Virus record (IMG/VR): IMGVR_UViG_3300020047_012036 | Location: 1-37,218 of that record | DNA length: 37,218 nucleotides | Reading direction: 5' to 3' (one strand) | From: a virus | In this document: one piece after another, positions 1-37,218 of the stretch | Layout of the letters: each line of letters opens with the position of its first letter | Numbering within the stretch: position 1 is the stretch's first letter | The notes under the pieces: generated by a model | What the model saw: the letters and a program-made list of their open reading frames with translations, nothing else | Databases searched by the model: none | What the model was told of the DNA's origin: nothing | Translations under genes and position numbers: made by a program

Positions 1-121
1 TCGAGCCGGGATCGAGCATTTTCATATATTGGAAAATCATCGACATATCGCTCGCTCCGGAAGGCTGTTCCGAAGTTGCTGCGGCTTCGATTCCGGAATA
101 CGCCATCATTCTTTCGCGGGT
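1..121. repeat. Terminal direct repeat, identical to 37098-37218. Consistent with the overlap of a circular or terminally redundant genome of unit length 37097 bp.
   Basis: Base-by-base comparison of the first 121 nt (tcgagccgggatcgagc...ctttcgcgggt) with the last 121 nt shows identity. Confidence 0.95.
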
Positions 122-619
122 TGCGGCTGTGGTTTTGTCAGCGTCGTACTTACCGCGCAAATCATACGCTCTGTTAAGTTCTTTTTCCGACATATCCCGC
201 GCCCTATCGACGCCAGTTTGTTTTTCCTTCGCTGTTGTTTCCGCCGCAAACCGCTCCCGCGCCGAAAGGTCCGGCATCATCCAAACGTCACGCTTGGTTC
301 CACCTTCGCCTGGCATCCAAAGCTTGACCGCCCCGGGCTGATCGGGGGCCGATTCACGCCATCCCTGTTGCTGCATTTTGGCGAGGTCAGTGTAATCGAT
401 CATGCCGGAAGCTTTGTTTTTCGCCGCTTCGGTTTCAGCTACGGTTTTATCCTTTTCTGCTTCGTATGCCTTAATTTTGGCATCCCGCTCCTCTTTTAAA
501 GCCTCAAGCTGGGAGGAATCCTTGTAAAGGCCGTAAACGGTCGAAGCCACCTGAAGACCCTTAAGAACCTCTCCCAATGAATCCCGGCGTTGCATTTGAG
601 GAACGTGAACATCAGCCAT
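1..619 (-). CDS. N-terminal part of a junction-spanning virion or ejection protein candidate. It continues at 37097 down to 36694, about 340 aa in total.
   Basis: ATG at 619-617. Hand translation MADVHVPQMQRRDSLGEVLKGL...RERMMAYSGIEAA stays open to base 1. It is in frame with the listed ORF 36694..37206 (position 109 equals 37206; 619-109=510). Missing from the ORF track because no stop lies within the window edge. Confidence 0.8.
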   Translation of the reverse strand, partial: MADVHVPQMQRRDSLGEVLKGLQVASTVYGLYKDSSQLEALKEERDAKIKAYEAEKDKTVAETEAAKNKASGMIDYTDLAKMQQQGWRESAPDQPGAVKLWMPGEGGTKRDVWMMPDLSARERFAAETTAKEKQTGVDRARDMSEKELNRAYDLRGKYDADKTTAATRERMMAYSGIEAAATSEQPSGASDMSMIFQYMKMLDPGS

Positions 620-967
620 TTACGCCATCCCCGCGCTTTGACGCGATTGTTTTGCAAGTTTAAGAGCCTGCTCGATTGTTGATCCGTATTCTTTTTGAAT
701 CTCTGGGGGCTGGTAGGCCAACGCTTCCTTAGCCTGAGCCAGGGACATGACCGGATCTTCCTGCTGCAGTTGGTTCATGCGGCGGGACATGGCGTCGGAT
801 TCGACGTTAGCAACCTGTTGAGGCTGACTGTCGGAGGAAGAAAGCCCGGAGGCACCAGAAAAAGCCATGGCCGGGTTGCCGGTAGCAACCCCCATAGCCA
901 ATTGCCCAGCGGACATTAATTCACCGATATCGTTTTTTTGTTTTGCTTGAGGCATAAAAATAGCCAT
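620..967 (-). CDS. Hypothetical small virion or internal protein, 115 aa, Gly/Ala/Ser-rich at the N-terminus.
   Basis: ORF 620..988. The ATG at 967 (MAIFMPQ) overlaps the upstream TAA (TAATG), so it is the preferred start. The gene sits in the run of co-oriented late genes. Confidence 0.6.
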   Translation of the reverse strand: MAIFMPQAKQKNDIGELMSAGQLAMGVATGNPAMAFSGASGLSSSDSQPQQVANVESDAMSRRMNQLQQEDPVMSLAQAKEALAYQPPEIQKEYGSTIEQALKLAKQSRQSAGMA

Positions 968-1614
968 TAAAATAATCCCTCCGCCCAACCTTTGCCGCCC
1001 TTGACTGCGCCCGCGGTCGAAAGGGTGACAAGTTTGTCAAGCATCCCCGGTTCTTCGTTGATGGCTTGGATACGTCTAGCCATCCCCTGATTGAATCCAT
1101 CGATCTCTTTTTGGTAACGAAATCTTTCTTTTTCGAAAGCCATCGACTTGTTAAATTGACGTCTAGCCATAGAAATTTGTTGTTTTTTCAAGCTATAGTC
1201 CTTATCGAACATTTGTTCCTGTAGCGCCCTGCTTAAGCTTGATTCATTCGCCGCAAACTTCTGAGCTGCTTCCCGCTCAGTCACTGCAAAACCACGCTGC
1301 TTTTCGGCTTCGCCCGCACCAAAGGCTTGAGCTGCCTCCCTCTCAGCGCGGGAAAACTGGCGGCCCTTTTCTTGTTCCGCTTCCTGATATTGTTCTTGAG
1401 CCTGAGCCAAGTCGACGCCCTGCAAATTTTCCGCAAGCTGCTGCTGACCTTTTTGCTCCACCTGGGACATGACTCGCATCGATGCCCCGGACCCAAGGCC
1501 TCCAGAGGCCGCAAATCGGCGCTTCATGGCTTCGGACTGGTCTTCAATTGCGGTCCGCCCCTGCCTTGATGCCCGCTGGCGCATTAATTCGTAACGATCA
1601 ATCGGCGCTGCCAT
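967..1614 (-). CDS. Coiled-coil Gln/Glu/Ala-rich protein, 215 aa; internal virion or ejection protein candidate.
   Basis: ATG at 1614 overlaps the stop of the upstream tail gene (TAATG). Low-complexity helical composition (QAQEQYQEAEQEKGRQF...). Position is directly after the nozzle-like gene. Confidence 0.6.
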   Translation of the reverse strand: MAAPIDRYELMRQRASRQGRTAIEDQSEAMKRRFAASGGLGSGASMRVMSQVEQKGQQQLAENLQGVDLAQAQEQYQEAEQEKGRQFSRAEREAAQAFGAGEAEKQRGFAVTEREAAQKFAANESSLSRALQEQMFDKDYSLKKQQISMARRQFNKSMAFEKERFRYQKEIDGFNQGMARRIQAINEEPGMLDKLVTLSTAGAVKGGKGWAEGLF

Positions 1615-3509
1615 TACCGCCTCCCTTTCAAGTTATATGTGAAGTTGAGCCCGTAAAGCTTAAACTTCTGATTGACTGTATTGTTGTTGGAAAGCTTAAA
1701 TTGGATTCGCTTACCCCGAAGAACGCCTAGCGACAAAGATTCCTCCGCGGCATCCACGCCAGCGTCCCATTGCCCCGTTCCCCAAAGGAAATTGTTCCAT
1801 GTAGTTCCACCCGGATCAAGATCGATCTGCTTTTGGTTGCCGTCGCCACGGTCAGAGTCGACTCGACATCGCAGTTCCATGTTATAGTCGCCTGATTTTT
1901 CAAAAAGCAGGTCGCAGAAGCGAAAATCCTTAGTATAACCCTCATGGCCTGGAGCGCCCGAAAACTCCTTGGTCCAAATATAGGAGTTGATGGCTGACCC
2001 ATCGTCGTTAAACGTGGTTTTGTTCATTTGGTAAACAAAGCCATTGGCTGTCGAAGTGGCGCAATAGAGCTCGTTATTATATATCGTGAAAAACGATGCA
2101 TTGATGCCGGACCATGGGATCCAGCTTTTCTTTTTACTTTTGACCAGCTTAGAAAGGCCGAAATCAACCACATAAATCCGGTTGTTTGTCGTGTTCCCTG
2201 AGCCCTTGGTAACTGAAAAATAAATCTTGTTTTTATAAACAATTCCCGCGATTTTACTGGCGTTTGAAAAAATGAAATCATCGACATCAGGCATGATCTG
2301 CAAGGATTGTAAGTCGGATGCGACAGCCTGGACGGGGTTAACTGTCAAGGTTGGGTCAACAGCGTTGCCGGCAAAGTCAGCGAAACCCACAAACCTATCG
2401 GATTCCACCGCGGGAAACATCAGTTTATTATCGTACCGCACAACGCCGAACGGGGATTTCGTCCCGTAGGGGCTTTTTGATACCAGCTTGACCCAATTGG
2501 TGTCATCAGTGTCGGGCATGTAAATCAAAGTCGCGGTTTTATCCCCGAAAACAACGACGTTATTTTCCTGAACTTCGATAGCGCGAACCAAGTCATCAGT
2601 ATTATCGCCGACTTTGATGAAATTTGTGGCGCCGAACACATATGGCGTCCCAAGATCGGAATACCAAATATAGTTAGGGTTATCGAGGTCGTTAACAAAA
2701 AGCCGGTCGCTATGATATTTGATTACCGAGTATTTTGGAGGCTCATAATTGTCTGATGGGGCCGCCGCACCGAGTGAAGCCGAAGCTATGTTGTCAACAT
2801 ACCCAGAGGTCACGTTATCAGTGAGGGTTGTCACTCGATACCATGTCAATTGATCGCTGGAACGATAAATTCGGCGGTACAAAACGCCGTAGCTTGCCGG
2901 GCCGGTCGGTATACCCGAAAGATCGACCTGACCGTTTACGATTGCGACCGCAGTGGTTGCGCTCGATGGGTTTCCCTCGACAAGCGCCGAATTGACAAAG
3001 GTCACCTTGTAAGAATAGGTGCCATTGAGGCCTCCAGTCCCAGCGCAGACCGCAGACGCCGCAGCCGGAGCCGACGGGATGCCGTGCCGGGTGAAAAGTG
3101 TGCCATCGTACTTATAGCCGGTGGTGCCATTGTTCATGAAGGCATAGTTTTGATATTCGGCCGCCATCACTGGGGTTGCTGCGGTATAGACTGACTGAGC
3201 GCTTGGAACGGTAATAAATGTGGTCGTGGCAAGGTAATGCATACTGCCGTTGAACCAGGCGCACATGGTTTCGGCCCCGGTGCGGTCGTGGCGGGTAAAT
3301 AAGCCATCGCAGGCATAAGATCCGACCGCCGTGGTGTTAAGCTTCGATGTTCCGCCGCGGGTTTCCACAGCCCGCCCGTCGAAAACGACATTTAAAGCGT
3401 CCGGGGTCTCGGAATCGTCAATTAAATACCGGTCAAATTTATTGTTTTTCCCACCGTCAAAGACTAGGCGGTTTTTCGGGGGGTAAACGTATTCACCGAA
3501 AGCAGGCAT
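1614..3509 (-). CDS. Large tail structural protein, 631 aa; nozzle or tail tubular protein B-like.
   Basis: ATG at 3509 directly follows the upstream TAA. Size and position after the adaptor-like gene match podovirus tails. N-terminus NRLVFDGGKNNK...ALNVVFDGRAVETRGG resembles podoviral tube protein N-termini. The function is assigned from position and composition only. Confidence 0.5.
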   Translation of the reverse strand: MPAFGEYVYPPKNRLVFDGGKNNKFDRYLIDDSETPDALNVVFDGRAVETRGGTSKLNTTAVGSYACDGLFTRHDRTGAETMCAWFNGSMHYLATTTFITVPSAQSVYTAATPVMAAEYQNYAFMNNGTTGYKYDGTLFTRHGIPSAPAAASAVCAGTGGLNGTYSYKVTFVNSALVEGNPSSATTAVAIVNGQVDLSGIPTGPASYGVLYRRIYRSSDQLTWYRVTTLTDNVTSGYVDNIASASLGAAAPSDNYEPPKYSVIKYHSDRLFVNDLDNPNYIWYSDLGTPYVFGATNFIKVGDNTDDLVRAIEVQENNVVVFGDKTATLIYMPDTDDTNWVKLVSKSPYGTKSPFGVVRYDNKLMFPAVESDRFVGFADFAGNAVDPTLTVNPVQAVASDLQSLQIMPDVDDFIFSNASKIAGIVYKNKIYFSVTKGSGNTTNNRIYVVDFGLSKLVKSKKKSWIPWSGINASFFTIYNNELYCATSTANGFVYQMNKTTFNDDGSAINSYIWTKEFSGAPGHEGYTKDFRFCDLLFEKSGDYNMELRCRVDSDRGDGNQKQIDLDPGGTTWNNFLWGTGQWDAGVDAAEESLSLGVLRGKRIQFKLSNNNTVNQKFKLYGLNFTYNLKGRR

Positions 3510-4151
3510 TTACCACTTCCTTTCAGTATATCCATCGACGTCGATATTCTTGACCATGGCCGGGGAATCGCCGCGTTTGGATCTGCGATATTCCCTGATG
3601 CGAAGGATTTTCATTTCGGTAAATTTATTTCTCGCCCGATCAGAGGCCGCAAAGTTCTTGTCCTTGAACGCCATTTCTGCAACCAGCCCCTCAACTATGA
3701 CGGGATGAAATATGGCGGGCAAAGAAATGGTAGCTGTATTGCTGATGGTTTGTTGGTTGTCGTGGCTGTAAATCAAAAGGGTTTTTGTATCGTCAGGGAC
3801 TGGGAATAGATAAATAACCCGATTCCATAGAACATAGTGCCGAGGGGTTCCAGATCCGTAAGTTCCTGCGCTATTTGTGTATTTTTGATCAGCTTCTTCG
3901 AAAGTAATCTGCTCGATTTTTTTCCCGTCATAGGTCATGCGACGAATATTGATGGCATTGGTTGGGAAATCGTATTCCTGCTGGCTCGCCACCGTTGTAG
4001 TGGAATATTTCCCCTCAATAACCAGCCCGTCGCTTATGATTTCGCAACATAGGCCATAAATGACCTCGTAAAGTTCGGTGTCGGAAAAGAAGTTATCACC
4101 GATCGCGTTGTATCGGTTTCGAGCTGCTTCAATTATTTCGGCAGGGGTCAT
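3510..4151 (-). CDS. Head-tail adaptor or tail tubular protein A-like protein, 213 aa.
   Basis: ORF 3510..4157. The first codon in the track is TTG, so the ATG at 4151 (MTPAEIIEAARNRYN) is preferred. Size and placement immediately upstream of the large tail protein support the call. Confidence 0.45.
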   Translation of the reverse strand: MTPAEIIEAARNRYNAIGDNFFSDTELYEVIYGLCCEIISDGLVIEGKYSTTTVASQQEYDFPTNAINIRRMTYDGKKIEQITFEEADQKYTNSAGTYGSGTPRHYVLWNRVIYLFPVPDDTKTLLIYSHDNQQTISNTATISLPAIFHPVIVEGLVAEMAFKDKNFAASDRARNKFTEMKILRIREYRRSKRGDSPAMVKNIDVDGYTERKW

Positions 4152-4153
4152 GT

Positions 4154-4537
4154 TCAAGTCCAGGTCGTAGAGGGTCGGCTGGACGTGGTGAAGGTTGCGG
4201 TATCATACGTCAAGGCCGACCATGTTGTTGAAATGCGGTTTTCCGCTTCCGTCGATCCGCCCGGGAACACATAGTAATAACCCGAGCCATCCTGCAAAGT
4301 CTCAGAAGTAGTTTCACTCGATACAGTCAAACTTTCTGCGATTTGATGGGATGCCGACTTGACGATATCAGAATCAATCGTCTGGGTTTCATCGACCACA
4401 TGGCCGATAGCAGCCGGTAAATCCTCGCTGGCGTATGCCCACTTATCCGTCCCCCAGAGCATCCCCCCCCAGCTTTCGCTTGGTTCGGGCCCGAATATCA
4501 GGACGGTATTATTGATGGTAATCGATAAATCCGCCAA
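4154..4537 (-). CDS. Hypothetical Ser/Thr-rich virion protein, 127 aa.
   Basis: TTG start at 4537 preceded by GAGGG. Ser/Thr-rich (TVSSETTSETL, TFTTSSRPSTTWT). Co-oriented in the structural block. Confidence 0.55.
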   Translation of the reverse strand: MADLSITINNTVLIFGPEPSESWGGMLWGTDKWAYASEDLPAAIGHVVDETQTIDSDIVKSASHQIAESLTVSSETTSETLQDGSGYYYVFPGGSTEAENRISTTWSALTYDTATFTTSSRPSTTWT

Positions 4538-4559
4538 AATTACCCTCGATTACCAGAAA

Positions 4560-5027
4560 TTAGGACAAAGTTACCCTCGTCGTTACGGTTAGGGTATCGT
4601 TTGCCCCTTTTGTTATCAGGCTCTCGGTGTCACGGGAAAACATAGTCCCCGCGGTCGAACTTGAAAAAAGGCCGTACTCATAAATAGAGCCTGTCCCAAC
4701 GCCCGTCGCAAAAGTCGCAGTGACTTGGAAAATTGCCCCCGAAACATAGGAAACCGTCCCGGTATGCCGAGCCAGCTCCGTCCCTAGGGTCGTGTTCCCA
4801 ACTGCTTCAGCCGTTGCATCGGATCCGATCGCAATATACTTGCAAGTGAAGGTCGATGCTGCCGCTGCTGCAGATTTGAGGAACGACGCCAGGAATTCTT
4901 TCCCCACCGTCGTCACCACGTTTTTACCATGCCGCTCATCTTTCAAAGCGCCATTCGGCCCATATAAATACATGGACCAGAAGCCCTCAACCTTTGCGTC
5001 GCTGTTGCATCCGTAAACGGTTTTCAT
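4560..5027 (-). CDS. Hypothetical virion structural protein, 155 aa.
   Basis: ATG at 5027 overlaps the upstream TGA (TGATG). Beta-rich composition with an Ala/Thr/Gly-rich surface-like sequence. Confidence 0.6.
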   Translation of the reverse strand: MKTVYGCNSDAKVEGFWSMYLYGPNGALKDERHGKNVVTTVGKEFLASFLKSAAAAASTFTCKYIAIGSDATAEAVGNTTLGTELARHTGTVSYVSGAIFQVTATFATGVGTGSIYEYGLFSSSTAGTMFSRDTESLITKGANDTLTVTTRVTLS

Positions 5028-5479
5028 CACATTTCCTTACGTGGTCGACCCGGGCTTTTCTTGACCTGAGCAGCCAGCGCTTCTTCGCTCACAAACGATG
5101 TTTTAGTCTGATTAGCGCTAATTTCTGCCTCTGCCTCGTCATCTTTTGCAAACTGATCGGCGTGATGTTCTTCGGTGTGGGCCGAGAGCTCCCGCGCTGA
5201 CAGGCAAACGTGGCCGCAGGCCATGCATTTGTGGTTGTTTTGAACTTGGATAGGCCGCGCCGGGCCATACTTCCCTTCGATTTCGAGCATTTTGAAGGAT
5301 TCGGGCTTTTGCACCTTGTTGCCGTCAAATTTCGGGGGGTAATACTGTCCACAAAATTGGATAGCGTCCTCACGATCCATTTCGACATATTTGCCAGCGG
5401 GGATTCTGATGATGTCATCTTTGTATCGCTCAACATGATCAGTCGTTTTTCGGTTCCAAATCTTGACGATGCGCTGCAT
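5027..5479 (-). CDS. C2H2 zinc-finger protein with an AT-hook-like C-terminus, 150 aa.
   Basis: ATG at 5479 preceded by GAGG; the track start at 5491 is TTG. Motif C-x2-C-x12-H-x3/4-H in HKCMACGHVCLSARELSAHTEEHH. C-terminal KKSPGRPRK. Confidence 0.65.
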   Translation of the reverse strand: MQRIVKIWNRKTTDHVERYKDDIIRIPAGKYVEMDREDAIQFCGQYYPPKFDGNKVQKPESFKMLEIEGKYGPARPIQVQNNHKCMACGHVCLSARELSAHTEEHHADQFAKDDEAEAEISANQTKTSFVSEEALAAQVKKSPGRPRKEM

Positions 5480-5487
5480 AAAAAACC

Positions 5488-5838
5488 TCAATAAAATACT
5501 AAGTTAAAACAAGCCGTGGTCGCAGTCATGGCGGTGGAAAATTCAACCTTCCAGTATTTGAAACCGCCATGGTCGAGTTCCACGTTACAATTTGTGACCG
5601 AAGAAGCCAAATAGATAGGGCCTGGGTTGGCGTTTGAAATCCCAGGGCTATGGTAAAGGCGGCGATAGGTCGTGCCGTCATGGGACACCTTGAAATAAAT
5701 GTCAGTCCCGGATGCCATCGAATGAATCTCGACGCCAACCCGCTCGAAGTGGCCGGGCAAAGGCCCCATTGCCGTCGAGAGAGTTGCCCCCGATGGCATT
5801 GAGCAGGTGTATTTATAGGGCTGCCAAGGGTAAGTCAT
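5488..5838 (-). CDS. Hypothetical small structural protein, 116 aa.
   Basis: ATG at 5838 with GAAAGGTGG upstream. Co-oriented, with no competing ORF. Confidence 0.6.
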   Translation of the reverse strand: MTYPWQPYKYTCSMPSGATLSTAMGPLPGHFERVGVEIHSMASGTDIYFKVSHDGTTYRRLYHSPGISNANPGPIYLASSVTNCNVELDHGGFKYWKVEFSTAMTATTACFNLVFY

Positions 5839-5855
5839 GGGACGCCACCTTTCGG

Positions 5856-6134
5856 TTAATGGCCGTAAACGTGGAGGTAAAAATGGTCGCCAGACGTGAT
5901 GCCCGTTACCGCGATGTAACCAGGCGATGACGTGCCGGCCGAAAGCACGTTGTGCTTAATCTTTGGGCCGCCTGATGCGCCGGTCGACATGGACCGAGGA
6001 ACGAAATTATAAAAGTCGACGCTCTTTAACCCGGTGGCGAAAGCATCGGAGGCCGCGTCAGCTACGCACGACAGAATGTAAAGAGCCTTGTTGCCAAAAA
6101 CTGTTTTTTCGACAGTCGAAACGCTAAAAGCCAT
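5856..6134 (-). CDS. Hypothetical small Ser/Thr/Gly-rich structural protein, 92 aa.
   Basis: ATG at 6134 preceded by AAAGGGGAAAG. Lies immediately downstream of the Maf-like gene. Confidence 0.6.
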   Translation of the reverse strand: MAFSVSTVEKTVFGNKALYILSCVADAASDAFATGLKSVDFYNFVPRSMSTGASGGPKIKHNVLSAGTSSPGYIAVTGITSGDHFYLHVYGH

Positions 6135-6149
6135 GACTTTCCCCTTTTG

Positions 6150-7169
6150 TTAGAAAACCATGAGGTCCGATGGGACGGCAGGGTTTTCGCATTGTGACCT
6201 GGAATGACGATGAACTGTCATCATCTCGTAAACAAAATCAAGCGGCATTTGGATTATCTGACGGATATTGCCGTCGGGATAGCTTCCTAAACATCCGCCT
6301 TCGCTGGCGTTGATCCAAAACCCGGGCACCGTAGCCGCAATGTATTCAAACCACTGCTTAAAGTTTGCGTACGATGGCCAGCTTGAGACCTTAACGCCGA
6401 AAATATCGGTTAACCGCACAACTTGACCCATATTGCCGTCGTACTTGGAATCCCAGGCATGAAACTTTTCATCATACCCGAAACTAAAATCCGCTCCGAC
6501 AAACACTATGGGGTTGGCCCCACAAATGGCCTTGGCAAAATAAAGGCAAGCCCCAAGGACATTGCCGCCATTACCAAGCCGGGTCGAAAACACTTCATCA
6601 ATTTCCTTGAGACCTTCTTGCATCTTGCGATCGGGTATCGGAGCATTGAAAAAGTAAACCTCACCCTGCCACTTAGCGAGTAACTCGGGATCCGTTCCAA
6701 TGAAAGCAAGTAGTTTGCGCCCTTTGGAGAGATCCCAATATTCTTCAGGGGTCTTTTTCCCCCCCTCGGAAACCTCGTCAACAGTCACCTTCCCAGCATC
6801 AAGGGTGACATAAAAATCGACTCTTGCCCCACTATCCTCCATGGCGTGGAAGTTATGGAGGCAAGAAACTAGCCCGACGCTTTCGGGTCGGTCTTTCAGT
6901 TTGTGAATATTGTTTTTGAGGCTTGGGCCTGATCCTGCAATAATGCAAGGTCGGTTATCGTAGAGTCCCCAGAATTGTCCTAAACCGTGCTCAGCAAAAG
7001 ATCCGTAGGTTTTTTTGTTCTTACGGATGTTTGAAAGCCATGTTTCCCGCCAGTGGTCGATGGTTGGGCCATCGTTTGAGGCAGCGTTTGCTAGCATCTG
7101 CCTCGGGTGCACTGGGGGGTTGTCGATATAATTCTGCAACTCAACAACAATCTCGACCTTTTTTCTCAT
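6150..7169 (-). CDS. Maf/DUF115 (MAF_flag10, MptE-like) family protein; putative nonulosonic-acid glycosyltransferase.
   Basis: The motifs NRPCIIAGSGPSLKNNIHKLK, VDFYVTLDAG and GGNVLGACLYFAKAICGANPIVFVGADFSFGY match my recollection of the motility-associated-factor family core. The start context TTTGAGGTTTAGGGCATG is nearly identical to that of the dehydratase gene at 33448. Confidence 0.65.
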   Translation of the reverse strand: MRKKVEIVVELQNYIDNPPVHPRQMLANAASNDGPTIDHWRETWLSNIRKNKKTYGSFAEHGLGQFWGLYDNRPCIIAGSGPSLKNNIHKLKDRPESVGLVSCLHNFHAMEDSGARVDFYVTLDAGKVTVDEVSEGGKKTPEEYWDLSKGRKLLAFIGTDPELLAKWQGEVYFFNAPIPDRKMQEGLKEIDEVFSTRLGNGGNVLGACLYFAKAICGANPIVFVGADFSFGYDEKFHAWDSKYDGNMGQVVRLTDIFGVKVSSWPSYANFKQWFEYIAATVPGFWINASEGGCLGSYPDGNIRQIIQMPLDFVYEMMTVHRHSRSQCENPAVPSDLMVF

Positions 7170-7201
7170 GCCCTAAACCTCAAAATATTCAAAAACTCAA
7201 A

Positions 7202-7672
7202 TTAAAATACGCTGACGTAAGCCATGCCGGAAGCGCCGGAAGCGATGGCTTCCATGACCTTGCCCAATACCGGGCCGGTATGACCGGTGACGGATGACTT
7301 CATTGCAAAGGTCCCATCAACCCCAACAGTCAGGATTTCACCAACTGCTGCAGAGTTGTTGGCGCCCATTTCAACCGAGGTGAAGCCTTTGGTCAGCAGC
7401 CAACCATAGTAACCCGTTGCAATCGATTCATGCTTGGCAACGCCAACCACGATATCAACGCCGGTCACCGTGGAAACCGTGACGGAATATCCGGTCACTG
7501 CGGACAGGGTTGTCGCATGACCCACGGGAATCACGCTGTTGCCTGCGTTGTAAACAAATCGATACTCCTCGTCACCATAGCGACGGGTGTCACCGACCTG
7601 GGGATCATTGACCCCGCGGGTTGCGGTAACTAAGGAGGGGGTGCCAAAATATGAGCCTTGTCCACCGTACAT
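7202..7672 (-). CDS. Capsid decoration or cement-like protein, 156 aa.
   Basis: ATG at 7672 with CAGGAGA upstream. Located directly after the major capsid gene. Beta-rich Gly/Val/Thr composition typical of small head accessory proteins. Confidence 0.5.
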   Translation of the reverse strand: MYGGQGSYFGTPSLVTATRGVNDPQVGDTRRYGDEEYRFVYNAGNSVIPVGHATTLSAVTGYSVTVSTVTGVDIVVGVAKHESIATGYYGWLLTKGFTSVEMGANNSAAVGEILTVGVDGTFAMKSSVTGHTGPVLGKVMEAIASGASGMAYVSVF

Positions 7673-7696
7673 AATTTTATCTCCTGATGTTTTTAA

Positions 7697-7719
7697 GCCG
7701 GGTTGCCCCGGCCGTTTTT
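7697..7719. terminator. GC-rich stem-loop between the capsid and decoration genes.
   Basis: GCCGGG ttgc CCCGGC. The T5 run follows only on the plus strand. On the coding (minus) strand the hairpin lacks a U tract, so it may be an attenuator or stability element rather than a full terminator. Confidence 0.4.
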
Positions 7720-7729
7720 GGTTTCACAA

Positions 7730-8656
7730 TTAGGCGGTGATTGCCGTCATTGCGCCGTTTTTGCGGTTGTTGTCGCACCCAAAGTTGCCGGCCCAATAAA
7801 TCTTGCCAACCTTGACGTTTTGGTTGGTTGGTTTTTGGAACGGTTCGAAGCGGAAGTCTTCTTCGGGGTGGTAAAACAAGTGCAAGGTGCCTTCGTTCAA
7901 TGCAAACAGATAACCGGTCGGGCAGTAGCTGTCCGCGATGACTGGGATGCCGTTGAACATCAGCGACGTGAAACCAGCCTTAGCGGTCTCGGTGTCGATG
8001 AAACGTTGTTGTGGCTGCAACAGCGCATAGTAGCGGTTGTAAATTGCCTTGGTGGTCATCATGACAGTTGGGTTGTCGTTATCCAACTGGCAGTCAGAAT
8101 ACAAATCTTGCATCGCAGCGACCGAAAGGGTCGTGGTGGAGCTGTCGATTTGCGCCTGGTACCATGAGTTGGAAGTCTGAGAAATGCCGCCAACGGTATT
8201 GGAGGCAGAAACCCAGTTGCGAAGGCCAAGAATTTCTTTGCTGTTGGTGCCAGCAGAGTAAAGGCCGGTACCCATCAGGGTCACGATGGTTTTTTCAGCG
8301 TTTTTCATCTTGGACTTGACGAAATCGACCATTTTTTCGGTGGAGTTGTTTTTCAACTCGTCGATGCGGCTGATGGTGATGTTGGCGTAAGCTTGTTTCC
8401 AAGCAATTTCCGCCGCCGTGAAGGTGTCGTCGTCGCTGGTGTCAAGGGTTTCGGATCCCTCGTACCAAGCCGATGGAACGTCTGCGTATTCCAGGGGCAT
8501 CACGATGGCATCGCCGCCATTGACGGATTCATAGAACTTTTCTTTTGCACGCTTTAAGAGCGGCGACTTGTCAAAAACGTTATCCGCCAATTTCTTGACG
8601 TAATATTTTGATGTGACAGCAGAAACCTGCCCATAATCCACGTTTGGAGCGGTCAT
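7730..8656 (-). CDS. Major capsid protein, 308 aa.
   Basis: Strong SD (AAGGGG) before the ATG at 8656. Canonical portal-scaffold-capsid order. Size and composition are typical of HK97-fold podoviral capsid proteins. Confidence 0.8.
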   Translation of the reverse strand: MTAPNVDYGQVSAVTSKYYVKKLADNVFDKSPLLKRAKEKFYESVNGGDAIVMPLEYADVPSAWYEGSETLDTSDDDTFTAAEIAWKQAYANITISRIDELKNNSTEKMVDFVKSKMKNAEKTIVTLMGTGLYSAGTNSKEILGLRNWVSASNTVGGISQTSNSWYQAQIDSSTTTLSVAAMQDLYSDCQLDNDNPTVMMTTKAIYNRYYALLQPQQRFIDTETAKAGFTSLMFNGIPVIADSYCPTGYLFALNEGTLHLFYHPEEDFRFEPFQKPTNQNVKVGKIYWAGNFGCDNNRKNGAMTAITA

Positions 8657-8669
8657 CTTAAACCCCTTT

Positions 8670-9587
8670 TTAGTTCATGCCAGACTGGCGCAGTTCTTCT
8701 TTGGCCAATTGGCTCAGTTGATCGTATGATTTGCTGCGGATGTCTAATTTCGAAGTTGGTTTTTGGTTCCCGCCGGGGGTTGGTTTTCCACCAATAATCC
8801 CTTGGGCTTTTTTATCCCGACTGTCCTTGAGCATCTGCTCTTTGGCGCGGGTTTCAGCGAGTTTGGTGAGTTCGTCGTGGTAAAAATCTCTGAATGCGGC
8901 CCGGAAGTTCTTGATGCCAGTTTTAGCGGCATGTTCGATGACCCGGAATTCTAAAGATTTGCCCAACTCGTCCCGCTGGTCGAAGTCGATATCTTTGTAT
9001 TCATTTTTCACACCTTTGATTTCATTGTCAAGGGCGCTGTCTTCTTTTTCAATGTCAAAGGACTTGAACCGCTCTGACAGTTGGGTTTCGAGCCCCTTGA
9101 TCTGGTCGTGGAGGCTGATGACAGTTTTCGTTAGGGGGTTGTCTGGATCCGCCATAAGACCGGACTTCCATTGATCCCGGCGATTCCACTGCTCCTCAAG
9201 GAATTTGTTATAGTCAGGGTTTTCCTTGGCAAAGCGCTCATATTCTTCCCAGCGCTTGACCCGGGATTCAAGATCCCCTTTGGTTTTTTCAAAATCCCCA
9301 AGCTGTTTGTTAAGACCTTCCATATGTTGGGCATAATTATACCCTTGAGAAGCCCGCTTCAGGATCATTTCCAAAGGTTCGCGAATAGGCTTACCGTTGG
9401 CGGTGTATTCTACCTCGTCTTTAATTCTTGAGGTCCACCATGGCTCCTCTTTTTTTCCCGCGTCGGGTGGTGGGGTGCCAGGTGATTCGGTGGACTTGGG
9501 TGCGGCGTCCATACCTGGAGCTGGATTTTCATTGCCTTGCCCTCCTCCGACCGAAGAAAGCATTTCCTGTGCGCTCATTCCATCCAT
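8670..9587 (-). CDS. Scaffolding protein, 305 aa.
   Basis: Highly charged, helical, Lys/Glu/Asp-rich sequence between portal and capsid. The ATG at 9587 (MDGMSAQEM) is preceded by GAGGTG; the track start at 9596 is GTG and overlaps the SD. Confidence 0.7.
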   Translation of the reverse strand: MDGMSAQEMLSSVGGGQGNENPAPGMDAAPKSTESPGTPPPDAGKKEEPWWTSRIKDEVEYTANGKPIREPLEMILKRASQGYNYAQHMEGLNKQLGDFEKTKGDLESRVKRWEEYERFAKENPDYNKFLEEQWNRRDQWKSGLMADPDNPLTKTVISLHDQIKGLETQLSERFKSFDIEKEDSALDNEIKGVKNEYKDIDFDQRDELGKSLEFRVIEHAAKTGIKNFRAAFRDFYHDELTKLAETRAKEQMLKDSRDKKAQGIIGGKPTPGGNQKPTSKLDIRSKSYDQLSQLAKEELRQSGMN

Positions 9588-9622
9588 AGAATTCACCTCA
9601 AAAATTAAAAATCAAAATGTTA

Positions 9623-9934
9623 TTAGCGAGTTTGCGGACCTGCCGGCATAGCTCCACTTCCGCCCGCTTCCATGGGTGCGGTATTGGTAGCTTGAGCAGG
9701 CTGTTGGCCGCCCTGGCCACCCATCGCTGAAACCACACCCTCAAATCCCTTCAGAACAGTTTCCATCTGCTGCTTAACCCCGGGGTCGATCCCTTGAGCC
9801 TTAGCGACCACGGTCATTAAAACATTGAGGCCATCGTAAAGGTTGGAAACAAGACTACCAAGGTCGCCCCCTTGTTCCTGTCCTTCGTCTTCCGCCATCT
9901 GTCCCTGATCCCCTTGAGCTGGTGTCTGTTCCAT
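9623..9934 (-). CDS. Small acidic Gly/Gln-rich protein, 103 aa.
   Basis: ATG at 9934 preceded by TAGGGGGA. Lies between portal and scaffold. Confidence 0.55.
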   Translation of the reverse strand: MEQTPAQGDQGQMAEDEGQEQGGDLGSLVSNLYDGLNVLMTVVAKAQGIDPGVKQQMETVLKGFEGVVSAMGGQGGQQPAQATNTAPMEAGGSGAMPAGPQTR

Positions 9935-9942
9935 AAATCCCC

Positions 9943-11772
9943 CTAGGCCGGTTGGCCTTGTTGTTGAGCCGCTTGAGCGGCCTGCTGTTCCATGCGTTTT
10001 TGCATCCGATCAATGACCGCCTCGACGTTCGGGTAATCAATGCCGCGCAGTAATTCCTCGGCGTCAATAACCTGGCGATCGAAAAGGTTGAATAGGCGCT
10101 GTTCGTTTTGTGCCTTGGCAAACGGGAGACTTGAGCCGGTGGTGGCTTTTACGTCAAGTTCCCTGCCTGCAAATATCTCTTGGGTGCGTTCCTCTGGCAT
10201 ATAGTCGCCATCCCCAAGGTCTTTCCACTTTTTGATTTTGAAGTATTTGCCGTCTTCTCGCTCGACCACTTCCATTTTGAAATACTTTTGAGCCCCATCC
10301 TTGCCCGTGATGCGAACAACCCGGGGGGCTGAGTAAAATTGAAGCACGCGGGAAACATACCGTTGCCCGATCATTTCAAAGGTAGCGTCCAAGTTTCTCA
10401 TCTTAAGTCTGGTTCTGGTTTGGGCTGCGGACTGAAGTTGCTCAATAGCCGAGGCCGCCGATACCCCGCCCCCGGTAATGCCGCGGGTGATGTCGTTACT
10501 GCCCCCGATCTCATCAAACCAAAGCTTCATGCGCTCAATCAACTGCAGGACATAGGGTTGCAGTTGGACGCCTTCTTCACGGCGGACCTCGGTCCCCTGG
10601 GTTTTCTCAACCACCATCCCGGGCCGGTTGTAAAGGTTATCGGTATCGACGCCCGCCGATGTGTCGATCACCCAAATCGGATTACCCATCAAGGTCATGA
10701 CGTCGAGGGCGAACGAAACCAGCTTGTTGAAAGTCTGTTGGGGACCGGATAACTGCTCAACTTCGGAAATCCCCCAAAAAGATCGGGGGTCGACATAGTT
10801 TTTCCAAGTGGCGAATGGGATCTTGAGGTCGTCGAACGGCAATTCATCGTCATGAAGCAGGACGTTGCCAACCATGCAGATTTTGCGTCCGCGGGGATAT
10901 TTCAACTTAAATTGCTGCTCGCCGTTTTCCCCTTCGATTTTCTCACCTTCCCATGATCCGTCGGGGTTGATGAATTCCGGGGTCATGTAAATTTCTACGT
11001 AAAGTGCGGTATCGTCCTTTTGCCATCCGTCAGGCTTTGATTCCCAATCGACCTTGATATGGCCATCCAGAGGGTGCCGCAAGGTTGTTTCACCGTTGGC
11101 TGCTTTTTGTTGTTTTACGAAATTGTCGCAGTCAGGCTTGATAAAGGACGCCTTGTCGGGGTACCGGGCCTTAATCCAAGATGTGGGCTTAGGTTCGGCG
11201 TAGACAAAATAGGTGGCCGTGTCAGGGTCTTTGGCCTCGGGATCGGGAAAACAATAAAGGGGATCTTTTGTCCCCAAAGTTGTCGCGCCCACGCCTTTTA
11301 GCTTTTCCTGATCAAAGCCAATGTAAGCAACCCCGGTTCCATGGATATACCCGTCGAGGATCATTTCGGATATTTCCATCAGCCAATTGAATTTATCCCA
11401 ATCGGCCACAAATAGCTCGTCAACCAGGTCGGCAAATTCACGATCTTGGGGCTCTTGCGGCAAAAAGTTGACCCGGGGGTTGCCGTCGGTCAGGAGGGGG
11501 CTCAGGGATTGGATATTTTGAAAAACAAAGTTGATAACCTCAGAATGTCGATAGGATGGGCGCTTTTCCTGCCACTGATCGCCGCGGAACATCCGGTAAT
11601 ATTGAAGCCAGCGGGTGTCGTAATTTGACCGGGCCTTTTTTGCGATTCTTAATAGACGGTGGCCAAGTTTGACGGCTTTTTCTTCTTCTGGCGTTGGTTT
11701 ATAGTCCGCCGAACTGGCTGCCTCGACTGGCTGGTCTTTAACCCGGGGCTCATGTTCCGTTTGGATTGCCAT
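9943..11772 (-). CDS. Portal protein, 609 aa.
   Basis: Size, position after terL, and the N-terminal pattern NYDTRWLQYYRMFRGDQW typical of podoviral portals. Gln/Ala-rich C-terminal tail. Confidence 0.85.
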   Translation of the reverse strand: MAIQTEHEPRVKDQPVEAASSADYKPTPEEEKAVKLGHRLLRIAKKARSNYDTRWLQYYRMFRGDQWQEKRPSYRHSEVINFVFQNIQSLSPLLTDGNPRVNFLPQEPQDREFADLVDELFVADWDKFNWLMEISEMILDGYIHGTGVAYIGFDQEKLKGVGATTLGTKDPLYCFPDPEAKDPDTATYFVYAEPKPTSWIKARYPDKASFIKPDCDNFVKQQKAANGETTLRHPLDGHIKVDWESKPDGWQKDDTALYVEIYMTPEFINPDGSWEGEKIEGENGEQQFKLKYPRGRKICMVGNVLLHDDELPFDDLKIPFATWKNYVDPRSFWGISEVEQLSGPQQTFNKLVSFALDVMTLMGNPIWVIDTSAGVDTDNLYNRPGMVVEKTQGTEVRREEGVQLQPYVLQLIERMKLWFDEIGGSNDITRGITGGGVSAASAIEQLQSAAQTRTRLKMRNLDATFEMIGQRYVSRVLQFYSAPRVVRITGKDGAQKYFKMEVVEREDGKYFKIKKWKDLGDGDYMPEERTQEIFAGRELDVKATTGSSLPFAKAQNEQRLFNLFDRQVIDAEELLRGIDYPNVEAVIDRMQKRMEQQAAQAAQQQGQPA

Positions 11773-11774
11773 CT

Positions 11775-12110
11775 TTAAACCTCATTCCATCGGCGGGCGC
11801 ATTTTTCTTCGATTTGCTTTTCGCTGGATGCGTGAAGCTTGTTCGGATCCTCATTGCCTATTTCTTCGACACCGTATTTTCGCATGAGTTCCTTTTTGTG
11901 TCGATTACTCTTAACAATTTGGCCAAAGGCGGGGGAATATTCAGCCTTGTTCCAATCGTCTGCGCCGTAAAAATGGAAAGTCCGGGCGATGGTTCGCTTT
12001 GTGTCCGCTGATTTACAACTTGCGCAGTTCTCTGGGTTGTCAATTTCTGCAATTCTTTTCGTAACCTCAAATTCATGACCGCACGCAATGCAGATATAGG
12101 GGTAGATCAA
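11775..12110 (-). CDS. FmdB/CxxC zinc-ribbon family protein, 111 aa.
   Basis: YPYICIACGHEFEV...CASCKS matches the CxxC...CxxC zinc ribbon signature. TTG start at 12110 overlaps the terL stop (TTGA). Confidence 0.6.
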   Translation of the reverse strand: MIYPYICIACGHEFEVTKRIAEIDNPENCASCKSADTKRTIARTFHFYGADDWNKAEYSPAFGQIVKSNRHKKELMRKYGVEEIGNEDPNKLHASSEKQIEEKCARRWNEV

Positions 12111-13426
12111 GCGCTAAACCTCTCGGAAAACTGGTCTCCTCGACCGATTCTTCTTCTCTTTTGTGCTCTGCGGATTGGATCGCTGGTTTCTCCCGGGATT
12201 ATAACCGAGCGTCTCGGCCCGTCAACCATGCATTCCATAATCGTTATATATCGGTTGGTGTCCATGGCGTGGTCATTAACTTTGACCGGGTTCTTTTCCT
12301 TAATGTCTTTGTCTACCTTCATTTCGTCGGGGGCCGGGTAATGGTAGCTTTCGTACTCATCGACCGTGTGGGGGCTGGTCCCCGCGAAGATCTTATACCG
12401 CCCGGATTTGATCAACTGATAATGGCGGTCGATCCCCGCCTCAATGGTGTTATCAGCCGCCATAGCCCTAAGCCCTGCTTTGTTGAGCTCAAGAATTAAG
12501 GCGATGGCCGAGGGGTCGCACCAGAAATATTCGATGCCCCATATTTTCGCCTTGGCCTTGGCGATGTCGACCATTTCGGTAATTCTTAAGCCGCTCTTAT
12601 AATGCTCTGACACCTGGTAATGCTCGCCGTTGGGCAGGATGGCTCTGACGGTCAGGACAAATGGGTTGGTGGTACCGAAGTCAATGCCCCCCACAAACCT
12701 GGTCCGCTCTGGGAGAGTAAACGGCGCAACCAGGCAGTCGTCATTCCAGCAGTCATAGACAAGGCCGTCCATTTTGTCGAATTCCCCACCGAACATCATC
12801 TTGAACCGACGGGGGTCCATGGTGCGCTTGCGTTTTTCGTATGCGTGTCGATTAAAATATAGGTTTTCGAGGCTGGTGGCTTGAAATATCCGGGCTTCTG
12901 GTAATGCCGATGGGTCGCGGCGCTTTGGCTTAATGAGATCTTTCCACACCCAATTCAAGGAATAGGGCGAGGTAACAAGGAATATGGGGGCGTCAAGAAA
13001 CCCCGCCCGACCTTGGATGTTTTCCCAGAAATAAAGGCTGTAAAGCCCAGCCTCATCCCCCAGGATCGCTCGGACGTTTGTCATACCAACTATGGAATCG
13101 GGTTTAGTGCCGGTACGAAACCATACCTTGCCCCCATTGTAAATCTGAAAATACATGTCCCCGGGATGGAATTTCCCCAGGCCTTCCATAGCCCGGAGAA
13201 ATGGGGGGAGGGTTGATTGTTGCAGAATCGGGTAGGTTGGACTTGTAATGATGAAATTATCATCAGGTGAGCGATACTTATGGCACTGCATTTTCAGCCA
13301 GAGCGATCCGACTGTTGTTTTCCCCCACTGGATCCCGGTGGCACACAGGACAAGCTTGACCTCGGGATTATCCTCGGTAGCAAAAAGAGCTTCTTCCTGC
13401 TTTGTCGAATGGGGGGTAAATAGCAT
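12107..13426 (-). CDS. terL: Terminase large subunit, 439 aa.
   Basis: Walker A-like GIQWGKTT, Walker B ILGDEAG, and C-terminal nuclease acidic motifs GGIDFGTTNPF and VNDHAMDTNRY. Confidence 0.9.
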   Translation of the reverse strand: MLFTPHSTKQEEALFATEDNPEVKLVLCATGIQWGKTTVGSLWLKMQCHKYRSPDDNFIITSPTYPILQQSTLPPFLRAMEGLGKFHPGDMYFQIYNGGKVWFRTGTKPDSIVGMTNVRAILGDEAGLYSLYFWENIQGRAGFLDAPIFLVTSPYSLNWVWKDLIKPKRRDPSALPEARIFQATSLENLYFNRHAYEKRKRTMDPRRFKMMFGGEFDKMDGLVYDCWNDDCLVAPFTLPERTRFVGGIDFGTTNPFVLTVRAILPNGEHYQVSEHYKSGLRITEMVDIAKAKAKIWGIEYFWCDPSAIALILELNKAGLRAMAADNTIEAGIDRHYQLIKSGRYKIFAGTSPHTVDEYESYHYPAPDEMKVDKDIKEKNPVKVNDHAMDTNRYITIMECMVDGPRRSVIIPGETSDPIRRAQKRRRIGRGDQFSERFSA

Positions 13427-14337
13427 CAGGCTCCGAAGTGTTCGGTTGTTAAAAACTCGCCGTCAGCAAGTTCCCTTGCCTTCATTATAAGACTGTCATT
13501 GATATCTGAGTCAAGGGGTTGGACCTTGTTATACACTTTTTGCCGACTGCGGACGACTTTAACCTCCCCATCGATGTTGGCAAAGCCTCGCTTATGATCC
13601 TCGACAAACTCAATATCACCATAGTCCACCGAGTAAACGTAATCACCCGCCTCAATCTTAGTGACCATGGCCATAAATATATCTGACGGCACGCTATGGG
13701 GCCAGTCCGGGGAGGTTCGCTGGGCGCTCGATGGGCGAAAGTGCTTTTCCACGTAATCTATGCCGTAGAGGGCTGCGTTGACGGCCAACTCCTCATCCTC
13801 GGTATGGTCTGACAGCCCGATCTTAAGGTAGGGGAACTGCTGTTTGAGAATTAGAATATTCGTCAGGTCATATTGGGTTTTGTCAGCCGGATAGCATGGG
13901 ATGCAATATAGCAACCCGTCGCCGTCGACAGCCCCCAACTTGTTCGCTTTCACGATCCGCTCAATCTCATCAATACCGGATCCTCCCGTTGAAATGATGC
14001 GGGGTATTTTGCGCGGGAAATTGAACACCATATTGTTTTCAGCCGAGGCCACCTTGTAAAAATCGACGTGACGGGAAACGAGGTCAACCCCCTCCTGGGA
14101 AAAGGCAGAAATACCGAACATCAACCCCTCATCCTGGGCCGCTTGCCGCAGCTTAGGGATCCATGCCCCGTTCAGCAGCCGGTCGCTACTGCCCCGGCCA
14201 TATAGCTCGACCTCATTGAAAAACTGGAACTTGACGGCATCGGCCCCAGCCTGCGCTGCCTCGGTAATTGCGAGTAAGGCTGAGCTGAAGGAATCGATGT
14301 TGCTGCCGATTTCGGCAATAAAAATAGGCCTTTTCAT
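13426..14337 (-). CDS. NeuB/PseI/LegI-family nonulosonic acid synthase, 303 aa.
   Basis: IAEIGSNIDSFSSALLAITEAAQAGADAVKFQFF, YKVASAENN, IISTGGSGIDEIERIV and YCIPCYPA...IGLSDHT align with NeuB-family hallmark segments. The stop shares one base with the terL ATG. Confidence 0.8.
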   Translation of the reverse strand: MKRPIFIAEIGSNIDSFSSALLAITEAAQAGADAVKFQFFNEVELYGRGSSDRLLNGAWIPKLRQAAQDEGLMFGISAFSQEGVDLVSRHVDFYKVASAENNMVFNFPRKIPRIISTGGSGIDEIERIVKANKLGAVDGDGLLYCIPCYPADKTQYDLTNILILKQQFPYLKIGLSDHTEDEELAVNAALYGIDYVEKHFRPSSAQRTSPDWPHSVPSDIFMAMVTKIEAGDYVYSVDYGDIEFVEDHKRGFANIDGEVKVVRSRQKVYNKVQPLDSDINDSLIMKARELADGEFLTTEHFGA

Positions 14338-14366
14338 TGACTAAACTCCAAATAATAATTTCTGAT

Positions 14367-14440
14367 GGTAATTATTTACCTTAGAAAAAGGTTTAAATAA
14401 ATAGGTGTTTTACCTTATTGTTTCATGGGTTTATAAGGTA
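14367..14440. promoter_or_regulatory. Repeated half-sites in the only divergent intergenic region; candidate operator or promoter region.
   Basis: Palindrome GGTAAttatTTACC (14367-14380). TTTACCTTA occurs at 14375-14383 and 14409-14417. The inverted copy TAAGGTA is at 14434-14440. The region is AT-rich and lies between the minus-strand NeuB-like gene and the plus-strand island. Confidence 0.35.
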
Positions 14441-14520
14441 GCCTAAAGTTTTAATAGAAAAAGCCGACAAGTGTTTTATCGAAGCAATCAAGCTTCGGGA
14501 AAACATGAGAGGCCGAACAA

Positions 14521-14808
14521 ATGAAAACCCTGAAAAGCCAGGAAGCCATCGAAAAAGCCCAAGCCCTCCAGCAAGCCATTCAGTACCGCAAGGCCATGGA
14601 AAAGAACGAAAAAGAGCTCAAGGACTGGTTTATGACCGCCTTGGCTGGGGAAAATTCCGCGAAAGTCGGGGATATCCTAATTGTCATCACCGACGCCCAA
14701 ACCACCACCATCGACAGAAAGGCCCTTGCCGCCGACCAGGGCGACGAATTCGTAGCGGCCTATACCAAGGTGACCCCCTACCGCAAATTGGAGGTTAAAA
14801 AGGCATGA
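14521..14808 (+). CDS. Hypothetical coiled-coil protein, 95 aa; first gene of the plus-strand island.
   Basis: ATG at 14521 preceded by GAGAGG. Clean ORF on the otherwise silent strand. Confidence 0.6.
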   Translation: MKTLKSQEAIEKAQALQQAIQYRKAMEKNEKELKDWFMTALAGENSAKVGDILIVITDAQTTTIDRKALAADQGDEFVAAYTKVTPYRKLEVKKA

Positions 14809-15095
14809 GGAAGGTTTGCCGGGTGTGTGGAGCCACCTTTACGGCCCTGCCCCCTGATGCCGTCGAAAACGCCATTGGCTGGTGGTTCAACTGCCACTGT
14901 AATTCAACCCTTTTAGTTCGGAGGACTTATGAAAGTTTGGTTGCCAATATTGATGCTAGCTGGGTGCGGTTCCACAAAGTCGGAATGGCGGGCCGCAACG
15001 GTCGAAGGTTTTTCCCTTACCTCGGACCACATAGCCTGCGACGCCACGGGGGTCGATTCTTACAGTGTGACCGCCAATTTCGCGGTTGGGGCTGA
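14805..15095 (+). CDS. Possible small Cys-rich protein, 96 aa. Its 3' part overlaps the next gene by 167 nt.
   Basis: ATGA overlap with the previous gene and GGAGG 10 nt upstream. The N-terminus CRVCGATF...FNCHC looks like a zinc ribbon. The residues after about position 42 overlap a better-supported gene, so the true extent is uncertain. Confidence 0.35.
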   Translation: MRKVCRVCGATFTALPPDAVENAIGWWFNCHCNSTLLVRRTYESLVANIDASWVRFHKVGMAGRNGRRFFPYLGPHSLRRHGGRFLQCDRQFRGWG

Positions 15096-15393
15096 CACTG
15101 ATCGCCAATTGGAATGGAACAAGCTGGGGGCAATAGGACCGGCGGACAATCCCCCCGCGGATTGCGCTAACGGGGAAGTGACGGATAATGAAACCGCGCT
15201 GGGACCGATTACCTTTTACGATTTACAGCCCGGGGAATACGTGGTGGCGGTTTGTGTCGCCGACCAGTCTAAGGGGGTTGTATCGGGCCACCAGACGAAA
15301 ACCATCAAACTGAAGGAAACCGCTGAATGCCGTATCGAGGCTGAAACGCTTGAACAGGAGAGATTGGACGGCATTGAGGATGAACCGCTTTAG
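14929..15393 (+). CDS. Lipoprotein, 154 aa.
   Basis: GGAGG before the ATG. Signal peptide with lipobox MKVWLPILMLAGC. Confidence 0.7.
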   Translation: MKVWLPILMLAGCGSTKSEWRAATVEGFSLTSDHIACDATGVDSYSVTANFAVGADTDRQLEWNKLGAIGPADNPPADCANGEVTDNETALGPITFYDLQPGEYVVAVCVADQSKGVVSGHQTKTIKLKETAECRIEAETLEQERLDGIEDEPL

Positions 15394-15794
15394 TCATCGG
15401 CATCATCGTCATCCGTCCATTTAGATCCAAGGGCAATTTCCTCGCCGTTGGATCTTTTAATTATTGTGGGCTCGGGTAGGGAGTGCTGGATTTTCTCAGT
15501 CACCTTGCCGATTGACCGGTTGAATATGAAATCAAGCGAGTTAAAATCGCCTTTGTCTAAAGCTTTTTGATAAATCGCCCCGATAACCCTTTCGATCATC
15601 GGTGTGTCGGCTTGCATTAAGTGGATAGCAAGATCAGCCGATGACATTTCACTGAAAGCAGAAATGATCCGTTCGACTTTGGCTTGGGTCAGTTTATCAC
15701 CCTTCAAATGCTCGGGAATTTTAGGGCGACCGTTTGGGTTTAAAACCTGCCCCTTTTTAATATCTCTACCGCCGGACTTATAACCTTTTGCCAT
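15390..15794 (-). CDS. Putative DNA-binding protein or small terminase candidate, 134 aa.
   Basis: The basic N-terminus with NPNGRPK is seen in many small-terminase-like phage proteins. Acidic C-terminus. The gene is separated from terL by the plus-strand island, so the function is tentative. Confidence 0.4.
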   Translation of the reverse strand: MAKGYKSGGRDIKKGQVLNPNGRPKIPEHLKGDKLTQAKVERIISAFSEMSSADLAIHLMQADTPMIERVIGAIYQKALDKGDFNSLDFIFNRSIGKVTEKIQHSLPEPTIIKRSNGEEIALGSKWTDDDDADD

Positions 15795-15839
15795 TGTTAT
15801 ATCGCCTTATTGTCGTTTTTAATTATTTGAAGTCATTAT

Positions 15840-16106
15840 TTAAATATTTAAAGACATGGACTTGATATGCCCGCTGAGAATGGACTGAAGGCATAAATCA
15901 GCGTCATCAATATAAATTGGCGCGGGACTTCTCCCTTTCAGCGTCATGAGATGTTGGATGCTCATAATATTGTCGTACTGGTATTCCTTTCGAAGTTCCA
16001 TCGCCCGATTCTCGCTGAAGGTGATAACAAGGCCCCAATTCGCCTTAGCTTGATTCATAATTGTGGCAGTTTTGCCCATTTGATTGGATGCTATTATTTT
16101 CCGCAT
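15840..16106 (-). CDS. Hypothetical protein, 88 aa.
   Basis: ATG at 16106; overlaps the upstream gene by 13 nt; co-oriented early gene. Confidence 0.5.
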   Translation of the reverse strand: MRKIIASNQMGKTATIMNQAKANWGLVITFSENRAMELRKEYQYDNIMSIQHLMTLKGRSPAPIYIDDADLCLQSILSGHIKSMSLNI

Positions 16107-16369
16107 TTTACCACCTCATACTTCCTCTCAAAAGTTTCCTCATCGCACGGATAGATATCGTCCGGTCCGTTGTAAATGAGCCAGTCGGTATCATGCGAAA
16201 ATTGTATCCATGTGCCATGTTTCGCATTGAATACTTGAGGCAATATCCGTGGGTGATGCGTCAGTATTACTTGATTATCACGCATCAATATATATACCCA
16301 CCCCGGAATCGGCTCCCCGCACCCTTCGCGCCATGCCTCAATCTCAACGGGCTTTGATTTGAATCTCAT
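16094..16369 (-). CDS. Hypothetical protein, 91 aa.
   Basis: ATGA overlap with the upstream gene at 16366-16369. Confidence 0.55.
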   Translation of the reverse strand: MRFKSKPVEIEAWREGCGEPIPGWVYILMRDNQVILTHHPRILPQVFNAKHGTWIQFSHDTDWLIYNGPDDIYPCDEETFERKYEVVKCGK

Positions 16370-16581
16370 TTCTTCCCCTTCTTTTTATAACTGCAGTGGC
16401 ATTCACCCAGAGGATCAAAATGAAGCGCAATATATCCGCCACTAAAATAGTCCTTCTTCCCGCAAGTAGCGCAATATACCTTAAACTCATTACCCCAATT
16501 CATCTTATGATGGGCGGTTGATGGAACCCGCCATTCTGGGTGAGAGCATAATTTGCGGGAAAGCCATTCACGGAGATTCAT
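16366..16581 (-). CDS. Hypothetical Cys/His-rich protein, 71 aa.
   Basis: The internal ATG at 16581 (MNLREWL) forms an ATGA overlap with the upstream stop. Contains CATCGK...CHC. Confidence 0.5.
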   Translation of the reverse strand: MNLREWLSRKLCSHPEWRVPSTAHHKMNWGNEFKVYCATCGKKDYFSGGYIALHFDPLGECHCSYKKKGKK

Positions 16582-16724
16582 CCCTCTGTTTCCTTTACTA
16601 ATGCTTCGCTTTCTTTCCATTTATAAAGTCCGTCTTTGATCAAAAGTCGATATATATCCAAAGCCTGCTCCGGCGAATCGGCTTCAATAATCAACTCGAT
16701 TTTTGTGGATACTTTGTATTTCAT
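16578..16724 (-). CDS. Hypothetical small protein, 48 aa.
   Basis: ATG at 16724 (MKYKVSTK) preceded by AAAGGGGGTAGGG. The longer track ORF from 16769 lacks an SD. Confidence 0.45.
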   Translation of the reverse strand: MKYKVSTKIELIIEADSPEQALDIYRLLIKDGLYKWKESEALVKETEG

Positions 16725-17024
16725 CCCTACCCCCTTTAAAAGCCCCGCCGTCCCGACTTGAACGGGCATCTTGTTTGAGTTTTAATCCTGTCAATATACC
16801 GTGCGTTATGGCCACTCAGCACGATCCTCAAACCTGTTCTACCGTTTGAACTACAACGGGATATTAAGTGCCGTCTTTCCGGCTGTCATCTGTTTACCGT
16901 TCCGCAGAAAAGCTGGTTTAGTTATCGACTTTCCTTCGCCCAGCGCCAGCCATTTATTTGCTCGAAGACAGGTCATTCCGTCACTGGTTCTCAAGGCTAT
17001 AGCGACCAACCATAGCGCGGCAAT

Positions 17025-17052
17025 TCAAAATTATTCCGGCACCATAAAATCT
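17025..17052. repeat. 28 bp direct repeat, copy 1 of 2 (one mismatch against 17551-17578).
   Basis: tcaaaattattccggcaccataaaatct compared with tcataattattccggcaccataaaatct. A 24 nt core is identical. Confidence 0.9.
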
Positions 17053-17055
17053 GAT

Positions 17056-17258
<203 letters not shown>

Positions 17259-17271
<13 letters not shown>

Positions 17272-17540
17272 ACAGGAACCCCCTCAATCGATTTCCGTGC
17301 CGCATCAGTCACATCGAGAATCTCAATCGCTTGCAATAACTCGACCCGATCGACCATACATGGAAATTTGCAATTGCTAGGGTCCTTGGTTCCCTCCATT
17401 GCAAGCTGACTCAAGCTAGCCGCACCAGACCAATACCAAATACGCCGCGCTTTTCTTAACACAACCTCTTGACCGTTTCGTGATTCTAACTCGCCTGCAA
17501 ACACACCCGCTGAAAACGTCCGCACAAGCACATACTTCAT
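17259..17540 (-). CDS. Conserved phage hypothetical protein, 93 aa.
   Basis: ATG at 17540 (MKYVLVRTFSAGVFAGELESRNG...) preceded by AAAGGGA. The sequence resembles a widespread small phage protein family of unknown function as I recall it; I could not confirm the family name. Confidence 0.6.
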
Positions 17541-17550
17541 AAATTCCCTT

Positions 17551-17578
17551 TCATAATTATTCCGGCACCATAAAATCT
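17551..17578. repeat. 28 bp direct repeat, copy 2 of 2.
   Basis: See copy 1. This copy supplies the last codons (DFMVPE, then stop) of the gene 17557..17919. Confidence 0.9.
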
Positions 17579-17919
17579 CTGGTTTCGATTTCGATAAGCG
17601 TAAGGCCGCTAACATAATCCCTTACCAACTCTTCAGATATACACCATCCCGTGTGGTTGATGAACCTGTCAACTGACATATAATAAGCCCGGTAAAAAGT
17701 CTTTTTCACCTTCTTTGGTTCTGGCTTTTCTATTCGGAATGTTCGAGAAGGAATGAAAAATGTACGAGCATTAAGCCATTCACCCATCGAGTCTTCAAAT
17801 TCTATAGAGCCGTGTGCTATGCGAAACTCTTCACGAGCGGTGTTCCCCTCACCCGTTACAGCATACCCATCCATCATGGCCTGCACCGCTTCCGCGTGTG
17901 TTAGATTTTCGGTTTTCAT
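17557..17919 (-). CDS. Hypothetical protein, 120 aa.
   Basis: ATGA overlap with the upstream gene at 17916-17919. Confidence 0.6.
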   Translation of the reverse strand: MKTENLTHAEAVQAMMDGYAVTGEGNTAREEFRIAHGSIEFEDSMGEWLNARTFFIPSRTFRIEKPEPKKVKKTFYRAYYMSVDRFINHTGWCISEELVRDYVSGLTLIEIETRDFMVPE

Positions 17920-18338
17920 TTCTTTCCCCCTTTATCGAAATGACTTGAAAGAAACGCAAAAACCTTTTTAGCCGTCACCCAGTCCATGGTTCTCATTGAG
18001 CAGTCAAACGATATTTTTCTGCTAGGGATACATATATTTACCGCCGCATCCCCGAACATCTTTGTTTTAGTTAAAAACTTAAGTGATGATTTATCCGGTA
18101 GCTGGCCATCAATTAAAAACCATGGCACAGTTTCCCCACATTCAGTTTTATAGTAAGGTTCGTTATGGCGTGTAAAAGATACCGAAACAACTCGGTAATT
18201 TCTATCAAGCAAATGCTGCCATTGATAAAAAGAAATTTGCAAAGCTGGCTCCGACTTTTTTTCCCCGATATAATATCCATTTTTATTGCTGCGAAAGCCT
18301 TCATCGAGTAACTGTTTTTGTGTTTTTGTTTTGATCAT
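17916..18338 (-). CDS. Hypothetical protein, 140 aa.
   Basis: ATGA overlap at 18335-18338. Confidence 0.6.
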   Translation of the reverse strand: MIKTKTQKQLLDEGFRSNKNGYYIGEKKSEPALQISFYQWQHLLDRNYRVVSVSFTRHNEPYYKTECGETVPWFLIDGQLPDKSSLKFLTKTKMFGDAAVNICIPSRKISFDCSMRTMDWVTAKKVFAFLSSHFDKGGKK

Positions 18339-18541
18339 TTCTCTTCCCCAAACGTGTCTAAGATCCAGTGGGCGAATTTTAGTACTGTGTCAGGAGCCAT
18401 AGGCGCACCATAAGAAACCTCCAAATAACCTGAATCCATAACTCTCGCCACTAAATCTCCACTAGAGGAAACACGTACAACTGGACGTTCTAGTGCTTTA
18501 AAATCTTTGATAGCTTTCGCATACTCACTCGCTTTGCTCAT
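18335..18541 (-). CDS. Hypothetical protein, 68 aa.
   Basis: The internal ATG at 18541 (MSKASEYAK) forms an ATGA overlap with the stop of the membrane protein gene. Confidence 0.5.
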   Translation of the reverse strand: MSKASEYAKAIKDFKALERPVVRVSSSGDLVARVMDSGYLEVSYGAPMAPDTVLKFAHWILDTFGEEK

Positions 18542-18909
18542 TTCACTAACTCCCAGATTATCCAGTAATGTGTTAAATGATGGACCATTTGATCCTGACC
18601 TAACGCCCACCAAAAATATTTATTGTCCGGCTTCCATCGCCCTAAAATGTTAGGCGATGCTTTAACTCTATCCTGTAAAAAATGCATAATAAAATCGGCT
18701 ACGGGCAAGAACCAAACTTCTATGGAAGGCTTAAACCAAAAACAAATAGCCGCCGTAAAAAAGGCATGAACCAAAGAATGAGCGGCTAATGGTGCTACCC
18801 ACTCCCAACCGCTCTTAAACTTGCCAAGCATGTATCGTCCCTGTAAGGGAAAATCGGCTAGAAAGTGCTTGATTTGAAACAACACTAAAAGAATAAATAC
18901 TTCGATCAT
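18538..18909 (-). CDS. DUF3307-like integral membrane protein, 123 aa.
   Basis: Multiple hydrophobic helices and the KHFLADFPLQ motif. ATG at 18909 forms an ATGA overlap with the upstream stop. Confidence 0.6.
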   Translation of the reverse strand: MIEVFILLVLFQIKHFLADFPLQGRYMLGKFKSGWEWVAPLAAHSLVHAFFTAAICFWFKPSIEVWFLPVADFIMHFLQDRVKASPNILGRWKPDNKYFWWALGQDQMVHHLTHYWIIWELVK

Positions 18910-19211
18910 TTCAAACACCCCACCCGTTTCGCAGAATCATAGAGCCAATTAACAGCCTCTTGGAATGTATCAAATTTGCCGACAAGAAATGCACGATCAT
19001 ACGCAAGCGTTGCCGCAAGCATAGGATCATCGAATTGATTCTTAGCTATTTTACAACTAAAGGTTACATCCTGAGCGAACAAAGCCTTAAGACGTTCCTC
19101 TATAGTTAGCCCGTCTGTCTTTTCAAAGCACCTTTTCTCACACATATACACGTCACCCATCGGCGAACGGGTTCTAATAAGATTCGCGCCGCAGTCTGTG
19201 CAATTAGCCAT
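18906..19211 (-). CDS. Zinc-ribbon protein, 101 aa.
   Basis: CTDCGANL...CEKRC near the N-terminus. ATG at 19211. Confidence 0.55.
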   Translation of the reverse strand: MANCTDCGANLIRTRSPMGDVYMCEKRCFEKTDGLTIEERLKALFAQDVTFSCKIAKNQFDDPMLAATLAYDRAFLVGKFDTFQEAVNWLYDSAKRVGCLK

Positions 19212-19617
19212 TTTTCACCAACCCCTTAATCACTTCCATGCTCTCCTCTATAACCCGAAGGCCGCGTTCGATTTGAAGTTGATGATTCGTTGAATGTTCG
19301 TTCATCTTAAGGTAACCGTCTCCCACTTTCTTCCATTCGGCTTTAAGTTCACTGTCTATCCTAGTCAGTTCGGAGTTCACATGCTCACAGTTTTCTTTAT
19401 TTAATCGACTGATTTCATCATTCATTGCCTTGATAAATCTATTGCGCCAAGCTTCAATTAGCTCCGCTTGCGAATGAATCATTTCCTGGGTTAAGGTTAA
19501 CTTTTGTTCTAAATCACTCACCTTCACATTGACACGAACTATTTTCAGATAGCTGTACGTGCAACCCCAAATGAGCATTGTGGTGCCAATAACTAAAACC
19601 AACTCTAAGTTACTCAT
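19204..19617 (-). CDS. Membrane-anchored coiled-coil protein, 137 aa.
   Basis: ATG at 19617 forms an ATGA overlap. N-terminal TM LELVLVIGTTMLIWG followed by a long helical region. Confidence 0.55.
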   Translation of the reverse strand: MSNLELVLVIGTTMLIWGCTYSYLKIVRVNVKVSDLEQKLTLTQEMIHSQAELIEAWRNRFIKAMNDEISRLNKENCEHVNSELTRIDSELKAEWKKVGDGYLKMNEHSTNHQLQIERGLRVIEESMEVIKGLVKNG

Positions 19618-19850
19618 TCCCACCGCCGTGTGAAAAACTCACAACCAAGATAAGCCACCGCCTTGCCCGCATACATACCCGGGCTTATCAGTGAGGCTAT
19701 ATTCCTTGGCTTAAATATATCCTCCCGTATGCCCTTGCATGTTTTATTACCATTTTCATAAGCATCGCCAGAAACACCTATCCCGATCAAGAATGCGGTG
19801 GCCTGGCAAAATAAAAATATAGGCAAAATAATTGAAACAATATCTTTCAT
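19614..19850 (-). CDS. Small membrane protein, 78 aa.
   Basis: ATGA overlap at 19847-19850. N-terminal hydrophobic segment IVSIILPIFLFCQATAFLIGIGV. Confidence 0.55.
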   Translation of the reverse strand: MKDIVSIILPIFLFCQATAFLIGIGVSGDAYENGNKTCKGIREDIFKPRNIASLISPGMYAGKAVAYLGCEFFTRRWE

Positions 19851-20152
19851 TTCCTGCCCTCATCCGTTGCGCATAAGTCCCGGACTGTGAGGGAGGACAT
19901 AGCTACGCCTTGCTCTAAAAACTCCCGAAGCAGCATCTTCTTATGCTCGGCGCAAGTCGGCATACTCAACCAAGACCACCCCTCTATTCTTACGGTTGCA
20001 GGCTCATCACAAAGGATACACCGGACCTCGGGCTTAGGCGGGCGACCCATCGCTCGTATCATCCGGACCAGGTCGGCTCGACAGTAAAGCGATTCATCGT
20101 CAAGTCCGTCGTTTTCCGGTGTTAGCTCGTAGCCGCATTTAGGGCATTTCAT
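19847..20152 (-). CDS. Zinc-ribbon protein, 101 aa.
   Basis: MKCPKCGY...CILCDE...CAEH. Confidence 0.55.
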   Translation of the reverse strand: MKCPKCGYELTPENDGLDDESLYCRADLVRMIRAMGRPPKPEVRCILCDEPATVRIEGWSWLSMPTCAEHKKMLLREFLEQGVAMSSLTVRDLCATDEGRK

Positions 20153-20307
20153 TCTTTCACCTCAAGGAATTCCTGCCAATCTTTTAAGTAAAATCGTTCT
20201 TTTCTATTCTCTATCTTTACTCTGAGTGCTTCTAGTTCTTCCGGTGTCGTCAATCCGGCGCGGATCAAAATGCACCCAATGATATAATTAATGTTAACTT
20301 GACTCAT
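20149..20307 (-). CDS. Small ORF of 52 aa that is not in the supplied track.
   Basis: Hand translation: MSQVNINYIIGCILIRAGLTTPEELEALRVKIENRKERFYLKDWQEFLEVKE. The ATG at 20307 lies inside the end of the upstream gene. The stop forms an ATGA overlap with the next gene and fills an otherwise empty 140 nt gap. Confidence 0.45.
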   Translation of the reverse strand: MSQVNINYIIGCILIRAGLTTPEELEALRVKIENRKERFYLKDWQEFLEVKE

Positions 20308-20686
20308 TTTCCCGCTCCTTATACCGCTTAATAAAAGTCTCAGCTAAATCGATTGCCCGGTTAGCCGCCTCCGAGTAATCCATGGTGTTATGAATGTCTT
20401 TGAATATCATAGCCGCGGTATCAATTTTTTTGTGCTTGAGGCTAACTTCAACATTACCACCCACGATTTCTGTAACGGCGTCCCTAATTCTTTTTAGACG
20501 CTCAACTTCCCCGTCGATAAATCTCTGCTCAAAATCTCGCGCTTTATTGAAATTTCTCTCATTAATTTCATCAGCCTTTTTCTGCCAACTCGTAAACTGG
20601 CTTCTGTGAGCGCTCCAGTTTGCTTGGTTGATTTCCTCAAACCTTTTTAAAAACTTTGACAACAACCAGTTTTCCAAAAACTCCAT
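20294..20686 (-). CDS. Hypothetical coiled-coil protein, 130 aa.
   Basis: ATG at 20686 preceded by TTTTTTATTTGGAGAAAAATAA. Confidence 0.6.
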   Translation of the reverse strand: MEFLENWLLSKFLKRFEEINQANWSAHRSQFTSWQKKADEINERNFNKARDFEQRFIDGEVERLKRIRDAVTEIVGGNVEVSLKHKKIDTAAMIFKDIHNTMDYSEAANRAIDLAETFIKRYKERENESS

Positions 20687-20698
20687 TTATTTTTCTCC

Positions 20699-20741
20699 AA
20701 ATAAAAAAGGCACAGAGCCAATCCCTGGCATCCATGCCTTT
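20699..20741 (-). terminator. Putative intrinsic terminator.
   Basis: On the minus strand, AAAGGCA ... TGCCTTT followed by TTTAT. Sits just after the stop at 20756 and runs straight into the next RBS. Confidence 0.45.
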
Positions 20742-20755
20742 AATTCATCCGCACA

Positions 20756-21037
20756 TCATTTGCGGCGTTTTTTTATGCCTTCAATTTCAAGAAAACGCAA
20801 CCGAGATTCATGGTCGCGCTGGTTTTCTTTGACCTGTTTTAGACTCTCGTTAAACGAAACAAGTTCGTAACGAATTTGCCGAATGTCCTCCGCGGTTTGC
20901 TGAACGAATTTTGCGACATAACCCCCAATTCCGATGGCCACGGTCAACAGCGCGTTGCGCGATTTGACGCCGGTGGCCGCCTGGATAATCTGGGTGATGG
21001 GATCGCTCTGCCCTTTTGGTTGGTTATCAAGTGCCAC
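20756..21037 (-). CDS. Membrane-associated coiled-coil protein, 93 aa.
   Basis: Hydrophobic stretch LLTVAIGIGGYVAKFV. GTG start at 21037, so the start is uncertain. Confidence 0.45.
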   Translation of the reverse strand: MALDNQPKGQSDPITQIIQAATGVKSRNALLTVAIGIGGYVAKFVQQTAEDIRQIRYELVSFNESLKQVKENQRDHESRLRFLEIEGIKKRRK

Positions 21038-21102
21038 GCTTTTTCCCGCAATGCTTGCAGACTTCGATCGCTATGGTGTTATTTAGTAGGTAAACGTAAC
21101 CA

Positions 21103-21525
21103 TCATGCTGGAACCGATGGCCACAGGTCCTCTGCTTCAGCAGCTTCCAAAAAAAGTCGACAATCGTCGACAGAGCAGGCAATGAAGGCAATGCCGCCGG
21201 ATGCTCTAAATTTGTCGAGAAATGCCACCTGGAATTCATTTGGTTTTCCTTTTCTTGTTTTAACTTCGATGGCCAGGGGACGCCCTTGATATATCCCCAA
21301 TATGTCAGCCACCCCTTTTAACGCACCTGCCCCTGTGAGAGAGCGAAATACCTTTTTCCGCGGGTCATATACCCCGGTTGTGTGATTGCGCCAACAGAAT
21401 ACTTTTTTAGCTAAAAGATATTCTAAGATAGCTCTTTGAATGTCTGATTCCTTCTCAGTCTTCAGCTTCAGGAGCGTCGGATTTTTTTGCTTTGTCAAGT
21501 TTTTCACTATGAAAGCCCGATTCAT
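21103..21525 (-). CDS. VRR-NUC domain nuclease.
   Basis: ILEYL...GVADILGIYQGRPLAIEVKTRKGKPNEFQ matches the PD-(D/E)xK VRR-NUC core (D...E-x-K). The start is uncertain: ATG at 21525 or GTG at 21570. Both lack a clear SD and overlap the lipoprotein gene. Confidence 0.65.
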   Translation of the reverse strand: MNRAFIVKNLTKQKNPTLLKLKTEKESDIQRAILEYLLAKKVFCWRNHTTGVYDPRKKVFRSLTGAGALKGVADILGIYQGRPLAIEVKTRKGKPNEFQVAFLDKFRASGGIAFIACSVDDCRLFLEAAEAEDLWPSVPA

Positions 21526-21712
21526 AATCAATATTTGTGTTATTTTTGCATATGCACGATTTTTTGTCACCTAATAGCGTTTTGCCAGCCGCCCCGAGGC
21601 CGCCATATTGCTTGCAAGCGTTGGTGCAAAATTCAAATTGGGACGGCGATAGGTAAGTATCCGGCATCAGTGATGCGCAGCCAGTTAAAAACAAACAGAA
21701 AACAACTCTCAT
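21455..21712 (-). CDS. Small Cys-rich lipoprotein, 85 aa.
   Basis: MRVVFCLFLTGC lipobox. ATGA overlap with the HNH gene stop. Confidence 0.6.
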   Translation of the reverse strand: MRVVFCLFLTGCASLMPDTYLSPSQFEFCTNACKQYGGLGAAGKTLLGDKKSCICKNNTNIDYESGFHSEKLDKAKKSDAPEAED

Positions 21713-22071
21713 TTCTTTAAAACTCCAAGTCTTGCGAGAAACAATTTTTCATGCCAATCCTGAGCGTCCTTTCGAACCTCGAAATTAAAATCCCGGTAAT
21801 CCCCCAAGTGGCCGAAAAACTGATGGCATGTGACACCATATTTTTTAGCTTCGCAAAGGGTCATCAAGTTAGATTCCCTAAGTTCGAGGGATGGGTCAAC
21901 ATGAAATGGGATAACATGGTGGACCTCAATTTTCTTGTTGCCACCACACATCGCGCACGTCGGGTGCTTTTTCAAATAGGCCTTACGGACCGTCGGCCAC
22001 TGCTTTGATCGCTTCATGCCACTCGGAACCCTGTTTTGCAGCCGATCCTTAATTTTCGACAAAAGGCCCAT
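21709..22071 (-). CDS. HNH endonuclease, 120 aa.
   Basis: CAMCGGNKKIEVHHVIPF...NLMTLC...CH matches the HNH signature. Confidence 0.8.
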   Translation of the reverse strand: MGLLSKIKDRLQNRVPSGMKRSKQWPTVRKAYLKKHPTCAMCGGNKKIEVHHVIPFHVDPSLELRESNLMTLCEAKKYGVTCHQFFGHLGDYRDFNFEVRKDAQDWHEKLFLARLGVLKK

Positions 22072-22270
22072 ATTTTTCGTTGCTCCTGTGATAGGTTTTC
22101 GGGCCGTTTATCGGCTCGAAGTTTGCGCGAAACCAGTCATCTGCAACTATTATACATCGGGTTGATAGGGGGCAGGGGTCCATAAGCGCCCAAGTCCCAT
22201 CGGAAAGCCTTTCGGCCTCCCAATATTGGAATTTTGCTTTGAAAATGGTGGGATTTTTATTATCCCTCAC
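22049..22270 (-). CDS. Hypothetical protein, 73 aa.
   Basis: ATGA-type overlap with the upstream large gene at 22267-22270. Confidence 0.5.
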   Translation of the reverse strand: MRDNKNPTIFKAKFQYWEAERLSDGTWALMDPCPLSTRCIIVADDWFRANFEPINGPKTYHRSNEKYGPFVEN

Positions 22271-24294
22271 TGATCAAGCCGATCAACAAAAAGGCGCATT
22301 TCATCAATGATAATTGGAGTTAACTCAATCAGTTTGGTCAGATTTATCACGCCGCCATCAGTCAAAAGCGGGGATAACTGAGCCCTGAGAATTTCCGACT
22401 GCTCGATACGTCGTTTGCATTCCTCTACCGGCAGAATCACCCGGGCGCAAAACTTGTTGATGTCAGCGTCGATCCTGAGGTCATCTGTGACCACGTTAAT
22501 GGGGTCATCCTCGACAAGGCTCACGCCAATTTCGCCCCATTTTTTCGAGACTTTGTTGTTGTCGTTTTTGAAGACCGTTTCATTGATGTCGTTTGTTTTA
22601 AAAAATATCTCGACCAACTCCCGGTCGCGGGCATCGAGCGCCCCAACTGTTACGCCGTTCCGCCCGGGGCCGCCTGGTTTGTCGCTGCCGCATTTGATGA
22701 CGTGACCGAATTCGTTATAGCATTTGTTGGGGTCCCGCTGGTTTTCGCAGGTAATGCCGTTACCCCAACGGTCCCGACATACCCCGGGCTGGTCCACTGG
22801 AGTCACGACAACCGGATCGGGGCATTTTATCTCGCGGCGGTAATCGTCGTAGCATTTGTTGGGGTCCACCGTCACTTCGCAGGACCGCCCAATGCAAATC
22901 GGTTTTCGTCCGGTGCCTGCCGGTGCGAATGCAGTTTCTAAGCTTTGGGCCTTAAGAAAAGAAAACCCCGCACTATTCCTGACCGCGTCTTTTGCAGCTA
23001 TAATCCCTTCATTATGGCACCGGGAACACTCACGGGCATTCCTGACGGTGGGGTCAAGTCTTTTGCCAGCCGCTTTAGTGTTGACCACAACGTCAAGGGG
23101 GGCAAAATCCTGCCGCACACCCTGATTATTGAACAAAGCGTAAACAAAAAACCCGTTTTTCTGCTGGCATATCCATTCGCTAGCCGAGGAAAAAAAAACT
23201 CGCTGGCTGCCGGTTTGGGGTGTTAGGGGAAATAGGGTCACATCGGTGGCCGGGTTATTTAGGTCATTGACTGAGTTGTCGTAAGTCACCCAACAAAAAC
23301 CCTCATCCCCCTCCAGCCGCTCAATTAGGCGATCCTTGTCCTCCGGGGAAATTTCCGATTGTTGAACCCCGATAAGGTGTGCCTCGAATTCGTCGTAGTT
23401 TTCCTGATGGTCGACTTCCACTAGGTTTAAAAAGCCGTTCAGATTATTGGGGATGCGCTTTAGCTTCGAGTAAACCGGATCCGAATGGGACACGTTCAAA
23501 AAATTGTCAAGATGGATCCAAGGCCGTCGCGCCCCGGTCAGGGCCTTGATAGTTTCCCCCTTGGTGGTTTTGCTTTCGAATTTGAAGGGGTCGGCGTTTA
23601 CCACCACCTCCCAGTCGTCTTTTGTCAAGTCGAGGTCGCCTAATTCAAGCGCGTAAACCCCGCCCCCAATGGCGATGGGGGAAAACAGCTCGCGGTCGTT
23701 TGAGATTTGATTGAGGCCTTTACCGGCAGCCCCGGCCACGGCCTTTATCGGAACTTCAGTGGCGGCATTATTAATGTGGTTGGTACCAATTAAAAACCGG
23801 GTGTTCACCCGGCCATCTTTGTCCTGCTGCTCCAAAAATTGAAGCATTATCGTTTCGATGTCATCGAAGGTAAAGTACCCACCCTCCCCCGATCCGGTGC
23901 CGTTGCAGGTTTTTCTAAATCCTTCGTTAACCCAAGTTTGAAAAGCTTGCTTGTCGGTTTCGTTCAAAAACAGGCCGCTGTTTTGGGGGGGCATTACTGA
24001 GCCGCTGGCCCCAAAAATCCGCCTGATCCCGTTTTTACCGCCTTTTTCCACTGGCTGGAGGAAATTTACCGCCCCATCGTACTGAGCCATGGCGCTGTGG
24101 CACCCGGCGCAGTTTTTGTCCACCAAGGGCTTGATGGTTTTATCCCACGCCACTTGATTTTCGCATAGGTCGGGTTGAACTGGCCCGTCAGGGCCTCCAT
24201 TTTCGATGATGGTGGTCTTTTCGGTCTTACCCCCACAGGATACCGCCCCCCAAACCATTAACACGCTCAGAATCGCTAAAATCGCCTTTCTCAT
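22267..24294 (-). CDS. Large secreted lipoprotein with two CxxCH motifs (cytochrome c-like, PSCyt-type N-terminal domain) and a Cys-rich tandem repeat, about 675 aa.
   Basis: MRKAILAILSVLMVWGAVSCGG lipobox. NCAGCHS...SVMPP...FQTWVNEG resembles my recollection of the planctomycete cytochrome C domain. A second ECSRCHNEG is present. Repeats DPNKCYDDYRREIKC and DPNKCYNEFGHVIKC. Alternative start: ATG at 24360, forming an ATGA overlap with the HNH stop. Confidence 0.6.
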   Translation of the reverse strand: MRKAILAILSVLMVWGAVSCGGKTEKTTIIENGGPDGPVQPDLCENQVAWDKTIKPLVDKNCAGCHSAMAQYDGAVNFLQPVEKGGKNGIRRIFGASGSVMPPQNSGLFLNETDKQAFQTWVNEGFRKTCNGTGSGEGGYFTFDDIETIMLQFLEQQDKDGRVNTRFLIGTNHINNAATEVPIKAVAGAAGKGLNQISNDRELFSPIAIGGGVYALELGDLDLTKDDWEVVVNADPFKFESKTTKGETIKALTGARRPWIHLDNFLNVSHSDPVYSKLKRIPNNLNGFLNLVEVDHQENYDEFEAHLIGVQQSEISPEDKDRLIERLEGDEGFCWVTYDNSVNDLNNPATDVTLFPLTPQTGSQRVFFSSASEWICQQKNGFFVYALFNNQGVRQDFAPLDVVVNTKAAGKRLDPTVRNARECSRCHNEGIIAAKDAVRNSAGFSFLKAQSLETAFAPAGTGRKPICIGRSCEVTVDPNKCYDDYRREIKCPDPVVVTPVDQPGVCRDRWGNGITCENQRDPNKCYNEFGHVIKCGSDKPGGPGRNGVTVGALDARDRELVEIFFKTNDINETVFKNDNNKVSKKWGEIGVSLVEDDPINVVTDDLRIDADINKFCARVILPVEECKRRIEQSEILRAQLSPLLTDGGVINLTKLIELTPIIIDEMRLFVDRLDQ

Positions 24295-24356
24295 AATTTG
24301 CCGCCCCTTTCGTATGCCTTGCGCCGCATCGTTAAAACTCCAGATTTGTGTTTGGG

Positions 24357-24758
24357 TCATTTTCGTTTCTTTTTTTCTTTTAGGCAATCCTTTTTCCCCC
24401 AGTTCCTTTTGTATGAATCTTCGAGCATCCTTATGCGCTTACTCAATTCCTTAGCCTCCTTTTTTGCATTTTGAATTTTAACCAAAACCTCCGACTTTTT
24501 CTGCTCATCAAGGACAATTAAGTCTTCGATGTATTTTCTTGCAAATACCACCCCCTGCGACCTTTGAAGTCGGTAGATTCGCGCCGACATCCCATAAGGA
24601 ACCGCAATCAGATTTGAAATCTCGTTATTTGTCTTGACCCCATCAATATGGTGAACAATCCAACCCGACTTGATCGGGCCATATGCCTCCTCGTAAACAA
24701 CTCGGTGCAAGTATTTTCCATCATCAAGCCAGTATCCGTTCTCCGCCATTCTGAGCAT
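24357..24758 (-). CDS. HNH homing-type endonuclease, 133 aa.
   Basis: Strong SD AAGGAGAGCT before the ATG. WIVHHIDGVKTNNEISNLIAV matches the HNH_3 pattern. Lys-rich C-terminus. Confidence 0.8.
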   Translation of the reverse strand: MLRMAENGYWLDDGKYLHRVVYEEAYGPIKSGWIVHHIDGVKTNNEISNLIAVPYGMSARIYRLQRSQGVVFARKYIEDLIVLDEQKKSEVLVKIQNAKKEAKELSKRIRMLEDSYKRNWGKKDCLKEKKKRK

Positions 24759-25304
24759 AGCTCTCCTTTTGACTGCTTTCCTGTCTCCCTACCGGAGGGA
24801 AGAAAAGCGCCCCGCGTGCATATGTGGCCTCAATTGAATCCCAGGGAATTGGGTTATCCTCTGCGTCTCAACAGAGGGTCCGGCTATAGGTGCGTCCGGC
24901 TCCATGAACAATGACAGGGTTCTTAGTGGCAAAGTCCGACAAAAACCACCGGAGTGTTTATCCTCCTAAACCGTCATCCCTAGAAAACTCTCTCGGGTGA
25001 AAAACAAGCTACCAGGGCAACCATAAAACAGAACGGTGTCGATGTCGGTCGTCGCTGCGACAGGTCTGGCATCCGGTAACTCGCTACGCCCCTTTCGGGT
25101 GATCAATGGACGATTTCCCATGCTGTAGCCTTTTGTTTGAAACCCAAAGGCAGTCAAACGGGTTACGACCTGAATTCTGAACCCAATCAATGTCGAAGTT
25201 ACACTGGGGAACGGTTTTCAGTTGTATCGGGAAGTAAAATGCAGGATAAAGGGGAAAGCGGTTTTGCCGCCTTTGGTTTATCATTGTCGTGATACTCCAT
25301 CGAT

Positions 25305-25336
25305 AGCCGGGAGTCGCGTCCCGGCTTTTCTTTTTA
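25305..25336 (+). terminator. Rho-independent terminator oriented on the plus strand.
   Basis: Perfect 8 bp stem AGCCGGGA gtcgcg TCCCGGCT followed by TTTCTTTTT. On the minus strand no U tract follows the hairpin. Confidence 0.6.
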
Positions 25337-25454
25337 TGGCGGAAATTACTGATTTTGGAAACCTCATTTTTTTCTCTTTACCTTTTTCCGGGGGTAAGGC
25401 AAAACGGGGGTTCTTATTAATCGCCCCTTTTCGGAGGCCCCGAAAAATCGATGT

Positions 25455-25490
25455 AAGAAGAAAAAGCCCTTGAGTGAAGTCCGGGGCTTT
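25455..25490 (-). terminator. Putative terminator downstream of the protease gene.
   Basis: AGCCC...GGGCT stem flanked by an A run and a T run, so it could act bidirectionally. Lies about 75 nt after the stop at 25564. Confidence 0.45.
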
Positions 25491-25563
25491 TTTATTTGGA
25501 AAGAAAATTGCCCCGCCCCCAATCGAGGGAAGGGCTGAAGTTGTCTTAGAGGCCTACCGGTTA

Positions 25564-26241
25564 TTATATCCCCAAAATGTCCACAGAGTTGGTTCTCTCA
25601 AAATTCTTAAAGAAATCGCGGGTGGCGGTCAGATCCATTCGGACCATAAAACTGGTTGTGGAAATATTCCCTTTGGAGTTGACCCCGATCACAGTCCGGG
25701 ATCCCCGTTGAAACGCGGGCCCCCCGGAATCACCGAAGCAAAGGGCCGCCCCGTTCCGGGTAACAAAGTCAAAATTGGAAAATCCGATTACCCGGCTGAC
25801 GCCCTGGCGCAGGATCCCATCATTGCCACCGCCCCCACCGGGCTGGGTGCAACCAAAACCGGTCAAATCGACAAGCTGAAGCGGTCTAACCGCACCCCCG
25901 ATGGTAGCTGGGGGGATATTGATTGGGGCGGCTAGAAGACCCAAAGCGACGTCGTGGTCACGTCCAGGGAAAAGGGGGCTGCGGGTTACGGTCGCCCGAT
26001 GGACCACCCCATTGGAGCGAAACGCCACAACTTGCCCGTTGTTTGCGCAGTGGGCTGCCGTGACGATGACTCGAGGCCCTACGATGGTAGCCGTGCAAGC
26101 CGAGCGGGTTGTCAGGTTAACGATCCGCACCACCTGAGGGATATTGACCGGGCTCCCATTGATCAGGTCCAAATCGCTGGAGGATTCTGGCGTCCCGCAG
26201 GCGAAAAATAGTAACGACGACAAAAGAAATAGAAAGCGCAT
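25564..26241 (-). CDS. Trypsin-like (S1 family) serine protease lipoprotein, 225 aa.
   Basis: Signal peptide with lipobox LLFFAC. Catalytic motifs TAAHC, DHDVAL and GDSGGP. Confidence 0.85.
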   Translation of the reverse strand: MRFLFLLSSLLFFACGTPESSSDLDLINGSPVNIPQVVRIVNLTTRSACTATIVGPRVIVTAAHCANNGQVVAFRSNGVVHRATVTRSPLFPGRDHDVALGLLAAPINIPPATIGGAVRPLQLVDLTGFGCTQPGGGGGNDGILRQGVSRVIGFSNFDFVTRNGAALCFGDSGGPAFQRGSRTVIGVNSKGNISTTSFMVRMDLTATRDFFKNFERTNSVDILGI

Positions 26242-26314
26242 ATCACCCCCCTTCTGGTTTTTTATTCCGTTTCCAATTTTAACATAAAAAGGCGCTATAG
26301 TGCGATTTCACGCG

Positions 26315-26352
26315 CACAAAAGAAAAAGGGAACCTAAAAAAGGCTCCCTTCC
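26315..26352 (-). terminator. Putative intrinsic terminator after recT.
   Basis: On the minus strand, AAGGGA gccttttttaggt TCCCTT followed by TTTCTTTTGT. Confidence 0.45.
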
Positions 26353-26399
26353 TCACAGGGCACATGGTCGCTAAAAACCAAATGAACTGATGTTTTCGG

Positions 26400-27185
26400 T
26401 CAAAATGGCGGTTTAGTCAATTTGGTTTCTTCAAAACCCGGGTAACGCTGGACCTTAGCCCCCTTTAGCTCCGGCTCTGGGGCGGATGGCGCCGATACCT
26501 CGGGCTGCGTTGGCTCGGCCGGGGCCGTTTCGGGCTCTGCGTCGATTACAAGCGATTCGTCCTTAGCAACAGCCTTTTCCAGCCGGTCCTTAAGCGACTT
26601 TTTGGCCGTGATGGGGGTTGTGGGGCCGATCTCGCGATCAACCGTGAATTCCACGTCATCCCGATCGGCCATTTCCTCGCGGTTGTAAGCTGCAGCTAGC
26701 ACGATGTCGGGAAATAGTGCCCGGACAACACGCCCTGAGGTGCGGGCCATCAGCATATCCCTTGGCCATTTTTGCCAGTTTTCCTTGCCGGCCAACCCCG
26801 CCAGTTTGGCCTCTTCGATGGTAAACTCAAAGGTTTGCACCGAATCCTTGGTTCGCCCTGCCTTGATGACGCATTTTTGCGGCGTGGATACCTCGACGTA
26901 CCAATAGGCATCAGGAAACCGTGCGAATACCAGCGCCCGCTGAAGCCGAGCCGATATGCAGGGGCGACCTTGGACGATGGCGACCTCCCAAAAGGCAGTC
27001 ATTGGTGGGATCCCTAGCTCCCTGGCGGCGAAAAGGATAATAACCCCCTTTTCCGCCGTATTGATGGTGCTAGGTAAGAATCCGGACTTAATAGCTATAG
27101 CTACCAAATTTTTAATATGCTCATATTCTTTTTCCCCAGGGAACTTAAACGCTAGGCTGTCGGTTTGCTCTACGATATCAGTCAT
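26400..27185 (-). CDS. recT: RecT-family single-strand annealing protein, 261 aa.
   Basis: ARELGIPPMTAF...VQGRPCISARL and NWQKWPRDMLMARTSGRVVRALFPD resemble conserved RecT segments. Paired with a Gp157-like gene directly upstream. Confidence 0.7.
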   Translation of the reverse strand: MTDIVEQTDSLAFKFPGEKEYEHIKNLVAIAIKSGFLPSTINTAEKGVIILFAARELGIPPMTAFWEVAIVQGRPCISARLQRALVFARFPDAYWYVEVSTPQKCVIKAGRTKDSVQTFEFTIEEAKLAGLAGKENWQKWPRDMLMARTSGRVVRALFPDIVLAAAYNREEMADRDDVEFTVDREIGPTTPITAKKSLKDRLEKAVAKDESLVIDAEPETAPAEPTQPEVSAPSAPEPELKGAKVQRYPGFEETKLTKPPF

Positions 27186-27711
27186 TGCTTTCGTCCTTTT
27201 TTGTTGAGGCTGATTTCAGCCGAAAATTGACGGTTAATTTATCAGAAATCTTAGCCCAAGGCACCGTCAATCCTTTGTCTAACAAGGCTTTGATCGGCTC
27301 TTTCATCCATGAGTAAACGGTTTTGCTTTGGACCAGCTCGGGGAATTCGAGCGCATAGGACTGGGGGTCATATTCATCGTCAATCAACACAGCCCGGGAT
27401 TTTCTCACCGAGGCTACGAAAAACTGCCCCTGAATCTTATCCATGCCATGGGCCGACATAACGAAGGCCATCCGGTCCAAAATCGATTGCCGTTGGTTTT
27501 TGAGCGCCTTAAGGTTTTCCCCCATTTTCTTTATGCGCTCATCAAGCCCCTTGGCTCGGTCGTCGATGTAATCGATAACGGCCTTATAGGCATCCACCTT
27601 GTCCTTGAGGTTTTCCCCAAGGGCTTCCATTTCAGCCAGGTCCAACTCTAAAACCCCGGCGTCCATGTGTTCCATTTCGCGCAAAATTTCCGATAACGTC
27701 TTCTTTTCCAT
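27178..27711 (-). CDS. Gp157-like coiled-coil protein, 177 aa; recombination accessory.
   Basis: Coiled-coil N-terminal half, size, and position immediately 5' of recT with an 8 nt overlap. ATG at 27711 preceded by TTATTTGGAGGTTAGC; the track start at 27723 is TTG. Confidence 0.5.
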   Translation of the reverse strand: MEKKTLSEILREMEHMDAGVLELDLAEMEALGENLKDKVDAYKAVIDYIDDRAKGLDERIKKMGENLKALKNQRQSILDRMAFVMSAHGMDKIQGQFFVASVRKSRAVLIDDEYDPQSYALEFPELVQSKTVYSWMKEPIKALLDKGLTVPWAKISDKLTVNFRLKSASTKKDESND

Positions 27712-27723
27712 GCTAACCTCCAA

Positions 27724-27759
27724 ATAAAAAAGAAAGGGACAACCAAAGTCATCCCTTCC
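27724..27759 (-). terminator. Putative intrinsic terminator after the endolysin gene.
   Basis: On the minus strand, AAGGGA tgactttggttg TCCCTT followed by TCTTTTTTATTT, merging into the next RBS. Confidence 0.5.
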
Positions 27760-27793
27760 TAGGACTAGATAATTCCACTACGGAGCTGCCAAT

Positions 27794-28282
27794 TTATGCC
27801 TGATTTGGCTCAAAAAATAAAGCCAATTCCTTTTTTCGCCGACTGACAAGGCCGTTACAAGTCACCTTGGTTTTAATGCCGTCTTTTAAAACGGTTATCT
27901 TGTTCCACATTTTCCACGCGGTCGTAATGGCAAGCCTATCCCATTCGGCTTTCGCCAGTTCTTTGCGGATGGTTGACTTTGTGAAGCCTTCCACTCCATT
28001 CCCAATATTATAAATCAATAGGATCAACGCGCACCATTGGCCCTCATTTAACCGAAGAGCTAAAGCTGGCTCAATTTTTTGGACGTATTTAACTATTTTT
28101 TGGACCCGCTTAAAAAGCTTCGCATCGGCATCCTTGACGGTGATCGTCGCCCCCTCGTAGCAACCCTCGGTCTCACCCCATCCGTAAGTCCATTTTCCAG
28201 CCGGGCATTTATAAGCGGTCGTTTTGCAAACGCCAGATTCCTCGATTTCCTTAATTTTATTTAAGACTTTTTCCGTTATCAC
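27794..28282 (-). CDS. Endolysin, GH24 lysozyme family, 162 aa.
   Basis: E-x8-C-x5-T arrangement in EESGVCKTTAYKCPAGKWTYGWG, plus LLIYNIGNG and NGLVSRRKKELALF. GTG start preceded by GGAGG. Confidence 0.85.
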   Translation of the reverse strand: MITEKVLNKIKEIEESGVCKTTAYKCPAGKWTYGWGETEGCYEGATITVKDADAKLFKRVQKIVKYVQKIEPALALRLNEGQWCALILLIYNIGNGVEGFTKSTIRKELAKAEWDRLAITTAWKMWNKITVLKDGIKTKVTCNGLVSRRKKELALFFEPNQA

Positions 28283-28304
28283 GTTTGCGATACCTCCAAT
28301 ATCT

Positions 28305-28344
28305 AATAAAAAAACGACGGCCCAAGACCAATAGGTCCCAGGCC
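28305..28344 (-). terminator. Putative intrinsic terminator upstream of the endolysin gene.
   Basis: On the minus strand, GGCCTGGGACC tatt GGTCTTGGGCC (11 bp, including 3 G-U pairs) followed by GTCGTTTTTTTATT. Confidence 0.55.
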
Positions 28345-28387
28345 ATCCTTAGCGCAGAAGCTGATATTACGAACCGGCGTTTTAGCT

Positions 28388-28720
28388 TCATTTTTTGAAT
28401 TTGTAAACCAATTTCGCAAACGGTACGGCCGCCCGGAAAAGGGTTTCGATCGTGTCTTCAGAGTTCCAGTTGGTTAGCTTGAATTTTTCTTCAAACCACT
28501 GAATCAACTCGGCCTGATCTTGATTTGTCAGAGCTGAAAACGTGGCCGGGATATTTCCAAGGCCATCAACAGCCGGGCCAATAGTACTAATCACCGGGAC
28601 AAAGTTTGTCACGTCCATGAAGTCCCAGCGGCCATCGGCGAGAGATTTTCCCGTCGCTTGGATCAGCGCCATCGCTAGGGTTAAAAGTTCTTTCACATCC
28701 TTCAAACGATCCTCAGCCAT
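28388..28720 (-). CDS. Hypothetical protein, about 110 aa, in the lysis region.
   Basis: ORF 28388..28756. The ATG at 28720 (MAEDRL) overlaps the upstream stop by 8 nt, so the start is uncertain. Confidence 0.5.
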   Translation of the reverse strand: MAEDRLKDVKELLTLAMALIQATGKSLADGRWDFMDVTNFVPVISTIGPAVDGLGNIPATFSALTNQDQAELIQWFEEKFKLTNWNSEDTIETLFRAAVPFAKLVYKFKK

Positions 28721-28964
28721 TTTCTTCCCTTTCATTTGCATAGGCCCAAGCGTCATCGTGATATTTGGGAGTTTTGCGGGTTTTTGGAATTTCTACCAAT
28801 CGTCCGCGATTGATCTCATAACCGTCACTTACCATATTTATGGGTTCGCTTGGCGTTGTCAATAGGTCAGGGACGCGCTCAAGAAAAACCCAAAGCGCAA
28901 TTGACTGAACGACTGCGCAGATGACCAAAGCCACAAAGATTCCTAAAAGGAGAATGTCCGTCAC
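28713..28964 (-). CDS. Single-pass membrane protein, 83 aa; holin or spanin candidate.
   Basis: GTG at 28964 preceded by GGAGGA at 6 nt, and overlapping the GNAT stop (GTGA). TM segment ILLLGIFVALVICAVVQSIALWVFL. Confidence 0.5.
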   Translation of the reverse strand: MTDILLLGIFVALVICAVVQSIALWVFLERVPDLLTTPSEPINMVSDGYEINRGRLVEIPKTRKTPKYHDDAWAYANEREENG

Positions 28965-29506
28965 GGTGTTTCCTCCCGTCGGCACCAGTCTTTTTTTGCC
29001 CATTCTGATTCGAGGATTGACCAAATTTCGGAGGAAACCATTTTCCCAGCTTTGAAATAGCTTTCGCGCAACCGTCCCTCAAACTCAAAACCAAGTGCAC
29101 CATAAAGCCCTGCTGCTGGATTTCCCATGATGGTCTCACCCCAAATGCGATTAAGCCCGAGGTTGGCGAAGCCGTGGCAAATTAGGGTCTGCAGTGCGGT
29201 TTTTCCGAGACCTTTGCCCATGTGACCGGGCTCGACGTAAATCGAAAACTCTGCCTTGCGGTTATGCTGATCAATATCAGTCAGGCCGCAAACGCCTACC
29301 GTTTTGTCCCCTGAAATTACCGAATACATGGAAATGGCTGGATCGCGGACGATCTTGTCATGCCAGGCGACTTGATTGCCCGGGGCGATAAGGTCGTATT
29401 GGCGGCACCATCGGCGGATCGTGTACTTGTTCCGCCAGCCCATAAGTTCGCGGCCCTGAAGGGGGTCGACTGGTCCGAGTTTGACGCCGAAGCCAAAGTC
29501 AATCAT
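28961..29506 (-). CDS. GNAT-family N-acetyltransferase, 181 aa (PseH/RimL-like).
   Basis: The WRNK...RRW N-terminal region and the acetyl-CoA binding segment VEPGHMGKGLGKTALQTLICHGF...LGF. Confidence 0.75.
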   Translation of the reverse strand: MIDFGFGVKLGPVDPLQGRELMGWRNKYTIRRWCRQYDLIAPGNQVAWHDKIVRDPAISMYSVISGDKTVGVCGLTDIDQHNRKAEFSIYVEPGHMGKGLGKTALQTLICHGFANLGLNRIWGETIMGNPAAGLYGALGFEFEGRLRESYFKAGKMVSSEIWSILESEWAKKDWCRREETP

Positions 29507-29509
29507 AAT

Positions 29510-29767
29510 TTAAGAACCCCATTCTTTGTCTTTATAAATCGCGTCAATCACTGTTTTTTGAATTTCATTTAGGGCTTTGATCAGCGCCATGCATTGATCC
29601 TTTGTCAAAATGCCAAGGTTAACTCTGCCCGTTAACCGATCTTTTATCGTATACAAAGTGATCAAGCTTTTTATCTCATCGGTATCTAATGAATTAATCG
29701 AATCAATTGAGTCATCGATTTCTTCTTTAAACCTTTCATTGTCACTATATTGCGTAATTTCACTCAT
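29510..29767 (-). CDS. Hypothetical acidic protein, 85 aa.
   Basis: ATG at 29767; 8 nt overlap with the upstream gene. Confidence 0.5.
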   Translation of the reverse strand: MSEITQYSDNERFKEEIDDSIDSINSLDTDEIKSLITLYTIKDRLTGRVNLGILTKDQCMALIKALNEIQKTVIDAIYKDKEWGS

Positions 29768-30017
29768 TTATAATTCTTTCGTTTTTCAAGATTTTTTGCA
29801 TGATGCAAACAACATCATAGGCTGTGATTTTCTCGCCGATTCCATACCCTGTCAGTTCGCGACAAGCGTGATCGGCGCGCTTGTAAGTTTCATTCGCTGC
29901 CGCTTCGCCATCGGTTCTAGCTTTATGGGCGTCCTCAATTCTGCCTTTGACAAACTCGACAGCCGCGGCCAATCCGTTGATTTTTACCTCGTTTTCAACA
30001 ACTTTTAACTCAGTCAT
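29760..30017 (-). CDS. Hypothetical protein, 85 aa.
   Basis: The ATG at 30017 (MTELKVVENE) overlaps the aminotransferase stop by 8 nt. The longer track ORF to 30188 would lie inside the aminotransferase gene. Confidence 0.5.
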   Translation of the reverse strand: MTELKVVENEVKINGLAAAVEFVKGRIEDAHKARTDGEAAANETYKRADHACRELTGYGIGEKITAYDVVCIMQKILKNERIINE

Positions 30018-31173
30018 TTTTTCTAACCCTTTCCGCAAACGGAGATTGTGGTAAATCGCCTCGTAAAGATATTTCAGATCGGTTAACCCTATGAACGATG
30101 TCACCGATGACGCTAATAACATGGTCGGTATCCCCTGGGTGAGCGTAGTTAAAAAACCACGAGGGGCCAAATAAAATTCCCGCCTCACAAGCTTCCTGGA
30201 AAAGCAGGGCTTTAGTCAATGGATCGCCTTCGAAAATCCCCCGTGTGGGGTATCCTTTTATCTTTACATTGATGGGAAATTCATTAAAGAAGTCGATAAA
30301 TCTTTGACCGTGCTCCCAAAGGTCGGAAATCTTATGGCGGCGCATGAATTCTGCTGTTTTTAGCCACCCCAATAGGGCGCTGGTTTCAGCCGCAAAGGTA
30401 CTGCTCACAAAATACCCAGGGTTGTCCATGATGTTTTTCTTGCCGCCCACAACTGACAGGGGGTATCCCCCGCCTAAAGCCTTTCCGAGGCAAACTATGT
30501 CAGGGCAAATTCCCCAATGTTTCGCTACCGAATGGCCATCGAAGCGCAAGCCGGTTATGACCTCATCGAAAATGAGGACCACGGCGTGCTTATCGCATTT
30601 TTCCCGAAGCCGCAAAAGCCATTCACGACGTCCCTGTCCCCAGTCTGCGATTACAGGCTCGACAATTATGGCTGCAGGTATCTCGCCGCTTTCCCAGCCA
30701 TCCTCGAGTTTTTTAATCCATGGCCGCGGCCCCGGGATGCCTGCGGCGGGGGTTGTTAACGAAACGAAGTCATCGCTATGCCCGTGATAACCCTCTGACA
30801 GGATCAAGCTACGGCCGGTATGGGCCCGGGCAATTTTGATGGCCGCGGCGCAAGCCTGGGTGCCGGTCTTAAGAAATTTTAGCTTTTCGATAAAAGGGAA
30901 AAAGTCGATAACCTTTTCCGCCGCTTCTGCCTCGATTAGCGTGGGAAAGCTGGAATTGATGGCCGGGAGCTGCAGAATTTGCCCGGTCAGGTTTGCCCCA
31001 AGCCCGCAGATGTAATCGATATATGTCTGGCCGAGAGCATCGACCAGCTTGTTTCCCACTTGTTTTTGAAAAACTTTGGGATACACCCCGCCAATATGGG
31101 ATCTTGGGTGTTTACTGTTTGTCAGGCATCCTTGCGCGATAACTTTTTGATATCGATTCCAATAATCAGACAT
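30010..31173 (-). CDS. Class III (glutamate-1-semialdehyde aminomutase-like) PLP aminotransferase, 387 aa.
   Basis: Overall length and the segments YIDYICGLGANLTG, SEGYHGHSDDF and LIFDEVITGLRF are typical of the Aminotran_3 family. ATG at 31173 preceded by TTATTATTTGGAGTTAAG; the track start at 31188 is TTG. Confidence 0.75.
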   Translation of the reverse strand: MSDYWNRYQKVIAQGCLTNSKHPRSHIGGVYPKVFQKQVGNKLVDALGQTYIDYICGLGANLTGQILQLPAINSSFPTLIEAEAAEKVIDFFPFIEKLKFLKTGTQACAAAIKIARAHTGRSLILSEGYHGHSDDFVSLTTPAAGIPGPRPWIKKLEDGWESGEIPAAIIVEPVIADWGQGRREWLLRLREKCDKHAVVLIFDEVITGLRFDGHSVAKHWGICPDIVCLGKALGGGYPLSVVGGKKNIMDNPGYFVSSTFAAETSALLGWLKTAEFMRRHKISDLWEHGQRFIDFFNEFPINVKIKGYPTRGIFEGDPLTKALLFQEACEAGILFGPSWFFNYAHPGDTDHVISVIGDIVHRVNRSEISLRGDLPQSPFAERVRKND

Positions 31174-31203
31174 AAAACTTAACTCCAAATAATAAAATAC
31201 AAA

Positions 31204-31917
31204 TTACAAACGCCAAATAAGCCGCTTTTTCATTCCATAAGCTGACTGCAGCTTTGTTTTCAGCGATTCCACCTGCCCCTTAACGCGCTCCAGGTCGCCC
31301 ATTGTGTCGACTGACAGCTTAATTTGTGACCGATCGACAAAGCCTATGATATGGCCGATCTTAGCCCAACCCGGGGGCTGCTGCCTGAAAAGGATCGTCA
31401 CATGCTCCCGCTGCTCTTTGGTTTTTGCGTTGTCGTTCAACCAAGACAGAGCTTCAATTGATAAAACTTCGCAATCCCAGCCGTCAATTTCTGTCCTGAA
31501 TTTTTCATCAACATTCGAAACGTAATCAGCGTCATAATCTTTCGCACACTTGATATGCTTAACCACGACGAACGGGGGAAGTAAGGGGCAATCCCCGGTT
31601 AATCGCACCACAAAATCGTAGTCATCTGTTTGGGATGCCTCCCAAAAACGCGCCAAAACGTCATGCTCATCACCTTCAAAAACAGGTATTAGGTTCGAAA
31701 AGTGAGTCTTTAACGGATCGCCGTCAGGAACTAAAAGCATCACTCTGATATCGATCTGCTCACCTTTGGAGCGCCCCATATATTCCCGAACATTGAGCGC
31801 TGTATTTATCACATGCTCAACAACAGGCTTCCCGTCAAGTTCGGCCATTGATTTATTTGGGAACCGCTGGCTACTGCTCCTCGCTTGGATGCCAATCAGT
31901 ACCTTTTTTGTTTTCAT
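31204..31917 (-). CDS. Cytidylyltransferase, 237 aa, of the SpsF/NeuA (CTP_transf_3) type.
   Basis: IGIQARSSSQRFPNKSMAELDGKPVVEHVI matches the N-terminal nucleotide-binding signature of acylneuraminate/SpsF cytidylyltransferases. ATGA overlap with the upstream gene. Confidence 0.75.
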   Translation of the reverse strand: MKTKKVLIGIQARSSSQRFPNKSMAELDGKPVVEHVINTALNVREYMGRSKGEQIDIRVMLLVPDGDPLKTHFSNLIPVFEGDEHDVLARFWEASQTDDYDFVVRLTGDCPLLPPFVVVKHIKCAKDYDADYVSNVDEKFRTEIDGWDCEVLSIEALSWLNDNAKTKEQREHVTILFRQQPPGWAKIGHIIGFVDRSQIKLSVDTMGDLERVKGQVESLKTKLQSAYGMKKRLIWRL

Positions 31918-32555
31918 ATTTCACCTTCGAGATACGAGTGAACTTTTCGATGGGAATTCGCGATGTATTCTAATTCCGCTTTCCAGTCGAAAGAATTAGG
32001 GATAAACGCTGCGTTCAAAAACCGCTTAATGTTTTCTATATACGCATAATCCATCATATCAGGGAAAACCGTTGATCCATTAATTTTGCAACCCCAAATA
32101 GGGCTTTTATTCGACAGCCTGATTATGCCTGAGCTCAGTCCAATGATGTTAATGCAGTCCCAAATAAGACCATCGGCGCCCGATTTGAAATAATCATATG
32201 ACGTTACACCTTCTTTATTAAATTTCCCTAGGTGTCGATACTGATTAATCATCATCAATTTGAAGGGACTTGATCCGAATTTTGATACCAAAAGTTCGAT
32301 CGCGGCTTTGCTTTTAGTGATTGGCTTTTCTGCTAACAAGGGGACGTCCGCGGCGGTTTCAAGATGGCCTAAAATCGTATCGTAATGGTTAAAGGTAGGG
32401 GTTGCGTCGATGACCGCCCCGAAATGGCCGTGGGCTGGCTTAGGGCCGCCCTGCTTAACGTCAAATCCGACCCACTTTACTTCGAGGAAATTAAGGATTG
32501 AGGCATAACGCTGCCCCATGTTCCCCAGGTGGCCTAGCAATAAAACTTCGCTCAT
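31914..32555 (-). CDS. Gfo/Idh/MocA-like oxidoreductase, 213 aa (short).
   Basis: N-terminal dinucleotide-binding-like LLLGHLGNMGQRY and the family EKP motif in LLAEKPI. ATGA overlap with the dehydratase stop. Confidence 0.6.
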   Translation of the reverse strand: MSEVLLLGHLGNMGQRYASILNFLEVKWVGFDVKQGGPKPAHGHFGAVIDATPTFNHYDTILGHLETAADVPLLAEKPITKSKAAIELLVSKFGSSPFKLMMINQYRHLGKFNKEGVTSYDYFKSGADGLIWDCINIIGLSSGIIRLSNKSPIWGCKINGSTVFPDMMDYAYIENIKRFLNAAFIPNSFDWKAELEYIANSHRKVHSYLEGEI

Positions 32556-33448
32556 GGATTGGCCTCCACCAATTTTCTGACAAGTGGCTCAAGCTTTAAA
32601 ATTAATTCATCGTGAGTAAATCGCTCAGAAACAAGGCTTGATTTTAATGGGGTGAGATTTTCGTGCAACTTTTCCCCCACTCCGATACCAACAACCTCAT
32701 AGTGCCAGTTTTTGACGCCTAGGATGGTCGCAATGGCCGACGCCACGTCCAAAACAGGGGCCGACCTATAGTCTGGGATGAATTCCCCGACGTAACCGCG
32801 CACCGTATCGATGCTATCGTGGGCCTTTACTTTTCCAATAAGGAATGACACGGCATCCTCAATATTGAGCCAAAATCTCGTCATTCTAGGGTCTGTGATT
32901 GCGACCCTAGCGGTTGATCTTAGGCTCTCGACAAAAATAGGGATAACCGAACCACGGCTACCCATGATGTTTCCCCATCGAAAGTGCATAAGCTTCATTT
33001 TGCTTTGACCGGCCACAAATTCTCGCAGGGACTTTTCAGCGATGGCCTTGGTCATGCCGTAAATATTAATCGGCAAAACAGCCTTATCAGTAGTGGAAAA
33101 AATGAACCTGTCAGTATAACCCGACCTAATGGCCGAGCGCATTACGTTAGCCGTACCCTCGACGTTAGTTCGGATAGCCTCCAGAGGCTGGTTTTCGCAA
33201 ACGTCCACATGCTTCATTGCTGCAAAGTGGTAAACGTGATCGTAGTCGTGGCGCAGAAAAACATCGTCAACTGCCACTCTGTCGCGGATATCGCAAACAA
33301 TAGTTTTGATGTTCGGGAACTGCTTCTTTAGTTGTTTTTGCTTGATCTCATCGCGGGAAATTACGGTGATTTTTGCAGATTTATAAGCCTGCCTGACAAA
33401 TTCAGTTCCTAGCGTGCCGGTTCCACCGACAACTAAATAATCGTCCAT
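32552..33448 (-). CDS. PseB/FlaA1/CapD-family UDP-GlcNAc 4,6-dehydratase, 298 aa.
   Basis: Segment-by-segment match to my recollection of Helicobacter FlaA1: GGTGTLG, SRDEIKQ, CDIRD, AAMKHVDVCENQPLEAIRTNVEGT, STDKAVLPINIYGMTKAIAEK (YxxxK), RWGNIMGSRGSVIPIF, ITDPRMTRFW, GEKLHE. Confidence 0.85.
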   Translation of the reverse strand: MDDYLVVGGTGTLGTEFVRQAYKSAKITVISRDEIKQKQLKKQFPNIKTIVCDIRDRVAVDDVFLRHDYDHVYHFAAMKHVDVCENQPLEAIRTNVEGTANVMRSAIRSGYTDRFIFSTTDKAVLPINIYGMTKAIAEKSLREFVAGQSKMKLMHFRWGNIMGSRGSVIPIFVESLRSTARVAITDPRMTRFWLNIEDAVSFLIGKVKAHDSIDTVRGYVGEFIPDYRSAPVLDVASAIATILGVKNWHYEVVGIGVGEKLHENLTPLKSSLVSERFTHDELILKLEPLVRKLVEANP

Positions 33449-33466
33449 GCCCTAAACTCCAAATAA

Positions 33467-33745
33467 TTATCGCTTGTTGCGATACAGAAATAAATTTTCC
33501 GTGCTAATTGGTTCAATTCTAATAACTGCTGAACCTTTGGTCAAGTCATTGATAAACTGAGATAAATCCTCGGAAGGGTTTTTTTGAATGGCCTCAAGTT
33601 TTTCAAGGCGATCTTGGGCGCGGTCGCGCTCGCCCATCAAATTGACGATTTCGCGCTTGTAAAGAAAATTGCCCTTTAACTCGTGGATGTAAGCTAAAGC
33701 GAAAAAGAAGGATGAAATACCTAAAATAACAAAAGAAACTTCCAT
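33467..33745 (-). CDS. Membrane-anchored coiled-coil protein, 92 aa.
   Basis: ATG at 33745 (MEVSFVILGISSFFFALAY) preceded by ATTATTTGGAGTTTATTTT. Confidence 0.5.
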   Translation of the reverse strand: MEVSFVILGISSFFFALAYIHELKGNFLYKREIVNLMGERDRAQDRLEKLEAIQKNPSEDLSQFINDLTKGSAVIRIEPISTENLFLYRNKR

Positions 33746-33799
33746 AAAATAAACTCCAAATAATTTAATACAGATCATGCCTCATTTCTTTCGATATTG

Positions 33800-34645
33800 T
33801 CACGCAATTCTGATAGCCGACATCGTTGTGGAGCTGCTATTAGTAGCGGATCCCGCACTAAATACCAAGGTCTCGTTGAGGTAATAAGTCGTAGTGGTTC
33901 CGACAATAATAACCCTGAAAATCTGTGGGTAATAGTCGGCGCCGCCAGGAAGCGCAAATCTTTTCTCATTTTGGTGCGCGGAACTGGATGACGATATAGA
34001 TACCAAGAGTGCTGTTGATGTTAGCCCAGAGTTCGCGATAATTGGATCGCCGTAAACAAGCCAAATCCCGGCAGTCAATGAAATGCTGCATACATTTTTT
34101 AAAGTGTTAGTTGAAAAGGACGCCCCGCTATTCTGGATGGTGCCATTTATAATTTCGCCGACGTAACCAGCCGCAACGGAGTTGCCCGAGGAGTCTCCTT
34201 TGTAAAGGTTTGACCATACCATATAGGTTCCGTCGCTTGTCAGTAGTTGACCAGCGGTTCCTGCAGCTACCGGCAAATAGAGGGAAATATCCCCAGCCGT
34301 TGTTGGATGCGCCATCAATTTGGTTGTTAAAGCCCCGGCGCTCGACACGCCGAGATATAAAGCCCTAAGACCGATATCAGCCGAACCAACATCATAGGTC
34401 TGATTTGTCTTTGGTATGAGGTTTGAAGCTAGGGACGCGGTGACAGTCAAATCGTCTGATGTTGCGTTCCCGAGGTTAACGTTTCCATTGGCGGTTAACG
34501 TTCCCGCCAAAGTGCCCGCATTGATTGAAATATCCTTGGTCCCATCCGACAGGCCATTGATGATGTCGGTGAAGTTTTGGTTTACCTGGGTTGCATCGGC
34601 GGTTGTCCCGTTGGAAAACGTATAGGTAACTGAAGTATAGGCCAT
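33800..34645 (-). CDS. Tail fibre protein, 281 aa.
   Basis: N-terminus YTFSNGTTADATQVNQNFTDIINGL is typical of phage tail fibres. Ser/Thr/Gly/Ala-rich beta-type remainder. GAGGT SD. Confidence 0.8.
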   Translation of the reverse strand: MAYTSVTYTFSNGTTADATQVNQNFTDIINGLSDGTKDISINAGTLAGTLTANGNVNLGNATSDDLTVTASLASNLIPKTNQTYDVGSADIGLRALYLGVSSAGALTTKLMAHPTTAGDISLYLPVAAGTAGQLLTSDGTYMVWSNLYKGDSSGNSVAAGYVGEIINGTIQNSGASFSTNTLKNVCSISLTAGIWLVYGDPIIANSGLTSTALLVSISSSSSAHQNEKRFALPGGADYYPQIFRVIIVGTTTTYYLNETLVFSAGSATNSSSTTMSAIRIA

Positions 34646-34648
34646 GAT

Positions 34649-36694
34649 TTACCTCGCTGGCATGAATAGGGGTTTTTCAAAATTAGGCTGTGATTGACCT
34701 GGGACGAATAGTCGCGATGGTTCGGTCTGCTGCTGCAGAATGAATTTTTCGGTGGCTTTGACGCCGAGTTTATCGAAGAATTTTCCAGCCTTCGCAAACA
34801 TGTCTTTTCCCATCATTGGATTTGATGCCATATCATATCCGATTGATTGCATAATGGCGCGGCCTTGATTCCAAAGGTTGTAAATCTTGGAATTGTCGAG
34901 AGCCGCGGCCGTCCCCGACGGGTTTTGGATCGACGGGATATTGTCCAAATATGTTCTTAGAGCCTGAAATTTCTTTTCTGGGGCGTCGCCTAATATCATG
35001 GCGCGGGATTCCTTTGGAATAGCCTTGAGAATCTTAACAAGCTTCGCCGGATCGACCTCGCCCTTAATGCTAGCCCGCTCTGCGATATCGGCTATTGCGC
35101 CTTCTCGCAGTTGTTTGAAAATGTCGGGATAAGACTTTTTAAAAAACTCGACACGCTCTGGATTTCCGATTTTCAGGATATCTTTAACCAGTGTTGCTTT
35201 ATTGGTGTCCCGCATGAATTCTTCGATGGTCTGCATGGCGCCGCCAGCCATCCGGTCGCCGACATCGCCGCCGATCAGGCGCTTTGCGTCGCGCATACCT
35301 TCGGCGTAAAGCTTGTCTGCCGCAAATATGTCGCGCTCGACTTGCTTAAAGAATTCTTCGCTTTCTCCTTTTGCGTATTTAAGAATTGTATTAGTGCGAA
35401 GGTTTGTTAGCTCCTTATAGATATCCCCAAGGGCCTGCTTTGTTCGCTTGTTGGTTTCCTCGGACATCGCCGCGCCAATCTCGGTGCGAAGCTGCTTCAA
35501 TTGATCAAGATTTTTTACCGCTGTTTCACCAGCGCCCTCACCGACGGCGATTTGCTTGAATTTGGCGATCAAGCCTTGGGCTTTTTCGTTAAACGGGTAT
35601 TTATCCGCGACGTTTTCAAAAATATATTCGACCTCAGTCTTTTTCGGTCGCGCCATGCGAAAAACGCCGTCGTATTTCTCATAAATGTCGATGGCTGGTT
35701 GGATTCTTCCAGCTAATTGAGAACTTACGTTTTCCGCGACTTCCTGACCTATCTCATAAGAAGTTTTAGAAGACGCATCGGCGACGATTGTCTCGGCGGT
35801 TTTTTTCGCCGCTTTTTTGTTGGCCTCAATCGTCTTTCGCAGACCCATCCCGCCCAATGTCCCCTTGCGACGATATATATTTTCCTCAAGGGTGCTTACG
35901 AGGGGGCTATCAGTTAACATACCCGCGGTGGGGGTTGCCCCAATTTCCTTACTTGCTGCCTCGATGGCTTCGGTGCCAGCCTTCTTTTGAATGCCTGCGG
36001 CAGCTCCAGCCAAGCCAAGGCCCTTAGAAATACCTTTGAATGCGGCGGAAACTAAGCGCCCTCCAGCTTCTCCGAGACCGCCTAAGATACCTGATTCGAC
36101 AATGGGTTGAGCGGCCATTTCATCCCTGACACCAGCGATTTTCGCAATGGTTTGCTTTCCAGCTTCATAAGCAGCACTAGCGCCAGCCGCTGCAGCAGGC
36201 CCAGCGACGATCGCGCCTGGTCCGGTTACTACCGTGGAAGTTCCTGCCATAGAGCTAAAAACAGCTTCGCCGATGTCAGAAATAACATCGGTCACATCCC
36301 ATTTATCAAAACCGCTCGGGTCGATTTTCTTGAAATTGATGTCACCTGGTTGTTTTGCTTCGACTTCGCCGTCAATGATCCGCGTCTGGTAGCCCTTGCG
36401 CTTCAGATATTCAGCCTGAACCTCGGGTTCCTTGTCGATCAGGTTCTTAATTACTAACCGCTCATTGACTTTAACCCCTTGGACGTCAGCTGAAGGGGTA
36501 GCGTTTGCAATTTTGTCGAAAAGCATATTCTTAACGCGAACGGCCCGCATGTCTTGCTGGTTGTCGGCAGCCCATTTATAAGCCTGAATATCCTTGTCAT
36601 CGACTCCAAGCTTGGTTTTTACCGCTTGGTATCGCTGATCGGCAGGATCGGCTCTGGTGGCCCATTCGAGCGCTAATTCGTCCTTGCTAGCCAT
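34649..36694 (-). CDS. Large internal virion or DNA-ejection protein candidate, 681 aa.
   Basis: ATG at 36694 overlaps the upstream stop (TGATG). Gly/Ala-rich hydrophobic segments (GPGAIVAGPAAAAGASAAY, GILGGLGEAGG...GLAGAAAGI) within a long helical protein. Positioned between other ejection-type genes and the tail fibre. Confidence 0.5.
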   Translation of the reverse strand: MASKDELALEWATRADPADQRYQAVKTKLGVDDKDIQAYKWAADNQQDMRAVRVKNMLFDKIANATPSADVQGVKVNERLVIKNLIDKEPEVQAEYLKRKGYQTRIIDGEVEAKQPGDINFKKIDPSGFDKWDVTDVISDIGEAVFSSMAGTSTVVTGPGAIVAGPAAAAGASAAYEAGKQTIAKIAGVRDEMAAQPIVESGILGGLGEAGGRLVSAAFKGISKGLGLAGAAAGIQKKAGTEAIEAASKEIGATPTAGMLTDSPLVSTLEENIYRRKGTLGGMGLRKTIEANKKAAKKTAETIVADASSKTSYEIGQEVAENVSSQLAGRIQPAIDIYEKYDGVFRMARPKKTEVEYIFENVADKYPFNEKAQGLIAKFKQIAVGEGAGETAVKNLDQLKQLRTEIGAAMSEETNKRTKQALGDIYKELTNLRTNTILKYAKGESEEFFKQVERDIFAADKLYAEGMRDAKRLIGGDVGDRMAGGAMQTIEEFMRDTNKATLVKDILKIGNPERVEFFKKSYPDIFKQLREGAIADIAERASIKGEVDPAKLVKILKAIPKESRAMILGDAPEKKFQALRTYLDNIPSIQNPSGTAAALDNSKIYNLWNQGRAIMQSIGYDMASNPMMGKDMFAKAGKFFDKLGVKATEKFILQQQTEPSRLFVPGQSQPNFEKPLFMPAR

Positions 36695-37218
36695 CACATC
36701 CCCTTTAGATAAAGATCGATATCTTTGTCTGAAAATTGAGCGGGTGCGGCTTGCGCCTTATCCTCAAACGGCAGGCTAGGCGACCTTGGTTGACCCTTCA
36801 AAACCATCCCGTTTTTTCCTTTTTGGAAAAGCTGGTAAGCCTCTTGGTAAGTTGGATCAATAACCATCGAAGTGTCTTTGATGCCAAATTTTTTCGCGTC
36901 CTGCTCATATCGCTGATCGACTCGCTTTTGCAATTCAAGTTGGGCGGTCAAAAGAGATTTTGCCTCACGCATAAAATCTTGGCGTTGTTTTTGATCTAAC
37001 ATTTCCCCGGTCGTAACCATTTGGTTATATTTGTTCCAGACCCGTTGGGGGACGGTTCCGGTATTTTGTGCGTTGGCAAATTCACCCTCTCGCACGGTCG
37101 AGCCGGGATCGAGCATTTTCATATATTGGAAAATCATCGACATATCGCTCGCTCCGGAAGGCTGTTCCGAAGTTGCTGCGGCTTCGATTCCGGAATACGC
37201 CATCATTCTTTCGCGGGT
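36694..37218 (-). CDS. C-terminal part of the junction-spanning gene (see 1..619).
   Basis: ORF 36694..37206 is open to the window edge. Bases 37098-37218 duplicate 1-121. Contains FQYMKMLDPGSTVREGEF. Confidence 0.8.
   Translation of the reverse strand, partial: TRERMMAYSGIEAAATSEQPSGASDMSMIFQYMKMLDPGSTVREGEFANAQNTGTVPQRVWNKYNQMVTTGEMLDQKQRQDFMREAKSLLTAQLELQKRVDQRYEQDAKKFGIKDTSMVIDPTYQEAYQLFQKGKNGMVLKGQPRSPSLPFEDKAQAAPAQFSDKDIDLYLKGM
37098..37218. repeat. Terminal direct repeat, identical to 1-121.
   Basis: Direct comparison. Confidence 0.95.

Follow-up and report, generated by a model that had tools for sequence, protein, structure and literature searches.

Maf (motility-associated factor) proteins are bacterial transferases of the PF01973 family that O-glycosylate flagellin with nonulosonic acids, and those of M. 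magneticum (5MU5), C. botulinum (CbMaf), G. kaustophilus (GkMaf) and Shewanella (Maf-1 and Maf-2) are the closest described counterparts of the phage protein that we analyze here. They are cytoplasmic enzymes of roughly 580-660 aa with accessory domains, and their genes are linked to those for NeuB-family synthases, PseB-like enzymes and CMP-transferases. Two acidic residues are reported to be critical for Maf activity (positions 324 and 415 in M. magneticum, D272 and D357 in CbMaf), and a serine near the active site is reportedly also required (S334 in CbMaf, S356 in GkMaf) (10.1101/2020.06.03.131540). Flagellin is bound through a TPR domain in Maf-1 and through the partner protein GlfM in the case of Maf-2 (10.1101/2023.12.03.569772). 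A smaller member of the same Pfam family is archaeal MptE (8sd5), a 6-hydroxymethyl-7,8-dihydropterin pyrophosphokinase (HPPK) of about 215-240 aa. The canonical pathway to CMP-pseudaminic acid runs through PseB, PseC, PseH, PseG, PseI and PseF, with a DegT/PseC-type enzyme as its aminotransferase.

Glycosylation of the virion has been described in mycobacteriophages (Freeman et al. 2023, Cell Host Microbe, as cited in PMC12619734 and PMC11256854); there, a glycosyltransferase encoded by the phage is proposed to modify capsid or tail subunits of the same phage in the cytoplasm. That system and the one proposed here have in common a phage-encoded transferase and a glycan-coated virion. The mycobacteriophage enzymes, however, are conventional glycosyltransferases rather than Mafs, their sugars are not nonulosonic acids and no phage CMP-sugar pathway is involved; the hosts are Actinobacteria, the phages are siphoviruses and the modification is experimentally shown, whereas the acceptor in our phage is one that we infer. 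Literature searches on phage Maf, pseudaminic or nonulosonic acid and DUF115 returned nothing describing the system below.

A complete genome from an uncultured podophage lineage

The window, a stretch of 37,218 nucleotides that was analyzed in full, represents a circularly closed and complete podophage genome of 37,097 bp, so that nothing is hidden off-contig. The genome belongs to an uncultured podophage lineage whose portal and adaptor are of the SU10 type. Searches of GenBank phages gave no match to its Maf-like protein (tblastn, E up to 1), its NeuB-family protein (tblastn) or 20 kb of its DNA (megablast), and there is thus no cultured or annotated relative from which annotation could be borrowed; the nearest cultured phages by major capsid protein (MCP) share only ~30% identity and lack Maf. 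Among 185,579 species genomes there were only three matches, all on MAG contigs (two of 4-6 kb, one of 32.9 kb), and for this reason the lineage appears to be lytic. The contigs in question are assigned to unrelated taxa (Saccharibacteria, Glaciecola and one unnamed bacterium), and the matches are likely binning artefacts. Family scans of the ORFs found no flagellin or other flagellar gene anywhere in the complete genome.

A minimal Maf-type transferase

6150..7169 (minus strand): predicted minimal Maf-type (PF01973) transferase, 339 aa, ATG start; assigned from Pfam, AlphaFold2, Foldseek and alignments

A first-pass annotation, made by reading the sequence without database searches, had recognized a MAF_flag10/MptE-like core in this ORF, and the segments on which it relied are present (CIIAGSGPSLK, RVDFYVTLDAG and VGADFSFGYDE). 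The profile search and structural comparison that it proposed both bear this out. PF01973 (MptE-like/Maf_flag10/DUF115) matches the protein with E = 9e-22 and 78.1 bits, against a gathering cut-off of 34.6 bits, and the match spans residues 43-231, corresponding to profile positions 2-169 of 171; a precomputed PF01973 domain is present in 120/120 homologues among the matches listed. The AlphaFold2 model has a pLDDT of 93.4, and its top Foldseek match in the PDB is the characterized Maf 5MU5 (E = 4e-10, 299 aligned columns). The sialyltransferase ST8SiaIII was also matched (E = 9e-5), with ST6Gal and ST6GalNAc ranked lower, and this ranking is as expected of the modified, sialyltransferase-related GT-A fold of the Maf central domain. 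When a profile of the phage family was searched against PDB sequences, 5mu5 was recovered with E = 1.6e-4, and D124 was paired with E324 in the HMMER alignment.

Conserved positions in the phage protein include G79xGPSL84, D124 (within LDAG), G201-G202-N203-V204, G225-A-D227 and E290-G-G, and an alignment with 13 Mafs of bacterial size showed that D124, D227, GPSL and EGG are invariant. Judging by its position within the motif, D227 is probably the counterpart of M. magneticum position 415. The phage enzyme would resemble bacterial Mafs in being cytoplasmic, and it resembles them in its counterparts of the catalytic acids and in its GPSL, GxD and EGG motifs. Among the products of the structural module it is also the best conserved, 20% of its columns reaching 95% identity or more.

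The phage protein differs from bacterial Mafs in what surrounds the catalytic domain. Its matches to proteins of 580-640 aa, at 26-32% identity, fall on their central domain, such that query residues 35-295 correspond to about 190-445 of the larger proteins; in the alignment, the N-terminal block (~190 aa) and C-terminal block (~170 aa) of bacterial Mafs are absent. What remains is the central catalytic domain, extended by short stretches specific to the lineage. A TPR domain is lacking, and no gene nearby encodes a GlfM-like four-helix partner. Unlike bacterial Mafs, the protein also has lineage-specific inserts, an invariant E135-G-G...Y144-W145 and the sequence GSYPDGN, and its gene lies within a head-tail operon of an apparently lytic phage. 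Taken together, the profile, alignment and model evidence gives good support to identifying the product of 6150-7169 as a Maf-type nonulosonic-acid transferase. Against this reading, Asn203 probably stands where CbMaf and GkMaf have the serine reported as essential.

A predicted phage-encoded nonulosonic acid pathway

Six sugar genes, a NeuB/PseI-like synthase and a five-gene cluster, accompany the Maf gene and together with it make up ~16% of the genome. The first-pass annotation had noted such genes, and profile searches placed each of them, or its homologues, in a family.

13426..14337 (minus strand): NeuB-family nonulosonic acid synthase, 303 aa; PF03102, E = 1.2e-32; directly upstream of TerL
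32552..33448 (minus strand): PseB-like UDP-GlcNAc 4,6-dehydratase, 298 aa; PF02719, E = 7.6e-67; first gene of the sugar cluster
31914..32555 (minus strand): short Gfo/Idh/MocA NAD(P) oxidoreductase, 213 aa; GxxGxxG, ATPTxxH and CEKP motifs
31204..31917 (minus strand): CMP-sugar synthetase (cytidylyltransferase), 237 aa; PF02348 CTP_transf_3, E = 7.7e-15
30010..31188 (minus strand): class-III (GSA-aminomutase-like) PLP aminotransferase, 392 aa; PF00202, E = 1.4e-31
28961..29506 (minus strand): PseH-like GNAT N-acetyltransferase, 181 aa; TIGR03585 PseH, E = 7e-17, 62 bits, under the cut-off of 93

Several of these proteins are most similar to enzymes of the pseudaminic acid pathway. The best solved relative of the NeuB-family protein is the pseudaminic acid synthase 8h2c (E = 2.4e-17). 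The top PDB match of the PseB-like protein is FlaA1/PseB 2gn4 (E = 5e-45), with a TIGR03589 score of 205 bits that lies under the cut-off of 408, and the best NCBIfam match of the acetyltransferase is to PseH. The CMP-sugar synthetase has weak matches to KdsB and PseF, and its PDB matches are cytidylyltransferases. The phage thus encodes PseB-, PseH-, PseI- and PseF-like proteins, with scores under the equivalog cut-offs, rather than the canonical PseBCHGIF set. In place of a PseC-type aminotransferase the pathway has the class-III enzyme, for which every NCBIfam match was under its cut-off, and it has in addition the Gfo/Idh/MocA protein. The 213-aa ORF had been considered as a PseG analogue; this was ruled out by its oxidoreductase motifs and by PF01408, which is found in 17/18 of its homologues in the lineage (best E = 3.3e-11), the window copy falling below threshold. 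Pfam and NCBIfam scans of the genome detected no PseG/LegG/NeuC-type hydrolase.

The synthase and the cluster are retained in relatives. Of the 51 Maf-anchored loci in which TerL is present, 41 have NeuB just upstream of it; among the other ten, the upstream sequence exceeds 3.5 kb in only two (L020 and L080). The distant locus L159 has no NeuB beside TerL. The sugar clusters of relatives were reached with a conserved 631-aa gene as anchor, a RecT-like gene having given nothing as anchor, and genes of the five-gene cluster were detected in 21 of the 22 loci whose sequence extends 9.5 kb or more downstream of the anchor. Because loci end within the cluster, the gene sets recovered are mostly partial, and two of the 21 (L091 and L118) have one gene only. 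The cluster is on the opposite strand in 4/21 loci, and the position of the PseH-like GNAT gene is unchanged in relatives.

As with bacterial Mafs, therefore, the phage gene is linked in the genome to genes for nonulosonic acid synthesis and CMP-activation, and at the level of sequence a donor pathway on the phage genome is well supported. The pathway is nevertheless non-canonical and seemingly incomplete. Given the class-III aminotransferase, the extra oxidoreductase, the lack of a PseG-type hydrolase in these scans and the scores under equivalog cut-offs, its product may be a different or derivatized nonulosonic acid, not demonstrably canonical Pse or Leg. The initial suggestion of virion O-glycosylation with a nonulosonic acid thus gains a lineage-wide synthase and sugar cluster.

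Capsid-module setting and candidate acceptors

The Maf gene lies among structural genes, and the flanking ORFs listed in the first-pass annotation are all where it had placed them.

7730..8656 (minus strand): MCP, 308 aa; phrog_9953 major head protein, E = 1.6e-57; second candidate acceptor
7202..7672 (minus strand): capsid cement/decoration protein, 156 aa; PF09956 in homologues and fold matches; prime candidate acceptor
5856..6134 (minus strand): conserved 92-aa protein, S+T 21%, directly 3' of Maf
5488..5838 (minus strand): 116-aa protein of the head-tail module, possible acceptor
5027..5491 (minus strand): 154-aa protein of the head-tail module, possible acceptor
4560..5030 (minus strand): 156-aa tail-fibre-like protein, phrog_5417, possible acceptor
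4154..4537 (minus strand): 127-aa protein of the head-tail module, S+T 30%, possible acceptor
3510..4157 (minus strand): SU10-type head-tail adaptor; PF24175, E = 1.7e-15; downstream end of the Maf-containing head module

The product of 7202-7672 had been described as decoration-like, and this reading holds. PF09956 (Phage_cement_2), a family of beta-tulip trimers, is matched by 15/37 of its homologues (best E = 1e-5), the window copy being below threshold, and the gene directly follows that for the MCP. The fold matches of its model are the phi29 gp8.5 base, Pam3 cement, HFTV1, T1, TW1 and lambda gpD, and every match at E <=1e-3 is a capsid decoration or head-fibre-base protein. The protein is likely trimeric and has a conserved Ser/Thr-rich strand, S57-AVTGYSVTVS-..-D73. 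PHROGs contained no family for the Maf-like protein, the cement protein or the small neighbors other than the fibre-like one, and the 92-aa protein had no Pfam or PHROG match.

The order MCP, cement, Maf, 92-aa gene is a fixed feature of over 100 related contigs and still holds where Maf identity has fallen to 32%. The cement gene is immediately upstream of Maf in 104/116 loci and the 92-aa gene immediately downstream in 119/128, the gaps in these loci being 11-27 nt; in all, 11-32 nt separate the Maf gene from its neighbors in the late head operon. All relatives keep the MCP upstream of cement and Maf, including the distant loci L158 and L159. L159 has the same arrangement, with a cement homologue adjoining Maf, and a 77-aa protein beside its Maf is matched by the profile of the 92-aa family (E = 1.5e-7). 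The head module of L158 carries two Maf paralogues (~32% identity). The run of small proteins at 4154..5838 is more narrowly conserved than the core of MCP, cement, Maf and 92-aa genes, and no homologues were detected in L158 or L159.

The annotation had also pointed to Ser/Thr-rich neighbors, and the values agree: S+T is 29.9% in the 4154-4537 product and 20.7% in the 5856-6134 product, compared with roughly 9-12% in enzymes of the same genome, and the high content of the small neighbors is conserved in homologues. This richness weighs little alone, since beta-rich virion proteins typically show it. The MCP has an S+T content of 16.6%. Prediction of the acceptor from conserved Ser/Thr columns was dropped as non-discriminating, as neither the MCP (3.2%) nor the cement protein (2.6%) shows an enrichment relative to Maf (2.9%).

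From its place in a structural operon, the Maf homologue had been taken to act on phage proteins. The fixed capsid synteny and the conserved sugar genes strengthen this circumstantial case, to which the Ser/Thr columns contribute no discrimination, and we infer that virion proteins would be the acceptors of the sugar. The cement protein and/or the MCP are the most likely, and the 92-aa neighbor and the fibre-like proteins are possible. The 92-aa protein is alternatively a candidate partner of Maf in acceptor recognition.

Proposed mechanism and alternative explanations

We propose, with a probability of roughly 0.55, that a late, cytoplasmic transferase of the Maf type decorates surface proteins of the virion, likeliest the cement protein and/or the MCP, with a Pse-like nonulosonic acid that the phage itself makes. 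The minimal Maf would be made late in the cytoplasm, alongside the capsid proteins. The PseB-like dehydratase, the Gfo/Idh/MocA oxidoreductase, the class-III aminotransferase, the GNAT and the NeuB/PseI-like synthase would yield a Pse-like 5,7-diamino nonulosonic acid, which the CMP-transferase would activate to the CMP-sugar. From this donor, Maf would pass the sugar to Ser/Thr hydroxyls on surface proteins of the virion, either ahead of head assembly or in its course, and the outcome would be a particle with an acidic, sialic-acid-like sugar coat. Such a coat might confer surface charge and hydration, shield the particle from proteases or antibodies, or have a role in adsorption. The wider statement, that a large, uncultured and globally distributed podophage lineage O-glycosylates its own capsid (cement and/or MCP) using a minimal Maf and a self-made sialic-acid-like sugar, is in our judgement an even bet.

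One may postulate an alternative scenario, raised in part in the first-pass annotation, in which the enzyme and pathway modify host flagellin, pilin, S-layer or other surface proteins, or feed host glycans, and thereby alter the surface of the infected cell. Superinfection might then be blocked, for example, or progeny might not re-adsorb to debris. Phage-encoded enzymes that modify surfaces are a known theme, and all characterized Mafs glycosylate flagellins only; the absence from the phage protein of the N- and C-terminal domains of bacterial Mafs, with their flagellin-binding functions, nevertheless argues against such targets. Expression from a late head operon would also come at a poor moment for changing exported structures of the host during a lytic cycle, which this lineage appears to follow, and the adjacency to capsid genes is maintained even in distant relatives. 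We consider this scenario unlikely, and it leaves the analysis weaker than when it was first put forward.

A second possibility, and a distinctly improbable one, is that a Maf-fold enzyme has another chemistry or target, either as an MptE-like kinase/pyrophosphokinase or as a transferase that counters defence by modifying a cytoplasmic protein of the host, the sugar genes being unrelated to it. PF01973 also includes the HPPK MptE, with which the phage protein has a Rossmann-like core in common, and 8sd5 is the second-best Foldseek match (E = 4e-5, 224 aligned columns, TM 0.36-0.38). The match to Maf is longer and five orders of magnitude better, however, and 8sd5 was reached by the family profile with E = 0.11 only. 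This possibility also draws on the serine reported as required in CbMaf and GkMaf: GGNV is invariant in the window family, and by alignment N203 probably occupies the place of CbMaf S334 and GkMaf S356. Serine is third in the G-G/A-S-V motif of 13/13 bacterial-size homologues; P0146 has GGSV, and a distant relative (P0162) has GGHV, with His in place of Ser. Yet the Maf catalytic acids are invariant, as is the C-terminal EGG, whose region is Maf-like rather than MptE-like. The phage protein does not have the features by which archaeal MptE is recognized, and no pterin or folate genes were found among the genome ORFs scanned. Lineage-wide NeuB and CMP-transferase genes are, moreover, exactly what a Maf needs.

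No Maf-family enzyme is known to act on DNA, and it is very improbable that the Maf-like enzyme attaches the sugar to the DNA of the phage, as a hypermodification, or to some molecule other than a protein: the Maf gene lies in the head module and not in the replication module, and the DNA reading was rejected after scans of the 30 remaining window ORFs found no cytosine/thymidine hydroxymethylase, TET/5mYOX or DNA methyltransferase family, even though some phages are known to use glycosyltransferases for the hypermodification of DNA with diverse glycans (10.1101/2023.12.21.572611).

Implications of the proposed virion glycosylation by a phage Maf

If Maf-type glycosylation of the virion is correct, the literature and collections searched contain no earlier example of a bacteriophage virion coated with nonulosonic acid, nor of a Maf substrate other than flagellin. 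The O-linking of sialic-acid-like sugars to proteins would then reach from bacterial flagella to phage capsids, and the phage enzyme would represent a minimal, self-sufficient Maf catalytic unit of roughly 340 aa that recognizes its acceptor without TPR or GlfM modules. A 37-kb genome that devotes ~16% of its length to the coat of its particle would imply strong selection on virion surface chemistry, possibly for stability, avoidance of non-productive adsorption, evasion of grazers, proteases or antibodies, or host recognition. The compact 339-aa Maf and a small, well-folded, likely trimeric candidate acceptor would also provide a handle on how Mafs choose Ser/Thr sites, a question that is open for flagellin systems, and the Maf/cement pair would be attractive for glyco-engineering of phages or virus-like particles.

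Genome organization

Positions 1–121 of the contig are an exact direct repeat of 37098–37218, and the contig is therefore a circularly closed assembly or terminally repeated, representing the genome in full (37,097 bp). The contig end cuts ORF 36694–37206 (170 aa); the gene spanning the junction (36694–37097 plus 1–617) encodes 341 aa, in agreement with the 330–415-aa homologs of relatives (phrog_13634). Almost all genes lie on the minus strand.

Genes of the window, listed in transcription order
13426–14337, NeuB-family synthase
12107–13426, TerL, following the NeuB-family gene
11775–12110, Zn-ribbon protein of 111 aa, conserved in the lineage
9943–11772, portal (phrog_156; relatives match the SU10/P22 portal family)
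between the portal and the 308-aa protein, a 103-aa protein
8670–9596, 308-aa protein in the scaffold position, without a family match
7730–8656, major capsid protein (MCP; phrog_9953)
7202–7672, 156-aa cement protein, between MCP and Maf
6150–7169, minus strand, Maf (PF01973)
downstream of Maf, small proteins of 92, 116, 154, 156 and 127 aa, in that order
3510–4157, SU10-type adaptor, after the small-protein run
downstream of the adaptor, a 631-aa protein and further tail genes
28961–33448, sugar cluster, reached across the contig junction
after the sugar cluster in the gene list, lysozyme, Gam-like protein, RecT-like protein, trypsin-like protease and HNH endonuclease

No tRNA genes were found in the window, the libraries used revealed no family of DNA polymerases, primases or helicases anywhere in the complete genome, and neither Pfam nor PHROGs gave a significant family for the ORFs at 22267–24387 (706 aa) and 34649–36697 (682 aa). 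The small terminase subunit (TerS) is usually encoded immediately before TerL, as it is in the distant relative BUCT555; here that place is filled by the NeuB-family gene, and no recognizable TerS gene was found in the window.

A Maf catalytic domain encoded by the phage

The 339-aa product of 6150–7169 contains the segments IIAGSGPSL, VDFYVTLD and GADFSFGY, which a first-pass annotation had taken for a MAF_flag10/MptE-like core. Profile and structure comparison bear this out: Pfam PF01973 (MptE-like, Maf_flag10/DUF115 domain) matches over nearly its full span with E = 9e-22 and a score of 78.1 bits (gathering cut-off 34.6 bits), while PHROGs held no family for the protein and NCBIfam no meaningful match. 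An AlphaFold2 model built from 33 homologs is confident (mean pLDDT 93.4, pTM 0.91), and its best Foldseek match in the PDB is the M. magneticum Maf glycosyltransferase 5MU5 (E 4.1e-10, 299 aligned columns), followed by the archaeal MptE HPPK 8sd5 (E 4e-5, about 220 columns) and the human sialyltransferase ST8SiaIII (E 9e-5, up to 250 columns).

A profile of the phage protein's family also matches the 5mu5 sequence (E = 1.6e-4), and the invariant D124 (LDAG) falls on E324; position 324 is one of two acidic residues reported to be critical in M. magneticum Maf, and the equivalents of both were mutated in CbMaf and GkMaf (10.1101/2020.06.03.131540). Exhaustive searching of 1.84 billion cluster representatives with HMMER recovered proteins of 580–640 aa that match at 26–32% identity, with residues about 35–295 of the phage protein corresponding to about 190–445 of theirs. 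In the joint alignment with these proteins, which are of bacterial Maf size, G81, S83, L84, N87, D124, G201, V204, G225, D227 and E290-G-G are invariant, and the phage Mafs lack the ~190 N-terminal and ~170 C-terminal residues of the larger proteins. The same alignment places Asn203 of the phage family where the bacterial motif G-G/A-S-V has Ser, a residue that probably corresponds to the Ser described as necessary in CbMaf and GkMaf. Given the fold ranking, profile matches and joint alignment, the protein is a bona fide PF01973 member that carries the Maf catalytic signature, with one non-canonical active-site neighbor; it consists of the catalytic domain alone, and the flagellin-recognition modules are absent. 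It is very probably a Maf-type nonulosonate transferase.

Conservation of Maf within the capsid module

The HMMER search returned 35 clusters at E < 1e-30, 120 at < 1e-10 and 994 at < 1e-3, and a word-indexed search returned 1,631 proteins (90% clustering), the best 120 of which are all ~337 aa with 53–73% identity, many from contigs of 36–40 kb. At least 156 contigs in IMG/VR encode a Maf relative. A collection of 185,579 species genomes yielded only three matches, all on MAG contigs (4–33 kb) assigned to unrelated taxa, which indicates that the lineage is lytic and uncultured. No GenBank phage record matched Maf, NeuB or the window DNA, and the closest cultured phages by MCP (about 30% identity) lack Maf. 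BFVD/UniProt entries from uncultured phages include proteins annotated as "MptE-like".

The order MCP, 156-aa protein, Maf, 92-aa protein and, further on, adaptor is essentially invariant in the 131 loci compared. Maf is placed co-transcriptionally with the capsid and cement genes. Of 116 loci, 104 have the 156-aa gene directly before Maf (median gap 26.5 nt), and of 128 loci, 119 have the 92-aa gene directly after it (median gap 11 nt). No protein of the module is better conserved than Maf, in which 20% of columns reach at least 95% identity versus 14% for MCP. In the distant relative L159 (~32% Maf identity), the portal is followed by MCP (312 aa), a 168-aa protein, Maf (319 aa), proteins of 77 and 57 aa and the adaptor. 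The 168-aa and 77-aa proteins were found by the 156-aa and 92-aa family profiles (E = 6e-16 and E = 1.5e-7, respectively), and profile searches detected no L159 counterpart of the remaining small head-tail proteins; by this profile evidence the conserved core comprises MCP, the 156-aa protein, Maf and the 92-aa protein. The covered part of the L159 contig showed no NeuB, and a radical-SAM/SPASM-domain gene (912–1871) lies upstream of the terminase region, in NeuB's place in the window lineage.

A second distant relative, L158 (Logan SRR30650671 contig, 24.8 kb; ~32% Maf identity), has the order MCP (310 aa), 176 aa, Maf (385 aa), 112 aa, 115 aa, Maf (342 aa) and SU10 adaptor. One Maf paralog (6142–7299) thus follows MCP and a small protein and the other (8001–9029) lies just ahead of the SU10-type adaptor; both lie inside the head module, and SAM-methyltransferase genes are found nearby. 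The pair recalls bacteria that carry both Maf-1 and Maf-2, a hint that there may be two acceptors or two sugars.

Supply of the sugar donor

The NeuB-family protein has pseudaminic acid synthase 8h2c as its closest solved relative (E = 2.4e-17). Of the 51 Maf-anchored loci containing TerL, 41 have a homolog directly upstream of it; among the other 10, only two (L020 and L080) cover more than 3.5 kb upstream. The sugar cluster encodes five further enzymes.

Enzymes of the sugar cluster (28961–33448)
PseB-like 4,6-dehydratase, best PDB match FlaA1/PseB 2gn4 (E = 5e-45)
31914–32555, 213-aa protein with GxxGxxG, ATPTxxH and CEKP motifs
CTP_transf_3 cytidylyltransferase
30010–31188, class-III aminotransferase, GSA-aminomutase-like
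PseH-like GNAT

Anchoring on the conserved 631-aa gene, we detected cluster genes in 21 of the 22 loci covering at least 9.5 kb downstream of it. Gene sets were mostly partial because the loci end within the cluster; two of the 21 (L091 and L118) showed a single gene, and in four the cluster lies on the opposite strand. CMP-ulosonic-acid supply is co-conserved with Maf. Maf and the six sugar genes, seven in all, take up 5,910 bp (15.9% of the genome).

The pathway is similar to Pse biosynthesis but non-canonical. The phage adds a truncated Gfo/Idh/MocA oxidoreductase (17 of 18 lineage homologs of the 213-aa protein match PF01408), a class-III enzyme stands in place of a PseC-type aminotransferase, which was not found, no PseG/LegG/NeuC-type hydrolase was found anywhere in the complete genome, and pathway equivalog scores were all below cut-off. 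The oxidoreductase, the aminotransferase and the missing hydrolase suggest that the product is an unusual nonulosonic acid or that the pathway relies on a host enzyme.

A motif, AAACTCCAAATAAT on the plus strand and ATTATTTGGAGTTT on the coding strand, is common to 14338–14367, 31175–31204, 33428–33467 and 33746–33775. Each copy lies shortly upstream of a gene start, and the genes concerned are NeuB, the class-III aminotransferase, the PseB-like gene and a 103-aa ORF (33467–33778). The motif may be a translation-initiation or regulatory element shared by the sugar genes, even though these sit at two distant places in the genome.

Candidate acceptors

The ORFs flanking Maf were found where the first-pass annotation had placed them, and the upstream neighbor it called decoration-like is a capsid cement protein: PF09956 (Phage_cement_2) matches 15 of 37 homologs, with the window copy sub-threshold, and the model (pLDDT 80.2) matches the base of phi29 head-fibre gp8.5, the cyanophage Pam3 capsid asymmetric unit (chain G) and the HFTV1, T1 and TW1 decoration proteins, with lambda gpD weaker. 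The reported Ser/Thr richness of 4154–4537 (29.9%) and 5856–6134, the 92-aa protein (20.7%), also held, against roughly 9–12% in the window's enzymes; the cement protein reaches 19.9% and MCP 16.6%. This bias is kept in homologs, and a Ser/Thr content of this kind is commonplace among beta-rich virion proteins. Residues 57–73 of the cement protein form a near-invariant, Ser/Thr-rich stretch in the alignment, S57-A-V-T-G-Y-S-V-T-V-S-x-x-T-x-x-D73, in which S57, G61, Y62, S63, T65, S67 and D73 are invariant among the 37 homologs (49–72% identity). The stretch is modelled with lower confidence (block mean 61), and we therefore treat it as a lead, a candidate modification site or possibly a plain structural strand.

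Flagellins are known to be O-glycosylated with nonulosonates by Maf-type enzymes (10.1101/2020.06.03.131540, PMC11339370). Maf could also modify a host protein such as flagellin, pilin or the S-layer, a reading made less likely by the lack of binding domains in the phage enzyme, its position in a late operon and the lytic lifestyle. A different chemistry, such as that of the MptE kinase that also appears among the fold matches, is disfavored by the fold ranking, motifs and gene context. DNA hypermodification is likewise disfavored, given that none of the 30 remaining window ORFs scanned, nor any of the larger ones, matched a DNA-modification family.

The earlier proposal of virion O-glycosylation finds partial support, which is good at the levels of enzyme, pathway and synteny; for its acceptor, we put the probability that virion proteins are modified at about 0.55–0.6. 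Late in infection, Maf would act in the cytoplasm, drawing on phage-made CMP-nonulosonate to O-glycosylate Ser/Thr of proteins at the virion surface; the likeliest targets would be the cement protein and/or MCP, and the 92-aa protein could be an alternative target or an acceptor-recognition partner. Bacterial Mafs depend on a TPR domain or GlfM to bind the acceptor (10.1101/2023.12.03.569772), and CbMaf recognizes individual surface-exposed Ser/Thr in local conformations and can glycosylate sequences grafted onto an unrelated beta-sandwich (PMC11339370). These dependences and this local recognition make a retargeted minimal Maf plausible, and for the same reasons the choice of acceptor is not readable from sequence. 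Full-text literature searches returned nothing tying a phage Maf or phage nonulosonate pathway to virion proteins; mycobacteriophage virions are glycosylated by phage-encoded glycosyltransferases, according to articles citing Freeman et al. 2023 (PMC12619734, PMC11256854).

Two further elements were observed. Between the MCP stop and the cement start, a gap of 57 nt contains a GC-rich hairpin, GCCGGG-n4-CCCGGC (7697–7712), which might tune the ratio of MCP to cement/Maf expression as an attenuator or by affecting mRNA stability. In the early region, 17035–17304 consists of tandem 6-nt units (GCCAGA/GCCATC/GCCATA); one minus-strand frame reads as a ~70-aa mini-ORF, MDEVNC(GS/GY/GD)n, a Gly-Ser/Tyr/Asp repeat protein, and the remaining frames give LW or AM/AL repeats.

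Follow-up and report, generated by a model that had tools for sequence, protein, structure and literature searches.

A putative nonulosonic acid pathway and a Maf-type transferase core in a clade of uncultured phages

Why would a phage encode enzymes for making, activating, and transferring a nonulosonic acid? The window analyzed here, a 37,218-nt stretch of viral DNA that represents a complete, closed circular phage genome of 37,097 bp, raises this question. The canonical CMP-pseudaminic acid pathway of Campylobacter and Helicobacter runs through PseB, PseC, PseH, PseG, PseI, and PseF. An earlier note on this DNA claimed that most of a comparable enzyme set lies between the tail fiber and lysis genes, with a synthase and a transferase elsewhere in the genome.

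The operon structure bears this out. Five enzyme genes and two small open reading frames (ORFs) occupy positions 28961 to 33448 on the minus strand (Table 1), flanked, as claimed, by a tail-fiber-like gene and an endolysin gene. The PseB-like, oxidoreductase, and cytidylyltransferase genes are joined by ATGA overlaps at both junctions, seen directly in the sequence, again as the earlier note had it. An exact 12-mer leader precedes the NeuB-like, PseB-like, and aminotransferase genes and a small transmembrane (TM) ORF, and all genes of the system are co-oriented within the structural and late block. The small single-TM protein, whose membership in the cassette is uncertain, has homologues (E 1e-5 to 1e-6) at the same position in four relatives (L001, L002, L006, and L089). 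Between the aminotransferase and GNAT genes lie two 85-aa ORFs rather than one. The first, sA, has no similarity to the same-position small ORFs of relatives; the second, sB, has no family match in profile searches and no conservation in relatives.

Table 1. Genes of the proposed glycosylation system and their neighbors in the window
Feature	Coordinates	Strand	Length (aa)	Basis or remark
Mini-Maf, MptE-like/Maf-type CMP-nonulosonate transferase core	6150..7169	-	339	PF01973, E 9e-22, 78.1 bits vs cutoff 34.6
Ser/Thr/Gly-rich protein, candidate acceptor	7202..7672	-	156	Position, between capsid gene and mini-Maf
Major capsid protein, alternative candidate acceptor	7730..8656	-		phrog_9953 major head protein, E 1.6e-57
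NeuB/PseI-like nonulosonate synthase	13426..14337	-	303	NeuB, E 1.2e-32; opens packaging/head operon
Endolysin	27794-28282			Cassette flank
PseH-like GNAT N-acetyltransferase	28961..29506	-	181	Acetyltransf_1/3
Small ORF sB	29510..29767	-	85	8-nt overlap ATGAGTGA with sA
Small ORF sA, translationally coupled filler	29760..30017	-	85	8-nt overlap ATGACTGA with aminotransferase stop
GSA-aminomutase-like class III (fold type I) aminotransferase	30010..31173	-	387	Aminotran_3, E 1.4e-31
SpsF/KdsB-type cytidylyltransferase, putative CMP-nonulosonate synthetase	31204..31917	-	237	CTP_transf_3, E 7.7e-15
Mini Gfo/Idh/MocA NAD(P) oxidoreductase	31914..32555	-	213	Homologue domains and AF2 model
PseB-like UDP-GlcNAc 4,6-dehydratase, first cassette enzyme	32552..33448	-	298	Polysacc_synt_2, E 7.6e-67
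Small single-TM protein, membership uncertain	33467..33745	-		Homologues and 12-mer leader; directly upstream of cassette
Tail-fiber-like gene	33800-34645			Cassette flank

Pfam and NCBIfam profile searches upheld all the family assignments made earlier from the letters. Synthesis (PseB-like, aminotransferase, GNAT, and NeuB-like enzymes), activation (cytidylyltransferase), and a Maf-type transferase are all encoded. The dehydratase has PseB as its best NCBIfam match (204.9 bits versus a cutoff of 407.75), and its reported alignment with PseB/FlaA1 is borne out by its closest PDB entry, Helicobacter pylori FlaA1/PseB (2GN4; E 5e-45), with which the retained TDKA and YGxTK motifs align. The best NCBIfam match of the GNAT is PseH (TIGR03585; 61.9 bits versus a cutoff of 93.1), while the cytidylyltransferase matches 6OEW first among PDB entries and KdsB entries next. 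Catalytic motifs are also conserved in the NeuB-like synthase, whose AE, K.Q, SDH, and EKH motifs align with those of its top PDB match, the pseudaminic acid synthase 8H2C (E 2.4e-17). In the NCBIfam search, every enzyme falls below its equivalog cutoff, and so the family calls leave substrate and stereochemistry unfixed.

The aminotransferase most likely starts at the ATG at 31173, which gives a 387-aa protein like P0001; a TTG at 31188 is disfavored. GSA aminomutases lead its PDB matches, C-6' sugar aminotransferases match too, and D208, E209, and K236 are invariant in the family (alignment A3). The best 120 of its 2,620 homologues share 46 to 98% identity with it, mostly about 50%. Its gene adjoins the cytidylyltransferase gene in 43 of 43 aminotransferase-anchored IMG/VR loci, where the oxidoreductase (38/42), PseB-like (36/40), and GNAT (31/35) genes also recur. 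The proposal that this enzyme acts instead of a DegT/PseC-type aminotransferase agrees with the window, where no DegT/PseC was found among all ORFs tested, but it does not hold as a general property of the enzyme. Because DegT coexists with it in Aeromonas, in Legionella, and in four larger viral contigs, such a substitution would be specific to this clade, and the same coexistence suggests that the ancestral role of this aminotransferase type was other than PseC-like.

The oxidoreductase had no Pfam match of its own in the Pfam search. Among 37 homologues, most have a PF01408 domain, and an E76-K77-P78 (EKP) motif is invariant. Its AF2 model (pLDDT 94.4) resembles Gfo/Idh/MocA sugar dehydrogenases, with Foldseek matches to myo-inositol dehydrogenase, WlbA/WbpB, GnnA, KanD2, and GenD2 (TMq of about 0.7). 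At least one relative, L121, lacks the gene in an ORF-by-ORF listing, its cassette consisting of PseB, cytidylyltransferase, aminotransferase, and GNAT, and in another, L107, a tblastn search alone gave no match. The L121 cassette shows that the oxidoreductase is dispensable, and we regard it as an accessory tailoring enzyme. It is indeed additional, as the earlier note had said, but it is not peculiar to the phage set: the triad of oxidoreductase, cytidylyltransferase, and class III aminotransferase has precedent, though uncharacterized, in bacterial nonulosonic acid loci.

The two remaining enzymes, both confirmed where they had been reported, lie in the packaging and head region. The NeuB-like gene is directly upstream of the large terminase gene terL, whose start it overlaps by one base, and NeuB precedes TerL in 37 of 43 Maf-anchored IMG/VR loci; in L124, L130, and L133, it is inside or contiguous with the cassette. 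The top PDB sequence match of the mini-Maf profile is 5MU5, at the GSGPS motif. Also, Foldseek places the AF2 model (pLDDT 90.8) closest to the same Maf (E 5.4e-10), followed by the sialyltransferase ST8SiaIII. Among 1,631 homologues, the best 120 are mostly 336 to 340 aa long and share 53 to 100% identity with it, or 53 to 73% without the window's own copy. At 339 aa, versus 632 to 666 aa for bacterial Maf proteins, the mini-Maf comprises the central catalytic domain only and, judging from its model, lacks flagellin-recognition regions. No flagellar genes were found in the genome, which, like the short length, points to an acceptor other than flagellin. The mini-Maf gene instead follows the major capsid protein (MCP) gene with a single gene in between; in related loci, Maf matches the capsid gene in conservation and keeps this one-gene spacing throughout, with a median MCP-to-Maf gap of 553 nt. 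The intervening 156-aa protein has no family match in profile searches, and most related loci have a homologue of it in the MCP-Maf interval. The MCP itself is about 30% identical to those of Ruegeria, Bradyrhizobium, Stenotrophomonas, and Myxococcus phages.

We lean, by a narrow balance of the evidence, toward a phage that encodes its own late-expressed making, activation, and transfer of a pseudaminic-acid-type nonulosonic acid for head-protein O-glycosylation. We infer the reaction order, the sugar identity, and the acceptor, for which gene position is the evidence. The PseB-like enzyme would convert UDP-GlcNAc to a 4-keto-6-deoxy sugar, which the class III aminotransferase would aminate at C4. 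This assignment follows from the aminotransferase being the sole amine-forming enzyme and the PseB-like enzyme the sole carbonyl-former of the minimal cassette; in L121, which lacks the oxidoreductase, the aminotransferase would have to use the PseB product. Support for this order comes from L133, where an N-formyltransferase of the 4-amino-4,6-dideoxy-sugar type adjoins the aminotransferase and GNAT genes. The PseH-like GNAT would acetylate the new amine, and UDP would be removed by a host activity or an unrecognized phage enzyme. The free sugar and PEP would then be condensed by the NeuB/PseI-like synthase, and the cytidylyltransferase would form the CMP-sugar, with optional tailoring by the mini Gfo/Idh/MocA enzyme. 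Finally, the mini-Maf would O-glycosylate a head protein, either the capsid protein or its 156-aa neighbor, during assembly. The pathway is incomplete on paper because PseG and DegT were not found: as the earlier note had recognized, no PseG-type UDP-sugar hydrolase is evident among all window ORFs tested, and both proteins are absent from every clade member examined.

The chemistry might also differ, although we hold this as a tentative second choice. The contiguous triad could be a tailoring unit that modifies the nonulosonate, either as such or as its CMP ester, by hydroxyl oxidation, transamination, and N-acylation, yielding a variant sugar rather than Pse5Ac7Ac, for example, one aminated at another carbon. 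In L157, L159, L162, and L163, the four larger viral contigs, a cytidylyltransferase::aminotransferase fusion adjoins a full-length Gfo/Idh/MocA gene alongside PseB, DegT, and PseI, of which PseB and PseI score above the NCBIfam equivalog cutoffs in L157. Moreover, the oxidoreductase fold is like those of the aminotransferase-feeding dehydrogenases WlbA, GnnA, KanD2, and GenD2; the triad occurs with an aldo/keto reductase in pseC-bearing Aeromonas (PMC7874193) and Legionella (PMC3694923) loci; and prophage EpaA is a cytidylyltransferase-reductase fusion that tailors Pse (PMC12053666). However, L121 keeps the aminotransferase and GNAT without the oxidoreductase, leaving the PseB-like enzyme as the sole carbonyl source, and the PseB product, if there were no C4 aminotransferase, would require a reductase that is not evident. 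A variant sugar of this kind would fit either a virion or a host-surface acceptor.

The earlier note had left virion glycosylation and host-surface remodeling side by side. We consider the second rather unlikely; it would place the sugar on flagellin, pilin, S-layer, lipopolysaccharide, or capsule and so alter motility, mask receptors against superinfection, or bring about lysogenic conversion. Flagellin glycosylation is the one known role of Maf enzymes (PMC7874193), prophage-encoded EpaAB alter host capsular Pse (PMC12053666), and viral pseI was earlier interpreted as "motility augmentation" in the account given in PMC6359870. Many relatives are also temperate, with integrase and repressor genes, which makes lysogenic conversion of the host surface possible, but no integrase was found among the window ORFs tested. 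The genes lie within late packaging/head and tail-lysis blocks, atypical for morons, with NeuB translationally coupled to TerL and Maf tied to the capsid gene in conservation and position. Because the mini-Maf lacks regions beyond the catalytic core, including those for flagellin recognition, and sits in the head block, virion glycosylation is favored.

Less probable still is that the phage adds no new capability and its genes do no more than increase the flux through, or need, a Pse/Leg pathway of the host, from which PseG and perhaps PseC would come. The clade-wide absence of PseG and DegT would fit. Nevertheless, six to seven enzymes and a dedicated transferase have been kept while clade proteins diverged to about 50% identity, which exceeds the needs of boosting, and some triad-bearing Aeromonas islands also lack PseG (PMC7874193), hinting at a PseG-independent route. 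We consider it very improbable that the sugar goes on DNA or that the 339-aa mini-Maf has a function other than glycosyl transfer, such as that of an MptE-type pterin diphosphokinase. Although PF01973 is named after MptE and the HPPK 8SD5 ranks third in Foldseek, Maf leads by four to five orders of magnitude with a CMP-sialic acid transferase second, the mini-Maf is found together with NeuB and the cassette, and no folate genes or base-hydroxymethylase were found among the ORFs tested.

Precedents exist for parts of the system. Mycobacteriophage capsid and tail proteins are glycosylated by phage glycosyltransferases, which are ordinary hexose transferases, and the spike of haloarchaeal virus HRPV-1 bears host-made 5-N-formyl-legionaminic acid; these exemplify glycosylated structural proteins and a nonulosonic acid on a prokaryotic virion. 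To our knowledge, neither mycobacteriophages nor HRPV-1 encode a nonulosonate pathway with a Maf-type transferase. The phage set resembles the canonical Pse pathway in its best structures (PseB and PseI), its PseH-matching GNAT, and its CTP_transf_3 activation, but it has a GSA-like class III aminotransferase in lieu of PseC, no PseG, an additional oxidoreductase, and scores under the equivalog cutoffs throughout. The 5MU5 Maf, from Magnetospirillum magneticum AMB-1, is the best structural and sequence-profile match of the mini-Maf, at the nucleotide-sugar-binding region; it differs in its length and in lying elsewhere than beside a phage capsid gene.

The closest bacterial counterparts are the Aeromonas group I polar flagellin glycosylation islands, arranged as pseB-pseC-[aldo/keto reductase]-pseF-[class III aminotransferase]-pseG-pseH-pseI plus maf-1 (PMC7874193), and the L. 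pneumophila Sg6 lipopolysaccharide locus, which has the same elements (PMC3694923). The Aeromonas islands share with the phage the triad, a PseH-type GNAT, a NeuB-family synthase, and a Maf-type transferase, and subgroups ID and IE share the absence of PseG (PMC7874193). In contrast, the phage system is viral and split between the head block (NeuB and Maf) and the tail-lysis junction, lacks DegT/PseC and any nearby flagellin, has a Maf of about half the length, and uses a 213-aa Gfo/Idh/MocA protein where Aeromonas has an aldo/keto reductase. Acinetobacter baumannii prophage EpaA/EpaB are likewise phage-borne nonulosonic acid enzymes with a CTP_transf_3 domain coupled to a tailoring enzyme, but their action is limited to C8 epimerization of Pse that the host makes for its capsule; they come without a synthase, dehydratase, or transferase, and occupy a moron-like site (PMC12053666). 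A pseudaminic acid synthase gene, pseI, is also an auxiliary metabolic gene of viral metagenomes in the Pacific Ocean Virome (Hurwitz 2015, cited in PMC6359870). As PMC6359870 relates it, this is a lone gene at the protein-cluster level, interpreted as augmenting host motility, and that description gives no pathway, Maf, lineage, or synteny.

We could not find, in the literature searched, a description of a phage-made nonulosonate pathway with a Maf-type transferase for any phage, and 50,697 GenBank phage records contain neither an equivalent system nor a member of this clade. The earlier note had put forward a candidate undescribed system in a single genome; instead, conservation and synteny extend across a clade. 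At least 165 uncultured IMG/VR contigs carry the mini-Maf and at least 113 the class III aminotransferase, with about 20 contigs common to the Maf-anchored and aminotransferase-anchored locus lists. The clade comprises 34- to 40-kb podophage-like phages, often temperate, in which identical gene positions recur. One Pseudomonadota metagenome-assembled genome bin is the sole pointer to a host. Since the identical set and order recur in dozens of independent contigs, the gene set is not there by chance; the sugar pathway and mini-Maf are a shared core feature of this large clade of uncultured phages. With the pathway genes accompanied by a mini-Maf inside the capsid gene block, the phage therefore probably sugar-coats its own particle.

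The enzyme genes of the sugar cassette at 28961-33448, all on the minus strand, stand as the earlier note called them by eye, and their family assignments hold in Pfam and NCBIfam. The ATGA overlaps that can be seen between the PseB-like and mini-oxidoreductase genes, and between the latter and the cytidylyltransferase gene, are real as well. The gene count stands only in part: the five enzymes remain, but the stretch from the class III aminotransferase to the GNAT acetyltransferase contains two ORFs of 85 aa instead of one. Each of these ORFs has an 8-nt overlap with its neighbor, and neither is conserved in the relatives compared.

Coordinates and family evidence for the sugar genes, neighboring features, and structural genes of the window, and for the fused proteins of four larger viral contigs (contig coordinates)
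Feature	Coordinates	Strand	Length and evidence
PseB-like dehydratase	32552-33448	minus	298 aa; Polysacc_synt_2 E 7.6e-67
Mini-oxidoreductase (Gfo/Idh/MocA-like)	31914-32555	minus	213 aa; Rossmann-type with EKP
Cytidylyltransferase	31204-31917	minus	237 aa; CTP_transf_3 E 7.7e-15, 55.7 bits
Class III aminotransferase	30010-31188	minus	392 aa as listed; Aminotran_3 E 1.4e-31
85-aa ORF	29760-30017	minus	85 aa
85-aa ORF	29510-29767	minus	85 aa
GNAT acetyltransferase	28961-29506	minus	181 aa; top NCBIfam model PseH
NeuB-like synthase	13426-14337	minus	303 aa; Pfam NeuB E 1.2e-32, 113.7 bits (threshold passed)
Mini-Maf putative transferase	6150-7169	minus	339 aa; PF01973 E 9e-22
Small single-TM ORF	33467-33745	minus	just upstream of PseB-like gene; conserved in relatives
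TerL	12107-13426		PHROGs/Pfam
Portal	9943-11772		PHROGs/Pfam
Major capsid protein	7730-8656		PHROGs/Pfam
Internal-virion-protein-like gene	1614-3509		PHROGs/Pfam
Adaptor-like gene	3510-4157		PHROGs/Pfam
Endolysin	27794-28282		PHROGs/Pfam
Fused CTP_transf_3::Aminotran_3, L157	7212-9236
Fused CTP_transf_3::Aminotran_3, L159	7206-9203
Fused CTP_transf_3::Aminotran_3, L162	7188-9245
Fused CTP_transf_3::Aminotran_3, L163	7086-9113

The most likely start codon of the aminotransferase is ATG 31173, which gives 387 aa; a GGAG inside the 12-mer TTATTTGGAGTT precedes this codon, and the 98%-identical relative P0001 is also 387 aa long. Exact copies of this 12-mer, with its GGAG ribosome-binding site, occur four times on the minus strand (14344-14355, 31181-31192, 33455-33466, and 33752-33763), each immediately 5' of a start codon, namely, those of the NeuB-like, aminotransferase, PseB-like, and small TM genes. 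With up to two mismatches allowed, there are 13 matches in the window versus 4.8 expected. The 12-mer could be a common translation signal of the sugar genes or merely the strongest Shine-Dalgarno context of the phage. The small TM ORF keeps a constant position between the tail fiber and PseB-like genes, and its product has a single TM helix at its N-terminal end, together with a C-terminal motif that is conserved (in relatives, …ALVRVERI.P…FLRSPR); this protein could be a lysis/holin-type or sugar-system component.

Profile and structure searches characterize the synthesis and activation enzymes. For the PseB-like protein, the top NCBIfam model is TIGR03589 (PseB), with a score of 204.9 bits that falls short of the 407.75 cutoff, and the closest PDB entry is 2GN4, Helicobacter pylori FlaA1/PseB (E 5e-45), with TDKA and YGxTK aligned. 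The GNAT scores highest with TIGR03585 (PseH), reaching 61.9 bits where the cutoff is 93.1. The NeuB-like protein does not distinguish between the PseI (100.9 bits) and NeuB (104.6 bits) models, both below cutoff; its closest PDB entry is 8H2C, a pseudaminic acid synthase (E 2.4e-17) with which its AE, K.Q, SDH, and EKH motifs are in register, and no SAF domain was detected in it. The cytidylyltransferase reaches just 19.9 bits with TIGR03584 (PseF; cutoff, 205.7), and its nearest solved relative is 6OEW (SpsF/KdsB-type), followed by KdsB entries. The top models for the aminotransferase are glutamate-1-semialdehyde (GSA) aminomutases. D208, E209, and K236 are invariant in the alignment of its family, and we take them to belong to the PLP-binding FDEVITG and GKALGGG motifs known from GSA aminomutase. 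The PseB-like, NeuB-like, aminotransferase, and cytidylyltransferase proteins look catalytically competent. The sugar may be of the pseudaminic (Pse) rather than the legionaminic (Leg) type, as the profile scores point to, because the specific models that score best are PseB, PseH, and PseI, and LegB reaches just 32.6 bits (NCBIfam).

Two canonical enzymes are missing, as had been noticed at first reading. Among the window ORFs tested, there is no match to the DegT/DnrJ/EryC1 family of PseC, the sole aminotransferase being class III. PseG, a GT-B UDP-sugar hydrolase, was not found in these ORFs or in the cassettes of the related loci L001, L002, L006, L089, and L121.

The 213-aa mini-oxidoreductase has no match of its own in Pfam, NCBIfam, or PHROGs, and its earlier designation as a short Gfo/Idh/MocA protein is borne out by homologues, motif, and predicted fold. 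The majority of its 37 homologues have PF01408, and their alignment displays a glycine-rich, GxxGxxG-like N terminus and an invariant E76-K77-P78; EKP is the catalytic motif of the Gfo/Idh/MocA family. The AlphaFold2 (AF2) model (pLDDT 94.4) matches, at a TMq of ~0.7, PDB structures of myo-inositol dehydrogenase, the UDP-sugar 3-dehydrogenases WlbA/WbpB and GnnA, and KanD2/GenD2. Against these 300- to 340-residue targets, TMt is only 0.45 to 0.5; the protein is ~100 residues shorter than the matched dehydrogenases and lacks the full C-terminal alpha/beta domain for substrate binding and oligomerization that brings family members to ~300 to 350 aa, with no GFO_IDH_MocA_C match.

The putative transferase, here called mini-Maf, scores 78.1 bits with PF01973, above the cutoff of 34.6. 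Among PDB sequences, a profile of its family matches 5MU5, a Magnetospirillum Maf, best; the match falls in the GSGPS region, where G79, G81, P82, and S83 are invariant. By fold, too, the AF2 model (pLDDT 90.8) is closest to 5MU5 (E 5.4e-10), with the CMP-sialic-acid-dependent sialyltransferase ST8SiaIII ranking next and the MptE pterin kinase only after that. The Foldseek alignment covers 275 columns of the 632-residue 5MU5 (TMt 0.27), and family members are uniformly 336 to 340 aa long; the protein is therefore a catalytic-core-only Maf, and the N- and C-terminal domains of the ~600+-aa Maf architecture are absent from it. Its gene lies between a capsid-proximal 156-aa gene and the head-tail genes, and no flagellin or flagellar genes were found in the 37-kb genome. 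Similar MptE-like proteins of uncultured phages from marine and fresh waters are present in BFVD, none of them with a functional annotation.

The sugar genes belong to the late block of a complete phage genome. Positions 1-121 and 37098-37218 are 100% identical over 121 nt, which implies a closed circle of 37,097 bp, and the P0158 entry identifies the window as an entire JGI metagenome contig. On the minus strand, the late block runs NeuB-like gene, TerL, portal, scaffold-like gene, major capsid protein, 156-aa protein, mini-Maf, head-tail genes, tail genes, fiber, TM protein, cassette, and then lysis; the NeuB-like gene and the TerL start share a one-base overlap. The tested window ORFs include neither an integrase nor a repressor. 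The close relatives L001 and L006 carry a tyrosine integrase and HTH repressors. Temperate and possibly lytic members seem to occur side by side in the clade. There are no tRNA genes in the window. The only clue to a host in the NCBI names of relatives is one "Pseudomonadota bacterium" MAG, and the mini-oxidoreductase alignment, searched against 185,579 species genomes, gave two unrelated Gfo/Idh/MocA matches, with no prophage copy and no host assignment.

Several other features of the genome deserve mention. A 6/12-nt tandem repeat (GCCAGA/GCCATC/GCCATA) at 17035-17304 underlies a minus-strand ORF (17056-17271) that encodes, in one frame, 71 aa of nearly all Gly-Ser/Tyr/Asp dipeptides (MDEVNCGSGSGSGSGYGYGDGDG...); tying this Ser-rich peptide to glycosylation is pure speculation. 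The early/replication region codes for a trypsin-like serine protease (25564-26241; E 2.2e-15) and an HNH endonuclease (24357-24758), which overlaps the start of a 706-aa protein (22267-24387). The latter has no significant family match, and its gene contains an internal 62-nt imperfect repeat (22690-22751 / 22822-22883).

Relatives of these genes are numerous in uncultured viruses. Database searches returned 2,620 relatives of the aminotransferase, the best 120 being 46 to 98% identical (most ~50%) and many lying on 33- to 40-kb contigs; mini-Maf has 1,631, the best 120 being 53 to 73% identical once the window's own copy (P0158, 100%) is excluded. Searches of IMG/VR with the two family alignments found at least 165 contigs with mini-Maf and at least 113 with the aminotransferase, ~20 contig names being common to both. 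In L001, L002, L006/L007, and L089, the PseB-like, mini-oxidoreductase, CTP_transf_3, Aminotran_3, and GNAT genes follow the tail genes, often with an integrase and HTH repressors nearby. L008 repeats the head arrangement (NeuB-TerL-portal-...-major capsid protein-150 aa-MptE-like), with SU10-type portal and adaptor domains. A tblastn survey, in which the denominators are loci with sufficient flank, placed the cytidylyltransferase next to the aminotransferase in all 43 loci and NeuB upstream of TerL in 37 of 43, and it recovered the mini-oxidoreductase in 38 of 42, the PseB-like gene in 36 of 40, and the GNAT in 31 of 35. The gap between capsid and mini-Maf genes has a median of 553 nt (range, 501 to 1035). 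Within the nonulosonate cluster of the window, the mini-oxidoreductase, cytidylyltransferase, and aminotransferase genes adjoin one another (30010-32555).

Among 50,697 GenBank phage records, there is no near-identical DNA match to the cassette. With the aminotransferase, Maf, and a canonical NeuB as tblastn queries, these records yielded no Maf, three NeuB records, and otherwise just housekeeping HemL-type proteins or contaminating bacterial contigs. The nearest cultured-phage proteins are ~30% (capsid) and ~27% (TerL) identical. L090 (JGI Ga0613798_000080, 76,537 bp) was considered as a host-flanked prophage and set aside; it is probably a concatemer assembly, since it is about twice the 37.9-kb genome of L089 and identical in gene content in the stretch read. 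On plasmids, tblastn returned only aminotransferases of ~30% identity; one of them lies in a Methylomagnum cluster that is a different system, its NeuB being only 26% identical. That cluster (L091, Methylomagnum ishizawai plasmid NZ_AP019784.1, 6223-12668) encodes a glycosyltransferase-family protein, a split transketolase, a class III aminotransferase, an SDR, a short 301-aa NeuB-family synthase, and a HAD-IIIA hydrolase, and it looks like an uncharacterized ulosonic-acid pathway unrelated to Pse.

Variant loci are informative. First, L124, L130, and L133 have NeuB within the cassette, in the order PseB-NeuB-oxidoreductase-cytidylyltransferase-aminotransferase, which ties the distant NeuB-like gene of the window functionally to its cassette. 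L133 also has, between the aminotransferase and GNAT genes, a sugar N-formyltransferase whose top model is a dTDP-4-amino-4,6-dideoxyglucose formyltransferase, a predicted activity in keeping with an intermediate of the nucleotide-linked 4-amino-4,6-dideoxy type. Besides the formyltransferase gene, the L133 cassette contains an inserted N6/N4 DNA methylase gene (for these two features, 6624-7355 and 9686-10234). Second, L121 (IMG/VR 3300033121_002132, 6414-9694) lacks the oxidoreductase and keeps only PseB-cytidylyltransferase-aminotransferase-GNAT; its GNAT orthologue scores 78.1 bits with TIGR03585, and the contig it comes from also bears mini-Maf (locus L026). Third, the larger viral contigs L157, L159, L162, and L163 (58 to 77 kb) have the order full-length Gfo/Idh/MocA, fused cytidylyltransferase-aminotransferase (665 to 685 aa), PseB, DegT aminotransferase, and NeuB with SAF. 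In L157, PseB (426.8 bits) and PseI (394.9 bits) both exceed the NCBIfam equivalog cutoffs. Maf or PseG is not obvious in these four clusters, which are a second, distinct viral nonulosonate cluster type. Methyltransferases lie upstream in L157 and L159.

Similar arrangements are on record in bacteria. Aeromonas group I flagellin islands have the order pseB-pseC-[aldo/keto reductase]-pseF-[class III aminotransferase]-pseG-(pseH)-pseI plus maf-1, and subgroups ID and IE lack PseG (PMC7874193). The Legionella pneumophila Sg6 LPS locus combines GNAT-PseG-GSA-like aminotransferase-cytidylyltransferase with an aldo/keto-type oxidoreductase, DegT, and CapD (PMC3694923). The triad of oxidoreductase, cytidylyltransferase, and class III aminotransferase is thus recorded in both, uncharacterized there. 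Among viral elements, the Acinetobacter baumannii prophage proteins EpaA, a cytidylyltransferase-reductase fusion, and EpaB epimerize host Pse (PMC12053666), and viral pseI has been listed for the Pacific Ocean Virome as an auxiliary metabolic gene (AMG) for "motility augmentation" (cited in PMC6359870). No description of a phage Maf, of a complete phage nonulosonate pathway, or of phage enzymes that glycosylate a phage particle with a nonulosonate was found in the literature searched, outside which most subscription journals lie. The earlier suggestion of an undescribed synthesis-plus-transfer system is supported in outline. The enzymology is of a known kind, that of flagellin-glycosylation-island-type nonulosonate systems. 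The setting is new: a small phage, genes split between head and tail-lysis blocks, a minimal Maf, neither PseC nor PseG, and a large uncultured clade.

The following proposal builds on seven enzyme families whose motifs are intact, on close coupling of the genes into operons in the late block, and on co-conservation across the clade. The PseB-like enzyme would convert UDP-GlcNAc to a 4-keto-6-deoxy sugar, which the class III aminotransferase would turn into a 4-amino sugar and the GNAT into a 2,4-diacetamido sugar. After release of UDP, the NeuB-like synthase would condense the free sugar with PEP, the cytidylyltransferase would form the CMP ester, and mini-Maf would transfer the CMP-activated sugar to an acceptor. 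This chain is the most economical because transamination requires a carbonyl and N-acetylation an amine, and the only sources of these in L121 are the PseB-like enzyme and the aminotransferase, respectively. A serious rival holds that the ancestral role of this aminotransferase is nonulosonate tailoring, coupled to the oxidoreductase and cytidylyltransferase, which bears on the identity of the sugar. The triad containing it coexists with DegT in Aeromonas, in Legionella, and in L157, L159, L162, and L163, and so its ancestral role may have been different.

In the chain proposed here, UDP release would be host supplied or due to an unrecognized activity, there being no candidate gene in the window. 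The Aeromonas islands that have the same triad and lack PseG hint at a PseG-independent route. GH109-type enzymes are NAD dependent and are the model for the idea that the mini-oxidoreductase is itself the PseG substitute. We have downgraded this idea, since L121 lacks the oxidoreductase yet keeps everything else; it is also disfavored by Legionella, which holds an oxidoreductase plus PseG (PMC3694923).

As for the acceptor, we favor a head protein rather than a host structure on positional grounds: mini-Maf is always one gene from the capsid gene, it is conserved at the level of the capsid gene, and it has lost all that lies outside the catalytic core. DNA glycosylation is rejected, as the window ORFs tested yielded no genes for base modification. 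Taken as a whole, our tentative proposal, which we consider possible and would still bet against, is that a widespread, uncultured small-phage lineage coats its capsid with a self-made, sialic-acid-like sugar by a DegT- and PseG-independent route, with C4 amination by the class III aminotransferase, UDP release by a further activity, and a minimal Maf retargeted from flagellin to a head protein.

Nonulosonic acids such as pseudaminic acid decorate the surfaces of bacteria and archaea and influence motility, recognition by the immune system, and the adsorption of phages. If the proposal is true, this would be the first phage-encoded system for nonulosonic-acid glycosylation of virions and a new, short route to these sugars, whose compact gene set could be used to dissect the Aeromonas/Legionella triad and to find the PseG-independent step. 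The substrate recognition and mechanism of Maf proteins are poorly understood, and a 339-aa Maf with a nonflagellin acceptor would make both directly testable. Viral "pseI AMGs" of aquatic viromes would then be virion-modification parts, not boosters of host motility. Phages would sialylate their own particles, which would bear on how stable these are, how they adhere to mucus or particles, how they escape grazers or immunity, and how hosts are recognized.
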